Assembly (NCBI GenBank): GCA_973895155.1
Contig: OZ316892.1
Location: 18,900,357-18,964,356, forward strand
Origin: Marsupella aquatica
Taxonomy: Eukaryota; Plantae; Marchantiophyta
DNA: 64,000 nt
Direction of reading: 5' to 3'
The translations under genes were made by a program, and so were the position numbers. Positions 1 to 64,000 of the stretch are shown one piece after another; position 1 is the stretch's first letter, and each line of letters starts with the position of its first letter. The notes under the pieces were generated by a model that worked only from the letters and a program-made list of their open reading frames with translations, did not search any database and was not told where the DNA came from.

Positions 1-1902
1 TGGCAATATTCACTTACCCTATCCCAACGGCACTGCTGTGAGCTGTAGGACAGCCAACAGAAGCAGATTGTATCGATTGCATGTAAGTTAGGGTATTTTA
101 TGTATTGCGGAACAACTGTCCAAGTATGCTGCAATGGCCGGTCTTGCGCAGCTGAATGAGCCAATTTCATTTTCCCTGTGCACTTCTATTTCTCAGAGAA
201 TTCCCTGGTCATGCTCATTTCCCCCAGAGTTAGAAAACAAAGAAGAAGAGCTGACTAATTGTAATTCCAATCCATATCCTGATCGGTCAAGGATTGTTCA
301 CTACATTGGCCTTGTCATTGGCCGAGGTCACCAAATTTTGCTTGGTTTCATTCCTGTGGAGCACTGCTGTGATGGATTTGTCGTAGCATTCTGCAAACTC
401 TCACGGTTTGCTTATGGCCATTATTTGCAATTTGCTGCTACTAATATGTCTTCTTCTGAGCAGCATACACCAGAAGTAAGCAATAGTGGAGGTTTAACTG
501 CACATCAACACATCTATTGAACTACCTCTCTGCTGCTCACTGGAGGGTGAGACTTTCACTCTTTCTGGATATTGTAGTTTGTAAGCAAGTTGATTAGGAG
601 TGTTTCATGCTATGTTTACACTGTGACCCCTAGCTGGAACCAATGGAATGACACAGTGAGTGGGAACTGATAATTTAAGGTTGGTTGCTGTTGGTGAGGC
701 AAGTACAGCTCCTGCTCACCTTGCTGATCGAAGGTGCTTATCAGAGGACGTGAACACACGACATCTCCACAAAAGCAACACTTATGGTGAGGACCCGCAA
801 CGCTGAACATGTGCAGCTTGCACGCAAGGCAGAGATGTTGCGCCTTGAGTATGTCAGACTTGGGATCCTTCCAGCCCAGTCTGCATGGTACTTTGAGTAC
901 CCAGTTGTTGCCAGGAACAACTACAGCCGGCCTGTACCTGCTTCTCCACCCTTCCCAACATCCTTGGTATTTCTGTCTCTAGTACATGACCCGCCACAAA
1001 TTAGGGCCCAAGGGTGTGTGCACAGTTGCCAATATGACTATCCTGCCTGTAGGGCTTCTGGCCTAGAGTTGGATGACCGTTCTCTTGGATGTCGGTTTTT
1101 TCACAGAGCACAATGTATCATCTGGAACCACTCGCCATCCTGTAGTGTGCCTGGCGATGTCACTTGTCCTGCCCTCCCAGACCCCACCACCGGTCACTTT
1201 GGTGTCTACACATGTTTGGATCACACGCTCTAGAGGACCACTTGTCACACCGCATGCACAAACCAGAGACCATTGACCTATAACTTAACACTTTGACTTG
1301 AACAGAGAGGATATTTACTTAAGATTTTGAATTATGACCAATTTTGGGTCCAGGGTTTAGGGTCAACAGTACATAACTTATCCTATTATGGCTGCACTAA
1401 GTACAATATCCTAATTTAAGAGGCTAGCAAGCTCACTTAAAAGTCTCCTTTCAAAGACTGGAATTAATGGGCCATGTGATAACCTGGAAAAAGTGCTTTC
1501 TGCCTAACTTATTTGTCTCATTCACTATCATAGCCTATTTAGGATGTATAAATTACAACCCTCATCACAGTGCTTGATACCAATCCTGTTCAAAAAATGC
1601 ATGTTTTACATGTCACGACTGTTATATGTGATTCAAATGCATTAAATCTTGTTGCAGATCTCCTTTGGTGAATCATAGCCACAAAATTGAGGTGTAGGTG
1701 GAGCTATTGTACGAGGGGATCAGTTTTTAGTGTGGGCTCAACAAACCAAAAAGTATGTCTACTCTGCACATGTGTGTGAACATTTCATTGCAGTAGCAAT
1801 TGCCACTCTAGTCTATATGCTACATTGTACTTTTTGTACACTGCACTAAATTGTATTGTCTGTGCACTCTGCTAAATTGTACTATCTGTCTCATGCGTAG
1901 GC

Positions 1903-2583
1903 ATGGCACGCCCTAAAATCCGAGCCAAGAAGCGGGGGACAGAGGTGAGCAACACAGGTGTAGTTGGGCCAGATGGTAGTAACTTCTCCGCAAGTCAGAT
2001 TTTCCAGAAGGCAGCTCATTGTTGTGCCATTTGTGACGATGGTGGTGGCTTAGCCATATGTGAGGGCCCTTGCATGAGGCATTTCCACCTCAACCCGGAG
2101 TCTGACCTTGCTGCAGAAAACAACTGTCCAGGGGTGGGCCTCCCGTCAGCACACCAGGGAGGCTGGATGTGCACTGATTGTTTGGAGAAGCAGGCTAAGT
2201 GTGCACAGTGTGGGAAGTTGGGGTCTTATGAGGGCTCTGTTGATGCTCCACCACTTGTTAGGAAATGCCCTGACAGATATTGTGTGAGGTTCTTTTGTTT
2301 TTCATGTTTGCCCGATCTTGCCACAGCTTGCCCACTTCATAAGTGCAAGGCATGTGGTCAGCACGATGAAGATTTCTGGGTGGACATAGTCCACTGTGTT
2401 AGGTGTCCCACCATGTGGCACTTTCATTGTTTGAAGGAGCGTCAAGCAGAAGGCTATGCTTGTGACAGACACATCTATGATCACTCTGCACATGGTGTTG
2501 ATCGATGGATCTTCTATTGTCATCGCCATGCCATAGATCCTACTTTGCACACTCCCATGAGAGATCACATTTCTTGGCTTTGA
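1903..2583 (+). CDS. Stand-alone EDM2-type composite PHD finger protein (226 aa)
   Basis: CAICDDGG..CEGPCMRHFH, C..C..KQAKCAQCGKLGS, CPLHKCKAC, CVRCPTMWHFHCL and C-terminal IFYCHRHAIDPTLHTPMRDHI follow the EDM2 PHD region as I recall it (..LIYC..H.ID..L.TP.RDH). Splice acceptor CGTAG just before the ATG. Confidence 0.85.
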   Translation: MARPKIRAKKRGTEVSNTGVVGPDGSNFSASQIFQKAAHCCAICDDGGGLAICEGPCMRHFHLNPESDLAAENNCPGVGLPSAHQGGWMCTDCLEKQAKCAQCGKLGSYEGSVDAPPLVRKCPDRYCVRFFCFSCLPDLATACPLHKCKACGQHDEDFWVDIVHCVRCPTMWHFHCLKERQAEGYACDRHIYDHSAHGVDRWIFYCHRHAIDPTLHTPMRDHISWL

Positions 2584-3176
2584 ACCTGAATAATGTACAT
2601 GCATAGTGCACCTGATGTGGATACCTTGGAGATTGCAGACATTCCAATTTTGAGAAGAAGGACCTCTGTAGGAGAGGATGCTTAGGCAACAAGTACCCTA
2701 AGTTCATTACTTGTTCCTGGGTACATGCCTTCAAAAACTCCCCTTAAGCCTTCTAGGAACTTTTTTAACTCTGCAATCATTTTGATCACGACTTACATGA
2801 CACTGCTTAAATTAAATCAGGACTTCTCATTATGAGCATATAAGTTACAAGGCTATTTAATTTGCGAGAATTCCCTTAAAGTGTACCAACATTTTGTATT
2901 CTCATTGAATGTCTGCCCATTTACAACATCTGTATGTGGCATCACAAAACAACTTGTCACCTTCAATATTGTGAAGGCACATATTCAAACTATGAGGTGC
3001 ATGCTTGCAGGTGTCTAGTACGTTTGTCCCAATATTTCTCCCGTTTGGAATTGGAGCAGAGACTCGCCAGACGATTGGACTGGACCAAGTTATAAACGCA
3101 GCAGTTTAAGGGCCCTCCGATTATCAGGTGAACGCATTATCTTCCGGTCTGCAGTGATTAGGTGGCCCGTGTGTAC

Positions 3177-4025
3177 ATGGCCTCTAGGAAACGTACAAAG
3201 GTTGACCACCCGCCTCTGTTGGCTGGAATCAAAGCCATTTTGATTCCTGGCCACTATGGGTTCACCCAAGTGAGTTGGCCAATCGTACAAAAACGATTCT
3301 CAAAGTTCCATGGGACTGAAGTCAAGGACATCACTCCACAGACTACACATGTTGTTGCGGGGACATGGCTGGATGTGATGAACAAGTGGTCATGGTCCTT
3401 CATTGATTCTGCCATTACCAACCAAGGTCTAAAAGTAGTTGAAGTCTCTTGGCTGACCGATTCTGTTAAACATAGGTGTGTACAGAGTACTGAGCAATAT
3501 GAGTTGTGGGAGAGTGAGGAGGCCACTGCAGAGGCTTTGGCTGAAAAGGAAGCCTATGAAGCAGCGGCAGAGAAACCCAACTTTGCTTCTGTCCAATATG
3601 GACCTGTTGTCAACATAGGACACCATCCTATGCGTGCAGATGCTATATTGAATGAGCATGGCAAGGAGAGAAATACCATTATGAAGGGGTTCAGTGTGGT
3701 ATTTGCAGAAGAAGGAATTGGGGAGACTAAGTGCAGATTGTACAAGTCTATAGTTGTTGAGCTAGGTGGGACAGTGGAGGAGAGTCTAACAGAAACCTCC
3801 ACTCATGTTGTAGGTTTGTCATACATGAAAATATGCAGAAAATTCTTTAAGACAACAGTGCGTGATTTTGTCATGAACAACAATCTTTGGGTGCTTTCCC
3901 CTGATTGGCTTCTGGAATCAGCAGCTAGAGGGAAGCGACAGAATGCTTGGGACTTTGATATTTTTGAGGCCTGGCCCTCCAAGATTCAGCGGAGATGTAT
4001 GCTTAGCAAAGGTGGGAGAGAGTGA
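3177..4025 (+). CDS. Tandem BRCT-domain protein, BRCTs resembling the N-terminal BRCT of plant DNA polymerase lambda
   Basis: Two repeats of G.....T..THVV.....WL.(D/E)S, joined by an acidic/Ala-rich linker; N-terminal basic patch SRKRTK; ATG at 3177. Confidence 0.8.
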   Translation: MASRKRTKVDHPPLLAGIKAILIPGHYGFTQVSWPIVQKRFSKFHGTEVKDITPQTTHVVAGTWLDVMNKWSWSFIDSAITNQGLKVVEVSWLTDSVKHRCVQSTEQYELWESEEATAEALAEKEAYEAAAEKPNFASVQYGPVVNIGHHPMRADAILNEHGKERNTIMKGFSVVFAEEGIGETKCRLYKSIVVELGGTVEESLTETSTHVVGLSYMKICRKFFKTTVRDFVMNNNLWVLSPDWLLESAARGKRQNAWDFDIFEAWPSKIQRRCMLSKGGRE

Positions 4026-4102
4026 GGAGTAGGAGTCCCTCATATTTTTGTATAAATCACAATTTTGTAATAAATGTGATCCTTGAACTAACTCATCTTG
4101 TC

Positions 4103-4735
4103 ATGGTTGGTCGTAGTTGAAGTGATTGTTGTTTCCTGCTGCATGGGGTGTGACTGTGAATCTACTTGCTGGGCTCTGTTTGGCTGAAGACTTTGGTGGG
4201 TATGCTGCCTCTTCCAGACCGTCAGGCCCTATGTAGGGTCCTCCTACGGGTTGCATCGTGCATGGCTACTGCTTGGGCTTACTTGTGTGGATTGGTAACC
4301 AGACAGAGTGTAGCTCCATCCGAGATAATGCCTGCAGACCTTGGATGTGTTGTGAATGCTGTGGTGAATGAGGATGCACAGTCGGAAGAGGACATTTACT
4401 TTTCAGCAGATGAGTTAGACAAGCACGATGCTGTAGGTGGTTCCTTGTTGCCTGATTTGGCAGATGATATAGTTCTTACACATGTCTGGCCGAGGGTTCT
4501 TGTGGTGTCTGGCGCACAAGATATCTGCAAATATAGACTAATTAGTACCCAGTGGAGGGACTTGGTAGCAACATGTGCACCATGGAGGGCACTGCTGCCA
4601 CTGCTTGTAGGCACGGATCGAAGACCACCATGGCATGAGCAGGGTTTAGACCTTGATGACTTAATGTACATGCCTGAGTACCTCAGGGCTGAGTGGCATC
4701 GACAACAGGATTGGTATCCGTATTTGATGTGGTAG
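4103..4735 (+). pseudogene. F-box-like protein, probably degraded at the N-terminus
   Basis: SLLPDLADDIVLTHVWPRV...YRLISTQWRDLV F-box motif. An in-frame ATG at 4103 is followed by three TGA codons (possibly CGA>TGA) before the open 4166-4735 frame. Confidence 0.6.
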
Positions 4736-5061
4736 TAAGATGAGGACATCTCACACCGGTCTCGCACCTGGCACCTGTGTCTATGACTATACATGATTGG
4801 ACTCTGATATGGTCATGGATGTACGTGCAGAGGCAGTACATGTGAGGACAGCGGAGGAGTTGACACCCTCAAACATTTAGGAATTTTGTCTCATTCACTT
4901 GAGAATAGGTACATGACTCAGGCACCTATATTTTTTGTTTTTTTGTTTTTTTGGAACGTTACGTATTTTGGCAAGTACAGTCGGGGGTGAAATCCTTAAC
5001 AGGAAGTGTATTTTTCACTTGCATAATAAAATGACAGGGTGCTGAGTGCGTGTGTATAGTG

Positions 5062-8000
5062 ATGGCTCCAAGGTTGCCTCTTCACAACCCATTTAGGATT
5101 AGGCATCATGATTCTAAATTGTGGATGCGTGAACAAGCCCGGGCCGCCCAAGGTAGGAGTAGGAGGATGAGATGCCCATGCACACAGTGCCAAGGATTCA
5201 AGTCGTTGAGTTTGAATACTGTGCACCTTCACCTGTTGCGGCATGAAAGGCACCCTCGATGGAGGGTTTGGAATGTACCAGCAGAAGAAGACTCCTCTGA
5301 TGAAGAGTGGAGAGCTGACTTTGTGGATTCTAATACAGCTAGGCGTAGAGACTACGTAGAGCAGGACATAGACTGTGCAGAGGATGGTCCTGGGGTCCAA
5401 CATGAGAACGTGGATGACCAAGATGGAGATGGAGAGGCAGTCACTGAGGACGGTGGGATGGATGTCCCAAGAATGGTTCAAGAGATTTTTGAAGACCTTG
5501 ATGCTTTTTACGACACAGTGGAATCAGAAGAGGACAATGAACCACAGCCACACATTGGCGACGGCCAAGCTGAACCTGACTTTGACATTGGGGAAGGTGC
5601 AGCAGAGAGGGAGTGGGTGTTTGGGGGCCCAAAACACATCAAAGAAGCTTGCATTCCTATCTACGAGGGGTCGAACTGCTCCAAGCTGGGTTTTGTCGTG
5701 TTGTTGTTGAACATCTGTGGCAATCACAATGTTCCCAATATATTTGTGACAGAGTTGTTGACCTTCCTGCGCCGAAATGTGTTACCAGATGGTAATTCAA
5801 TTCCAAAAAATATGTACGAGGCTAGGAAATTGATGTCTAACCTTGGGCTGAACTATGTGTCTATTGACGCATGCCCTGATGGGTGTGTTCTCTTTCGCAA
5901 AGAGCATGCAGATAAATTGACATGCCCTCATTGTGGTAAGCACAGGTACAAGAATGTAGGGAAATGTACACACCCTGCCAAGGTTCTTCGTCATTTTCCT
6001 CTCATTCCTAGACTACAACGTCTGTTTAGATGCCCTGCCATTTCCAAGCTGATGACATGGACTCCTGATAACAAGAGCAGTGATGGCCTGCAGCGTCACA
6101 TTGGAGATTCCAACCATTGGAAATTTGTTGATGAGAGGTGGCCACAGTTTGCTGCAGAGAAGCGGAACTTTAGATTTGGTCTATCACTGGATGGAGTAAA
6201 CCCATTTGGAGACAAAAACAACCGTTATTCATGTTGGCCGGTTACGCTGCTAAATTACAACCTTCCCCCATGGATGACTACAAAGAGGTTTTTTGTCATG
6301 ATGGTGCTGTTAATCCCTGGACCAGCTTCTGTGACCGAGCAATTCATAGATATCATGTTGGCTCCAGCAGTGGAAGAGTGGAAGACTTTGTGGATAGAAG
6401 GGGTGTTAACCCATGATGTTCTGAAGGGGCTTCTTCGACCCAGCCCCTTTAGACTGCATGCAATTTGTTTGCTGGATATAGCAGATTACCCAGGCCATGG
6501 CATCATATCTGGACGAGTGACAAAGGGCTATGTGGGGTGCACACCATGTGGGAAAAATGTGACAAGTGAGTGGTCGCATGCCCTGCACAATATGAAATTT
6601 CAGGGGCATAGAAGGTATCTGCCTGTTGATCATCCTTACAGGCACACACGGTCTCAAATTGCACACTTCAACAACAAAACAGAGCTTCGTGGCCCACCAC
6701 AGAGGGTCACCAGAGAGCAAGTCCTGAGGTGGGCAGCCAGGAAGGCTGATTGGGACAAGAGAAGTGCCACTGATCGAGAACCTGAGGATCGAGTGGTGAA
6801 ACACGGTGTGAAAAGACAGACCTTGATGGACTTGGAGTTGGAGTACTGGAGGGTAATGTACTTAGCCTCCAGCCCCTGTATGATTGCAATTTTAGATTGG
6901 AGCAATGGTGGATTGATGTTGGTTACAATCCTCCTATGTGGTTAATTAGTGTTTCTGTTGTTGAATTCTTTGCTTTGTGGAGTGCAGGAATTCGAGCCCA
7001 GCAAACACAATGTGGACGTCATGCACATTGAGAAAAATATTTGTGAGAGCTTGCTGAAGTTCTTGTCGGGTGAGAAAGATACAGGAGCAGTACGAGCTGA
7101 TATGCAACAGAAGGGGATTCGCCCTCACCTTTGGTTGAAGCCCCATGCAAGCAATCCCAATGTACTTCTCAAGTTCCAAGCTCCCTATGTGTGTACACAG
7201 GATGAATGGAAGACATTCTTGTATAGATTGAGCTGTCTGAAAGTGCCCTCTGGCTATGCTGGTGCCTTCAAGAAGCATATTACAAAGAATAAACTTGGCA
7301 GTATGAAAACACATGACTACCATGTGTTGATGCAGCACATTCTGCCCCTATGCCTCAGAGGTCTCATGCAGAAACCAGTCCGTAATGTCATTCTTTGACT
7401 GTGCAATGTATTTCGCCGTATATGTGTGAAAGTGTGGGATCCCCAAGGATTGGAGCAGTTGAAGCAGGATGCTGCTTATGTCCTCTGTGACTTGGAGATA
7501 TACTTCCCCCCTGCTTTCTTTGATGTTATGACTCATCTCCTAATCCATGTGGTAGAAGAGCTAGGGCAGTATGGGCCAGTCAGTACCAGATGGATGTACC
7601 CTATGGAGCGATACATGAAGTTGTTGAAAGGTCATGTGAGAACATACTACAGGCCAGAGGCTTCCATGGCATTGGGGTACATTAAGGATGAGACGTTGGG
7701 ATTCCTAACAGAGTACATGGCTGGGTCTGGTGAAGCTATGACAAGAGTTTGGAAATCTGGTGAAGATGATGGAGTGAGTGGCGAGGTTGTTGAAGGTGTG
7801 GGACGTGCTGTTCAGCTGCCTGTTGCGATTTGAGACAAGGCTCATTCATATGTGCTGGCAAACACAGAGCCTATGCAACCATGGTGGAGGTGAGTGATTG
7901 AATTGACTTGCCTTTGTTGTGATGCTTCTTGTCTGTTCCAAGGGTGATCTTAGGTTGTCATGTGTTGTTTAGACCTAACTATGCCTGTACCTCATATTGC

Positions 8001-8762
8001 AGGGAATATGATATGCAAAAAGCTGCACACTCTGGGCAGCAGGATCCCTTCCCACAGTTCGAGCAGTGGATTCGGGTGACAATTTGAGAGCATAGTAGAC
8101 ATCACCCAGATATGGAGAAGGATTTGTATCTTCTATCTGTGCCACCACGATTGTCTATTCTGACCTACAAACGGATGAGAGCTTATGGAAATCATTATCG
8201 AGTGAGGGATGAGCAGGGTGACCATTGTGTATCATATGATTGTGGTTTGATTTCTGTGTTTGAGCAGAGAACCTCTGAAGAACAGAGGGGGTGGATGAAG
8301 ATGGGTTACGTGGGGGAGTTGACCGACATTTGGGTGTTGAATTATGGTAACACAAGTGTCCCAGTGATATTGATGAAGGGATCATGGGTGAAATCAGAGT
8401 GGCAGAGACCAAGGGCCACCATGAAGCGTGATCATGATGGGTTCTTGTTGGCCAATTTTAGGTCCAGAGTACCAGAATGGTCTGAGCCTTTTGTTTTCCC
8501 TAGCCAAGTTGAACAGGCTTTCTTTGCAGATGTGGAGGAGTCACATGGCTGGAGGGTGGTATGCCATAGCCAAGCACGGAACAGGCGGATGGATGGAAGT
8601 AAAGTAGAGTTCAGTTTGGATGACCATGCTGCATTCGAGCATCCTAGTCATGAGACTGTACTTCCAACTCGGGCAGGGACTGACTACATCCCCTTAACAT
8701 TGAGAGAGACATATGATGAACCTGGGCAAATGGAATATGATGAGGTTGATGATTTGCAATAG
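5062..8762 (+). pseudogene. CACTA TnpD/Tnp2 transposase (Transposase_21 + DUF4218 + DUF4216-like), spliced, inactivated
   Basis: CPCTQC, IDACPDGCVLF, LSLDGVNPF, YSCWPV..YNLPPW, DYPG, DVMHIEKN, MKTHDYH, FFDVMTHLLIH, WMYPMERYM, EPFVFPSQVEQAFF. Introns ~6853-6988 and ~7890-8002; in-frame TGA at 7396, 7831 and ~8085. Confidence 0.95.
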
Positions 8763-8939
8763 GCAACAGCTGGCGATTGGCAAGTATGAGGTTGAGGATG
8801 ACTACCTGCACAGAGTCACAGAACGGGAATTGCTGCCTGGAATGATGTTTAGGATAGTTGGATATGCATGAAATTGATTGATACTTTGAATTTAGTGTGC
8901 TGATTCTCCCTGTTTGGTTGTGGGTGCTGTGCAGAAGCT

Positions 8940-11900
8940 ATGGGGGAAGAGGGTGATGACATGGAGACAGACATGGGGCTTGGAGAGTGGGGTGAAGAGG
9001 AAAGATTGGATATGGATGGAGACCCAGATGCAGGGGGCTCACAGAAAAATGCACCTGTGCAAGATGCACAGGGCCCTCATCAAGTCCCAGGTAGGTGGGC
9101 AGCTAGAGAGAAATCACATAATCCATACCCTAGAAGGGGCCAGAGTTATTGGCAAGGGACGCCTGATAATTATGATGATGACTATGATGGAGCAGAAGAT
9201 GGATGGGATGAATATGAACACCCAGAGCGTGGTAGAGACGGGTACAGAGGGCAATGGAAAGGTGAGGAGGATGATTGGACAAGTAAGTGCCTTGTGCTAG
9301 TGATTTTGTGATGGTAGTAGAGATTTAGCTCAATATGCACTTATCTGATGTGTAGCTAGGGCAAAGAGTTTATCTTACAGGTCCATGAGTGTGGCATGTA
9401 CCTGTTGGTATGCAGACTCTGATTGGGACAATCACGAAAACAACAAAGGCCATCCACGTTCAGATAGGAGGCAATCATTCACAGGCGGGAGAAATGCCCC
9501 TAATTCATCAAGACAAAGCAATAGGACAGGTGGTCCAGAACCATCTATGCGCCAAGGGAGAGGTAACTTGGTCATTGCAGAATTGCTCTGAAGTCCACTG
9601 TATATTTGGCAGCGGGATTTATGATTCATACTTACCTAATGTAAGTGACTGTAAATGGATCCTGTAAATGTGCAGGGACTCCAGGGAGGTTTGGACAATG
9701 CAATCCAGGCCGTGGGGGGAGATCAGGCCGTGGAGGGATCCCAGGCCGTGGGGGGACACCAGGCCGTGGAGGGACACCTAGTAGCGCTTCAGGGATCACC
9801 AAGGCAGGAGATAGTAACAAATTTGGTAAAGTAGAAGTGAATTCCGAAGGTTGGATAACTCCCACATGTGATGGTAAGAACCGTTGGCATTCTGACCTAA
9901 GAGGAGAAGTATTGCGTTGGTTAGATTTGAGCATTACAGAGTTTAGGAGTCAGAACAAAGCTGATTGGGCTGCTATCTGCAAGGACATTCTTGAACGGTG
10001 GGAGTATGTTGGTAATGATGGTAAGGGCCCAGTTGAAGATTGCATATCAGATTATGCAATGAGGATTTTGAAACAAGAGAGGCATAGGTTGAAAAGGATG
10101 TGGATAGACAATGGTTCTAACAGGAGAATGCCACCACCCCCATCATTGGAACTGGATCAATGGACACAGTTAATCAAAGGGTTCATGTCGGAGGCTGGAC
10201 AGAGCAAGAGTGAACTGATGTCAAATGCTCGAGGCAAAGTGAAACACCTTTCACAGGCTGGGAGAGGAAGTTATGCTCCAGTGAAAGAACAATTGGTAAG
10301 GCAGTGACATGCCTGATAGTAAGCCTCAAACTTATCATCTTGCTACCATTATTACATTTTCATTGACAATCAACACTTGGTTTCATTCATATGTATGTTG
10401 ATGTGGACTGCAGAAGAAATTGACAGGTGAAGAACCATCAGCACAAGAAGTGAGAGAGGAGTTCATGAAACAAAGGAGTGAGGTGACAAGTGTAACTTCC
10501 AAACAGGTGATTATGTTGTAATTCTGTATGTTCTGTGACTATTTGGCCTTGAGCATCAGAAAGAAATGTAGTAGGAAGTAAGCAACCAGTTCTTGGGGAC
10601 AGTTATCTGAGATATGTAAGCTGTGTTATGACAGGGAACTGTTACAACTCTCACAGAGATGTGTGAACGGTTGAAGTCATTAGAGTGTGGACTCCCTCGA
10701 GTGGAAAGTAAATTGGCTGATCGTTTGGATATTGTGGAGGCATCTGTAGCGAACCTTCTTGCATCAGTGGAATCTAATTTCAAGCTTGTGATTGAAAAAT
10801 TGGGTGGTTCCCAACCAAACAATGAGGGCAACATTGTACAAAGTGTGCCCTTGTTAACAAAAAAGGGAATTGGCAATCTGACACAGGTATGGAAATGACA
10901 CCGGCCCATTGTTCATTGTGTCCTATGTTCAAATGTTAGAAGTAAGTTTTCATGAATTGAGTGAATGGTTTGAATGCAGGAAGAGTGGAGGCAGAGAAGG
11001 ACCCTGTAATCAGTAAGCAAAAGGGCAAGAAGGTTGCTGAGACAGGTAACCTGCTATGATCCAGTACATTACATTTGAAAAGTGCATGGAGTTTTGTGAA
11101 GCTTAAGCCGGTTGGAGGTAATCTTTTCTGTAAGAACTGGTTGGATGAACTGGGATCTGAAGTGACATCATGATTGATGTATCAGGTGATTCAAAGAGCA
11201 ATAATGAAGAAGATGTGCCCAGTGCCTCAGTGACCATAGCCAAGGAGGTATCAGGTAAGCTGATGCTTTAAATTCCTCTATATGAATGTTGAGCAACAAT
11301 TCAGTGGTTAATAGATTCAACGTGAATATTGTGGTGTGTTTATTGATCAACAGAAGCAGACATGGAGCATATGGCAATGGCAAAGAAGGGGAAGAAGGCT
11401 GTTCATAATGGTAAGGAGATAGTGACAACTTTGTGGTTGGTGACATGTACATTTAGCACATGTGATGAGTGATTGACTTATGTTGGACATGACACTGAAT
11501 TGTAGTTGATGCAGAGTTGACAGACTCTCAACCAAGTGGGAGTAGGGTGAAGCGACGTCGAAACTTGGGAGCAACATTGGATGCAAGTAAGATTGTAGAT
11601 GCTTCAATTGAAGCAAGTACAATGTTGGCAGATACTGAGATGATGTCACAGGGAAATCCTGCTACACAATCAGAAGTGTCAAATATGGATGCAGATTCTT
11701 TGAAGAAGAGTGTAGCCAATTCTCGATCACCAGCACAAAACACTCGTGCCAAAGTCATGACTCGCAACCAAGGTATGAATAATGTCATGTATAAGCCACC
11801 CAGGAAAGCCAAGAAAAACAGCCAGGGTAAGGTGGAGGTGATAGCCACAGCAGAGCCAGTCCATAATCTTCTATCATGGGAGGATGACTCGCAGGTATGT

Positions 11901-12110
11901 GTGGGTACAGGCATTTTGCGACCGGATCATGCAAAATTCCATGGCAAAGTGGTCCCGAATGACCATGTAGTAGTGTTGTTGACTACAGTGATTGTATCTG
12001 ATTGTAATTTGCCATTTCCGAATAGAGACGATGATCCACCTCAGGAAATAATTGCAGATGCAGTAGGATCTCTTGTGCTCTGGCCATCAGAGTGTGTTAG
12101 TCTGCAGTGA
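8940..12110 (+). CDS. CACTA TnpA-like multi-exon gene with C-terminal Tnp1/En/Spm-like domain
   Basis: Series of GT-AG bounded exons; PPPSLELDQWTQLI..F....Q.KSE.MSNAR (TnpA-like); last exon GTG....KFHGKVVP...VVVL...LPFP..DDPPQ...DAVGSLVLWPS. Confidence 0.75.
9705..9780 (+). repeat. 18-bp tandem repeat (x4) encoding PGRGG(T/I/R)
   Basis: CCAGGCCGTGG(G/A)GG.... repeated in a TnpA exon. Confidence 0.85.
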
Positions 12111-12938
12111 CTAAATGCAAGTGTAGATAGAATCATGTGAATTGTGTCACATTTTGACATTGCCTTGGAAAGATCCAAGAAATATCTGTACCAATTTTTC
12201 CATTTGGTAAAGAGGATGAAGGAGCCGTTGTGTGTGACATTGATATTTCTGAATTCTGTATGTATGAAACAAGTGATTGATGTCAAACTATGGCTCTATG
12301 GTGATTGTCTATGATACTTGAATCTGTTTTGTATCATTTCAGTATTAGTGTGTATGGTATAGAGGAATACTTTGTGACCTTCTTTGTAGTCTATGAAGTT
12401 TGAATCTGTGAATTCATATTAGTGTACATGGTATAGAAGATGGCTTTCTGAAACTATGTATTCTAATGTTAACATGATGAATGGTGAACTTATAGAGTGA
12501 GTTCATTCCAAGTACACAATAAAACATGAATGCAATATGTTATTTGTGCACAAGAGTGGGTTCATTCCAAGTAGTATAGTGGGGTCTTCATCACTCATAT
12601 CCAGTTGACATGAAAGACTTATACATACCCCACAAAGTATATTTAAAGACTACCCTCCATAACCTTTTTAGTCGTTCCCAACGACTCACCATCTCAGCCC
12701 ATAAAAGACTGAAAACGACTCACCAAAGCTACCCACACAAAGACTAAAATAGACTGAAAATCCAATCTATTAAACGACTTATAAACCAGTTCTATAAAGG
12801 ACTCAGTTGATTATAGTAACAAAACATACGACTCGCAGTCCTATAAAGGACTGGAGTCCTTCCCAGTCGTTTCCAAGTCCTATACGGTACTGAATAGTCG
12901 TTTAATGGGGTCTAAATACCCCCCGGTTTCTACTAGTG

Positions 12939-14530
12939 GACCAAACAAGATCCTTACGAAATGCCAATTGAAATAAATTATCATTGGCATTCAGAACCTC
13001 AGAATCTTTATGTACACCCCAGTCCTTTAGATTGATTTCAGTGGCACACTCCTTCTTGAAATCAACATTTGATGATGCTCCATTCTCTACAAATCGCATG
13101 TGAATGTAATTCACTCTTTGGATGGTGCTCATTTGTTCACGAAATTCAGAGTCTATATTATGACTCCAAGCTAAGTTCCTTGCTTCCTAGATAGACAAGC
13201 CTGCAAAGATCCAAGATTGCACTCTCCTATACAACTTGTTGTTGGGAAATTGTAATGCCAGGTCTGCCTTTGCACAAGCAGAATGATTTCCCCCAATCAC
13301 GTAATAGTGGTAATCATTCTTTTTTGAGAAATCAAAATCAGCTTGAGTTGGGCACTCCTTGGGATCAACCAAGAGAACAAAAGGTGCTGCCAATGGACTA
13401 GCTCCAGCTGCTTTCATCCTTGTTGTCAACTGTGTAAGAAAGTAGGGTTGGATATGCCTTACTTGGTACACTGGCAACTCCAAAGATTTCTCCCGAACAG
13501 GTGGGTGAAGTTGTGCAATGTCAATTGTGATTGTCTCCTCTTGAACTCCACACCTCATCAAAATCCCTTCCTGGTACACCACCCGAGCATCCATAGACAT
13601 AGATTGAGCCTTCTGCTCCAGATGAGTGGGGCCTTTTTCCAACGTCTGCTTCTTGGATTTTGGTGGACTTGGTCTTGCACCTTGAGAACCCTTTGGTCCA
13701 CGTTTCTTTGATGAACTCCGAGTATCGGTAGTGCCCTGTGCTGATCCTCCAGTCACAGTTGTCCCCTCTTGTGATCTTGCAATTTGTGAACCAGCACCTG
13801 ATATTGGAGATGTAACAACCATCTTTCTCGCTAGGACAGAACTTGGACGAGATCCGGAAGGAGCAAAAGAAGGACCAGACTTTGGTGGACGGGCACTGGC
13901 ACTCTTCTCTGCTGCTTTTCGAAGAATCTCCCTAGACTTTCAAATTGCACTCTTCAATGTGCTGGCATGATGTTCAAACACAAAACCAGCAATGAGCTCT
14001 GCAATCTCATCGTAGCTTTCTTCTGTAGACAGATTCTTCACCTTCTCAATGATCATCTCAATGTCATCAGGCAAGTAACAATGTGCAGCTCTTCCAGAAA
14101 ATCTCTCACTGTCAACTGCAATCAGTGTAGATGTCTCCTTTGTTGTGATAAGCATATTGAGGACATCAGTCCCTCGTCGAAAGACATCAATCCGGCCATA
14201 ATTCACCCAACCAAGACCTCCAGAAGGCAAGGTCTTGTAGATGCACAACATCAAAAAAGGCTTCTTCCACGATTCTGTACCCAATGATATTGTCCAGGAA
14301 GAGTTTCCAAAATCTGTCAAAGGATGCTCAACAAAAATAGCGTCTAACACCTTCTCCTGTGATTTTGGTTCAACCATTCTGACTTCCTGAAATCAAGTCC
14401 AACAATGCAAAGTCAGCTCTGTTTGTTTTTCAAGTTCAGTTGCAGAATTCAGGTTCATGATTTCATGAAGCAAGGTTCTTACCTTGACAGTGGAGTTGGA
14501 AGTTGAATTTGCAGCGCCTGTTGTTCCCAT
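12939..14530 (-). pseudogene. ParB/Sulfiredoxin-like domain protein (transposon accessory gene), 5' part only
   Basis: ORFs 13940-14377, 13187-13822 and 12902-13132 share a frame and are separated by single stops. IDIAQLHPP...YQVR...PFVLLVD...YYVIGGNHS..A...W..AGL....A..LAW.HN is a ParB-like pattern. Short first exon at 14530 and intron ~14481-14396. Confidence 0.6.
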
Positions 14531-14699
14531 TTAGAAGAGTGTCACTGGTATTTTTATCCCTGATTTTGGCTTAGCTTATCTCCTTCACCTCCCTGGCAGA
14601 TGCCTAAGCTGATCGACCCCTCCCCACTTAATGTTGTTTGCAATGTCCTCCCCAATTTGGACCTCATCCCTTCGGCAATGGTCGATCCTCCCCAGGCCT

Positions 14700-15200
14700 T
14701 CAACTAAAGCTCCCTCTCTCGGCCTTTGACTATTGCTCCCTCCCTCACAGCGCCTCGACAATTTTCCTCCCCCCCGGCCTTAGCCAATTTCTTCCTCCCC
14801 CCCGGCCTTCGCCAATTTCTTCCTCCCCTGGCGCTTCGACTATTTTCCTCCCCCCGGCCTCGACAATTTTCTCCCCCCGGCCTCCACACGTTTTCCTCCC
14901 CCCGGCCTCGACACTTTTTCCTCCCCCCGGCCTGCGCCTCGACACTATTTCCTCCCCCAGGCCTTTGCCAATTTTTCCTCCCCTGGCCGGTGCTTCGAGT
15001 AATTCCCCTCCCCGAGGCCGACGCTTCTTCCCCGCGCCCCCGGCTGCGCCTCAACAATTTGTCCTCCCCCCGGACTTTGCCAATTTTGCATCCCTCCCCT
15101 GGCCTTCAAAAATTTCTCCTCCCTCCCACAAACTTTGCCAATTTCCTCTCCCCAGGCCTTCGACAATCCCTCCCCGAAAACTCTCTCCTGAGCACAAACT
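14700..15200. repeat. C-rich degenerate minisatellite (~24-28-bp unit, TTTTCCTCCCCCCGGCCTCGACA-like)
   Basis: More than a dozen visible units; G-runs on the minus strand. Confidence 0.9.
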
Positions 15201-17084
15201 TGCACGACAGCTTTTGATCTTGTTGTCTCCTAACCAAATTTCTTCCACTCCCTTCCACGATTAATCCTCCATTCCACGACCGATCTGCGCCTCAACAGCC
15301 AGGAAATTACAGAGTTGCACCAGATGTTGGTCCGCCCTCGATTTTCAGTTCCAGTTTAGGGATTCAACCCAACTCCTATTCAGACCACACCAATCACTGA
15401 GGGAAGAGCTTTCCACAGCACCAAGCTTCAGCCCACCATAGCTCTTCGCCAAGCTTCCTTTCCGTTCGCGCTTTGCAGATGCACGCCCACACTCCAAGCA
15501 CCTGACAGTCCAATTTGTCTCAAAATTAGCATTTTCTAATTTTTGGGGTCATGAATTCATGAAGCTTTCGCCACCTCCACTTCAGGAATCCAGGAAGGTC
15601 GTAACCCTTCATGAATTCATGAAAGGGAATCAAGTATCATTTTGAAAGAATCTAGTGAAAAGTCAAAATTTGGGCCAAAAATAACCAATACCATGGGTAA
15701 TAGAAATACAAGAAAAACCAAGAAAACCCCTAAAAATAGGGGTCATCAAAAACATTTTGGTTGCAATTGAATAGTCTCCAAAAACCTCAAAGAAAACATG
15801 GGGTAAAAATGACCAATGCATTACTGATACACTATCTTAAGAGTTTGGCATGAAAACATATGCTAAAAGTAAAAAATAAAATTATGAGAAGCCTCACAAT
15901 ATTTCAGGAGAAGACTTCACAGGAATGAATTAACCAAGTCTGCAAGAACTCTAATGAGTATTAGAAACCTGAAAACATAAGTAAACCTGTGAGATTTTGA
16001 GAAATAATAAACTATTTGTTCATGAAAGATTTCTTTCCTTGCCACTAATTCCTAATGAAGGGCGTGGCCCTTTTTCTTATTTTATTGCTAATTAAGTTTT
16101 TGAGTTATTTCCAAAATCTATAAAAGGGGCTTCGTATTCATGACTCTATCTCATTTCTATTTTTCAGTTTGAGTTCATTTGGTGTTCTAGGTGTTCCCTT
16201 GTGAGTTTTGTGCAATTTTTGAAATGGCAGCCTGTTATGAGTCAGACGATTATTTGGATGGTATTTCGGATGATGTTTCCTTCCCGGATTGTCCTTGTCC
16301 TGTTACTTCTCCAGATGCTCCTAGTAAAACCACTATTTTGGAGATGCTTCCCCCAACTCAATGAGTAAGTTGAAAGGAAAGGCTCTAAGTGTACCAAATA
16401 TTCAGCAAAAAGTATTTGGTCCTTGCCTTAGTGAGCACTCTGACTCTTCGGACTCATCTGAGAGTACAAGTCCCCCTGGCCGTCAAGTATTATCGAATCC
16501 TTCTCAAAGGGGGGTTAAATTGGGTGTGCGTTCTGTAGGCCCTCAACATAGTGGAGAGCTGAAAAAGAGGACTCATGAATTCATGAAGGCCAGATCTGGA
16601 GATGTGCCAAAAAGGCCTAGTGAAAGCCCAAAAGTGGATTTTTGTGCACTCCGGGAAAGTTGTGGTGTGCAACATGCAACAATGAAAGAGAGTGAGTATT
16701 CTCGTCCTACATCTTTCAGATTTCAAGAAGGAGTGAGAGTGGAAACAAGGAGGCCGCTTGGAACTGAGACTAATTCAAACAAGGAGAGGATCAATTTGAG
16801 AAGATCTCCAAGGAACTTTGATCATTTGGCTGAGGTTGGAAGTGGATCTAAGTAGATATACAACAAGGGCAAGAAGAAGGTCTTTGAGGAGATTCCAAAC
16901 AAGAGGCCAAGAGAGTCAACCGAAGGTGGTTTCTTTGGGAATTCAGATCGAAATCGATCAAACTCACTCCTTTTGAGAGTGAAGGAAGAGCCATTGAGTC
17001 CTCAAGGGCCTGCTCGAGGGCGGGTGAGGAGGGGTTTGTCTACATACCAACTTGATAAACTTGTGGATATATCTTCTTCAATCG

Positions 17085-17262
17085 AAGGAGCAGTGCTGAC
17101 TCAGAAGGATGATGAGGGGAATGAGTTTGTTGTGGCTTATGCCAGTAGATCAAACAATTCAGCAGAGGCTAAGTATAGCTCTTATGAGGGAGAGTGTTTG
17201 GCAGCAGTGTGGGCTGTTGCACACTTTCGTTGCTACTTGTTTGGTAACCCCTTCACCTTGAT
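17085..17262 (+). mobile_element. Ty3/Gypsy RNase H fragment
   Basis: GAVLTQKDDEGNEFVVAYASRSNNSAEAKYSSYEGECLAAVWAVAHFRCYLFGNPFTL. Confidence 0.9.
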
Positions 17263-17579
17263 AGATGCAGGTCGACCAGCCGGTCTAGGATAAGCAAGAT
17301 CTTGATTGCCTAGCTTTTTGATCCTATTCAATCTCTCATTTCCTACACAAAAGACCATCTTGAAAGCTTTCCTACACACATCTCTTTGTCCAATCATGTA
17401 TGTGACATTGGACCTCCCCTCTTCATTTCCGTCTTGCTTGATGAGCCACTGCAAAGATAAAGATCGATCCTGAGATTTTTGCCTCAAAAACTTGGAGCGA
17501 TTTGCAAATGTGAAAAGTACATGCACTATCTAGAATCCAGTCATCACTACCTGGATTTGACACTACGTTAAGAGCATAA

Positions 17580-18010
17580 CCTTGACATCACAATATGTCA
17601 TCATCATCGAGTAAATCTACCTCATGCGAGCTCGATGCCGCGTTAGCAAAGGCAGTAGGGACCTTTACTCGACAATCCCTTTTCATGTGGCCAAGCTTGC
17701 CACAATTCCAACATGCAAGAGGCTTTCTCTCTTGCGATTTCCCTCTGGATTTAGATCTCCCCCGTGATGTAGATCTAAACCTGTTCAGCCCACGCGCTGC
17801 GCTGCTCTTCTCCTGTTCACATTGAGCGCAGTGCCAGAAGAAGATGCTATCTGTGATTGACCAAGCTTCTTCTGAGCATCATCAGACAGTAAAGAGCTCA
17901 CCACCTCATTATACGAAATGGACTTCAAATCTTTGTACAACAACACCTGTTTCAAGCCCTGATATGACAGCGGTAAGGAGCTTAGCAGAAGCAAGGCCTT
18001 ATCCTCATCT
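17580..18010 (-). mobile_element. Ty1/Copia gag fragment
   Basis: DEDKALLLLSSLPLSY, RS-rich linker and zinc knuckle CWNCGKLGHMKRDC on the minus strand. Confidence 0.85.
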
Positions 18011-20961
18011 TCTGAGAGTGATGGAGAGCTTGCAGAGAGAGTTATGATGGCTAATAAACGACCGTCAAATCTCAGCTTGTGTGAAACAAAGATGACAGAG
18101 GAGGATATCAAGCCGAACATTGGTATTGAGTTCTTGGTTGAAGTCTTTTTTTGAGACTCGTGTGGAGACTCTACCAAATAAAGATGTTTCACATTTGCCT
18201 GATAATTATTCCAAACTAGAAGTTTGGAAAATATATGATTCAAGCTATGTGATCACTGATGAGTCATCCAAAATATCATATCGGCAATTTTTGAAAGTAT
18301 GGTCACAAGACTTTGGGCATGTGAAGATTCCTCCTGTGAATCGTTTGAGTGCTTGTGCGAACTGTGAAGAATTCAAAACGATTCGAGACAAAGGAGTCTC
18401 GGAAACTGAAAAACGTAAGTCATTTTCATTTTTGTTGTTTTGAACATGTCTTTGTATTAGATTTGTCAGGAAATCAATTGAGTAATGGGTAAACATTAGG
18501 AATGAATTTCAAGCTAACAACTTTGCTCTACCATTTTTGGATTGATTGCAGGGAGAGGAGAAATAATGTTACAAAAACATCAAGAACAACAATCGAAAGA
18601 GCGGGAAAAACTAGCAAAGCATCGAAAGAAATGTTTCACAAACCCAGAAAAATATTTGCGAGTTGTGATAGATGGAATGGATCAAAAAAAGACTAGATTA
18701 CCCCATTGGCCACGTCCTCCAAAATCCGTTGATGAGTCCTGTTTAATCCAAATGCACGTGGTTGGTTGTCTTCTTTTCCACGGAGCACTATTTTCTAGAG
18801 TGTTCCTTAATTATCCAATTCTCCATAATGATGGAAATCTTACCATTACTATTTTACAAAGAGTATTCTTAGAATATCAAGAGAAGTATGGGGGCCTTCC
18901 ACCAGTTTTTTAACTTCAGCTTGACAATACAAGTAGGGAAAACAAAAACAATTTACTTTTCACATATCTTCACATGCTGGTACAAAAAAAGGTATTTCGA
19001 AAAATCAAACTTGGATTCCTCTTAGTTGGACACACCCATGATCAAATAGATCAGATGTTTAGTAGGTTCTCAAAAAGGCTTGGAAGATTTAAGGCCTTTA
19101 CCTATGATAGTTTATGTAAGATTATTCAAGAATCTTACCAACCCCAACCTGAAATTACCCTTTTAAATGAGACATATGATTTTCGAAAATTTTCTTTCTC
19201 AAAGCCTGCTTTGATCAGAGAAAGGATACGAAATGTTACGTTTCATCACCAATATAAAATTTCTTTTGCTTGTGAAGATGATCAAGTTCCAACACAATGG
19301 GGGAAGAAATTTTCCACCGACATGGTTTGGAAACCAGAAGGAGGTGTTAAATTGTTGAAAGAAGACATGCCACCAAAGGTGATTGGGTGCTCTGATGGGA
19401 TGCCACTTATCAAGAAAGGAGACAAGAAACGAGATGACGGAAGGGCGGGAAACCAAGCTCATGTATCATCTTCAGGAAAAATGACGTTGTCCGAAATGGA
19501 TGATTGTTTGAATGAAATTCAAAAAGGTATATTTGCAGCTCAAATATTATTCTCGGAAGAAGAAGTTGTTTGGTGGACTTCTTTTTTTGAGGAACAAAGA
19601 GAATTCAATCGATCTCTCTTGCTTGAAGAAAGACCTTTGATCTCTCCATTTGAATGGCCCAAGGCACAAGGGGATGCAAATGTTGAAGCTCATCTCGGAG
19701 CTGAACCTCTTACAACTATATTGAATGAGGAAGAAATTGAAGAGAGAGTGTACGGTCCAACTAGAGAAATTTATGTTGGTCCATATCGAAATCAAGAAAA
19801 GATAGATGCAGAGAAGGAGAATATGGAAGGTGATTTTTTGGATTTGGAAATCAACACATTTATTTCTGTGGCCGGAGAGAAGTCTGAATCATTTTGGGTG
19901 GCTAAAGTAGAAAAAATTGTTCTTCGCGATGAGGCTCACATCCCAAAGATTATCTCAGTTTTGTGGCATGCAGCAAAGAAAGGATCCGACCCTTGGAAAG
20001 GAAAATATCTGCCAGAAGTGTTGAGTTACGAGAAGAAGAAAAGTGGACGAGGCAAGGGAACCTTGAAACCAGTTTGGTTTTGTCAAGACCTTGATCTGTC
20101 TTCAACTACGGTCTTTGCATATAATTTTATGCTAACAAGGTCTGATACTCTTTACAAGAAAACAATAGATCGTATTAAAATACGACTCTCAGAATTTCTC
20201 AAGGAGAAGCAAGACCAAGAAGGTGAAGGTAGCATAGTTAGAAATTATCAACAAGAAACTTCAATGGAAGTTCCTCTAGAAATGAATGGTAGGAATTGAG
20301 ATTTACCAATCTTAGCAATTTTGTCAAACAAGTGTATTTGCAATTTATTATTGTTTGAGTTGGTGGCAAACCATAAATGTTGTGAACATTGATGAATTCA
20401 TGAATTCATGAATCATATTGAAAGAAGTTTGACATTTTGAGAATGTCCATCGTGTGGCCAGTCTTGTTTGAGAAATTCAGAAAACAAAATATTAACTAAA
20501 AGAGGTACCTTCTAGAATCCCATATATATTTGAAAGCTTTTGATATACTCGTCATTCCCTTTGTGTGATCAAATGATGGTTTTTCTTGGTAAATGAACCC
20601 TAGGATCCTACAAACTGCAAAATAATTCAGAAATCTTGACCCTCTTTTGAAAACTTTACATATTTGGGATGTCAATGAACTTTAGGGTGGTATTTCAAGG
20701 GTGAATGTGTTATTGAGCCGATTGAATGTGTGCTAGTAATAAATTGCAACATTGAAATATGTGGTATTTGCTTATTAAATGTTTCCCACAACCAGTTTTG
20801 TGATTTTGAGTAGTCAAAATGATGCCCTATTTTGTGTTTTTTTGCAAGTTTTGAGTTCTTGCCAAAAAAAGAGCTTGTTTTTAGATGCATTTTTTGGCTT
20901 TTTCCATATTTTCAAGGTTTTTTATCATTAGTTCTTATACATTGGGCTTATTACCCATCCT

Positions 20962-21708
20962 TTAAGGCTTCGTGTTAGAGGAGTGTCCAATTCTTGCAGG
21001 CAAGCATGCAGGGACTATAACGTTCATATCACATATTCTGTTGACATCAGATGAGGGACTTCCTTTCATGCTGCAAATAGTCCAATTCCTAGTTCAAGTG
21101 GCATATGCCATGACTATTAATACTTAAGGCATGTGGTTAGACTTTAGAACATGTAGGATTGCAACTTTCTAAGTTGGTTTTCAGCCATGGTCAATTGTAT
21201 GTTACCTTTTCAAGAGCAACATGTCCTACAAGGATAAAAATGTTACTTCCAGATAGTGAAGATGGAGAAGCAAAGTTGACCAAAAATGTTGTAGATGATA
21301 AAGTTCTCAACTAAATCAATATATAAAGACCTCATCATGTGTATTCTCTTCAAAATATTTTATCACTTCTAAGTGTGAATGTTATTCTTTCACTTTTGTA
21401 TTTAAAAACATCTTTTACTTCATAGTGTCTTTGACTAATGACATATTTTACTTAATATCGACCATATTGTACTTACAACATTGTTATACTTAGTTACCAA
21501 TTTTTTTCTCCACGCCTTTTTTGCCAATGACCTCCTGGCCGACACGACATCTTTTCTCTCCATGACCTCTTGGCCGACACAACATATTTTCTCTCCATGA
21601 CCTCTTGGCCAACACAACGTTTTTTCTAGACTCCACAATCTCTTGGCCGACACATCATCTTGGCGCCCTACATAACTTCTTTTGTGCAACGCACGGGTAT
21701 TGAGCTAG
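20962..21708 (+). mobile_element. Helitron 3' remnant: PIF1 helicase C-terminus plus 3' terminus
   Basis: Degenerate translation ILAGKHAG..LPF...QF.VQVAYAMTIN..LEHVGL..VFSHGQLYV.FSRAT..TKNVV (stop ~21313); hairpin GTGCAACGCAC followed by CTAG|T at 21705-21709. Confidence 0.9.
21520..21670. repeat. ~40-bp tandem repeat (about 4 units) in the Helitron 3' region
   Basis: ATGACCTCTTGGCCGACACAACATCTTTTCTCTCC-like units. Confidence 0.85.
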
Positions 21709-22679
21709 TCCTATACTAAGGCTATGGTAAGCTCAGAGGGGTCACTATATGGAGGGCCATACATCACGTGCGACATTTTAGGGTTTGACCCCCCTAACTT
21801 ATAAGTGAAAAATATTTTTTGCAAAGCCCTTTCTTTCTTTCAAATTTGTCAGTTTTTATTAAACCACAACTCGCCGTATTTAGGGCTCCGCATTACGCGG
21901 AGTGCTCATACCAGAAGGTATCGTGTATTGTCTGCCTCCCGTATTTCTGCTGCGCCTCCTAATACCCTTCGGATACGTATTTGCAGCTGCGCCTACACTG
22001 GACCGTTCGATTCAGTATTGGACTCAAATTGTAGATCTCGACGAGATCTACAACTGGGAAAAAACAGCATCCCAAAATACCTAATATTTTGGAAGAAAAG
22101 AATCAAAAACAAACGCTGCGATCCCATTGGTTCGTATGTTTTTTGAAATTCAAAATAATCCGGGCAGCTGCAGCGGGCAGATACGGGTAGTCACAGTACA
22201 AAATGAGGGTTGATAATGGACGTATGTAAGATCTGTGCATTCATTACATAGCATGTGAAGGGATTGTCAAGACCATTACAAAAGGCTGTCCTTACGGATG
22301 GGAATTTCAAGAAGGATGGGGAGCTTTCGAGAAGAATCTTGGCTCATAAGATATTTGAAAAGCAAGAAGCTCCGTGGCAATTTCTGCCCCATATGAAGGT
22401 TCTAGTATAAATCATGTATATTGATACATCCATCAGATGCAGGATCCTAGGGCTCATATGGATGTATGAAATTCTGAACTGGATGAGGATACGGTATAAA
22501 AAGCCTGGCTGGTGAACTAGTGAACAGTCTTAGTTGTTGTCTCTTTAGGGTAGTTGCAAATTCCCCTTCTCATCTTATGTTCTGCGCTTGTATTTTGTGA
22601 AAGGACCTAAAATTGCCTTGATTATGTAGAGGATGGGGCTTGGCACCTGGTCTATGTCCTACCTTTTCCCTACTAATCT

Positions 22680-23145
22680 TGTTACCTGGTGTTTTTTTTA
22701 CTTGGACAGAAAATCAGTTTTTTGCTTATGTCAGTGGCAGTGTATGAGTGGCAGTGTATGAGCATCCTATCTTTCCTCTAGTAATTTTTTAGGTGTTTGT
22801 TTTACCAAGGCAGCACATCAATTTTGTACTTTGTTTACCAGAGTGTTTGGTATGGAGCGCCCTACCTTACTCTAGTAATCTTTTTAGGTGTTTTTTTACT
22901 TAGGCAGCACATCAGTTTTTTACTTTGTTTACCACAGTGTATGGGATGGAGTGTCCTACCTTTCTATCGTAATCTTTTTAGGAGTTTTTTTTACTTAGGG
23001 AGCACATCAGGTTTTTTCTGTGTTTACCACAATGTATGGGATGGAGTGTCCTACCTTTCTATAGTAATCTTTTTAGGTGTTTTTTTTTACCTCGGCAGCA
23101 CATCAGTTTTTTTCTTTGTCTACAACGATGTATGGGATGGAGCCT
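22680..23145 (+). repeat. ~83-bp tandem repeat (5-6 units) ending at the transposase start codon
   Basis: TAGTAATCTTTTTAGGTGTTTTTTTACTTAGGCAGCACATCAG...GTATGGGATGGAG units. Confidence 0.9.
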
Positions 23146-26100
23146 CCTGATCTTCCTAGTAGACGTCGTAAACGTCCTCCTCAGGGTGTTGGTCCTTCAA
23201 GACCAAAGTACCCAAGTGATGACATGGAATATAGGAAGAGGACAAGACCAGTTGCCAAGCCACCAATCCGAGTCCCATTGGAGCGATGGGATGAGTGGGA
23301 GGGTCTTAGGGGTTTATTGGGGGATGGCCCAAATACAACACATGCTACAGTTGTTCACTGGTTGATTGACACTTGTAGAGTTCAAATTGATGAGTTGAGG
23401 ATGCAGGGAGCAAATGAGGCAGCAACAATCCAGCATGATGCATTGGCACCTGGGGCAGAGACACCAGAACCATCCGCTGCACCCGACACCATCATGTTTG
23501 ATCTCAATTCAGACCTGGTTGAGGAGGAGCCAAATGTAGGTTCTTCTGGGTTATTTGCCTTCCTGCCTCATTTTCATTGGAAAGATTTATCACAATTTCT
23601 GATGTTGTGTCCAATGAAAGTCACACAAGTCCCTATGTCTCAGGTTCAACTTTGTTTGTGTAAGACTATGTATTTCTCTTACATTGTACATTGTAAAAGC
23701 CTATATATCCAAAATGGAATTAACTACAACACTAGTCTAACAAATGGATTTTGGTCTGAAGTCATGGATTTCAATGGACAACTTTTCTCTGTTTTTTGTA
23801 TTGTATCAAATTGAAGTCACACACTTCCCTTCTGCTTAGTGAGCCTAACAATTGCGGTAAATTTTCAGGACTCTTTACATGAGCAGCAGCCCACACATTA
23901 TGAGGGAGGAACGGGGGGAGGACATGATGTTTTCAGGACTATTTATATGAAATTGTTAGATGTATCATGCTAATTATATGTACCCAAATTATATAATTAG
24001 CACTAGAAAAATATTTCTCAAGCACATTGTTATCTCAAACTCCAACAATTACTTGACATGTCATGCAGGATGACAACAACTCCATCCGGCCAGAGGACAT
24101 GGTAGAGTCCTTTGGAGTGGAAGAGGAGGACATCATACCTTTGGGTGGATCTGATGACCCAGATGTTTTAGTTGCTCTAGGGGTTGAGGTATGTCATGCC
24201 TAAAAGCTTTTGTTCAGTTTTTATTGCAAATGTCACATTTTTTACTTCTAACTGATCTGCTTGTTTTGTGGTTGCAGACCTTGAGCTCGGATCTTCATGT
24301 TGAAGATGATGCACCGTCCATTATTCATGACTCTCAACCTTTACCAACACAGGTCATAGATTCTCAAAGCGATGTAGTACTAGATTGTCAACCTCCAATT
24401 GTCCCTCCTTTTGCTGCAGATCCTATTAGAACTAGATTTGCAGCTCGTGTTCCAGCTAGAGTTGGTTTTCTAGAGTGTCATTTGATACATACTTTTGTAG
24501 ACCAACTACTTCCTACATGTCATACATCTGGATGTCCTCTCACTCCTCGAGTAGAGCATATTCATGAATTGCAGCAACTATGGTCCATTCGTATTAGTTG
24601 TGGTCAGGAAGGTCATGGGTGGACTTTCCTTACTGGTGAGATGGAGCCAGGGAGGGGCACACCTATGATTACACCTATGTTATATCACTCCACATTGTGC
24701 ATTGGCTTGACATATTTGGCATTGGCCTCAGTCACTTCACATTTAGGATTACATGTTCCTAGTCCACATCATTGGCATGATTTCCAGACTGGCCATGGAC
24801 GACCTAGAGGAGGATGGATTGCGGCAATGAAGGGCCAGTGGGAGGCAGAGAAAAGGGTGTTGTGGCAAGAGTTGAAGGATGGTCTATAGTATAGGCGTGA
24901 CCACAATCCCCATGAAGCAGGTTAGTGTCAAGTTTATAACATACTTGAGTGTTCATTACTCTCAACCTTTTTTTGGGACAATATAATGACTTAGTAAATT
25001 ATTTTGTGGGTTTTTACAGATCCTGGTCTAGTTGTGTATCTAGATTGCAGATGGGACTCATCCAGGAGTGGTTATCATGGGGCTGTTTCCATTATCAATG
25101 TAGAGGATAATAGGGTCATTGAAATGGTAACTACTACTAGAAAGGAGGAGGCCAATTCATGGTACCATGAGGAGAGGGGAACCAGAAAGGCATTGGAGAG
25201 ACTTCGAGATAACGGTATTGTCATAAAGGAGGCCATCCATGATGATAATAGGACGGTAGATACTGTTATTGATGACTTGGGGATCAACAATCAGAAAGAC
25301 ATGTGGCACAAGGCCAAACATTTGTGCAAAAAATTTGTGGAGAAGGTGGTCAAGGCCACCTTTCTTATCAATGTGGATATTGATCTTGCCACAACTAGGT
25401 CGGCCTTGACAGCTGCCACTTGCAAGAATTTGCAAGATTGGTTGAAAGCCCGCAACGAGTACAGGGGTTGCTCCAACCTGAGAAATACAGGGGTTGCTCC
25501 AACCTGAGAAAGGATGCGTTAGTCCATAAGGTGGCAGATATTAGAGGATTGCCAATGGAGACATTGGTCCCTGTAGTGACCCGTGGATTGAAACATCCAG
25601 AGCTTGTGCAACACCCAAGTTGAAGACTTGGTTTTATGTTTGTTGTTGTCGTTGCAAAAATACGTAAGTATAATTTTTCTTATTTGAATTTTTTCAGGAT
25701 TGTTATTTTATTTTTCACAAGGTTGCTATCTTGTATGTTTAGTGTAAGGCTGGAGAACTGGACAATATAATTATTTATAGATGCTCTTTTGTTGTGCAGA
25801 GGAGGGAATAGTGAGTCATTGGCCTATGAGCTAAGCAATTGTGCCTATCATTGGGCTGGTGTTCATACAAAATGCTTGACATTGCCTGATCGACCATGTC
25901 ATCACATTCACGAGGAGGGAGCTACACAGCTAGACTTATATTATGAGAGAGGTGTGCAACTAATTTATGTCCATATTTTATTTCATATGTTGTCAATAAC
26001 CTGACATTATTATTTGCCAACCAAAGACTGACTATTCATTTTCTGTTGTAATGCAGATTCGCCCACTCACCTGGCCATGAAGAGTTTCATGGCCAAGTAC

Positions 26101-26400
26101 ATAAAGCCAACGAAGATGTCATTTTACACTATGGCTAGGGAGAATTTCATGTCAGAAACTTTTCATTATGTGATGGGAAAGTATGCCACCAAACGGATTC
26201 ACTTTCCTGCATCTCATGAGGCACGACTATTTTGTGCTGGACTAGACTGGAATGAAAATATTCGGCGCCCTGTTTGGAAAGTGTATGACCGTGTACCTGT
26301 GAACACTGCCGTAAGAGATAGGCCTGCCCGCACTCGAGTCATGGTTGCAAGGAGCACAACTTGGAAGGATCAAATAGGCACACATATCTATGGAGTTTGA
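23137..26400 (+). pseudogene. Kolobok-type DDE transposase, multi-exon, inactivated
   Basis: YLDCRWDSSRSGYHG (D.R.DS), SWYHEERG..KAL..L...GI.I....HD, KDMWHKAK, HWAGVH..C, SETFH.V..KYATKR..F...HEARL..A.LDWNEN parallel the Kolobok transposase motifs. A 26-bp duplication causes a frameshift at ~25460-25510; stop at 24887. Confidence 0.75.
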
Positions 26401-26827
26401 TATTAGGTATGAGGTACTTCAAGTTTATTTGTGCTTCAAGTTTATTTGTGTTCAAGTTTATTCTGTTGAAGTGCTTTACTAGAACAAGCTCTCATGTATT
26501 TTTGTTATGATGCAGATTACCAAGTCATGGGTAACCAGTTATAGGTGGACTTCATCTCATCTTTGCCTTATATGTGGCTCCAATAAACAATTGTGTTCCT
26601 TCTTGTTGGAGTTTGCTAATAAAGGCTTGTTACATGAAGCTGGTGGCTAAGGTTCCATGGTCATGATGTGTCTAAACTTATACATTATTATTTCTTTCCC
26701 TGTTTTTATTCTTGTTGTTTCTGGTCATGATTGGCAATGCCCTTGTGGAACAAGATTAATCCATGTATGACCTGTGCCTGGACTTGGAGCCTTTTAGTTG
26801 GCAACTAAGAAGAGGTTTTTCAAAATG

Positions 26828-26831
<4 letters not shown>

Positions 26832-26862
<31 letters not shown>
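26832..26862. repeat. (TA)n microsatellite
   Basis: TA run between the convergent transposase and KolX-like genes. Confidence 0.95.
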
Positions 26863-26867
<5 letters not shown>

Positions 26868-27019
26868 ATTGTATACAAAATCTGGGCATAAGCGTGCCTC
26901 AACATACATTCAAGTTTGACCATTTTGCCTTGTACACATAGGCTGGTCATGCTACTTATTCCTCCGATATAAAATGGCTCCATCCCACTAGGCATGCATG
27001 TGTGGATGACTATAAAATT

Positions 27020-27412
27020 TTAGTTCTCATGGAACCCTACAAACACTTCCTCCTTGTCATGCCAAGCCTCCTTGATGGCTTCCTCCACAGGTGGAGGTAG
27101 TCGGGTTCTCTCAACAAACCCACAAACCCAAGCCAAGTGGGTGTAAACCTGAAATCGTTTTTTCTTGTTGACGGTTTCAGTGAAGCTATAAGCAATACAC
27201 ATCTGAAGATCCTCAAGTGGCACTGCTGGATTCAACTGCTCGTGACAATCTGCAATTGCCTTGAATAGCAAAGGCTCATCAAACTCAACCTCTAGCAAGC
27301 TCGTTATCTCAGACAATTGAGTAGAACCATATGTCCAGGTCAACCAATATGTGCCAAGATCATGATCAGTCACCGTCAAGGTGGCGGTGCTCCTCGGCTG
27401 ATTATTGGCCAT
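27020..27412 (-). CDS. KolX-like small protein, copy 3 (intact)
   Basis: C-terminus KKRFQVYTHLAWVCGFVERTRLPPPVEEAIKEAW...FVGF resembles the KolX/P2X7 C-terminal R..(I/L)P.CV...IR..(F/Y)P...Y.GF motif. Confidence 0.6.
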   Translation of the reverse strand: MANNQPRSTATLTVTDHDLGTYWLTWTYGSTQLSEITSLLEVEFDEPLLFKAIADCHEQLNPAVPLEDLQMCIAYSFTETVNKKKRFQVYTHLAWVCGFVERTRLPPPVEEAIKEAWHDKEEVFVGFHEN

Positions 27413-27528
27413 TCTACAAAGCAAAAGACATAGAAGTGAGTACACAAAAATAGTATACTACATATTATTTTCCATTGAGTTGCACACTAAGGTAAGGATT
27501 ATTATTTGTGCAATACATAGAATTTACC

Positions 27529-27927
27529 TATAAATATCTAGGAGTGAAACCCCAAAAAGCTTCTTCCGCTGATTGCCAAGTATTCCATATAGCCTCTTCT
27601 AACATATCAGGGAGCCTTCCTCTTGCACCCAAGTCACAAGCCCGAGCCACATAGCTATGAACTAATGTCTGATCTTTTTTGGTGCGGTTATTTTACACAC
27701 CAACTATAAGCAGCCATGCATAAATATTCCTTGATAGATACTATGGGGTTGAGGAGGTAATGGCATTCCCGCATAGCATTGCAAAATACAGGAAAATCAG
27801 ACTCAATGTCAGCCATGGCAAAAACACGTTGTCCATGGGTGTTTGTTGGGTGTTCGAGCCAAGATATAGTGTGTGTGCCATTGTCAAGCATGTGTAGGGT
27901 GATGACTTGCCTACTTCTACCTTCCAT
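27529..27927 (-). pseudogene. KolX-like small protein, copy 2 (frameshift near 27690)
   Basis: MEGRSRQ..ISW..IESDFP.FCNAMRECH.LLNP..C.AAYSWC, then in another frame VARACDLGARGRLPDMLEEAIWNTW..EEAFWGF. Confidence 0.6.
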
Positions 27928-28207
27928 ATCTGCAAACAAAACTAAGGTGAGAATTGTCAACCAATATGCAACACCATTTGCATGTATTTCTGGTGTAAGC
28001 ATTTGAAAGAACCAAAACCATGGAGACTACAAAGATGTTAGCATTACTATTCAAAAATGGTTCACATCATATGAGCCTGAATGTCCCTCATGCCTTGTTT
28101 TACGATTCTTCATCCTTCCCAAGTGTTTAGTATGATATAGTTGCTATTTTCTAGTAAAATATAATGTTACTACAAATAACAAGAAAATATCATAGGCCTA
28201 GTTTCTA

Positions 28208-28585
28208 TTATTTCTCTCCCTCATCAGCCCAAGTGGCAAGTATGACATCTTTCACTGGACGGGGTAGGGTTTGTCTACTTGTTGATCCACACACACAGGC
28301 CAAGTGTACACCTACTTGGAATCTTTTCCACCGCATCAACCTCTCACAATAACTATATGCAGCACATATCAAAAGCTCATCCAAGGGAGCAATATGATTA
28401 AAGGCAATATGGTAAAATTGGATAACATTGCACCACTCAGGGAAGTCTAATTGAATTTCTGCTAAGGTGGTTGTACGTTGGATGAGAGGGGCATCAGAGG
28501 GAGCGTTCAGCTCCCGCCAACTCAAATGGTAAGCCCCATGATTGAGGTTAGTCACAGTCACACGGACACCTCGCTTGGGATTCAT
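28208..28585 (-). CDS. KolX-like small protein, copy 1
   Basis: G.Y.LSW..EIQLDFP..CAAYSYCE...KRFQV..HLACVCG...R..LP.PV...I...W, alignable by eye to copies 2 and 3. Confidence 0.6.
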   Translation of the reverse strand: MNPKRGVRVTVTNLNHGAYHLSWRELNAPSDAPLIQRTTTLAEIQLDFPEWCNVIQFYHIAFNHIAPLDELLICAAYSYCERLMRWKRFQVGVHLACVCGSTSRQTLPRPVKDVILATWADEGEK

Positions 28586-29519
28586 GTTGCTGCATCCAGA
28601 ACAATGAGTCAAATATGTGTGTCAATATGTTAGACATAGAGAAAAACAAGTAGAAGGGGCAGATTACTTTGAGCTGAATTCTCCCAAGAAGGGTCTTGGA
28701 AGACCAGCATATACTTGGCTTTTGAAGATGAGGGTATACCGAGAGGTCTATTGGCATTCAAGGTAGACCTGGCGTCAGAAAGACAAAAATACACTTGGTT
28801 CTTGAATATGGAAGTATATCGAGAGGTATACTTGCGTTCAGGCCAGACAAAACTTTCTGCCACTTCCTTAGTAAATTGTGGACAATTTGCATAGATTGCA
28901 GGAAGACTACGATGTTGAGACGGGAGCGCGGAATTGCGAAATCAGGGGGGACTGTCAATTGATAGCGGTGTCAATGGAGAGGACTGCCCATCGAGAGGGC
29001 AATCGACACTGCACCTTGATGTAAGTGTAAGCAGAGCAATAGGGTCAGCATCCCTTCAATCCATTGGACTACGTTGTGTGGACGTTCGTGGATCCTTTGG
29101 GCAGAAGCAATGCAAATCAAGACACAGCCTGACCAAGAAGGATTGATAACTACAATCCACAACGCACAATGACTAGTAAGCATCGTCGGGGATGAAATGC
29201 TCAGCTCATGTAGAGCTTTGGATTATTTCAAGCAGTCGGCCTTCCAATGGCGAGACAGATGTCAACCAGCAAACAGATGCTTAGTTCTCAAGTTCTCACT
29301 AACTCACAAATACACCCGCACACAACCTGCATCCCAAGAATGAGCCTGAGAAAGCTGGTGGCTTCAAGACCAGCATACCAAGAAAATACCCTGCGCTCAT
29401 GTAGAGCTCCGACTAGGTGCTCTGAAAAATTCCAGAGCTAATAAACGTACACAAACCGGGGGATGACAGAAGCATTGTTGGTTGAGTTATCCTCACAGCG
29501 ACCAACATCAATTTGGAAC

Positions 29520-31215
29520 TCCATTGGAAAAGTCAAATGATAAGCCACAATAACATATATTGTGGTTGTTGTGTCCATAGAGAATAAGACAGGTGCTGCA
29601 AAGAAGAAGTATGAGAACCTGGCAAAGACTCGCTGTAATTTAGAGGCAACAAAGTTGCAGTCTGTACATGCAACTTGTTTGACAGAGGGCAGTCAACCAT
29701 GTTTGGATGAGGATGACATTGGCAAGAGAGTGGATGATATCAATGTTGGGGCAAATGAGGATGTCAGCAACCATGACAATGATACCATTGAGCCAGATTC
29801 ATGCTATGTAGATCTTGACTCCATTGCAGAGATAAATGATTTGCAAAATGTATCATTCTCAATGACAGGTGTGCCTCTTGTTGAGATAAATCCAACCAAA
29901 GAGTTAGTTGGTATGACACTCCCAGGTAAGGAACCTGCTACTGTGACAGTCCTAACAGAGGAACCTACTAAGCCTAGCTTCACTACTGTGAAGAGAGGAA
30001 GCATGCGCACACGAAGCAAGTCTGCTGGTGGGACCAGAGCCACGTCAAAGGTTTCATACAAACCTCCAAGAATGGTGCTGGCAGAAAGATCTAAGGTGGA
30101 AGTGGGGAAAGCACCTAATGCTGAGGGACAAAGTGGCTTGTTAGCTGTTGATGAGAGTGAAACACGAGTAGGATTTGGCAGAGTCCAGGTTGGTTCTACA
30201 ACGTTCCATGGCAAGAGGATTCCCCCAGGTTATTCAGTAGTGTTAGTCACATTACTAGTGAAACCTAAAGCTGAAGCTGTCCTTCCCATTCCAAACACAA
30301 ATGATGATCCTCCTCAGAAGACACTTGGAGATGCTGCAGGTTCTTTGGTATTATGGCCAAGCAAGTTCATAGAGGATCCATAACAATGTCATGCCATTAT
30401 TTGTTTGTAGTGTGAGTCATGTTATGTACATTTTAGATCTCAAGAAGCAGTACAAGAATCATGTCCTCTTGGAGATTCATAGTATCATGCATGTGCTTTC
30501 AATTATCTCATCCTGTAGTCATCAGATATGAGTTCCTATTTTGTCTGAATTACATTGATCACATTGTAAACTATTCCATTGGAATTCAAATGATCTTCAT
30601 TTTTTAGCAAGATTATGATTCTGTTTAATTCTTATGAATGTTTTATGTAGGATCTGCTTATATGATGCTTTGTTTCATGTGGATGTCATTCATGCTATAT
30701 TCATTTCTTGTATTCAATGTGTTATATTTCTAAAGTTAGAACATAGAGTGCTCTCTCTCCTTATGAACTGTCCCTTTGTGTTCATTAGTCATGGTTACAA
30801 CTTGCATGTGAACCTTATTAGTTATAAACATGAGTATATAGAGTCCCAAATGGTTCTGTTGTGTGACACGGGCCAGGGTCCCCATTGGTCTATCTTGTGA
30901 CACTAAATGGTCACAAGCTAGTCGTTGTTGAATGCGGGTAAGTCATGTATGTGACTTACCATGTGACTCGTTAAAGTCATATTGCAGTCACGTAGAAACA
31001 AGGCTGGACTTCACAATAAAGTCATAGATCAGTCACAAATGGGTATCAAGCAAGTTGCAAAGCCCAGTATCAATAGTGACTTCCATTTTTTGGTCTCAAC
31101 TTTTGCAACTCCAAGGGTCACAGCGTGGGTGACGTCACGTTGAGTCACAATGAAGTCACATGAGCCAAAATGAGTCACATATTGCGGTCTCAGTTCACCT
31201 CGGATTCTTCTAGTG
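29520..31215 (+). mobile_element. Second CACTA element, right-end fragment (last TnpA exon 29562-30383, subterminal repeats, TIR)
   Basis: FHGKRIP..YSVVLV..LPIPN..DDPPQ..GDAAGSLVLWPS is paralogous to 11517-12110; dense GTCACA/TGTGAC repeats at 30860-31190; terminus CGGATTCTTCTAGTG at 31215 joined to Copia RNase H. Confidence 0.85.
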
Positions 31216-34200
31216 ATCTCAATCACCTCACGGATGAAGTGATAATGAATATCAATGTGCTTTGTCCTGGCATGGAACACAGGGTTCTTAGCCAGATGCA
31301 AAGCACTTTGACTGTCACACAGCAACACCGGTCTTTCAGGTGAAAGACCCAGATCACTCACCAATCTCCATAGGCAGATCTACTCCTTGGTTGCCTCATA
31401 GACAGCCATGTACTCAGCCTCAGTAGTAGACAACGCAACACAAGATTGAGTTGCCGACTTCCAGCTGATACAACCTCCACCCAGCATAAACACATAGCCT
31501 ATAGTAGACTTCCTGTTATCCAAGTTACCAGCATAATCTGAATCTACAAAACCTTCCAACTCTAATGTAGAGTCTGCTTTACCGTCAAATAAGATCCCAC
31601 AATCTAAGGTACCTTTCAGATACCGCAAAACCCACTTCACTGCTTCCCAGTGAAGCTTACTAGGATTTGCCATAAATCTGTTCAAAATGCTAATAGCATG
31701 GGCAATGTCAGGTCTAGTGCATGTCATCGTATACATCAAACTACCCACAACACTATCATAGGGAACATGTTTCATCGTCAATCTATCACTCTCACTAGAA
31801 GGGCAATCATTCTTTGAGAGTTTAAAGTGGGAAGCCAATGGAGTACCAACTGGTTTTGCATTCTCCATTCCATACTTGGCAAGTACCTTCTCCAAATACT
31901 GCCTCTGAGACAACCATAATTGCCTTTGCTCCCTGTCACGATGAATCTCCATCCCTAGTATCTTCTTGGCCTGACCCAAGTCCTTCATTGAAAACTCCTT
32001 ACTCAGCATTGCTTTCAGATGGGCAACATCAGACTTATTCTCAGCTAGGATCAGCATGTCATCCACGTACAGTGCCAGCACAATGTAACCAAAGCGTGAG
32101 TAATTCTCCACCTCCTTCATGTAGATACAACAATCATGCTCACTCCGTGTGAACCCCTGAGATAACATGAAGGAATCAAAACGCTTATTCCATTGTCTGG
32201 GACTCTGCTTCAATCCGTATAATGAGCGCAAGAGCTTACACACCAAGTGTCTGGTCTTCTCGTCAATAAAACCTGGAGGCTGAGTCATATAAATCTCCAC
32301 ATCAAGCAATCCATGCAGGAAAGCAGTAATTACATCCATCTGATCTAACTCAAGATCATAGAATGCCACAATTGCAAGTAAAACACGGATAGTAGTGAGT
32401 TTGACAACTGGTGAGAATATCTCCGTGTAGTCCAAGCCCTCCTTCTAGGTGTACCCTTTGGCCACAAGGCGTGCCTTGTAAGTGCCATCCTGCTTCTTCT
32501 TGTACAACCATCTACATGGAACCAGTGTCTTTCCGCGAGGCATGTCAGTCAAGCGCCAAGTTGAATTCTTCTTCAAAGAATTCATCTCCTTCAACATCGC
32601 CTCCATCCACTTATCCTTCTCTGGAGAGGCCATAGCTTCTTCATAGCTAGAGGGATCTCCATCTTCAGTGAGCAAAACAACACCGGGATCATCGTCATGC
32701 TCAACAACGTGAACACGAGGATCTGCAAAACCAAATCTATCAGGGGGTTGGCCAAAATTGGCCCTGCTGGAGTGCCTTGGTTGAGGAACTACACCTCTAC
32801 CAGAGGGACCAGCAGCTTCCTCATCACCACCAAGCTCCACCGTAGTGGGTTCCTCCACCTGTTCCTCCTAAATATCCCGGGGTCTTGACAACCATTCTTC
32901 GTCAAAAACAACATTTCTGCTCACAACTGCCTTGCAATCGACAGGATCCCACAATTTATAGCCCTTCTGCCCAGGACTAAAGCCTAGAAAAATACATTTC
33001 TTAGACTTGGGATCCAACTTAGACCTGTGTGTCTACTCAATGTGAACATAGGCAGCACAACCAAAAACTCAAAGTCTAGAGTAATCAGCAGGTCTCTTAT
33101 ACCACAACTCAAATGGAGTTTGCATCAACTTACTACTGTGGGGTATCGCATGCATGATAGTAAACAGGAAATAGGTTTACTGGTACCAGCAAAAATTTTC
33201 CTGTTACCAGTAAAAAGTTACTGTTACCAGGAAAAATAACCATGTCAAATTTTTTTCTAAAAAGTCAAATTTTCCAAAAAAAATTAAATTACAATATTTT
33301 TTGGCTAGCTTTGGGCGCTAGCATTACCAGCGCCGGGCGCTAGCACAAAAAATAAAAAATTTGAAAAAAAAAACTTTTTTTTTCAAAAAAAATTTTCAAA
33401 AAAAATTTTCAAACAAAATTTCAAAAAAATTTCAAAAAAAATTACCACTCATTTTCCTGTTACCAGTTTCTGTTTCCTGTTACTATTTGCTGTTTCCTGT
33501 CATTTGTAAATACCCCCTACTGTGCGGTGATAGATTGTAGACATATGCAGCTTGGTTGACAGCTTCAGCCCAAAAGTTGTTGGGCAACTTAGACTTACAA
33601 AGCATGTTGCATGCTTTCTCCAGTAATGTCCGATTCAACCGTTCTACAACTCCATTCTGCTGCGGGGTCTTTGGTACAGTGTAATGACGCTTGAGGCCAA
33701 AGTCCCGACCAAATTGATCAAACTCATTGGACTTATACTCGCCACCGTTATCGGACCGAACACACTTCAACTCCTTCCCAGTTTGTAGCTCCACCATGGC
33801 TTTCCACTCCTTGAAGATCTCAAAGACTTGAGACTTCTCCTTCATGTAGTACAGCCAACACATTCGAGAGTAATCATCTACAAACGTCACAAAATATCTG
33901 GCTCCACCCAACGACGGCTCCGGCGCTGGACCCCAAACATCCAAATGTACATACTCAAGAATCTCATGAGAATGGTATGAACTAGAACTGAAACTCACTC
34001 TCCTCTGCTTGCCGAAGATGCAATCTTCACAGAAAGAGAGTTTACCAGATTGAGCACCTTGCAACAAATCTCTGTTTGCCAAGGCTGCCAATCCTTTACC
34101 ACTCAAGTGCCCCAACCATGCATGCCACAAATCTATGGCTTGTGTGCGACCAGATGTTGAGGGTGCTTCAATTGAAGCAGCCGAAGATGATTCTGCGGCA

Positions 34201-35481
34201 GATGTTGTTGCATCCAAACATTCCACCACAGAATCCACATGCTCCACTCTAGGAGCAATGACATCTCCTTCCAAGATGTACAAATTATTCTGCCGTAGTG
34301 CCTTAATCAAAGATATATCATCTTTGACGACAAACAGCGCACCATCACGTGCAATGAATTGAGATCCACCAGCTTCCAAAGCACCAAGAGAAATCAAGTT
34401 CTTAGAGATGTCTGGTATGTGCCTGCTGACTCTCGTCAATGCTCGCACAACACCGTCAAACATCCCAAATTTGATAGTCCCCATGCCAACAATCGCACAT
34501 CGGACACCATTTCCAATTTCCACAGTACCGGTACAAGGTTGGTAAGTGGAGAAATACGATTGCGTTGGACACACGTGATAAGAGGAACCCGAATCCAACA
34601 TCCATTTATTGTCATACACAGAATTCATAGCACCAATACATAGCACTTCAGCAGCATCCTCATTATCAGCAATCACAATATCAGCTGACGATGAGGACGC
34701 ACCATTGGAAGCAGGACGCTTCTGCTTCGATAGAGAAGGACAATTCCACTTGGTGTGACCCTTCTCATGGCAATGCCAACACTGAACTTTCTTACTACGG
34801 GACTTAGATTTAGATCTACTATGTGATTTAGATCTAGACTGATCCGTAGTACGCTTTGTCGATCTGCCTCTAACCACTAAGGCAGCAGACTCATTGTCAC
34901 GGCCAGAAAGTTGTCGCTTGCGCCATTCTGCAAGAATGGTAGCCTTTACCTCATCCAGCTTCAACGTAGACTTGTCATGTGTGATAACCGTCACCAACGT
35001 CGAATAGCTCTGAGGAAGCGACATCAACAAATGCATCGCAAGATACTCATCGGTCAACTTGTCTCCCGTCGTGGCCACCTCGTGCACAATCTCATCAAAG
35101 AGACTAAGGTGATCACGCATGTTGCCACCCCTTCAACTTCAACCTGAACAGCCGCTCCAAGTGATAAATGCGAGTAGTCAACGAAGTACTCTGGTATAGC
35201 TCAGTAAGCATATCCCAAATTTTCTTGGCGTTACGATCCATCCCCAACACGTTCTTGAGAATATTGTTTGCCAAGAACAACTCAATTGTGCTACACGCTT
35301 GCACCGACATGTCCTCCCACTCCTCATCTGTTAGATTCGAGGGTTTCACTCCAGTGAGGGTCTTCTCAAGACCCTGTTGGATCAACACATTGGTCACCTT
35401 CCAAGTCCACAGGCTGAAGCTGACCTTCCCGTCAAACTTCTCCACCTCAAACTTTGGCGCCGCAAGCTTTCTTGAAGTCAT
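31216..35481 (-). pseudogene. Copia gag-pol polyprotein
   Basis: EKFDG, CWHCHEKGHTKWNC, LDSGSSYH, VRSDNGGEY, TPQQNGVVER, YKARLVAKG, LYVDDM, DSDYAG, HARTKHIDI; frameshift ~35130, stops at ~32445 and ~31380, MITE insertion. Confidence 0.95.
33140..33516. mobile_element. 377-bp MITE inserted in the Copia integrase region
   Basis: Imperfect TIRs GGGGTAT.../...ATACCCC with direct repeat CTACTGT on both sides. Removing the insert and one repeat restores NLSPHSSKLMQTPFELW in frame. Confidence 0.9.
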
Positions 35482-37017
35482 TGATGCTGCTACAAACACA
35501 CAGGAACCACACAACCAAAATAGCTCCACCCAAAAATTCACCAAAAAATGAAAGTTGGCAAAAGTGGAAATGAAATGCACCACCGCGTAGCCTACAAGGT
35601 ACACTACCAAGATCTGAAAACGATTTGACGAAAAACTTCTTCAGCAAAAACTTATTCAACTCGGACCGGAGGGGGGTCAAAATGGTCGTTTTGACCCCTG
35701 TCGGGTATCTTAGGTCCTGAAAAAATTCTGCAACAGCAACGCACAAATTGATTTCACTAGACCGTGCTCAACTCCCTTGAGCATCCCCTTGCAAGATCTC
35801 TCGAAAAAATTCTGCCTCGACGACCGCCAAATTCGGAAATTTTGGCCAAAATTCAGCTCTCTGGAAAAGTATCTTTTGGAGGGAATAAAAGTACAGTCGA
35901 ATTCTACAGCAGAAGGCACCCGGTGATGACACGTGTCCAGCTCAAAAGAAACCCCAATGCGTGAAAAGAAAAACAGATGTTTCCTGTGTAAAAGTCACCG
36001 GAGGTACTCGCCCCACAGACTTCCACAAAAAAAAAATTCTCGTTCGCACATTTGTCCCCCTTGCGCCACCTGTTGCCGAGAGCATAGGGCCTCGCACCCT
36101 CTAGGCTCCTCCTTAAAGTGCTTCCGAACCCTCCTGGCTCATCATAGGGCTTCAAGCCCCTTTTAAAAATCTCCCAAAAAAGAGGGAATTAATTTCTCCT
36201 CCCCTCCACTCCTTAAGTACTTAGGGCCTTGTGCCCAGGTTAAATGCTCCCAAGAGAAGGGAGTGCCTCGCTGCCCCTCTCCTCCTCTTCAAAGCTCTTT
36301 GGGCCTTGTGCCCCCACCTTTACGTACCTGCACAGAGCCTTGTGCCCTATTAAAGAGCTCCTGAGAGGAGGGAGCTACAAACTCCCCCTCCCCTCTCACT
36401 TTAAGACTGTACCTGTAGGAACAGTCGTACCTGCACAAGCCGCCTCGGGCTATGCCTCCTTAGGGCCTCGTGCCAAGAGCTCCCGTGGGAAGGGAGCCTC
36501 GTACGTGCCAGGGAATACCGTCCGACGCACCGTATAAGGTTGCGTGCGGCGACCACAATGAGTATACGAAAGAGAAGAAATTTGCAACAACTGCCCCACA
36601 CGACACGACCTTTTTACAAAGAAAAAAGCACCCCCGATGACCCCACAAGTGATTGATCTAACCACTAAGAGCCATAGTCGAGAGTTCCAAGCACTTAATC
36701 AAGCAATACATAAGATAAGATTGTTCCACACTCGCCGGATGAAACATTGTGAAACTTCCACCACGATGTAGTGCTCGTCGATGCGCATGATAAATCGCCG
36801 GACTGTCCTCCCGACAGTTTTCTTACACACTGTGACACATCCGATACTTCAACGAAGTTTCAATCGGGAAACCGTCACCACTTCCAAACACAAAACGATC
36901 AACGCAAAATGGCTAGTGAAATGATCATGCAATCGTTGATGACGATTCAATCTTCCACCACGATCCAACACACAAACGCTCTCACCACTGCCCAGGCCAC
37001 CGAACCACGAACACAAA

Positions 37018-37029
37018 GCTCTGATACCA
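37018..37029 (-). other. Primer-binding site complementary to initiator tRNA-Met
   Basis: TGGTATCAGAGC on the minus strand, 2 nt from the LTR end. Confidence 0.95.
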
Positions 37030-37031
37030 CT

Positions 37032-37309
37032 TGTAAGAAACTGTCGGCTCTGGACTAGACAGCAATGCGGAAACATGAGAGAGACTCACTCAATCAGATG
37101 CTACACCGATGAAACACCCCGAGTGGAGAAACTTCTGAAGGCTCCATAGCAAATGAGAGTACATGTGAAGAATGAGGGAGAGAGTTCTCTCCCTCCAACC
37201 TATACCCCCCAAGGGGGCCAAGATGAGTGGGCCTAAACTAAGCAGATCTTATCCTAATGTAATCCAGGGCCAAGCTAACTAAGTCGGGAACTCGAGTCAA
37301 TTCCTAACA
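37032..37309 (-). repeat. Copia 5' LTR (278 bp)
   Basis: TGTTAGGAA...TTTCTTACA inverted termini adjacent to the PBS. Confidence 0.85.
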
Positions 37310-39188
37310 CGATGTTGCCCTGCATATAGAACGTGGAGCTACGAACAAGCTTATCCTAAACTATCAAGGGGTATAAATACACAAGAGGTGCTTCAGCTTA
37401 GTTCCAAACATTGAATTGTAATGCTTGCAGGAAATCTTTCAAATCAAACCTCCTTTCAACCGTGTTATGTAATTGTATTCTGTACCCCGTGATGTGCACC
37501 CATTGTACCTATTAAACTAGCAACTTATGTGCCCAGCAACATTTCAGGATTTAATTTTTAATTGTGTATTTGAAGAGAATCTCAGGGTCTTGCTTGCATG
37601 AATATGACATATCATGGCAACAAGCATAGGGTCATTTTATTTGTTTTCAGGAAGACTTAATACTAACTCTAACTTGGAAAATAGGTTTTAGAAAAAAGCA
37701 AAAGTGGCATGTCATCATATGATTGGTGTAGCAAGAATTTAGGAACATTGGCATATAAGGAAAGTAACTTATATTTACTAGTGTTGCACATAATTATATA
37801 GATTATATATTGAGTGAGACCCTAAGGTGACAATCATACTTCTTCTTGCTTAGTGTGATCCCCGGCCGTATCATCGATTGGGAGGCTGCATGCATGCCAC
37901 ATATATATAACCCAGAACCCAAGCAAAAAAAAGCACAATTAGAGCATCAGCTAGAAACCATCAATAAACCCCTTAGTAACAAGTGCAGGCACATGCACGC
38001 ATGCAGACCTTATCCTATCCTAATGAGATCGAGTTGCTTTCCAACAATTACTCTTAGTAATAAATCCTTGCATATATAATTACTATCCCAACTTTGTTGC
38101 TTTGCTTTCAGAAATCTCTCTACTACTCTATCTAGATCCATCTACAACAATGTGTCTAACAGTCCTCTTGTCTAAAGGGCATTTTGGGGTGGATCATCTT
38201 GCTTTTAAACCCAGCTTTTGTCCATGGTCACCACAAAATCACCAAAAAACTAAAAATGCTCAAATTACACAGATCCAATATGGAAATTCTGCAAGGCTCC
38301 TGCACTCATCCAAGCAAAAATATGGCTCCTCAAATGACCATCATATGACTAAGATATGGTCTCCAAGTTTGCATTGCAATATGACTTTGCCAAAACCTCC
38401 CCTTTACAAACAGCCGTAGGAACCTCCATTTTTCATCATCCTGGTCCTCAGTGTACATATATCCCGATATATATATGGACCCTTATACTGTTTTTATCTG
38501 CAGTATATATATGCATATATGGACGGCAGTATGGACACTTCGGCATGCTACTCTCTCAAGCTCAAAACTTGAATCCTCATATATCGAGTGATATCGCTAT
38601 ATATAATTAATTAAGTTGTGCAATCATTACACAATGTTGGAGTCAGATCGCGGAGTTGTTTCCAATGAACATGCATCTTAAACTCCCATGCATTTTGAGT
38701 TGATTTGGACAAAATCTCCCTCCATAGGGTTGGATGGATCCTGTTTAGAGAGGCTCTTGGTTCCCGCCATCTCCTGATACTCGGTATATATATAGAACGG
38801 TCTGGTTAATTCTCCCTGTACTTCTCTTCTTGCGGCTTCTCCAGACCTTTTCCGTTCATTAATGTGTTAGATGTCACAAATATCCTAGGAACTTTACATC
38901 CCTAGTGCGCGCTTCGAAGCCTTTTTAAAAGTCTAGCTATATCAATCATGCACTAATCAGAAATGTGCTAATACCTAATGTTCAATTTGACTCGTCAATG
39001 ACATAACTACTCCGGTGACGGTGATTCTGATGGCAAGAGATTTTGATGGAGCACCTAAAGATAAAGCTAAAAAATCAGGGCCTTGGCCTGATTCTATGTT
39101 AGGCGCAAGCTCTTGCCTCAGAAACGGGCTCAGAAAAACCTGTGCAAAGCATGCATTTGTCCAACCTAAAATATAATGTCAATAGCTT

Positions 39189-39626
39189 TTGGAGTCATTG
39201 GTCATATTCTGTTGTCAAGATGATAGGATGCTGCAAAAGTACATCATTGGGGATGCATGGTATCTTCTTCTACCTTGGCTCATTGTTCCTTTTCCAAGAG
39301 GTGTGTCTGAACAGACAAATGCTTTTAACTACAAGTTGTCCAGTATGAGAATGTGTGTGGAAAGAGTTTTTGGAAGGTTGAAAGGGACATGGAGAATTTT
39401 GAGTAGGGTGTTGTGGAAGCCTTGTATCGAACCACTTGGACCAATGCTATTTTCCTGTTGTGTTCTTTATAATCTCATTATAGATAGGAACAATGGATTG
39501 CCAAATGTTGTTTGGCAACATCATCCACCTCACCCACCAGGCTATGCAGGGGTCCTACGTCCAAACAGGAGAATGTATAGAGGAGGACCAGAGGCACGAA
39601 TGGCTTGGTTGGAGCATGTAGGATAG
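39189..39626 (+). pseudogene. PIF/Harbinger transposase (DDE_Tnp_4) C-terminal fragment
   Basis: YIIGDAWY.LLPWLIVPF...AFNYKLSSMRMCVERVFGRLKGTWRIL...CCVLYN. Confidence 0.9.
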
Positions 39627-40099
39627 TCAAGCTGTGAATGCAGCCAATGGCCACTCCAAAGCTCTCAGTCTTCATTTACTTGTCATACCATTGTTATGTA
39701 ATTTGTTTTTATAATGCAATGCTTCTGTTTTTCAAAAAGCTTCCAGCACCTTTAATCTCAGATTTACTTTGGAGTTTGGAATGTAGCCTACATCTACCCC
39801 CGCATCTACCAGGCAGTACAGTATAAGATTGTTCTGATGTCATGCACATAAATGATGAATTCTTCACTTACAAAACAACACAATACTTCCATAGAAGCAA
39901 ACAATGTTGAGTTCAAAATTGTGCAGATTGAATCTGTCACTTACAAAACATAAAAAGCTTGTGCATCACAAGCACACATTGTTTAATTTACCAACTTGTT
40001 CTATCCATGTTCAGTTTCTAAATTGTAATCCGGTCTGAATGTATTTCTTACCGGATCGATGACATTTCTATCCCAATGGATGTACATAGAGCTTTCAAA

Positions 40100-41501
40100 C
40101 TAAATCACCTTCTCAAGTGTCTGTTGATTGTCTGAGTCAATCCATCTGTAAGGCACCTCATAGAGTCCGCTATGAATGCCAGAGTGGTCGTAACATCAAT
40201 CCCAGTCTAACGGGCAGATCGAGTAGCCTCGGCTTGAGCAGCCAATATATCAATGTCATATCTCTTGTTGTTAAAGGTGAGGAGTTTGTTGTGCTCCTCC
40301 CTTCTTGCCAAACGGTCCTCAGCAATTGCTTTCACAAAATGGTAAGTGACTTTATGCATCTCATCTCGGGTCCTCTCATATGCTTTTTTTTGTTTCCAGC
40401 CCCTAGTGGTTGATTGAATAGGATCCTGCTGTCCAGTGATAGGCTCGGCTTCTTCCCATGGGGCTTGGGTTGGGGGAGGTGGCTTGGGCGGGTCACTTCC
40501 ACGGAAGTGGCACATCATGTGCAACGAAGTATAGGCCCATTTAAATAGGTGTGGTGGAAGACCATCAAAGTTTGGTGAAAGAACACATAGGGCATATTTT
40601 ATTGACTAGTCAACTTTAAAGAACACATAAGCCTATTTAATTGTAAAAAATACTTTCTTTAAAGTTTTTAGGGGTTTTTTAGTAAAATATGACAAAATTT
40701 CAAGAAAGAAAGGGCAAAAAATATTTTGTCACTCATAAGTTAGGGGGGTCAAACCCTAACATGTCGCACACAATGTATGGCCCTCCATGTAGTGACCCCC
40801 CCCAGGGGAATGGTTGGTTGTGATGGTGTGCCTTGACCTGTATGACCAGTATCAGTAGGAGTCGGTGGATCTCGAGTGGTTGATGGGGTATGTATGAGGT
40901 ATTAAAGGTTCCACATCATTCATCATCTAGGTCCTCATATGCAGCATCAGGGCTTTCCTTATTTGTATCACCTCCACCATGTCTGAATTGGTAGAGGACC
41001 ATGGTTGCCCTTCAGGAGTCATTCCTGATCATGGGTCCATTGAATGACGGATAGCTTCTTCAACCTTAGCATCTGCTGTACTGTCAAACATACTAATTGG
41101 GGTCTGGATGGACAGCTCTATTTGCTGGGACAAATACCACCATAGCCTCATATATATCTTCCTGGAAAGTAGTGGGCAAACCTCAATCCTTCTTTTCAGA
41201 CCTTGACAATTGAAAGTACCCGTCACCACCACAGGGAGTGTGAGCCTGGAAGTCATAAATCTTCTTGAAGTCTGTGAACAATTTCTCCCACCTCTTCTTG
41301 CACTGCTTCCAATGAGCCCCTTTGAACATTGTTGGTCATGCAGTAGTCTTCAATGTACTTCCACCTTTGCTCAGCTGTTTGAATTCGATCTCTGGATGAG
41401 TCTAGCTGAGATTGACCTTGCTGGTATGTCTTGCTATCCACAAGGACCAGAAGTTCTCTAGTGTCCAATTGAGCCGTTCGTGCCATGCGGTACTCTGTCA
41501 T
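40100..41501 (-). pseudogene. Harbinger Myb/SANT (trihelix-like) accessory gene, fragmented
   Basis: ELLVLV..K....TAEQRWKYIEDYC..NNVQR followed by frameshifted QCKKRWEKLFTDFKKIYD; Pro-rich linker and helical tail; convergent with the transposase. Confidence 0.7.
40520..40803 (-). mobile_element. Terminal fragment of the same family as the TIR at 21737, lying inside the Harbinger Myb gene
   Basis: Reverse complement of ~40675-40803 matches ~21737-21862 closely. Confidence 0.85.
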
Positions 41502-44500
41502 CTACACATTCACCACAAAGTTTTTAATTTGAGTTGAGTGTCAAGAATCCATATTTCCTATCTAAATCAATTGAAGTGTATACATTGCTCTAAGAATTCA
41601 TACACAATCTAGAATTACACAGTTCAGTGTCTAGTTTTTGTTAAATGCTTCACGCACTGAATTAAAAACCAGAGAGAAATACATTTGCCAAGAGCAGATT
41701 GCACTGTCTAATCAAATATAGTATTGGCGGTTATGTGGTTGTGCTTCACTCGATTCAGAGCCAGAGAGACACAATTCGCTAGCAGCAGATTGCAATGTCC
41801 ATTGAAATATAACATAGGATTTGTGCAAGAGAAATAGAATTTTGATAGTCGATGCAGGACAACAAAAGGAATGCGAGAATTCAGAGGAATCGTAGTTTCA
41901 GAAAAGTCTAATGACAATGAGGTCTAATGACAATGTGGATTTTATGGATCATACATTACTTTTTTGTAGACAAATGCCCCATTAGATATCTTGGATTTCT
42001 TCTATTCAATCCACAAATGGCAGTTAATTAATCTGCTGTCAATTGAGCTCACAATCCGCCTCAAACTGTTGAAAACTATTTTAGAATGCTGTTGCTGAAA
42101 GGTGGACAAGCTATGCCGGCCCAAGCAGCAGCATGTGGAGCTATGGTGGAAGCTGGGACCTCAAAGCGACAAGAGCTATGGTGGCCACGTTCAAGCTCAG
42201 AAAAAAAAATCGTGAGTGGGAGCCGAATGTCCCAGGCACCCGATCCGGCGCGGGTCACAGCAGCCGGGTCGCGTCGCACACAGCAGCTGGGCCGGTGGAA
42301 GGAGTTACCGCCAAACGGCGGTTTTTTGGGGCCAGTCACCGGGGCACGCCCGTCGCCTTTGAGGGGCGAGGGTACCCCGCAAGGAGCGGGAGGGCTCGCC
42401 AGCCTCCCCACAGCCTCCTTGCCCGCACTCCCTAACGTACGGCCCCTGCGTGGCAGACGGCCCTGGATTCCTGGGGTTTCCGTGCGGTCGGGCGCTCCCT
42501 GCCCCGTACCTGCATGGAACCCCACTCTTACTCCCGCAGAAAAGTTAACATCCTAAAAAAATACGTGATGGACCCCCAAAAGTTTTGTTATAGTACAGTA
42601 GAGGACAGACAGTACAGTCGCCTTTGACTGCGAGCCCTCAGGGATAAATGGCATTAATGTATAGGGCAGAGCTCCGAGGTGGGTCGAGCGATAGAGTTGG
42701 AATCGTGGCGAGACTGGAAACGACTGTCGTTGTACCACTCTTTCTCCGCTTCGCCTGAAACAATTACGTCGTGATGATGATCATTGGTACTCCAGATCAG
42801 GCGAGGAGCATGACATCCTCGACCGTTTCGCTTTTCTAGAGCTCAAAATCATGGACCGGGACACCGAATCATGACTGACGGAGTACTGTCATGACTGATT
42901 GTGTGGTCTCTTGCTGTAGTGCCGCATTTAAGATTCTGGAATTGGAGAATTGGACTGGAGAGGAGAGGAGAGGAGAGGAGAGGAAAAGAAAAGGTGTCAT
43001 GTCGTAGAAAGTGTGGAAGGATGATTGAGCGGTGCATTTAAAGCTTCAAGTCCAGATTACAGACCATCAATGGAGGAAGATCTAGGACGAGGTTTGCCTT
43101 TCGAAGTCGAGTTCGGTCTTTATGTTTGAGTAAGTTGTTGCAGTAGGCTATGATTGCCAGCCAGGAGTGAACTCGAGTTGACATGGTGGGCATGAGTGAG
43201 CTGCAGCCACATAAGATGGAAGATAGGTACTCATTTTGGAATGATTTGCTCAGCAGGACTTTGTGCTCGGTCTTCGATGATACCTCACAACTTTCAAATA
43301 TTGCTTACTCCGGTCTTTATAAAACGATCGCAGCGAATATGATTGCAGGCATTGGTGCCTGCCAATTCGAATCGGCGCTGGTTCTGAAGACACGTTCCTT
43401 CAATTCGGCCGTTGGCGCACACCGGGCGCTCAGATCCATCAGGAGTTCGACGGTTATGAACTGCACAGAAAACTTCCAGTTCATGGGTGAGGTTCGTCTC
43501 TTAAGTGATCTGAAGAGTGTGATGCACTGAGATTCCTGCACTGTTTAAAATGAAAAGTAGATAGTTTACAGGTTTACGAAGCATTGATTCTTGGACAGAC
43601 AGAATAGTCTAATCAATCCAGCTGCGAAAGATTTTGAAGGCCATGCAAACTGTAAGACCTTCGAGTGCATGTTCACCGGATTCAACTGGAGAACTTGGGA
43701 AACTGTCACTCTAGAAAAGCTGAAGACGAACCTACGTACTCGCTGCAGTTTCAGCTTGCAATCTAACGAATCCAAGTGGCAAATGGAATTCAGTCAAACG
43801 ACTGTTCCTAGTCTGTGGCACGAGCCCGCGTTACTTAAATGGCGGGTTGAGGACGCGTAATGGCATGATTTTGTCCAACTGAAGCGAGTATTTTATGGCC
43901 ATCAGAAAAGCCGAGATAGATGTGTTCTACAATGAGTGTCCTCAGGACGCTCAAGCTGATATTCGGCAAGCCCCGTGGTTTCAGAATTGGGGACTGCCTA
44001 CGCAGTGTGCCTACTTAATGTTGTAGACAGCCCCACCAAGCAGATGGTGAACGACAAGAATAATACCTCTGATCTCCTCCAGATTCCAAGACAGCTGATA
44101 TGTGTGATCTGCAGGCGAATTGAGCTCAAAAATTCAAATTGAGCTTAAAACTTCAATGGAATTTTTGGGAAGTAATGTCGCGAGCAACATGAGGCCGGTC
44201 CATTGCCTTCCTAAATTAAATTTCATGGGTTGATTCCAAACAAAATCCCGTAAAAGTAGCCCATTCTCTGAATTTCAACAGTCTGGCGAATATAGAAGTG
44301 GCTGTTATCAATCTTAGATTTCACAACTGGCAAATATAGAAGTGGCTCTTGTCAATCTTAGATTTAACAACTCTAACAATCGTAGAAATCCATCGCTATC
44401 TCACCAGGTTGCTATCTAGCTACTAGCAATCAGGCAGCCGAACGACCTTGAATTAAGTTTTGCAAAATGCGCCGGGAGAAGATCTGATGGATCTGGTGTC

Positions 44501-45420
44501 AAAAACTTTCCAACTCGCTCCTCTACGAGAGTCAATTCTTTTCTCCTAGTGTACAGATATCCTGGGAGAAATCCTCCACAAATAGTCAGCTACATAGCGC
44601 AAACAGATGTCATCAAAAGTAGCCCCACGGTGGTGGAGATCGAGCGCGAGCTGCCGCCTGCCTGCCTCTAGGTTGAGTAGCTGAGATGCCAATTGCCAAG
44701 CATGGTACGCGTTGCAATGGCAAAAAAGTGTCTTGCATCAACTACTCAGTAACGGAAGAGAGTACTAGCGCCATTGCGCAAGCCGCCTGAGGACTGGATT
44801 TTTTAATCAACGGTGCGTCCTGGTATTCTCCTCCTCAGCAGGATAATTCTTGCCGTTTGGGACGAAATTGTACAAGATGGTGGCCCCCCCAACGAGTATT
44901 TAGCGCGCGGCTGTGAACAAATGATCGAAACCTTTGCACTGACTGAGCAGCTAACAGAACACTTCAGAGTGACTGTGATCATAAGCTTAGAATCTGTACA
45001 AGTCGTCCATTAACAGACTTGTTGGCTGAGCTTCCCAGTTAATGTCGTACATGACGAATGAACAAGCATCCAGGACGACACGGCCACTTACTTATAAGTG
45101 GCGCTGTAGTGAAATTAGAACTACTGCATCTGGAAGAATCGGATATTTGAGAGAACGGGACTGTGCGCGCCAAATCGCTCTGCTCGAATCCTAATCACGG
45201 CTCATGCAATGACAGACGAAAATGAAAAAATTTGAAATTATGTCTCTAGGCTTCAGGAAAGCTGTGTCTGCGCCGGTTAAATCCGTGGTGTGTACAATGA
45301 AATATACCTCTCGCCGTCATGGGGAAAAGAAATCCCCGCAAGCTACCGGTATACGGCTCTGTACAAGTGCAAGAATGTGCGGCGGTATGGTTGGTTGCAC
45401 GTTTGGCTGACCAGGGTCTC

Positions 45421-47514
45421 TCATATGGCATCTGCAAAGAGCTCCCGCCACACATCAGCGAACACCTTGACAATTACGGAGTGGTACTCCGCAGAATTGA
45501 GAGACAAATAACACCGTAATAGCTCTTCCAAGTCAGTAGCTCCCTGAATCTCCTTTTCCACGATCATCTCTACCATCGAGTCTCGAAAGTCGGTGTAAGG
45601 ATCGTAAGAGGATTTGACTACCGCCACGCTTTCTTTCACTTTGCCATGCAAATCAGTCGGAAGTGGGGGAGGAGCTTTTGCCTTACGCCCTTTTCTCCTC
45701 CTGCTGTGAGTTCCTCTCTTCTTTTTAGGCAGTTTTTCTTGATCCTGGGACTTCGACATAGCCTTGTTCATTAATCTCCTGGACCCCCGCAAACTGGTAT
45801 ACGCTTTCCCTTCAGAACTTTCGGAAACATCGCTCTCGAGCCGGAGATTGACCAATTGGTCTTCTATTTGCACGTCGATTTGGCGGAAACGGTGCTGTCC
45901 TGACTCCTTCAATCTGGACACCATAGGAAGCTCCCTGACGCTCACGTCGCTGAGCGACTCGTCCCCCCTGTTCTTCCGCACTTCGAGCTTCGACCACGCC
46001 TTCGCCGTGGCATCCATGTCGGCTTCAAAGGAAGTTGCAGGGAGGCTTGATTTATATCCCATCGAGTAGGTCCTCTCGAACCGTGGCTGCACCTGATCCA
46101 CTGGCCCTAATTTGCTGTACTCCCCGAAGCGGTCACTTGAGGTCTTGAGCAGGAGCTGCTCGGTGCTCGCAGGTTCATCCTCCTCATCCATCTCCTCGTC
46201 CATCGGTCGGGGCGGTGTCGACAAGAATATGATCCTTGATCCCTTTTTCCCTCCTGATTTCTGATTTTCCACGATCTGATGCTCCCGCACAACATCGCCC
46301 CGTAAGCTGTGATTGGACCAAGTGCTCTTCGATCTAGCATGCGAGCCTCCTGCTGAAGCTCGCCTATGTCTATTGTCCATTTCATCGCTCGAGTTGGACG
46401 ACCATTTCTTTCTCCTGGATTTACTCTGCCCATCCTGCTCCAACGAGGTGGTGAAAAGCTCATCATTGTCGCTGGAAGATGAGGAAAATGATCTCTCCCA
46501 AGGGTGGTCCCCATCCTCGGCCGTGTTGCCATCTCCGTCCGTCAATGTATGGAGCATATGGCTTCGTCCGCTAACGCCACTATGTTCAACCTCAGAAGAA
46601 GCACGCTGTGAAGGCAGGTCGTATTTTGCGGCCTCTCGTACCTCTTCGTAAGGGTCCCTGAGCGAACATTTCATATCCGGTGTAAGGGCAAGCACCCCAT
46701 CCGTATGGAAAATGCCTGGAGAAGGTGCGAGCTTGCTAGATTTCTTATATCCCTTTCTTTTCCTCGGAGCCAATTTGTTCCTACCCACTTCGTTATCTAC
46801 TTCAGCCAGGACACTCCATTCACTCAAAGTATCCTTGTCCCACGCCTTTGCATCCTTAGCCTTAGTCCGCGAATGTTGTGATCTGTGTCGCTCCCTACGC
46901 TGCGCTGCAGCTCGGTCTCTCGAGCGAAGCTCCGATTCCATGTCTATTTGCTTGCTGCAGCTTCGGAAGCCGCACCTGGTACTCAACCAACCGTTGCGAC
47001 CAGGGACAGATATATGAGTGGACGTGCTCTCCGTTCTGAGGGAGCCAGAGGATGCATCGAAGGCTTTCATTGAAGAAGACCTTTCCGTTCTTCTCCTCGA
47101 TGGAGGAGAGCCTCCGGGTGGGTAGGCAATGTCAAAGCTCTTGTAGCTCATTGGAGTTTGAACGAGAGATGAATTCCTGTGCAAATCGAGAGGAGATAGA
47201 GACTTCGGAACGAGCGCTCGAGTCAAATTGTGCTCCTCATCGTGTTGTGCGCGACGATCGCCGTCTCCAACTGCGTGTTCGTCTCCGCTCCCAAATGCAA
47301 GACCTCTCCGATTCTCGTGCAATTGCTCCTCGCTTTCCTCTTCAATGTCCTGCAGAATATCTCCAATGCCCCCTTCCTCAGATAATTGAGCACTCTCGTG
47401 ATCAGGCCCTGAGGTACCAAGCACTTCGTTGTCGAGAAGATTTTTCCTCTTCTTCTTCCTGTTCAAAAATGGTAACGATAATTTGAAGCGCCGAGGTCTG
47501 CTGGCTCCAGTCAT
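45421..47514 (-). CDS. OFP: OVATE family protein (transcriptional repressor / cell-shape regulator family)
   Basis: Long open frame with a C-terminal OVATE domain SVAVVKSSYDPYTDFRDSMVEMIVEKEI....LEELLRCYLSLNS.EYH.VIVKVFADVW. First ATG at 47514; the frame stays open to a possible acceptor near 47590. Confidence 0.95.
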   Translation of the reverse strand: MTGASRPRRFKLSLPFLNRKKKRKNLLDNEVLGTSGPDHESAQLSEEGGIGDILQDIEEESEEQLHENRRGLAFGSGDEHAVGDGDRRAQHDEEHNLTRALVPKSLSPLDLHRNSSLVQTPMSYKSFDIAYPPGGSPPSRRRTERSSSMKAFDASSGSLRTESTSTHISVPGRNGWLSTRCGFRSCSKQIDMESELRSRDRAAAQRRERHRSQHSRTKAKDAKAWDKDTLSEWSVLAEVDNEVGRNKLAPRKRKGYKKSSKLAPSPGIFHTDGVLALTPDMKCSLRDPYEEVREAAKYDLPSQRASSEVEHSGVSGRSHMLHTLTDGDGNTAEDGDHPWERSFSSSSSDNDELFTTSLEQDGQSKSRRKKWSSNSSDEMDNRHRRASAGGSHARSKSTWSNHSLRGDVVREHQIVENQKSGGKKGSRIIFLSTPPRPMDEEMDEEDEPASTEQLLLKTSSDRFGEYSKLGPVDQVQPRFERTYSMGYKSSLPATSFEADMDATAKAWSKLEVRKNRGDESLSDVSVRELPMVSRLKESGQHRFRQIDVQIEDQLVNLRLESDVSESSEGKAYTSLRGSRRLMNKAMSKSQDQEKLPKKKRGTHSRRRKGRKAKAPPPLPTDLHGKVKESVAVVKSSYDPYTDFRDSMVEMIVEKEIQGATDLEELLRCYLSLNSAEYHSVIVKVFADVWRELFADAI

Positions 47515-48019
47515 GGCACGGCTTACGCTGCTACTGCTCTCCACGATCCTTTGCTGCCTCCACAATGCCCCCTTCTCTACCTCAAGTCTCCTGGCTGCGT
47601 CGCCAATCTAGAAATTTGCGATTCCTTCCGCCTCGAATGAATAAATCCAGAATCTGCTACATGATCGTAGTCGAAAGCAACCAAATTACATCCCCAAATC
47701 CTTCCTGCTCCGAGTAATGTCCAGGACTCCGACCATTTTTGCGCCGAACCCCCGCATTTTCTCTAAAACTTTCTCGACACTGCCAAAGTTCAGAAAATGT
47801 AGGATGTCACACGTTTCCTCCTCTATCCTGCAAACGCACCTCACCTCGCTGCTGCGTGCCGCCAGCGGAGATCCGCATCCAGACTCTGCATCTACTGGAC
47901 GGACTCAACTCAACTCTCCCCGATTGTCTTCCGCAACACTCAATCCACACACACCATCAAACATTCATACGGCATCCCGTCAGTCCACACAGTGATGTAC
48001 CAATGCGGTTCCGTGCTTG

Positions 48020-48420
48020 AGAGCATTTGATCCTTGATCCACACATCCCGTGATTGATTATCACTCACTCCTCCCCTACTTGCTCTTCTTCACAAGTGCT
48101 CGTTCTCATTTGCTCCGCCTCTTTCTCCATTCAACTCCACTCCATTCAGCTCCGACTCCTGCTCTTGCTCTAAACCCACATTCCGGCATTTCTCTCTCTA
48201 TCGCTCAGGAGTCTCATCTGCTTCAGAGCATTTCATCATTGATCCACACATCCCGAGATTGATTATCACTCACTCTTCCCCTAATTTCTCTTCTTCACGG
48301 GTGCTCGTTCTCATCTGCTCCGCCTCTTTCTCCACTCAACTCCACTCAGCTCCCACTCCTGCTCTTGCGCGCAACCCACATGCCGACATCTCTCTCTCTC
48401 TCTCTATCTCTCTATCTCTC
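48020..48420. repeat. ~205-bp tandem duplication upstream of OFP, ending in (CT)n
   Basis: AGAGCATTT..TTGATCCACACATCCCG.GATTGATTATCACTCACTC starts at ~48020 and ~48225. Confidence 0.9.
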
Positions 48421-50128
48421 AGCGGAGCAGCTAGACGACCAAAAGTTCGACTCCTCCGACGAAACGTGCGGAAAGGCTCTCGAGCTGCGGTTTCGTGTGA
48501 CGACGTGCCGTGTTAAAAGGCGAGATGCCAGCTCCACAAGCGAATGCCATTCCCCAATGAACCCACTCGTAATTCAGTGTTCCTTCATCGACTGTACTGT
48601 GAGTGTAATCCCTCGTCTTTCCACTCTGTCCACCTCCTGCGTTCGTCTTTCGTCGTCAAAACGACGACTTATTACTTTCGGGACACAGGAGACGCAAAAG
48701 GGGAACGAGCTACAGCAAATCAACTCTTCTTCGCACGATGGAGTCTGCGAGATCGAGATCGGGATCGGGCAGAGTGGCAGACCGGGCCCGAAAAGGAAAC
48801 CCTCCCCGCTCAGCCCACAAATCAAAATCACACTACTACTCCACGACCACCTTTTTTCGGGACGGAGCCGGCCCGGAACCCGAAAAAACATCCCGTGCAT
48901 GACCTGCCCGTGTCTCCCGAGACACCCCTCCCAAACATCTTCACGATGAGTTCCATTCACTTTGTGCACCACCTGGAAAAACAAATGCAGGTTCTTAGGG
49001 GTAAAGTTTGAAACTCTTACCGGGCTACATTGCTACAACCACTATGTTGGAAGACCATCCATCCCAACTAGTTCCATTTGGGGAATATTTTTATGCAGCA
49101 GCTGAGGAAAAATGCCCCAACTGCTGCATAAAATTTCTGTGATACAGGTGACCTTCATTAAAGCCCAATCTTCTGGCGAACGAATGGGGGAATTTGGGGC
49201 ATAATTTTACATGATGGACCCCAAAATGAAGTGTGTCACTTGATGGACCCCATAAGTGATAAGACCATTGATAGACCTTAATTCCTTGGTTCCTTGGTGT
49301 TGTTTGAAGAGAAAACTTTGGTTTGGGGTTTTGGTTTGAAATGGGTTTAAAACCTGTTTGGTTAACTCAAACACATCCAGTTTTCAACGCGCTTTGATGC
49401 ATTTGCACAAAGTAATTTTGGTGCAGGGCACCGAGTTGCTGACAGTCACGGTTTGCCGGAAATTCTTTCCCTGCAAAATTCCTGTCAAAGCAATGGTCAC
49501 AAAAAGTAGTGGGTTGAGATGCCCTATTGAGCGAGTCTTTTTCAGTAGCCCAAATTGACTCCAGATTCCATCCCAAATTTGCTAGATTCTACCTCTTCAA
49601 AAAGTCTCAGTAAATTTGCTTATTTCAGTTGTCTTCCTTGAGGCGGTTTTTCCCAATCTAGCCACTGATAGCAATAGCCACAGAATCTGGCCGTCAATAC
49701 TAAATCTGGGGACAATCTGATGGCCAAGAAATAATTTGCGAAAATTAGACAGTAAAATACCTACCGTAGCGTCGAAAAAGAAAACCTTAAAATGACGGTG
49801 TTCCATTGCGTTTCCCGGGAATGAGTGAAATCTTTACCCTGCCCAGCTCGGCTGCGCGGGTCCGGCACTGACCCCGAGGAGGCGAGGAGTGTGAGTGTCG
49901 AGAAGGCGTATACGGTACAGTAAAGTTTTCTGTACGCAGTCTGCACGGGAGTCTCGCGTGTGTCCAGGATTGGGGGACTGACAACGGGCAGCTTCCCAAG
50001 AAAGTGCACTTTTCCTGTTTACTCTGGGCGAGTCTGGTCTGGAGTTCTGGACTGCTTTGCCTGCCCGGCGGGTCCCGGCAAGACGTGGGCACCGTGGCGC
50101 TTCTCTCAGCTAACCGCGGTCTCTCTCG

Positions 50129-50245
50129 GTGTCATATCAAGCGTCCTCCCCCTTCAAGTACCATATCAAGTGCCCTATCAAGTGTCCTCTCCCTTCAGGT
50201 ACCATATCAAGTGTCATATCAAGTGTCCTCTCCCTTTGAGTACCA
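50129..50245. repeat. ~41-bp tandem repeat (about 3 units)
   Basis: CATATCAAGTGTCCTCTCCCTTCAGGTAC units. Confidence 0.85.
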
Positions 50246-50283
50246 TATATATATCCCTATAGCAGCGATTCTGGAGGTTATTC

Positions 50284-50432
50284 CTTGATGGACCCCCAAA
50301 ATCAAACTTTTCTTGACAACCAACCCCATAAGGTTTTGGGGACGGTGATAAACCTCTATCAAAGTCTATCAATGGTCTGGAGCACTCAGGAAGTCCTATC
50401 AAATAATACTTTTCATTGTGGGGTCCATCAAG
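50284..50432. mobile_element. Small MITE-like element (CTTGATGGACCCC TIR family)
   Basis: CTTGATGGACCCC ... GGGGTCCATCAAG; relatives at ~49212, ~53765-53873, ~55396-55550 and ~42566. Confidence 0.65.
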
Positions 50433-52524
50433 CATGTTTTTCAACCATTTTGTAAACAATCAATTCCTAAACAAACAATTAGGTGAGATTAATTAGGATG
50501 CAATCCTAGTCATTCAATGTGGGGACATGACACATTTCATTTTACATGAAATTAGGCACAATCAAGCAAAGGCTTCACCGATCATAGTCATCTACCATTG
50601 GACCCCTTGTGAATCCCTTTTCTAACATGTGTTTATTATCTGGTCCAAAACTTATACTCCTCTTGTGGTGCTCAGAAAAATGGATCAAGTGGCCATTTCT
50701 ATTCAGGGTCTTTGCATTTATTATCTTCTGACCTGACACATATGCCTCCGACATTTTTATTGTTTGAAACTGGCCCTCGTCTTTGCTTGTGGATGGAGAT
50801 AAATTCAACAGACTCCACAGTCTTTTAAAGTCCCCCTTACTGGACCGGTTTCATGACTCTGGAAATAATATGAATCCCCCTCATAGAAAGCCCTGAGATG
50901 TATAATACAGATCCAATCTTGCGCACAATTATTTTTAAGGCCAAGCTCCTTTGGTCTTTGGAGGGAAAGCGAATAATACCCGGCCAGGGTTCAAAAATTT
51001 GCCGACATTTGTACTCTCTTCTCAAACTTTTTGACATTTTCTGTCCCAATGGACATACCCGTACCCGACATTATTTGCCTGCCCGAGTTCACGGGCATCC
51101 AATCAAATCATCCCCGTCCACATTAATGGGCCGTTATCAATCTGATTATCTTGTCCCTGTCTCCCTAGTTAAATGCTAGTACTCTAGTTAAGTTAGATTA
51201 GATTACATCAGAATGGCGTCATTGGCCGGGTGTATCCAGAAGAATATTTCCTTGCCATTTCAGCCGTCGCCTCTCGTCGCTGGACGCCTCAGTGCAAGCA
51301 CTCATCAGGACTTCACTACCTTATAATACCCTCGAGCCATCACGTTCACCCAAACAATTATATAGATTCGTGTCCTACTGACGATATATTTTCGCTTGTG
51401 AAATCTCGAGGTAAGTTCTCAAAGTAATTTTAATAATGTTTTCTGCAACCTGACAATATTGACTTATCAATGTATACACAAAACATTTGTGGGTACTTCT
51501 GAAACCTTCAATGCATCTTTGTGTAAACACGGACTTTTTCAGGTATGTATTATTTTTGAAATTAACTGTCCCTGACAAAATATCTGAGGGTACTTGTGAA
51601 ATATTTGAATAATATTCCATGCGTCTTGATCTATCATTCCAATGTCTACATTATATTTCAAATTAAAATCTTCTTGTCCCACTGAACAAAATACTTGTGA
51701 AACCTCCAATAATTGGAATTTTATACATCTTGATCTAACATTATTTTTCTATGCATACCTTATTTTTTAGATTAAAAATGTAAACAGGCAAATAAATTTT
51801 TTGGCCTCACACTATCCTTCAGATAACAAAAAATTAATGTATTTTGGGCCGGACACATATCAAAATGCCATAATAGATAGTGTGCATTGGTTGATTTAAA
51901 GAAAAATAATAAATTTTATCTCTGATATCAAATGATATCATTTTTTTATGTGTGGTTAACAATACCCTAATGAATCTGCACATGACTATACGATCACCCA
52001 TACATTAAGCAATCTGTTTTAAGGTATGGCTTGCACCAGAAAACAACATATTAAGTATGAGACAAGCTCAACTTCCACCTCCATTGGCCGATTGTGCGCA
52101 GGTAAACTTGCGCAAGGGTTTGACAAGGCGGCCAATTTAGTGCCTGAACTGGCTGGTTTACAATTTGTGTTTGCTACACCTCTCTAACGTTTCATCATTT
52201 GGAGTGGGAGTGTCAAATCGAAATCTGATAACCATTTATTATTGGATGAACCTGGGCTCCCGCCTCTAAATGGGAATTGATCAATTGAGGACACCACAAT
52301 TTATTTATCACATATAAATTTTGACAGAATGGTGTACTGTGTACGAAGCGCTGTGTTGTCAATGAGAGATGCTCAACTGGTCCATCATTGAGAACGTGTT
52401 TCCGATTTGTTCCCATTCCTCTGCACTCAAAGATTCAATGAAGTACACATCAATTGGATTCAGGCAGGAAGGAACTGTACTTTTCCCCACCCGCCAAAGC
52501 GGGCCATGACACCCAATTGAATTC

Positions 52525-54030
52525 GAATATATACTGCACTTTTCTCAGAATTGTGTCAATACTGTCTCAACTCACAAATACTATTTTGAAAACAAAAGCT
52601 CCAATTATACTGTACTTTTCTCAAAATGGTGTCAACACTCAACACTATAAGCCCCAGGTATACAGTACTTTGCTGGGATTGGTTGTCAATACTGTCCCAA
52701 CTCTCAAATACTATATTCGGAAACAAAAGCGCCAAGTATACTCACTGTACTTTTTGCAGACTGGTGGCAATACTGTCCCGACTCTCAAATATAGTTTTAG
52801 AGACAAAGACCCCAAGTATACTCACAGTACGTTCCACAGGATGTGGATGGTGTCAATACTCTCCCCGACTCTCAAATGCTATTTCGAAAAGCAAAAGCCC
52901 CAAGGGTACTGTACTTTTCTCTGAATGGTGTCAATACTGTCCCAAGTCTCAAATACCATTTCGAAAAGCCTATACTGTACTTTTCTCAGAATGGTCAATA
53001 CTGACCCCACTCTCATATACTGATTTGAAAAACAAAAGTTTCAAGTAGACTGTACTTTTCTCAGATACCGTCCATACTGTCCCTACTCTCAAATAGTTGT
53101 TTGGAAAAGTAAAGTCTCCAGTATACTGTACTTTGTTCAGATTGGTGTCAATACTGTCCCGACTCTCAACTACTTTTTGAAATACAAATCTACAGCATAC
53201 TGTACTTTGCTCAGATTGGTGGCAATACTGTTCCGACTCTGAAATGTAATTTGAAAAACGAAAGTCTCAACTACACTGGACTTTCCTCAGAATTGTGGCA
53301 ATATTGTCCCGCCTCTCAAATAGTTTTTTGAAGATCGAGCCTCAGAATTATGTCAATATTATTGTTACAATGCTCAAATACTGTGTTGAAGAAACGAAAG
53401 TCCTCCTTATACTGTACTGTGATCAGATTTGTGTCAATCCTGCCCCAACTCTCAAATACTTTTTGGAAAAACAAATAGCTCAAGCATATTGTACTTTGCT
53501 CAGATTGGTGCGATACTGTCCCGGCCTCAGGTACTTTTTTGAAAAACAAAAGTCTTCAGTATCCTGTACTTTGCTCAAAATTGTGTACAATGCTGTCCCA
53601 ACCCTCAAGTCTCAACCATACCTTTTGGAAAAATAACGTCTCAGTTGTACTGTACTTTGCTCAGACAGTGTGTCACAACCCTCAAATATTGTTTTGAAAG
53701 AAGAAAAGTAAAGGTCGGAACTAGACTGAACTGTGATCAGAATAGTGTCAATACTGCAGATATTTACTTGATGGACCCCCAAATTGAAATGTCTTACTTG
53801 ATAGACCACATGAACTTTTGGGTACATTGATTAGATCTATCAAGAGTCCTGATCACTCATGGTCCATCAAGTAACACTTTGTATTTTCCATCAAGTATCT
53901 CTCTCTTCAATACTGTCCAAACTTTCATATATGTTTTTGAAAAACCAACATCTCAAGTAAACTGTACTTTGATCAGTGTCAATAGTGTACAAACCAGAAA
54001 ATATGTTTTTGAAAAGAAATATCAGATTTC
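52525..54030. repeat. Degenerate ~59-bp satellite array (20+ units; further units to ~54815)
   Basis: TACTGTACTTTGCTCAGATTGGTGTCAATACTGTCCCAACTCTCAAATAC..TTTTGAAAAACAAAAG units. Confidence 0.9.
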
Positions 54031-57000
54031 AGTACTCTGCGACTGCTGGTCCTCTCGATGATGTTTTGGGCTGAATGGCCCTCAGGTTTGTTGTTCTTTG
54101 TTTCTTTTGTTCCCACTTTGACCTCGTGTCCTCAGGCCTGAATGTGTTTGGCCTCGGAGTGACCTTTGGTCCTTGACAGGCATGCAATCTGGCCCTTATA
54201 CTCCCATTTTTCACTGGGTTTTACTTTTTGCACAAGTGTTCCTTTCAAGCACAACAAAGAATTGTGACAATACTGTTCCAATTCTCAACTCTAAAGTATA
54301 CCTTTAGGGGAAAAAAAAACTCCTTACCTGACCATGCTTCGCTCAGAATTCTCTCGATGCTGTCCAAACTCTTCACTGTACTTGCTGAATAATTATTAAA
54401 ATTCTGAACGACTAACAAAATAGCTGAGAGCGCATTTCAAACCTCAGGAGAGTTTGAGTATGTACATTCCAACAACCTTCTAAGTATCAATGTGTAAACA
54501 AGGACTCTTCAATGTATGCATTGCTTTCAAAATAAATTAATTAAAATAAGATAATAATACTTTCGATATTGGCATAGCATTATTTTGGAATACAAACAAA
54601 TTAATATTTCACGCCGTACCACCGAAACAAGATGACGAGTGTATTCTTTACTTTGCTTACTTTGCTGAGAATTGTGTCAATACCTTCTCTAGCTCAGAAT
54701 TATCAAGTACATTGTACTTTTCTCAAAATTGTGCCAATACTGTCCCAACTCTCAAATCTAAACTTTAGTTCTTTTTAAACAAAGAAACGTCTCCACTATA
54801 CTCTACTTTGCTGAGAAATTCTGGATCGTATGAAGAATGGGAAACGGATGCGTACAATGTGGACCGTACATGAGATTCAAATTTTCAAAATCTACCGTAG
54901 ATTACGAATTTGCAATAGTGGTGAGAATACATGTAATCAGGAAGATGTCATGCAACCAACTTTGAAAGTAATGTAGACAATCTGCAAATTTGGAAAGCTT
55001 CAATGGGATCAAACCGTTCAAATCTGGGGCCCAATTCTCGGAGATCAAGGATGAGTTTGGAGAATTGAGTCTACCAATGAGATCGTGGAAATAATGGGGC
55101 TATACTTTTATTTTTCTCGCTGGACTACTTTAATGGTCATTACGCTCCTGCAAAAAGTATTTAGTTAATTAAATTTTGGCACCCAGCTCAAAAATGTGGC
55201 ATCCAAAATTTGTGGGCTGGAAAGATAGGGGCAGTTACCGGAGATGGGCAGGAAATATTCCAGCTGAATTAGAGTTTCCCTTCCAAAACATTGTTTATCT
55301 GTTGAAAAATCCTTTTCAATATAATTATTTAGCGCAAACCAGACTACTCTTTAGGTACTGTAGTCTATCTGTGGCATCAACTTTGGAGGTATTTGTTTGA
55401 TCGACCCCCAAAATGAAACTTGTTATTTGATCGATCCCCTGAGGTCTATCGACGGTCCAGATCTGAGATCAAAAGGTCCATCAATCCAGATTGAGGAAAA
55501 GTATAGAGGGGGTTAATTAAGGAAACTTTTTCCAGAAGGGGTCTATTAAGCATATCTTTCTACTTAGTAATATTGATTTCTGAAAATATAGGACTGTTCT
55601 CTTCAATGAATCATAAATGGAAAGGCATCATGGAGTGAGTGGAGCAATGACATAACCTTGGAGTAATGGAGTCTGGGCAAGCCACAGTTAGAGGCCCGAG
55701 AGTCTCTTTCGAATGTCTGATAATTATGTATGTACTCTATGAATCCTGTAGCAACGGATACGGCGTTTTCAAATTCAAACGATATTATTTATAGGTCCAG
55801 CAAGCAAAGAGGTAATGCAATGGAATCAATGAATCATGAGAAGTGCCAGGCCATGAATACTGCACCTCGTACAAACTTGGGTGGACTCGCTACAGTTTTG
55901 GTGTGATGGGCATTAATTGGATGGCAAATTTGACTGGGCTCTACTGTGCCGCTTGACCTCCTTGTGGTACATTCAATCCCCCCAAAAAAGGAACTTGGAA
56001 AAGAAAATTTGGCTTCCATAACATTTTCTTTTTGTGGTTTTGAATGCATGCTTTAGTAAAGAGATATTGGGATAGACACAAAAATTTGACAAGGTGCTTG
56101 GATGGACTCACAAAACCCTGACAGTCACAAACCATTCTGAGTCTCCATTTCTAACCTTTTGTATCTGTGGGTCGAGTGGCTAACCCTGGCAAAGACTCAT
56201 CGTGGTGGAGGAGAAAATAGCAGAACAAGAGGCCCAGAAATGCCCAGAGTAATTTTCACCTCACTTTAAAAATAGAACATAGAAAAAATAACTCTTCAAA
56301 ATTTTTATGGGTTAAGAGTTAGAACGGCTATAAAACGTTATAATGCCCAAGTACTTCAGTATTGCATTTGTGACTCCATCCCTACTTAAATATTGTCTAC
56401 ATCGTCACCCTAGTTCCATGTCTTTTGCACAAAGTATCATTCTTAGTGTCTGTCTTTAATATTGAACGCTGTCACCACTATATTCTTGCTACGAGTGATG
56501 CAATCGTGCAAGTTTGACTGAGTTGTAGAGGCTACAAGGTTATCCTTCTGTTGCCCTGTGACCTTTCAAATTAGCAGGATTACTGGCAGGTCCTGATTCT
56601 GTTGCCTTGAACATGGATGATGGAGAAGATTGATGTGTATCAGAACCAACAGAGTAAACACAGCAAGGGAAGACAGGATAGTAAAGCTAAGGAGGATAGG
56701 AGCAATATTAGACAGCAGAACAAGGGTCTCCTTGGTATGGGATGACTAGTAGCATTAAGAGTAGACAAAGTTCACTCAAGATGAATAGGAATCATTGGAG
56801 TAGCAAGAAAGAGAGACAAAGTAGGGAGGTGAACTCAGGGAACACTGAGTGGTGGAGTTGTTGGACCAATTGGCCGGACTAGTCGTGTGTGGTTTGGTGT
56901 GCTGCGGGGGGTTGGGTCCTGTTTGTTTCCTTCTTGGGTGGTCTTCGCCCCCTTGCCTGTTATTGACGGCCTCTACGCCCCCCTTTCCAAGAAAAGGGAA

Positions 57001-58272
57001 AGAAAAAAATAATTCAAGAGAGTTTGGAACTAAAAAGAAAAACTGGCAGGTCCATATTCCTTTAACTATTTTTTACTCCCCTCAAGATGTACAGTGAGCT
57101 GGTTTAGCTATTGCCTTATAATTGTCAGTGAAGAAACCACATGTTTTTGCTGTTGGTATTGAAGATGGCCAAGATGAATCCTTGCAAGCTGCTGTGGAGG
57201 AAACTTTTAGAAGACGGACCCAGGCAGACATCAAGCGGGCAAGCAAGGCAGAAAGACGGAAGTTTGGGTCCATATTAATTTTTCAATGTGTAAAACACTG
57301 CTGCATGGAAGACAAGATGGCAGATAAACAGCATGTAGGTTATGAAGTTGCTATATTGCTATAGAGTGAATCCATCTTTCACAATTTATCTTATTCAGAT
57401 TTTGTATCCAATATTTTGATTTTAATGTGCCTTAAAATGGTGAATCATTTTTATTAATTTGATTTTATTAACTTTTTTGACCCATTTTAATTTTAGTGAA
57501 TATAGAGTAATATTGAATGTATTTGGCTCCCCTCATGAATGTTTTTTTTTTCCAATCACTCCTTAGTGTATTGTCTTTTTTCTCATGAGAAAAATGAATT
57601 TGAATAATGTGCACATCTGGTCTACTAAGTTCCCTTTGTGATTTCCATTAGAAATTTATGGTTTTAATTGAGTTTATCTCATTACCTAGAAGCAAGTGAA
57701 AATATGTATTATATGTACACAACTTTTAGGTATCTCTGTATTTTCTTGGTCATAATGTGCATTTCTTTGCATGTGTACTTATGATTTTGTGTGTTGTCAC
57801 ATCACTCTTAATTAATAGAATATCAATTTCTTGGTGTATACTTTACATGCACCTACTTCTTTTATGATAAAATAAATTAAATGGATTACATATCACTACT
57901 ACAGGACAAAAAAAGACATGTTCGAGGATGAACATGCTATATGGGAGAGGTAAAAACAAGCCAATAGCCAAATGCATGAGGAAGCCAGACAGAAGCTCAA
58001 ATGGAAGTTGCAAGGAATGAGAGCAGAATATGTCCTCCGTGAGATTTGTATGCCATTTAGCCCAACAGTCAAAATACTTTAGAGAAACAATTTTCAATAC
58101 TTATTATGAATTAACAATTGCCCTTGGCCCATACAGCATAAATTAAACTGAAGATCTGGAATTCAATCTGGTTCATTGAAGTTATTTGTAGAATGTGCAT
58201 GCTTAAAGGAGATTCATTGTCAGTTTATAGTAAATTATTGGGCAAGTTAAAACTAAATTGAAACTTTCACTA

Positions 58273-58775
58273 CTTGGGGGCCAAAAACAGGGTGAAACTA
58301 GTTTTTTGGTCTCCCCAACAGTGTTGGACCCTTCTCACCACGAGTTAGGCCCCTGTTTCCACTGCATCGCTACCCAGGCACGACATTCCTTGCCTCCATC
58401 ACTGGAAGCTCAGTCCTGGCATTGCTGCACGCAAGCTAAAGCCCTCCATCGCCTCTAGTTGCTGAGAAATACCCAGGCTTCAATCTGCTCACATCCTCTG
58501 CGAGCTGCTTCCGTCCTTTGCTGCACGCTGCTGAGAGTAATCATGCTGCTCCTCTTTGCTGAAGCTGCTTCCCTCCAATGCAAGCTGCGCCGCTCTGCTG
58601 AAGCTGTCCACTGCAAGCTGCTGTGAACCCTAGTAGTAGGCTAACCAAAGTGAACCCCTTAACTCACCTGCTTATTTGCTAAACTATGCTCATGCAGGCC
58701 AACTTTGGGAAAGTTTAAGGAAATTAGGAAAAGTCCAAAAAGAGAATCTGGCCCAGGTTTGGTTTTTGGCCCCTG
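58273..58775. mobile_element. Possible Tc1/mariner-type MITE (~500 bp)
   Basis: TA|CTTGGGGGCCAAAAAC ... GTTTTTGGCCCCTG|TA. Confidence 0.45.
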
Positions 58776-59579
58776 TACATTGCGTATGACTTTATTGACT
58801 ACCGTAGCAAGAAAGACTCACATGAATTGAATTGCCTGGAATATAATCAGGTGAGTTAACCAGTCAGAATTGACACACACGGCATGAATTGATCTGAAGA
58901 CCTGAGGCTTGCTGGAATAGAGTCTGGTGCGTTAACCAGCGAGAGGCAACAAGCTGACGCGGCTTACTGATCCACTCTTTGCAAATACAGCACCTGAAAG
59001 TCTGATCAAGTCAGAGCAAATGGGTTGGACAACTTTTTAATTTTATTAGCTAGTGGGTTTGGTGAACAGCCACCTACAGTAAGGATTGGAGATTTACTTG
59101 AGTAAACCCAGACACAAGAAAAGCCTCCATCAGACCATCAGAAAAAGAAAACTGATACAGTGGTCTCGGCGGCAGCAGTCTGGCCAGAAGAACAAAGACA
59201 GCGCAAAAGGGCAGAGCTCTGGCGAGAAGGAAGGACGACATCACAAAAGGCCCACCGTGCATTCGATGTGGTTTAATGTCTACCATATACCAACTAGCCC
59301 CAGAATTCGGGGCAGGTACGTTGGGGGTTGCGACTCGTCGTCCCACTTCTGTACAGCTGTACCACCGTACTACCGTAGCAATCTTGGGTTCTGGGCACCT
59401 GGCAACTTGACCGGGTACAGTACTATAGAACGATGGCAGAGGCCTACCCTGGTAGTGTTGTGGCGTTTGGGATGGGACTTACATTCTTTTCTGGAAAGGT
59501 GCTTTACACGGTAGTGCTATATTATTAGGGCAGTTACGAATGGCTTTACTCATGTACAACAGCAGTGCCATGCACCGGT

Positions 59580-59963
59580 ATTTCGGTGACGTCTTTGGTT
59601 TGACGAGTCACTCTTGTACAGTGCTATTTTGAGACCAGGTTTGGGAAACGTGCTAAAGGAGGGTGTGTGTGTTTCTCTTTCTTTTCTTTCCCTGAGAAAA
59701 CGAAAAAGGATCAATCTACTAAAAAGGAGTCAAACAAAAGTACAAAGCCAGTCATTTTGCTTGACGAGTCACTTTGCACAGCACTACGTAGAGACCAGGT
59801 TTGGGAAACGTGCTAAAGGAGTGTACGTGGGTGGGCTTGTCTTTCTTTTCCTTCCCAAGAAAACGAAAAAGGATTTTGGTGACGTCTTTGGCTTGACGAG
59901 TCCCATTTCCCAATACTGTTTAGAGACTGGGTTTAGGAAACGTACTTTAAGTGCACGTGAGTG
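59580..59963. repeat. Three related direct-repeat units; the third is interrupted by the non-LTR insertion and resumes at 60853
   Basis: TTGACGAGTC...GAGACCAGGTTTGGGAAACGTGCTAA...AAAACGAAAAAGGA. Confidence 0.8.
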
Positions 59964-60852
59964 CCTTGTGATGCCACAGGTGTCCATCTTCTTCGGTGCA
60001 GTTTGGGAGGTGAAACCATTATTGTTCACGACGCTGTGCGAGATGCGATTGCTCAGGTTCTCTCTGGCTCTTTGGTATGCGTGCGGCGGGAGGTGATACT
60101 CGAGTTACCTGGTCCTCCATCACAGCGGTTACGGGTGGATCTTACCATGGTCCGTGAGGGTCAACGTACTTTGGCAGATGTTGTGGTGGCAAACCCATTG
60201 CGCCAAGACATCATTGAGACAGCGGCAACTACGGCAGGGGCAGCAGCGTCACGTGCGGCAACAACGAAGGAGGCCAAATATGCTGCACGAGCTTCATCCG
60301 ACAGCTTCCTCCCCCTTGCTGTGGAGCTATTTGGGCGTCTTCATCCTCAGTTTGATGGGCTTCTTCGGCAAGCTGCCCGGGATGTTCATGGCCGAATGGG
60401 TCCCACCGGACCCCCGCTTTCTATTTTGACCACGCACTTTCGCCAACGCATTTCAGTCACCTTACAGCGTGCTCAAGCTCGGGCCATCTATCGTCGATCT
60501 CTTACAGTGGGTGCTAGTGTGCCTCCGCAGCGGCTAGCTCCCCTTGAGGATGTTCCACTCCCACTTGCCGATCTAGTTTTGACTCTTGATGTGGACCATT
60601 AGCTTTTTGCCACAATCGGTAGGCATGATGAGGACCTCGGTCCGCTTGGGTTAGTTTTAGTCTCTCTCTCTTTCTTGGTTTTTAGGGGTTCCCTATTGTT
60701 CATTTCTTACTTTTAGTTCCTCTTTCTTGGTGTTTAGTGGTTCCCTTTTGCTCATTTCTTTTTCGATTGGTTTTGTCCACTTGGGCCCTCTTTTGTTTGT
60801 TCATTTGTACTCTGTTTGGTCCCTTTGTATATAAAAAGTGTGTATATTTCTT
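59964..60852 (+). mobile_element. 5'-truncated non-LTR retrotransposon with restriction-like endonuclease (CRE-like)
   Basis: CDATGVHLLRC..GG....HDAVRD, LRVDL, LADVVV, KEAKY, FLPLAVELFG (zinc knuckle plus PD-(D/E)xK-type nuclease); stop at 60602; T-rich 3' UTR; exact TSD CACGTGAGTG at 59954-59963 and 60853-60862. Confidence 0.85.
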
Positions 60853-61679
60853 CACGTGAGTGGGGTTGTCTTTCGTTTCCTTTCCCTTGGAAAACGAGGA
60901 AGGATGCGAAAACAAAAGTATAACGGATTTGGGTGACTTCCACTGTTTGCTAGGATCACCTTCTCCAAATTAGTGTTATTAACATTATTTTTAACCCTAA
61001 ATTTTTTTTTTGTAATCCTTATTAGGGTGAACAGAATGTATCTCTCTATATGCATGGACAAAAACTACAGTAGATATATTCTCAGTTTTAAGCAAACAGA
61101 TTAATTTGGTTTTCTCCAGTTTTATCAGATGTGGGATAGATGTGACCCCCTTGAAGCAGACACCTTCACATCCAGCTTGGTAATCTTTGGAATAGTCAAG
61201 TATTGTACTGAAGTGTCCTTTTAATATGATGGAGGTAGATGTGCTTTCTCATATTTGGCGGCTAAAATTTTGATAGAGAAAATACATTACATGCTATTAA
61301 ATGACATGCTCTTGTGATGTACAAATTGCAGATTTAAGGTGTTTGGCGTTACAACTTCCTTTTACAATCCCCCCCTCCCCCACAACTTCCTTTACAATCC
61401 CCCTCCCCTCCCCTCCCCTCCCCCCTCCCGAAAAATATCAGCACATAAATATCCATGCTTAACCATATGATACTTAGTGATAATGAAAATTTATGGAAAA
61501 ATCATAATCGAGAAGATTCAGAGAAAATGATACAAAATTCTTATGAAAACAACCCTTTTTATCAGAGTAAAAAGGGTATCCAACGATACCAATGAAGTTC
61601 CAATCATAGATATGTATTCAATACATGAGTAGGAGCTCCCATGCAAACTTTTGTCTCCCTGGAAAGATAATAAAACCAA

Positions 61680-61900
61680 TTGGCTTAGGTCAATTGGCTA
61701 GGGGATTTGCCTGGAACTGAGAGGTCCCAGGTTCAATCCCCCTTCCACACACTGGGGTGTGGAGGGTATCTGTGTGTGGAGGGTATCTGTGTGTGGGTGG
61801 GATGGGTTTTGTGGGTGGTGGATTGGGAGTTCTGATTATCTGCTCGGCCCCTGGTTGCCCACTTTGTGGCCCTGATGTAATCCTCTCTCCTTCCTCGTGC
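61680..61900 (+). mobile_element. Putative tRNA-derived SINE
   Basis: A-box-like TGGCTTAGGTCAATTGG and B-box GGTTCAATCCC about 50 nt apart; no complete cloverleaf; 3' end uncertain. Confidence 0.5.
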
Positions 61901-62062
61901 GGGTCCCTGTCAGATCCGTTGGGCTCACCCTGGTCTGGGTTCCCTACAGAAAAACTGTCACATTGGGGTGGGGGGAGTGTAATTGTATTTCCTCCCCATT
62001 TTTTTCAAGACAAAAAGAAAGATAATAAATTTGAAAGGCTGCCAAAACTAACTGCAAGTTAA

Positions 62063-63432
62063 ATCTACACAGTGTTAATGCTCTCGCATATTCATGGGGC
62101 CCCGTACACTGCCGGTCACAGTCCCCAATGTTGCTGCCCAACCTAGCCCAATTTTGTCAGAACATAAACTTAGACTCTACCATTTTGTCACCGGCTTCAA
62201 CCCGATCAACTTTGTGCAATCGACTTTGGGTTTATGTTCTGGCACCCTTCCTTGCTGTTGCCCGCTCTGGCCCAAGTCCCTGATGCTCCTGTCCACTCCG
62301 GCCCAAGCTTGCCAAAACATAAACCAACCCTCTATCATAAATCAAGACTTTTATCCAAAGTACTAGGCTTTGCCTGAGCGCTTAGACTCTATTACAAAAG
62401 AGACATGAATTCACTGGAAAAAAGTGTTGCCAGAAACATAAACCACAATTCCATAGAGAATAAGCATTTGGCAGAACATCAACCAAGACTCTTCATTGAG
62501 ATGTGCAGTAGCATCTGCAAGGAAAGAAACACCGCTACCTACTCCCTATTTTAGAGGAGACTTCCAGGTTGGGTGGTCCTGCACCAGACTATTTAAGCTC
62601 ACCTTATGTCTATGCGTGAGATCTGCCAAACACCCCAAAAAAGCAGACAGATCACTGGAGCCATTGTACAACTTCGGGATGCACTCAAACCGTGGAACCA
62701 GACAGACAGCCCGGTTGCCCTGAACCAAGAAGTTGATAAGGATTAAACCCAAAATAGACACTACTTTTTGATTTCTTGTAATGGAAATTGCAGAGTCCTG
62801 AGGAAGTTTCTGAGACACCACATTGAGCCCTTGCCTGGTACCAAACAACACCAGACAAACATTAGAAATGAGCACGGAAACAGAAAGCAGGAGTACCAGT
62901 ACCAGCTTGGTAGGCAGAATAGATGCAGGAATAGTCAGTAGTGCAGTTTTTACAAGTGGATCATGATGCTTGATACCACCTGGTGTATCGGGCCTACTGG
63001 CCTGATTAGTGTTGTTTTGTGTGCAGTCTGGCCGGGGCTGTGCTTTTATGGGGCGGCTTTCGTCCCCTGGGCTGTGTTGTTGTGGGTCTGGCCTTTTCTT
63101 CTGGCATTTTGAAAGAAAAGTTTTTTTAAAATTATCCAAGACTCTATCAATCATGATTCTTATATAACCAAAGTACTAAGCTCCCGACTAAGCTCTGCCT
63201 AAACACTTAGACTCTATTACAAAGCAAGTGTGACTTTGTTGGAAAGGAGTGTGCCAAAACATAAACCCAAAGTCAATTCCACAAAGTTGATCAGGCCAAA
63301 CTGGGTGACAAAATGGTAGAGTCTTGGTTTATGTCCTGGCAAACTCAGGCCGGAGCGGCCATCAACATTGGGGACTGGGACGGGCGGTGTACGGGGCCCC
63401 AAGATATGGGGGAGCATTAACGTGGCATAGAT
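62063..63432. mobile_element. Non-autonomous DNA transposon with ~190-bp diverged TIRs, flanked by TTAA
   Basis: TTAA|ATCTA...GGGGCCCCGTACAC...AGACTCTACCATTTTGTCACC at 62063-62250 is inverted at 63241-63432|TTAA. Confidence 0.8.
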
Positions 63433-63439
63433 TTAATGT

Positions 63440-63620
63440 GTGGTCAAAAGTGGCAACAGAAGAGGAGGAGAAACATGCAGCACAAGCATCATCCAATAGC
63501 TTCCTCTTGTTACTGAGAAATTTGCAAGATTCCATAACCAGTTCAATGGGCTCATTCAACAGGCAGCTCGAGACATTTGTGCATGGGCTTGCTCCATAGG
63601 ACTACCAATATCCATGTTGG
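63440..63620 (+). pseudogene. Older degenerate copy of the CRE-like endonuclease region
   Basis: ATEEEEKHAAQASSNSFLLL parallels ATTKEAKYAARASSDSFLPL at ~60260-60320. Confidence 0.55.
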
Positions 63621-64000
63621 CAATGCACAATGAACAACAACATTTCTCGCCGACAATGCTTTGCAACTACAACACGGCAGCTTCAACAACGCAACAAAGT
63701 AATGACTCTTCTACAACCACTCGGCTTGAACAACAAGACTTTGCACAAACAACTTGGCCGCAATAACAACCCACCCAAATGGCAATTGGCTTCCACAACC
63801 ACAATACATTCACAACAACAACATGGCTGCAACAACAAATGTCTAATGCGTGGGCATTGGACTAGTATACTACAATTTGCAATCAAAATCTACCTTTCCT
63901 GGCCTAGTCCATACAGTGAATATACATATTCCATGATTTCTCCCGTAGCAAGAAGACTATGCTTATAAGTAAAGATGGTCATGAGAATGGCGAGCCTTTG

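Follow-up and report, generated by a model that had tools for sequence, protein, structure and literature searches.

The window, i.e., the whole 64-kb stretch of Marsupella aquatica DNA that was analysed, begins inside a CACTA element whose right end lies at position 12938. The features of the element and of its insertion site are listed below, with the main evidence for each in brackets.

1..783, no strand assigned: left interior of the element; its left TIR falls outside the window (element-like contig depth)
784..1233, plus strand: ORF0, a putative Cys/His-rich protein of 149 aa (excess of synonymous variants)
1903..2583, plus strand: EDM2-type composite PHD finger protein, stand-alone, 226 aa, single exon (EDM2 matches)
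1906..1932, plus strand: H3-register N-terminal motif of the PHD protein (motif count in the family)
3177..4025, plus strand: tandem BRCT protein, 282 aa, single exon (PF00533 twice)
4202..4735, plus strand: F-box-like protein, 177 aa (homologues and a weak Pfam match)
5062..8762, plus strand: TnpD gene, 1150 codons, modelled exons 5062-6852, 6988-7889 and 8003-8762 (Pfam, GT-AG introns)
8904..12110, plus strand: putative TnpA-like multi-exon gene (weak Transposase_24 match)
12613..12902, no strand assigned: subterminal repeats, short and present in either orientation (related motifs of 6-8 nt, 16 copies)
12909..12938, plus strand: right terminus ending in TAGTG (sequence; depth step)
12939..14392, minus strand: insertion target, the interrupted coding sequence of an unrelated repeat (minus-strand frames reach the junction)

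The TnpD gene encodes Transposase_21 (E 9e-60), DUF4218, DUF4216 and Transpos_assoc, the domain set of CACTA/EnSpm elements. The right terminus with TAGTG and the subterminal repeats are also of the CACTA/EnSpm type. The element ends in ...CTACTAGTG and is followed by GAC (12939-12941), which is predicted to be the target-site duplication; two frames of the target (12939..14392) were scanned in Pfam and gave no match. Transposase_24 was found on 9645-10304 of the TnpA-like gene at E 0.0095, below the cut-off. The TnpD of the window copy is interrupted by three TGA stops (7396, 7831 and 8085), which had been overlooked. It is therefore not the intact TnpD of an autonomous CACTA, and this copy is unable to transpose on its own.

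The expected left TIR was not matched anywhere in the 64-kb window at 2/13, 4/18 or 8/25 mismatches. Consequently, none lies between 4735 and 5062, in agreement with the first-pass annotation, which had seen no CACTA left terminus between TnpD and the genes upstream of it (the cargo). The left part of the element was found in public contig sets at a depth of 39.4 for 222-599 (set X5) and 2323 for 162-429 (set X4). The depth is only 108 at 154-161 (set X1), so that the extreme left of the element is less certain. A frame at 134-520 shows two variants among those listed and has no Pfam match.

The three ORFs described earlier as compact and co-oriented upstream of TnpD (PHD, BRCT and F-box) are all present as single exons. 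The chance expectation for ORFs of this length in 5 kb is ~0.0015 for the PHD, ~0.00006 for the BRCT and ~0.02 for the F-box ORF. Homologues of the cargo ORFs, full-length and likewise of one exon, were found at 38-82% identity. A fourth ORF, ORF0 (784-1233), had been overlooked. Seven of its 12 listed variants are synonymous, against 0.27 expected (p 0.02), which gives it a coding look, and it is likely a fourth cargo gene. It contains 8 Cys and 7 His, with no credible match in Pfam, NCBIfam or PDB.

The cargo had also been assigned to the element on the basis of its low CpG content. The similarity itself stands (0.31 for the cargo, 0.29 for TnpD-TnpA) but gives no proof of membership: the flanking TE (0.31) and the 22-31 kb region (0.32) are about as low, so CpG depletion is not diagnostic and was rejected as evidence. 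The element is poor in CpG (0.31) and hardly depleted in CWG (0.94), unlike four neighbouring relic segments with CWG values of 0.64-0.78, which is at most an indirect hint of lowered silencing marks. High CWG is not special to the element, as 1.03 was found at 49-64 kb and 0.96 in the gene region.

The membership of the cargo is better judged from contig depth. In the public contig sets, the cargo has about the same depth as TnpD, about ten-fold over the flank, and therefore most likely travels with the element. Single contigs of X1 have depths of 1712 (3052), 1772 (4114), 1817 (4784-5669), 1912 (5698-7341), 1949 (7814-8680) and 1766 (9097-9748). The flank contig, beginning at 12939, drops to 163, versus ~1700-2000 inside the element. 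In X5, the depth is about 39-62 inside the element versus 4-7 in the flank. These are contig depths, which do not equal copy numbers, and no contig among those listed joins two ORFs; the linkage is based on the window assembly and on depth. This co-occurrence with TnpD at similar depth sets the cargo apart from single-copy host genes and supports the earlier interpretation on this point. Some copies carry larger deletions that reach into the cargo ORFs. In X6, diverged relatives of the PHD protein, BRCT2 and TnpD are present at depths of hundreds to thousands, and near-identical pieces at ~6-11, which hints at the presence of the same genes in other repeat families. None of the diverged cargo homologues was assigned to a CACTA.

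The PHD ORF has three NSD-type PHD matches in Pfam (E 1e-5 to 6e-3), and EDM2 orthologues are matched over residues ~38-225. All 25 host-invariant Cys/His columns, the zinc ligands, are kept. Across the family, 22/25 ligand columns are invariant versus 24/201 other columns. By these sequence matches, the ORF corresponds to the composite PHD of EDM2 (the EDM2/ELP composite PHD), which sharpens the earlier idea of a heterochromatin reader into that of an EDM2 derivative. The structure model has a mean pLDDT of 87, and its best VIA match is the NSD2 PHDvC5HCH (Z 5.0, rmsd 2.6, 74 aligned). In Foldseek, PZP and NSD PHD domains came out on top with low TM-scores, a result that says no more than PHD-like; a PDB sequence search gave no match at E 0.01. 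Beyond the PHDs, the model contains little except a disordered arm of ~30 aa. The RFD and methyltransferase-like (ELP) domains are absent, the 226-aa ORF stopping after the PHD, and the RFD is present in the proteins P0161 and P0052. It had been proposed that the catalytic part of the parent was left behind. The protein is indeed shorter than EDM2, but the nearest named liverwort paralogues already stop after the PHD.

All stand-alone PHD proteins of ~220 aa (11/11 rows) form a single old clade (support 100/100). The tree, from which P0046 and P0035 were left out as they have no anchor motif, places this clade as sister to five liverwort paralogues (93/68). A grouping with the full-length EDM2 of Marchantia is also compatible with the data (p-AU 0.31), which leaves more than one candidate for the donor paralogue. 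A 280-aa PHD-only EDM2-like gene is found in the Marchantia annotation (P0070), so stand-alone PHD host genes exist. Among long host proteins, the best match reaches ~33-48% identity over partial stretches (BLASTP-style). Changes specific to the family lie on a long branch; PHD2 has lost a loop of ~22 aa, and the N-terminus has gained a motif. A metagenome scan with the PHD alignment gave nine loci among 221 candidates (25-46% identity, contigs of at most 4.6 kb), and the one locus examined encodes a 332-aa EDM2-like protein. A viral scan gave 0/42.

The new N-terminal motif reads [AST]-R-x-K-x-x-[AS]-x-K, in the register of R2, K4, A7 and K9 of histone H3; A7 and K9 are positions of the H3 tail. 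G9a is reportedly a case of such histone mimicry. The loose form of the motif occurs in 16/19 family rows versus 0.32 expected from shuffles, and the strict form in 8/19 versus 0.02, the motif having been defined after seeing the data. It is absent from all 105 long host proteins. Residue spacing suggests H3 mimicry, and the motif may act either as a histone mimic or as a signal for nuclear localisation. The H3 R2/K4 positions have been described together with VRK1, whose R2-x-K4 is bound by the PHD of PHF2 (PMC9898751), and viral histone-mimic motifs are reported (PMC11738798). No transposon-encoded histone mimic was found in the literature searched.

The BRCT ORF matches PF00533 in two stretches (E 7e-14), which are 24% alike (E 2e-6). 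A full-length homologue was found at 61%, and a PDB sequence search gave no match at E 0.01. Compared with named parents, the pair reaches E 0.0069 with ligase IV, 0.02 with BRCA1 and 0.29 with TdT; for BRCT2 alone, BRCA1 is best at E 0.11. The pair is thus no more than a candidate NHEJ-type BRCT, ligase IV (E 0.007) being close to BRCA1 (E 0.02). It may resemble the BRCT of plant DNA polymerase lambda. Its structure prediction is poor (pLDDT 33).

The F-box-like frame extends over 4160-4735 and matches PF00646 at E 0.08, below the gathering cut-off. Its start is most likely the ATG at 4202, the Met from which the alignment begins in two of the three homologues. These three homologues have 51-55% identity and match F-box or F-box-like Pfam families at E 0.001-0.035, all under the gathering cut-off. 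FBXW11 and FBXL5 are matched at E 0.6-0.7. In the main X5 lineage and in part of X2, a 43-nt deletion shifts the frame and shortens the ORF to 57 aa, and the gene is dispensable in at least one lineage.

Signs of selection were found at two levels. Of 14 small indels listed in 1-5061, 13 fall outside the four ORFs (p 0.006 with 11 independent events), and the remaining one is a 3-nt indel at the end of the BRCT ORF. Compared with diverged homologues, amino-acid replacements are more conservative than in a neutral simulation in 6/7 pairs, the exception being the PHD protein versus P0003 (178/300). A test on stop codons is biased, since databases contain intact ORFs only. Among close copies, 4/8 listed variants of the PHD and 1/5 of the BRCT ORF are synonymous, and none are listed for the F-box; these 5/13 do not differ significantly from neutral (p 0.20). 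Of the proposed selected toolkit, the part concerning intact diverged homologues and selection on protein and indels is retained, while close-copy variants of the three ORFs are not significantly synonymous.

The reading that we prefer, and to which an even chance is given, is that of a repeated CACTA family, present here with its right-hand 13 kb, whose separate single-exon accessory genes in the left arm are likely retained by selection on the element; the clearest of them, an EDM2-derived PHD protein, would blunt silencing in competition with host readers. The cargo ORFs are likely the element's own helper genes against host silencing marks, and we infer an anti-silencing role for them. The PHD protein is predicted to bind H3 tails in H3K9-methylated chromatin, where it would compete with host readers. 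It may retain the H3K9me2 preference of EDM2 and, without RFD and methyltransferase-like domains, would act as a cap or decoy and not as a full AAE subunit. Its H3-like tail could be a switch, or a bait for H3K4/K9 enzymes and readers. The BRCT pair might bring in proteins of break repair where the element excises or inserts. The F-box-like protein might serve as an SCF adaptor or decoy that the element can do without. EDM2 is described as binding H3K9me2 and controlling TEs (PMC7529245). Activated Arabidopsis Spm elements are reported to retain H3K9me (bioRxiv 10.64898/2026.08.24.746577), so a CACTA could profit from an H3K9me reader. The reported effects of Arabidopsis EDM2 are opposite, silencing marks going up at Mu1, a DNA transposon, and down at COPIA4 (PMC7529245); ancestry therefore does not fix the direction of the effect. 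In a bolder version, which we regard as unlikely, CACTAs of non-seed plants weaponized the EDM2 PHD together with an H3 mimic, breaking the H3K9me2-CHG loop, in a fixed cassette with BRCT and F-box adaptors; the PHD protein would then cap H3K9me2 or absorb H3K9 writers and readers.

It is possible, though not probable, that the cargo is selected but that the PHD protein is a targeting or transcription adaptor, anchoring TnpA/TnpD, or factors of RNA processing, in H3-marked chromatin, with insertions steered to heterochromatin or read-through of the long element as the outcome. The evidence for selection and co-amplification fits this equally, the window copy is inserted within the ORF of another repeat, and host EDM2 reportedly represses cryptic polyadenylation in heterochromatic TEs (PMC10241880). 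However, the protein consists of PHDs and the disordered arm, without an RFD, and a single insertion site is uninformative in a repeat-rich window.

Quite unlikely is a passive origin of the cargo as hitch-hikers or “camouflage”, i.e., intact host retro-copies or fragments captured lately, whose selection signal stems from their past as host genes. CACTA gene capture and siRNA camouflage have been published (PMC13317346), and the lack of a significant synonymous excess among close-copy variants of the three ORFs, the loss of the F-box in one lineage and the bias from intact-only databases are in line with it. The divergence of the PHD protein from long host proteins (~33-48%), its long branch, the lost PHD2 loop and the new motif argue against recent capture, and the indels avoid the ORFs within the element family itself. 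It is very improbable that 1 to ~2600 stems from a different repeat, possibly a nested one, or from a non-autonomous derivative family, with ORF0 and PHD as unstable parts of the CACTA: in X1, the depths over 518-2585 add up to two to three times the TnpD value, many joints lie around 1200-1870 and the left TIR is not seen in the window, but no terminal repeat or target-site boundary separates PHD from BRCT, 222-599 has the depth of TnpD and the right end in X5 (39.4), the composition is uniform, and diverged subfamilies or deletion derivatives sharing ORF0/PHD also raise depth.

Compared with known systems, the preferred reading of a CACTA with its own accessory genes combines familiar and new traits. 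No published CACTA with EDM2-type PHD, BRCT or F-box cargo was found among the papers searched, which come mostly from outside the subscription journals. The main text of the Spm preprint, a survey of 962 Spm proteins, is without mention of PHD, EDM2, BRCT or F-box (bioRxiv 10.64898/2026.08.24.746577). New in this analysis are the EDM2-type PHD, the H3-register motif, ORF0 and the conservation seen in indels and replacements. The element shares with En/Spm the TnpD domain set, a putative TnpA-like gene, subterminal repeats and the TAGTG end, and differs by four additional single-exon genes upstream of TnpD. The stand-alone PHD clade shares with histone mimics such as VRK1 the R2-x-K4 N-terminal spacing, and most members have a K9-like lysine, but its mimicry is suggested by sequence only.

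Like Arabidopsis EDM2 (PMC7529245, PMC3632883, PMC10241880), the PHD protein has a composite PHD of 2.5 repeats with 25 Cys/His columns and a C-terminal cap. Unlike it, the protein has 226 aa instead of 1297, no RFD, PGR or methyltransferase-like domain and no introns, a basic H3-like arm stands where EDM2 has an acidic run ahead of PHD1, and ~22 residues are gone from PHD2. It would be a minimal tool for what the EDM2 PHD does alone. Pack-CACTA/Tgm-type capture also places host-derived sequence within CACTA ends (PMC13317346), but here a transposase is present and the cargo consists of whole, diverged, intron-free ORFs with conserved homologues; an identity as Pack-CACTA was rejected, given the TnpD and the long branch separating the cargo from host genes. 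Whether captured genes of DNA transposons persist as whole new genes benefiting the element, a question of long standing, becomes testable.

VANC and KIU/Ulp1 are described as accessory genes of VANDAL MULEs; one of the two includes a domain captured from the host, and VANC counters silencing (PMC13317346). The TnpA of En/Spm is described as an anti-silencing regulator acting via DNA motifs and host demethylases while H3K9me stays (bioRxiv 10.64898/2026.08.24.746577). As in VANDAL MULEs, a DNA transposon here has separate accessory genes and host-domain capture, although it belongs to another superfamily. VANC and TnpA, the known counter-silencing transposon proteins, read DNA motifs, whereas the PHD protein of the window is a predicted histone-tail reader, and a reader of the silencing histone mark itself, possibly with a tail that mimics histone, would, if true, represent a second route in this arms race.

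The right part of a CACTA element occupies window bases 1-12,938; the classification follows from its transposase and right end, and it is not a Pack-CACTA. The transposase gene TnpD is modelled as three GT-AG exons with 1150 codons and matches Transposase_21 (E 9e-60), DUF4218, DUF4216 and Transpos_assoc. In the window copy, in-frame TGA codons interrupt the coding sequence at 7396, 7831 and 8085, which would most simply reflect the decay of methylated CGA codons. The TnpA-like region (Transposase_24, E 0.0095) lies 3' of TnpD and is followed by 16 short subterminal repeats and by the terminus TAGTG at 12938, then GAC. The insertion interrupts an ORF of another repeat (12939-14392, minus strand, no Pfam family), after which C-rich, subterminal-looking tandem repeats of 25-56 nt are found at 14700-15150. 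The last TnpA-like exon has a 37% identical counterpart (E 2e-21) in a plus-strand ORF at 29544-30383, which probably belongs to a second element with the same TnpA-like domain.

Upstream of TnpD, the first-pass annotation had described PHD, BRCT and F-box cargo ORFs, with no left terminus between them and TnpD. All three (PHD 1903-2583, BRCT 3177-4025, F-box-like 4202-4735) are present as single-exon ORFs of lengths beyond chance expectation, and no left TIR was found anywhere within the 64-kb window. A further ORF, ORF0 (784-1233), matched no known family. A 128-aa plus-strand ORF at 134-520, without a Pfam match, is a possible fifth cargo gene; one of its two listed variants is synonymous, and in sequencing run X3 an insertion of 6 nt at 377 keeps the frame.

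A search of 1.84 billion representatives with the PHD ORF gave 243 matches at E <=0.001, and among the 150 listed the long ones are EDM2 and its relatives (three of the ten clusters looked up carry the EDM2 name, in Arabidopsis, Aristolochia and Cryptomeria). Seven host proteins share 25 invariant Cys/His columns, and the ORF, which spans the entire composite PHD plus the C-terminal cap, retains all 25. Structure prediction is confident (pLDDT 87), and the model resembles the PHD array of NSD-type proteins (Z 5.0, rmsd 2.6, 74 aligned). A single clade unites 11 stand-alone proteins, 187-245 aa long, with identities from 82% down to 38%. Its support is SH-aLRT 91 in a quick tree of 143 rows and 100/100 in a careful tree of 36 rows; the quick tree places four other short rows and the homologue P0067 outside it. 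The nine members looked up besides the window's own come from raw assemblies only and bear no informative names. Among named sequences, the closest are EDM2-like paralogues of liverworts (Calypogeia, Marchantia, Riccia), which already stop after the PHD. They are candidate donors, with a tree support of 93/68 for the placement; an alternative placement has a p-AU of 0.31.

Ahead of PHD1, the acidic run of full-length host EDM2 is replaced in the stand-alone family by a basic arm. The pattern of the arm is [AST]-R-x-K-x-x-[AS]-x-K; it lies 28-40 residues ahead of the first cysteine. Twenty rows were chosen, and in the 19 usable ones a loose pattern occurs in 16 and a strict one in eight, compared with 0.32 and 0.02 expected from shuffles of the same arms, for a pattern set after inspection of the data and rows that are related to each other. 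The corresponding interval of 105 long host proteins contains it in no case. In the 15 rows that were anchored, Ala stands at position 7 ten times and Lys at position 9 ten times, in line with A7 and K9 of histone H3. Arm positions also agree with H3 R2 and K4 as given in PMC9898751. Basic character and conservation would also be expected of a nuclear localisation signal. The motif comes after the initiator Met in about half of the stand-alone members, so removal of this Met would leave an H3-like free N-terminus.

EDM2 is described as binding H3K9me2 and governing TE marks and transcript processing (PMC7529245, PMC10241880, PMC3632883), and activated Arabidopsis Spm elements are described as retaining H3K9me (bioRxiv 10.64898/2026.08.24.746577). 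A PHD-only EDM2 derivative, without RFD or methyltransferase-like domains, would most simply compete for, or cap, H3K9-methylated tails, and its H3-like arm would serve as a switch or bait; we give this reading an even chance. That the PHD protein serves instead as an adaptor for targeting or read-through seems rather unlikely. A weak, indirect hint on the mechanism is that the element is CpG-poor and not CWG-poor (CWG 0.94, spacers 0.97), while CWG is depleted in four neighbouring relic segments (0.64-0.78, z -2.7 to -4.9); it is weak because there is also no clear depletion in the copia element (0.86), the flanking repeat (0.89), the gene region (0.96) or 49-64 kb (1.03).

Other features of the window
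31383-35132, minus strand: Ty1/copia retrotransposon with gag, integrase and RVT_2
45424-47607, minus strand: OVATE-domain host gene, 728-aa single frame (E 1e-26), within the main CpG-undepleted region
52490-54770: degenerate ~76-nt tandem array, at least 13 copies
62092-63404: MITE-like pair of 162-nt inverted repeats with a spacing of 989 nt

A 461-aa plus-strand frame at 18914-20296 (DUF7869, E 7e-36), in a strongly CWG-depleted region, is a probable transposase relic. The plus-strand feature at 22690-26400, an intron-containing gene or transposon relic without a convincing Pfam match, comes after four ~95-nt tandem repeats (22786-23150).

For the BRCT pair there is one homologue over the full length, at 61% identity; candidate parents match at E 0.0069 (ligase IV), 0.02 (BRCA1) and 0.29 (TdT). 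The F-box-like ORF scores below the Pfam cut-off for an F-box; its three homologues (51-55%) conserve a C-terminal block, and two of them align from the same Met. A 43-nt deletion cuts this ORF to 57 aa in the main lineage of run X5, which has depth 42.7, and in a minor part of X2; there the ORF is therefore dispensable.

The variants listed were, for substitutions, 40 of 912 and 40 of 466 and, for indels, 12 of 61 and 12 of 27. The four ORFs occupy half of 1-5061, and 13 of the 14 distinct small indels listed there fall outside them (p 0.006 for 11 independent events); the remaining one is in-frame, at the BRCT end. Synonymous shares among listed variants are 4/8 for PHD and 1/5 for BRCT, with none listed for the F-box-like ORF (pooled 5/13, p 0.20), 7/12 for ORF0 (p 0.02; 12/25 for all four, p 0.015) and 6/9 for TnpD (p 0.011). 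Comparison with diverged homologues shows, in six of seven pairs, more conservative replacements than a neutral codon simulation gives, the exception being PHD versus the homologue P0003. Larger deletions strike the ORFs in some copies. Selection on the cargo proteins is thus well supported, and it likely acted while they were carried by a CACTA, which may also hold for the diverged homologues. Purely passive carriage of the cargo seems unlikely.

Linkage of cargo and element was assessed from public contig sets. The window stretch was found in nine of 11 listed runs (five organism codes, seven studies; none recorded as RNA), and the comparison covered seven of the 11. Contig depth, which is not equal to copy number, is ~1700-2070 in single X1 contigs over the pre-BRCT spacer, the BRCT-F-box spacer, TnpD, TnpA and the right end, and 163 in a contig starting exactly at 12939; X5 has the same pattern, with ~39-62 inside the element and 4-7 outside. 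One X1 contig (4784-5669, five differences) joins the F-box-TnpD spacer to TnpD. Since these are depths, and none of the contigs listed spans two ORFs, the data are evidence of co-amplification rather than proof of linkage in each copy. The CpG depletion that had been held to unite cargo and TnpD is real, but is common to unrelated neighbours and so has no value for membership. In X6, depth is high for diverged relatives of PHD, BRCT2 and TnpD alike and low for near-identical pieces. An X1 joint at main-family depth (1799) crosses the BRCT-BRCT linker (3622-3714) with unknown letters between, and most X1 copies may have a different linker. At 518-2585, X1 depth reaches two to three times that of TnpD, as would be expected if subfamilies have these genes in common or if this part is a separate repeat; an origin of the element's left part from a nested repeat is improbable.

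No description of a CACTA element with EDM2-type PHD, BRCT or F-box cargo was found in the literature searched, and the main text of an Spm survey of 962 proteins makes no mention of such cargo (bioRxiv 10.64898/2026.08.24.746577). In keeping accessory genes, the element resembles VANDAL or Spm as described in PMC13317346.

Follow-up and report, generated by a model that had tools for sequence, protein, structure and literature searches.

A conserved, likely transposon-borne EDM2-type PHD module in the liverwort Marsupella aquatica and its predicted function

Several described systems bear on how a plant transposon may deal with the silencing imposed on it. Arabidopsis EDM2, a member of the ASI1-AIPP1-EDM2 complex, binds H3K9me2 and has a role in distal polyadenylation, according to the available portions of the papers that describe it (PMC7472560, PMC9910501, PMC4980392, PMC7529245, PMC3632883). 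Transposons also encode factors of their own: the VANC and KIU proteins of VANDAL transposons act on the silencing of the element that encodes them, KIU with a captured host Ulp1 domain, and the TnpA protein of Spm has an anti-silencing activity (available text of PMC13317346 and 10.64898/2026.08.24.746577, respectively). These proteins recognize DNA motifs and cause hypomethylation. Host genes can be carried as well, since Pack-CACTA elements hold host-derived sequence inside CACTA transposons (PMC13317346) and fungal transposons carry TET/JBP genes (PMC12730594), again as far as the available text goes. The term 'PHD' is absent from the portions available of PMC13317346 and 10.64898/2026.08.24.746577. 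A transposon-borne EDM2-type PHD family is not described in the literature searched, a scope that leaves aside most subscription papers and Repbase, and a repeat-library entry may exist. PHD fingers as such occur in other mobile elements.

The window considered here is a stretch of 64,000 nucleotides from M. aquatica, and it holds near its left edge a 226-residue open reading frame that encodes little more than a composite PHD module (Table 1). The surrounding DNA has several features by which a CACTA element is recognized, namely a TnpD-type transposase, a TnpA-like gene (the Pfam match of which is under the cut-off), and a right-end terminal repeat accompanied by subterminal repeats. The transposase matches Transposase_21 (E 9e-60), DUF4218 (E 5e-28), DUF4216 (E 1e-5), and Transpos_assoc (E 2e-4) in Pfam, and is broken in this copy by in-frame TGA codons at 7396, 7831, and 8085. 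A search of the rest of the window for a match to the right terminal repeat, and hence for the left end, returned none. Nor was any terminal repeat found between the PHD ORF and the transposase, which share the plus strand. The earlier note's view of the ORF as transposon-borne, therefore, holds for this copy, given the same-strand Transposase_21 gene, the right terminus, the lack of an intervening terminus, and the contig cover described below. The tandem-BRCT ORF would add a phospho-peptide or DNA-repair-type module to the cargo of the same element. The small Cys-rich ORF near the left edge has neither a Pfam match nor a usable Atlas match. Five proteins of the window were also looked up by exact sequence in the protein collection, where none is present.

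Table 1. Features of the CACTA element and of the 226-residue protein (nucleotide positions refer to the window; zinc ligands are numbered by residue).
Feature	Position	Strand	Evidence
Visible part of the transposon, 12.9 kb or more; left end beyond the window	1..12938	+	Contig depth, variant contigs, uniform CG depletion
Possible cargo ORF rich in Cys and outside known families; starts with ATG 784 or ATG 835	784..1233	+	
Pyrimidine-rich tract with TAG two bases 5' of the ATG; candidate 3' splice acceptor	1878..1900	+	
Stand-alone EDM2/NSD-type triple-PHD ORF, 226 aa	1903..2583	+	ORF, Pfam, alignment, structure model
Putative zinc ligands, first eight of 24	C41 C44 C53 C57 H62 C75 C90 C93		Alignment
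Putative zinc ligands, second eight of 24	C100 C103 C122 C127 C132 C135 C143 H146		Alignment
Putative zinc ligands, third eight of 24	C148 C151 C165 C168 H173 C176 C206 H209		Alignment
Tandem-BRCT ORF, intact, 282 aa; likely cargo	3177..4025	+	Pfam BRCT E 7e-14, two stretches
Open frame with weak F-box-like stretch	4160..4735	+	Pfam F-box E 0.082, under cut-off
CACTA TnpD-type transposase, two inferred introns	5062..8762	+	Pfam
TnpA-like exons	9645..12110	+	Transposase_24 E 0.0095, under cut-off
Subterminal repeat cluster, AACGACT / AAAGACT-like motifs in both orientations	12550..12910	.	
Right terminal inverted repeat; reverse complement begins CACTAGTAGAAAC	12926..12938	-	

The PHD ORF runs without interruption from its ATG at 1903 to a TGA at 2581-2583. 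Its product begins with MARPKIRAKKR, ends with TPMRDHISWL, and contains 22 Cys and 16 His residues. The description from which this work started, an uninterrupted 226-residue frame with a basic N-terminal patch and a Cys/His array, was thus verified; the TPMRDHI motif, which had been taken as the end of the protein, is present but is followed by three further residues. ORFs of at least 226 residues with an ATG are rare by chance, at a mean of 0.01 per 13 kb in a first-order Markov simulation of positions 1-13000 (200 runs). Nevertheless, the intactness of a lone copy is weak evidence, because the chance of the ORF being stop-free at the stop density of the transposase is about 0.56. Pfam recognizes PHD-1st_NSD, PHD_NSD, and PHDvar_NSD in this order, with E-values from 1e-5 to 6e-3, all of them under the curated cut-offs, and the top Atlas match is a streptophyte NSD-type PHD cluster (0.93). 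The structure model, based on a 32-sequence alignment, reaches a pLDDT of 83.4 and a pTM of 0.80, with residues 1-21 poorly predicted. Fold searches with this model gave partial PHD matches only, headed by NSD2 PHDvC5HCH (Z 5.3, rmsd 2.6, 75 aligned), and the NSD PHD1-3 region is absent among the structural matches listed.

The start of the ORF bears on whether it is complete. Upstream of the ATG, the reading frame is closed by an in-frame stop at 1873-1875, and a candidate splice acceptor lies between this stop and the ATG. The homologue P0013 reads V-G-M at the position matching the ORF start. From these sequence features, a spliced leader upstream of the ATG is plausible, and the protein may have an additional upstream coding exon. 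When 16 host EDM2-like proteins were compared with positions 1-5100 of the window, no match outside the ORF was obtained at an E-value below 0.01. An exon of a longer host gene, which the earlier note had named as an outcome that would count against it, thus receives a divided answer, as the candidate acceptor speaks for it and the comparison with host proteins against it.

Repetition of the element was assessed with the public contigs of four runs (X1, X4, X5, and X6, the last from another organism), mapped onto positions 1-13000 in 30 bins. All 30 bins are covered in X1, X4, and X5, and 26 in X6. The contig records matching these 13 kb number 617 in X1, 5,289 in X4, and 631 in X5, and 394 of the 617 X1 records are less than 99% alike. 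Long pieces of X1 at a depth of about 1,300-2,100 occur along the 13 kb, and those at about 1,700-2,100, a depth that has no single-copy baseline and does not equal copy number, recur from 3052 to 12874; inside the PHD ORF, at 2054, the X1 depth is 2,934, which likewise does not give a copy number. The Cys-rich ORF sits in the deepest bin of X1 and X4. The X6 contigs are deep in two bins of the PHD ORF (1,974 and 1,267) and in two of the transposase core (3,427 and 1,860), while the bins flanking the PHD ORF are nearly empty (5 and 1.5). Both the cover in X1, X4, and X5 and the depth of ORF and transposase core in X6 fit a repeated element that has the PHD ORF as a regular part. Among the contigs listed, none joins the PHD ORF to the transposase in another copy, and the genomic context of the ORF is read from one copy only. 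The CG depletion of the element is uniform, with observed/expected ratios of 0.26-0.31.

The rest of the window is largely occupied by other sequences of repetitive appearance. Broken minus-strand ORFs at 12905-15264, two pieces of which were scanned without a Pfam match, lie beside a GC-rich repeat block (14711-15144) and are likely to represent a further mobile element that adjoins the right end of the CACTA transposon. A DUF7869 gene with an in-frame stop (18518-20299, plus strand, E 7e-36) is likely the transposase of another superfamily; its CWG ratio of 0.67 makes it the sole tested segment that is clearly CWG-depleted. CWG is undepleted in the CACTA element (1.43), but evasion of CHG methylation was rejected as an explanation, the neighbouring element (1.42) and a copia element (1.21) being undepleted as well. 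The latter is a degenerate retrotransposon recognized by translated motifs at 31380-35640 on the minus strand. Broken ORFs with no Pfam match extend from 23077 to 28621, preceded by 94-96-bp tandem repeats (22688-23148), and two small minus-strand ORFs (27020-27457 and 28208-28621) are related to each other. A second TnpA-like C-terminal exon (29544-30383, plus strand), 37% identical to 11499-12110, is a remnant of another CACTA element, and a DDE_Tnp_4 transposase fragment is found at 39186-39626 (plus strand, E 8e-14). Two long inverted repeat pairs, 21738-21863 / 40678-40799 (83+38 nt, about 19 kb apart) and 62092-62253 / 63243-63404 (162 nt, about 1 kb apart), are possible ends of other DNA transposons, and a degenerate tandem array of at least 13 copies of a unit of about 75 bp occupies 52489-54771. 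A host gene of the OVATE family (45421-47514, minus strand) is undepleted in CG, with a ratio of 0.89. Its nearest named relative is from Calypogeia fissa (90% over residues 480-697), followed by those of Marchantia (71-73%) and Riccia, an order that makes a leafy liverwort the likely host.

The PHD ORF belongs to a family of stand-alone proteins. A word-index search yielded five full-length relatives at 38-82% identity, and a full-library profile search gave 547 matches, of which the best 150 were examined. Counting the matches listed and the members of their clusters, the family comprises at least 21 proteins besides the query, the intact ones being 36-82% identical to it. A start of the form M-A/T-R is found at the matching position in 12 of 21 relatives, and the intact ones keep the zinc ligands and a DHISW-type end. 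A lack of conservation, which had been put forward as a reason to abandon the initial reading, is thus not what was found, ligands, start, and stop being kept down to 36% identity. Frameshift-like tails, read from the sequences, occur in seven of the 21 relatives, and none of the 18 checked against NCBI and UniRef is represented there, as is expected of repeat cargo. The DNA around the relatives (alignment A3) was sought in metagenome contigs, where 0 of 112 stretches were confirmed, and in viral contigs, where the count was 0 of 29. A DNA match for the relative P0158, covering one of 48 stretches and 19 residues only, was judged to be due to chance. Longer forms were sought among 3,354 candidates of a word-index search that missed EDM2 itself, and only two distant NSD-like proteins came up.

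Whether the module derives from an EDM2-type or an NSD-type protein was addressed with profiles, motifs, and trees. The best non-family profile matches listed include proteins of Calypogeia (CAM6087769.1), Riccia (KAL3685775.1), and Marchantia (MPTK1_2g00350); the family profile scores 144.5 bits against a Calypogeia EDM2-like protein and 133.6 bits against MPTK1_2g00350. Human NSD2 reaches 45.1 bits, over profile positions 12-170 of 217 only. The EDM2-type C-terminal motif (C-x2-H...DH[ILV]x[WF]) is present in 10/10 family members and 52/61 methyltransferase-bearing EDM2 proteins, and in 0/6 NSD-like proteins. The 226-residue protein thus has the three-finger order and C-terminal motif in common with Arabidopsis EDM2 and with the three liverwort proteins named above, but it is about 30-34% identical to EDM2-like proteins and forms a single frame inside a transposon. 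NSD1, NSD2, and NSD3 share the Pfam order of the fingers and supply the best structural match, but differ by the low profile score and by their SET and PWWP domains, for which no Pfam match was obtained in the PHD ORF or in the neighbouring ORFs scanned.

The trees were computed from 44 rows, 10 from the family and 34 others, leaving out partial relatives and the protein P0006; their NSD-like rows are unnamed library matches, not animal NSD proteins. The family forms one long-stemmed clade with a support of 100/100 in both trees. Its sister group consists of six EDM2-like proteins without a methyltransferase domain, three of them named liverwort proteins, supported at 97/89 under LG+G4 and at 74/81 under a mixture model. 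Approximately unbiased tests rejected neither a grouping with the NSD-like proteins (p 0.32) nor one with the canonical Marchantia-type EDM2 (p 0.30). An EDM2-type origin of the module is favoured by these sequence comparisons, and capture from a methyltransferase-less liverwort EDM2-like paralogue is likely. The initial assignment to EDM2 is, therefore, upheld by the profile scores and the C-terminal motif as far as animal NSD proteins are concerned, but not by the test against the NSD-like grouping. The composite module of 2.5-3 PHD fingers with its C-terminal motif is present, but the ORF ends after it, and because both the N-terminal RFD-like and the C-terminal methyltransferase-like domains are absent, the protein is not an EDM2 orthologue.

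The stand-alone form itself is not new, because PHD-only EDM2-like genes exist in rice (Os03g0266600, 345 aa) and Marchantia (MPTK1_4g03050, 280 aa), both likewise short and mostly made of the same module. Such genes lend some credit to the idea that the ORF is a passenger, either a functionless fragment of the Pack-CACTA kind or a small host PHD gene picked up recently, possibly as the final exon of a larger gene; the candidate splice acceptor and an element context known for one family copy only point the same way. This reading is, nevertheless, quite improbable in view of ligands, start, and stop conserved over such distances, the deep and variant-rich contig cover, and the lack of matches to host EDM2-like proteins around the ORF. 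The rice and Marchantia proteins are also annotated host genes in which the acidic residues and His ligand discussed below are unchanged, and the family clade stands apart from them on its long stem. Pack-CACTA cargo resembles the PHD ORF as host-derived sequence within a CACTA element, but in the available text it is a recent fragment, whereas the ORF belongs to an intact and deeply conserved family beside transposase genes.

The module has been remodelled in three respects throughout the family. First, an acidic residue among the four that precede the first Cys is found in 0/20 family members against 115/120 host proteins parsed (of 132), and the second position before this Cys is His in 17/20 members. 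Second, finger 2 has Cys in place of its His ligand in 10/10 members against 0/61 methyltransferase-bearing EDM2 proteins. Third, the linker after this ligand has seven residues in 14/14 members parsed, compared with a median of 27 among host proteins. Alignment to AIRE PHD1 places H39 at D297 and E54 at D312, which contact H3K4 and H3R2, respectively, and the D297A substitution weakens binding to H3K4me0 some 20-40-fold (available text of PMC2261226). As the acids before finger 1 are missing in 20/20 members, histone binding may be reduced. An acid matching D312, after the third Cys, is retained in 19/20 members, and finger 1 has largely preserved its G-x-W/F stretch. Either docking to the H3 N-terminus would be kept with an altered preference at K4, or histone binding would be weakened.

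If the fingers read histones poorly, the protein could be a decoy or protein adaptor, binding host partners of EDM2-like proteins to titrate or redirect them. The changed surface and the kept C-terminal EDM2 motif would suit such a role, and the PHD5-C5HCH tandem of NSD1 binds a protein partner. The idea is unlikely all the same, as the R2-contact acid and most of the finger 1 stretch remain, and the available text of the literature examined does not give the partner-binding region of EDM2. In either case, H3K9me2 reading by EDM2 is not to be assumed for a module so remodelled, and the Arabidopsis mark need not apply in liverworts, since Marchantia transposons are described with H3K9me1, H3K27me1, and H3K27me3 (10.1101/827881, as available). 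EDM2, ASI1, and IBM1 are unmentioned in the text of 10.1101/2024.09.22.614159 covered by a term look-up. Two parts of the earlier note, accordingly, are not supported as they stand: its H3K9me2/ASI1/AIPP1 model, which came from Arabidopsis, and its picture of the ORF as nothing more than the reader part of Arabidopsis EDM2.

The conserved, likely transposon-borne EDM2-type module is real, and its function can only be predicted. The reading preferred here, at a probability of roughly 0.45, is that of a chromatin adaptor captured by the transposon, maintained by selection, predicted to bind H3 tails, and aiding the expression of its own element. The PHD module would go back to an ancient capture of part of a liverwort EDM2-like gene, and the ORF would have been kept by long-term purifying selection. 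Its predicted product, a zinc-finger adaptor without a catalytic domain, would dock through finger 1 to H3 tails at silenced copies of the same element. Its mark preference likely differs from that of EDM2, because the acid matching D312 is kept and those matching the H3K4 contact are lost. Anti-silencing or read-through would then benefit the long same-strand run formed by the Cys-rich ORF, the PHD and BRCT ORFs, TnpD, and TnpA. Transposon-encoded anti-silencing has precedents in VANC, KIU, and TnpA, which the 226-residue protein would resemble as a transposon-encoded factor, although its own part in silencing is only predicted and, on the available text, it would differ from them as a presumed histone reader. 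Since the element's CG depletion is consistent with prolonged methylation, any anti-silencing would be incomplete.

That the PHD ORF shares its strand with TnpD and TnpA also brings insertion targeting to mind, by which the protein would tether the transposition complex to chromatin bearing a given mark, and chromatin readers do steer integration in other elements. With the PHD module in a separate ORF rather than fused to the transposase, and with no contact surface identified, the chances of this seem slim. Within the preferred reading of an adaptor aiding its own element, the most far-reaching version would give liverwort CACTA transposons a long-held, dedicated, and re-tuned EDM2 reader gene, which would counter silencing through histones, secure full-length multi-ORF RNA, and differ in its route from VANC and TnpA, which are guided by DNA motifs; this version is speculative and, for now, doubtful.

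The plant transposon proteins known so far to counter silencing recognize DNA motifs, and a route through histone reading would, if true, differ from them. The reader would, if true, also have been taken from the very module by which flowering plants carry transcription across heterochromatin. Being small, made of a single domain, and altered in three respects throughout the family, the protein would provide a direct test of the residues that set the mark specificity of EDM2, and the family offers a handle on the role of EDM2-like proteins in bryophytes.

What the first reader, a model, noticed from the sequence alone, without database searches (positions are those of the whole stretch)
21737..28585. 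Kolobok-type transposon in a land plant with a triplicated KolX-like accessory gene
Seen: a spliced DDE transposase with Kolobok-like motifs is convergent with three ~125-130-aa paralogues that are strongly diverged from one another yet keep AYS, R..LP..(V/L)...I...W and, in two copies, a terminal GF. Known: Kolobok elements, described mainly from animals and protists, encode a convergent KolX protein related to the P2X7 cytoplasmic domain. Inference: a little-described plant lineage with old KolX expansion and possible subfunctionalisation.
Basis: partly seen in the sequence, partly recalled or inferred. Interest (0 to 1): 0.8.

Follow-up and report, generated by a model that had tools for sequence, protein, structure and literature searches.

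The report
Land-plant Kolobok transposon with TCP-like domain
This is a broken copy of a multi-copy jumping gene, likely of the Kolobok kind and likely in a liverwort, that faces three tandem small genes likely related to the tail of the animal P2X7 receptor; its cutting enzyme starts with a predicted DNA-binding domain whose best single-domain match among solved structures is the plant TCP transcription factors, whose origin is unknown.

Summary
Observation confirmed, with corrections. A six-exon DDE transposase (+, 23137-26400) converges on three paralogues (-, 28585-27020) that are 32-38% identical. This copy is dead: the transposase has a stop and two frameshifts, and the middle paralogue a stop and a frameshift.

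The transposase carries the Kolobok signatures. It groups with Riccia, Chara and Closterium proteins, next to an animal Kolobok lineage; Calypogeia fragments are 62-69% identical. Its relatives have a SAP insertion. In Calypogeia a relative of the small gene has an accession number consecutive with transposase pieces. Diverged copies keep both paralogue junctions.

KolX homology rests on exact motif spacing and gene position. Pfam, PDB profile and fold searches did not find P2X7, and the zinc cysteines are absent. Subfunctionalisation is not shown. No TTAA site and no right end were found.

New lead: a profile of the transposase N-terminus matches TCP15 (E 0.002), so TCP factors may descend from this lineage. 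Searches found no paper on Kolobok in bryophytes; Repbase could not be checked. New variant of a known kind.

The parts
21735..21863 (+). Candidate left end (starts with purines; holds GGGTCA at 21739 and TGACCC at 21786). A high-copy repeat end, 86% identical over 127 columns to the right end of a MITE at 40487-40803. Ownership by this element is unproven.
   Evidence: (loose ends before 21738 in 4 of 4 runs)
22760..23148 (+). 95-bp tandem repeat, 4.1 copies, running into the transposase start
23137..23535 (+). Transposase exon 1 (start and donor inferred)
23194..23400 (+). Predicted ribbon-helix-helix DNA-binding domain, TCP-like
   Evidence: family profile vs PDB: TCP15 E 0.044, E 0.0018; Pfam TCP E 0.012-0.021 in three relatives; the window's own stretch hits no Pfam family
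24069..24188 (+). Transposase exon 2 (acidic linker)
24278..24920 (+). Transposase exon 3; Cys/His motif upstream of the core; in-frame TAG at 24887-24889
25020..25663 (+). Transposase exon 4: first D (25043-25045), second D (25241-25243), DxxH signature (25298-25309), SAP-like insertion, HPEL motif; 26-bp duplication 25460-25511 and 10-base loss after 25614
   Evidence: SAP hit in 10 of 30 relatives scanned
25800..25951 (+). Transposase exon 5: His/Cys motif between DxxH and the catalytic E
26057..26400 (+). Transposase exon 6: catalytic E (26155-26157) and LDWNEN motif
27020..27412 (-). Paralogue P3, 130 aa, open; closest to the family consensus
27528..27927 (-). Paralogue P2, broken in this copy (TAA 27688-27690, 4 extra bases near 27668)
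28208..28585 (-). Paralogue P1, 125 aa, open, ends before the GF tail

Best explanation
This is a dead copy of a multi-copy DNA transposon, likely cut-and-paste and likely of a green-plant Kolobok lineage, whose DDE transposase gene faces three tandem accessory genes likely descended from the KolX/P2X7-ballast domain. Shown: gene anatomy, breaks, catalytic motifs, relatives, and paralogue junctions in diverged copies. Inferred: in intact copies the transposase dimerises and binds short repeats in the element ends (candidate TGACCC) through an N-terminal ribbon-helix-helix domain. The inserted SAP domain would add non-specific DNA contact, and the DDE core would excise and reinsert the element. 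The small proteins would act as oligomeric cofactors that tune or target the transposase. They keep the helical half of the ballast fold, have lost its zinc cluster, and carry a predicted three-stranded sheet instead. P3 would do the ancestral job; P1 and P2, which lost residues that the family keeps, would be modifiers or spare copies.
For: Core motifs (D-x-R-W-D-S-S-R, HDDN, KDMWHKAK, HPEL..K, His/Cys motif, E-T-F-H, LDWNEN) align without difficulty to animal proteins such as P0121, which by eye share the motifs of Kolobok_1_MyEd, 16_CGi and 1_OwFu in Data S5 of PMC9587614. Weaker hits P0101 and P0109 show Kol0-type motifs. 137 proteins hit the core at E<=0.001. Named ones are Calypogeia, Riccia, Chara, Closterium, a Pyramimonas/Prorocentrum-labelled cluster and Branchiostoma. 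In a tree of 23 rows spanning D to E, one split (100/100) separates 14 rows holding the window and all named green-plant rows from 9 rows holding Branchiostoma. Calypogeia accessions CAM6099329, 332, 333, 334 on a contig of the same length are transposase, small-gene relative, transposase, transposase. The published ballast motif (L/I/V)P-x6-I-x3-(F/Y)-x8-G (PMC7016195) and the red-algal piggyBac KolX have the same spacing as 9 of 14 family members; shuffled members give 4e-5 per protein. Diverged contigs bridge P3-P2 (X2 record 1, 51 differences in 537 bases) and P2-P1 (X5 record 28, with a different spacer). K at the R578-like place in 11 of 14 members, but L in P1 and W in P2.
Against: No P2X7 or KolX match was found by Pfam for 11 members at E<=1, by three PDB profile searches and one single-sequence search, by two Atlas look-ups or by five fold searches. 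The motif was relaxed after seeing the sequences, the members are kin, and it also hit once by chance inside the transposase. The R-to-P distance is 20, not 24. No TTAA precedes a purine pair in 21700-23140, and no right end was found. The Pfam family that 8 of 30 relatives hit is named 'Mutator-like' (PF20700), and the tree had no true MULE outgroup. Listed differences between this copy and others are 11 synonymous of 34, against 27% expected, p 0.30. The paralogue tree is unresolved.
Confidence: 0.7

Rival explanations
1. The element is Kolobok-like, but the small genes are unrelated plant cargo and the likeness to KolX is a chance match of a short helical motif.
For: All statistical searches for P2X7/KolX were blank. 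Formate dehydrogenase matches the same C-terminal stretch at E 0.05-0.26, so the stretch is not distinctive. The cysteine clusters that PMC7016195 calls fundamental are absent, and the N-terminal third is a predicted beta-sheet.
Against: The match spans R-x3-Y, LP, I, aromatic and GF with exact LP-to-GF spacing. One Calypogeia member keeps the C after LP-x. The gene sits where a Kolobok accessory gene is expected. Cys-poor KolX forms are already known in piggyBac elements.
Confidence: 0.2
2. The three copies are redundant products of tandem duplication that only raise dosage or are drifting, with no division of labour.
For: P2 is broken here. The listed differences show no excess of synonymous changes overall (P1 7 of 12, P2 2 of 13, P3 2 of 9). 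P1 and P2 have long branches, 1.11 and 1.43 against a median of 0.42.
Against: Copies about 10-20% diverged keep both junctions while a spacer differs, and other copies lack P2's 4 extra bases and its stop. Proteins only 32-38% identical are unlikely to stay open for long without selection (inference).
Confidence: 0.45
3. The repeat end at 21737 is a stray piece of a Harbinger-type MITE family and not the terminus of this element, whose true ends are lost.
For: It matches the right end of a 317-bp MITE lying inside a Harbinger element. Its depth is hundreds of times that of the sequence just inside it. The flanks fit a C-Y-N-R-G pattern, not TTAA. Harbinger elements with G-run ends and CWG targets are recalled, not tested.
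Against: It points inward 1.4 kb upstream of the transposase and starts with purines. KolobokP families also lack TTAA specificity.
Confidence: 0.45
4. The transposase belongs to MULE or to a separate superfamily-level group, not to Kolobok.
For: PF20700 is named Mutator-like. The RHH and SAP domains are not mentioned for Kolobok in the text read (PMC9587614 parts 1-5). No TTAA was found.
Against: PF10551 (MULE) hit 1 of 30 relatives, outside the matched part, which itself has a Kol0-type motif. Motifs follow Data S5 Kolobok entries, including the His/Cys motif that the paper says MuDR, P and hAT lack.
Confidence: 0.08

Closest known systems
Kolobok-1_MyEd, Kolobok-16_CGi and Kolobok-1_OwFu transposases (Data S5 of PMC9587614)
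   Same: D-A/C-R start of the core, H-D second aspartate, D-x-W-H signature, HPEL..K motif, His/Cys motif before the E, E-S/T-F motif (compared by eye through P0121).
   Different: The plant clade has a 60-70 residue insertion with a SAP domain after the DxxH helix. The ends, target duplications and accessory genes of the animal families could not be seen.
Kol0 lineage (Kolobok-1_XT) with KolX
   Same: Two-part layout of transposase plus a small ballast-like gene; DDE and DxxH.
   Different: The core starts DxRWDSS, not DGxxDSPG. The accessory proteins lack the seven zinc cysteines and come in three copies. No TTAA was found. No THAP domain was found (THAP in Kol0 is recalled).
P2X7 cytoplasmic ballast / Nanor / PTHR36981 (PMC7016195, PMC9574498)
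   Same: Spacing of the last motif cluster; an R at the R546-like place in all three paralogues; K at the R578-like place in 11 of 14 members.
   Different: The first two cysteine clusters are absent and replaced by a predicted three-stranded sheet. The loop is 4 residues shorter. No search scored the match. PMC7016195 did not detect the domain in plants.
Cys-poor KolX-like proteins of piggyBac-2_GrCh and piggyBac-14_PI (Data S6 of PMC9587614)
   Same: LP/IP-x6-I-x3-W-x8-GF spacing (GrCh), loss of most cysteines, accessory role in a non-animal transposon.
   Different: A different transposase superfamily; one such protein is listed per family; they keep a CxxC-PC-W motif.
TCP transcription factors (PDB 7vp6, 7vp3, 5zkt, 7vp2; PF03634)
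   Same: 45 aligned positions: I-R-x-P strand, helix ending L-G-x-K, and W-L-L-x-x-A-E-P-A helix. TCP has a ribbon-helix-helix fold (bioRxiv 2022.11.22.517060, PMC9682074, passages).
   Different: Here the domain heads a transposase; scores stay below Pfam's cut-off (15.8-16.6 against 23); the DRHxK motif is replaced by YH-x-x-R.

Membership tests
Kolobok superfamily | [quoted passage not shown] | tested here: met
   D 25043, D 25241, KDMWH 25295-25309, E 26155; aligned with relatives; feature from PMC9587614
Kolobok superfamily | His/Cys zinc-finger motif between DxxH and the E (absent in MuDR, P, hAT) | tested here: met
   HWAGVHTKC..PC in exon 5 aligns with the H..H..C..C of P0121 and P0118; feature. 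Metal binding itself was not tested.
Kolobok superfamily | Transposase nests among known Kolobok families | tested here: inconclusive
   Nearest non-plant hits carry Kolobok motifs. The tree is unrooted, with no Repbase sequences and no MULE outgroup.
Kolobok superfamily | Terminal inverted repeats with 5'-RR and YY-3' | tested here: inconclusive
   The candidate left end starts with purines, but its ownership is unproven; no right end
Kolobok superfamily | TTAA target-site duplication (not kept by KolobokP) | tested here: inconclusive
   No TTAA before the candidate end or in the loose-end consensus of 4 runs; the true ends are not established
Kol0 lineage / canonical KolX | Accessory protein with seven zinc-binding cysteines | tested here: not met
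   No PxWCxCx2C or LCC cluster in the 11 aligned members; no invariant cysteine (motifs)
Kol0 lineage / canonical KolX | C-terminal ballast motif (L/I/V)P-x6-I-x3-(F/Y)-x8-G | tested here: met
   9 of 14 members with relaxed letters, including P2 and P3; 13 of 14 match up to the aromatic residue
Kol0 lineage / canonical KolX | Ballast fold or profile match to P2X7 | tested here: inconclusive
   Not listed in Pfam, PDB profile or fold searches; models have mean pLDDT 76 from 11-13 sequences
MULE (MuDR) | PF10551 MULE core | tested here: not met
   No hit for the window pieces; 1 of 30 relatives, outside the matched part
TCP family | PF03634 above the curated cut-off | tested here: not met
   Best bits 16.6 and 15.8 against 23; 2 of 13 stretches hit weakly. 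It resembles TCP and is not a member.
TCP family | Ribbon-helix-helix dimer binding GGNCCC-type DNA | not testable with these tools
   No model of this domain was made; the fold is inferred from profile matches

The most novel reading that the evidence does not exclude
The plant-specific TCP transcription-factor domain, whose ancestry is unknown, was domesticated from the ribbon-helix-helix domain of this green-lineage Kolobok transposase, and TCP's GGNCCC-type site descends from the TGACCC repeats in the element ends. The same lineage carries the first ballast-derived proteins reported in land plants, tripled into possible hetero-oligomers.
Probability: 0.3. Interest if true: 0.9.

Novelty: new variant of a known kind. 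Interest (0 to 1): 0.68.

Why it matters
The defining paper lists Kolobok in animals, fungi, algae and protists but not in land plants (PMC9587614). A Pfam-based screen of 1007 plant genomes included Kolobok and found recently active clusters in seven other superfamilies only (PMC12973397). The ballast domain was not detected in plants (PMC7016195). This lineage would extend both to liverworts and streptophyte algae, with a new domain plan (RHH + DDE + SAP) that Pfam barely detects. If the TCP link holds, it gives a testable origin for a major plant developmental regulator family, in the way WRKY-type domains are linked to MULE transposases.

Tried and rejected
One 19-kb element from 21737 to 40800: rejected, because a Harbinger Myb-like frame runs up to both sides of 40487-40803 and that segment has its own imperfect inverted ends.

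Right end in 28586-31215 or 37311-39200: best local scores 37 and 32 in the first region against shuffled means of 35 and 33; 32 and 30 in the second.

Loci around relatives: metagenome contigs, viral contigs and prokaryote genomes gave none. No whole genome is held for the window.

P2X7 was not listed in any fold search. Best Z 5.2 (rmsd 3.3, 74 aligned) for the whole model and 5.7 (rmsd 3.2, 74 aligned) for the C-terminal model, both common helical arrangements. The representative set may hold a P2X7 form without the ballast. Atlas gave no usable hit.

A homotrimer prediction for the small protein never ran because the queue was full, so there is no verdict.

No RNA holder was listed; this says nothing on expression.

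Contig depth was higher over coding bins than over non-coding bins (medians 1843 against 263 in X3; 14 and 9 bins). It was not used as evidence, because depth is not copy number and single-gene relatives can map there.

A first motif pattern had a wrong spacing and matched nothing; it was corrected.

Single-sequence PDB search with P0123 did not find TCP. Ankyrin repeats outscore TCP on summed score, but each repeat alone has E>=50. The N-terminal profile matched animal P0118 only weakly (pairwise E 0.039) and P0086 not at all.

Paper searches were swamped by papers without the word Kolobok.
Full report
Observation. The + strand holds a six-exon transposase gene, 23137-26400, with GT-AG introns of 533, 89, 99, 136 and 105 bases. 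Read with X at its breaks it gives 758 residues and aligns over 728 columns to a Riccia protein (E 5e-105). Three paralogues lie on the - strand: P1 28585-28208, P2 27927-27528, P3 27412-27020. They score 158-194 pairwise against a shuffled maximum of 48-51 and are 33-38% identical. No fourth copy is in the window. This copy is dead. The transposase has a TAG at 24887, a 26-bp duplication and a 10-base loss after 25614 relative to other copies. P2 has a stop and 4 extra bases that other copies lack.

Host. An ovate-family gene lies at 45421-47607, among Copia, CACTA and Harbinger elements. The closest named relatives are Calypogeia fissa proteins at 62-69% identity. A liverwort is the likely host (inference).

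Transposase. No Pfam family hits the window pieces meaningfully. The core finds 137 proteins at E<=0.001. I looked up names for 27 of them. The named ones are Calypogeia, Riccia, Chara, Closterium, one cluster labelled both Pyramimonas and Prorocentrum, and Branchiostoma; the rest are unnamed or 'hypothetical'. Of 30 longer hits, 10 match SAP, 8 match PF20700 'Mutator-like' and 1 matches PF10551 MULE outside the aligned part. Alignment shows the animal hits to be colinear with the plant ones except for a 60-70 residue SAP-bearing insertion between the DxxH helix and an HPEL motif. By eye these animal hits share the motifs of Kolobok_1_MyEd, 16_CGi and 1_OwFu in Data S5 of PMC9587614. For the tree I kept the 22 of 145 stored proteins that span the first D to the E. 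One split (100/100) separates 14 rows, with the window and all named green-plant rows, from 9 rows with Branchiostoma. Data S5 also has Kolobok_1_KlNi (the name suggests Klebsormidium; my reading) and a Micromonas entry. Both carry a CxxC after the first D and belong to other lineages.

Small genes. Three searches found 12 outside relatives: two Calypogeia clusters and ten unnamed proteins. None came from a named Riccia, Chara or Closterium record, so the accessory gene is so far shown only for part of the transposase clade. In Calypogeia, accessions 329, 332, 333 and 334 of one series are transposase, small-gene relative, transposase and transposase; adjacency is inferred from the numbers. 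The model has a three-stranded N-terminal sheet and five helices, mean pLDDT 76. PMC7016195 gives the last ballast motif as (L/I/V)PSC(C/S)x3IRx2(F/Y)Px5Y(S/T)G, and the red-algal piggyBac KolX has the same spacing ending in GF. With relaxed letters, 9 of 14 family members match through GF; shuffled members match at 4e-5, and 0 of 145 other stored proteins match. The letters were relaxed after seeing the sequences, and one chance hit fell in the transposase against 0.05 expected in the window. Against homology: Pfam, PDB sequence searches, Atlas and fold searches never listed P2X7, and the zinc cysteines are absent. I put KolX descent at about 0.75.

Triplication. Contigs from public runs show related copies at 80-95% identity. 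One bridges P3 and P2 (X2 record 1: 27058-27598, 51 differences, 20 gaps). One bridges P2 and P1 with a different 127-base spacer (X5 record 28). No listed piece spans all three genes, and X1/X2 may be the source sample. Each paralogue's best outside match (53%, 43-48%, 40-43% identity) beats its neighbours (32-36%), which fits an old duplication or fast divergence; the tree is unresolved. P3 keeps the family Y after R-x3, the K at the R578-like place and the GF tail. P1 has G, L and no tail; P2 has H and W. That pattern suits one canonical and two altered copies, but it does not prove a division of labour. Of the 34 listed coding differences between this copy and others (from the 40 rows shown of 519, plus one more), 11 are synonymous against 27% expected, p 0.30. 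The P2X7 ballast is a trimer in solution (PMC9574498, passages), so a three-part hetero-oligomer is a tempting idea, but it is untested.

Ends. 21738-21863 is a very high-copy repeat end: 20-68 contigs per run leave it at 21738, with a consensus ending in GGG. It is 86% identical to the right end of a 317-bp MITE at 40487-40803 that sits inside a Harbinger Myb-like gene. The flanks of the three ends read CTCAG, CTTGG and CCCAG, not TTAA. No right end was found. To the right lie a probable CACTA 3' part and a Copia element. Whether this end belongs to the element is about even.

New lead. The transposase N-terminus (23194-23400) is conserved across the clade. A 9-sequence profile hit four TCP structures at E 0.044-0.33. 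A 13-sequence profile, whose members were chosen by the family's own profile, hit TCP15 at E 0.0018 over 45 positions, the best single-domain match among 177,635 sequences. Three relatives hit Pfam TCP at E 0.012-0.021, below the cut-off, and one also hits the VapB-antitoxin family. TCP is a ribbon-helix-helix fold not otherwise described in plants (bioRxiv 2022.11.22.517060, passages). Its ancestry is called unknown and its core site GGNCCC (PMC9682074, passages). The candidate end holds TGACCC twice in 129 bases against 29 times in the window; this is one mismatch from the core site and only a hint. An animal relative aligns weakly in the same place (E 0.039), which would make the domain older than TCP. 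Capture of a host TCP by the transposon, or separate descent from prokaryotic RHH proteins, remain open.

Mechanism. Shown: anatomy, motifs, relatives and decay. Inferred: cut-and-paste transposition by an RHH-DDE-SAP enzyme, with small ballast-derived cofactors. GDP binding is doubtful, since only the R546-like residue is kept in all three paralogues.

Literature seen. PMC9587614: main text parts 1-5 of 6, supplement file 3 parts 104-106 and two term searches. Its Figure S6 (KolX alignment) and Figure 4 are pictures and could not be seen; they bear on lineage naming and KolX conservation. Passages only: PMC7016195, PMC9574498, PMC12973397, PMC9682074, bioRxiv 2021.09.26.461848 and 2022.11.22.517060. 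Searches: Kolobok+KolX 1 paper; Kolobok+liverwort and Kolobok+Marchantia 1 review each, listing only; Kolobok+bryophyt 0; Kolobok+transposon+plant 112 papers, 40 listed; TCP origin from a transposase not evident in the listings (15 of 322; 3 of 3). Repbase, Dfam and subscription journals were not searched and may already hold such families.

Verdict. A real, decayed member of a likely undescribed green-plant Kolobok lineage: a new variant of a known kind. Interest 0.68, raised by the TCP lead and limited by the unscored KolX homology and missing ends.

Noticed in passing
window 40487-40803: 317-bp MITE with two unlike ends sharing a G-run GGGTCAC terminus, inserted in a Harbinger Myb-like gene; its flanks (CTTGG, CCCAG) are not a clean duplication.
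   Followed up: partly
window 39186-41500: Decayed Harbinger element: DDE_Tnp_4 fragment on + converging on a Myb-like gene on -.
   Followed up: partly
window 21200-21709: Helitron-like 3' end (hairpin then CTAG, motif recalled) with 35-bp tandem repeats; high copy; ends 29 bases before the candidate left end.
   Followed up: partly
window 18096-20299: DUF7869 transposase-like frames with TCATGAAT repeats at 15549-16588 and 20390-20413; resembles Sola-type transposases (recalled, untested).
   Followed up: no
window 29544-31215: Frame similar to 11499-12110 of the CACTA element at left, GTCACA-rich repeats and a TAGTG end at 31215, inserted in the Copia element: a probable CACTA 3' part whose 5' part is not evident.
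   Followed up: partly
window 31216-37310: Copia element on - with one LTR (37033-37310) and primer site; holds a 376-bp insertion (33141-33516) flanked by an 8-bp duplication CTACTGTG.
   Followed up: partly
window 1876-8762: NSD-like PHD-finger and BRCT frames directly upstream of a CACTA transposase; may be element cargo.
   Followed up: no
window 45421-47607: Intact-looking 728-aa ovate-family gene, the one clear host gene seen.
   Followed up: no
cluster of P0042: Near-identical transposases are labelled Pyramimonas and Prorocentrum; one label is probably cross-contamination, so the prasinophyte record is unsure.
   Followed up: no
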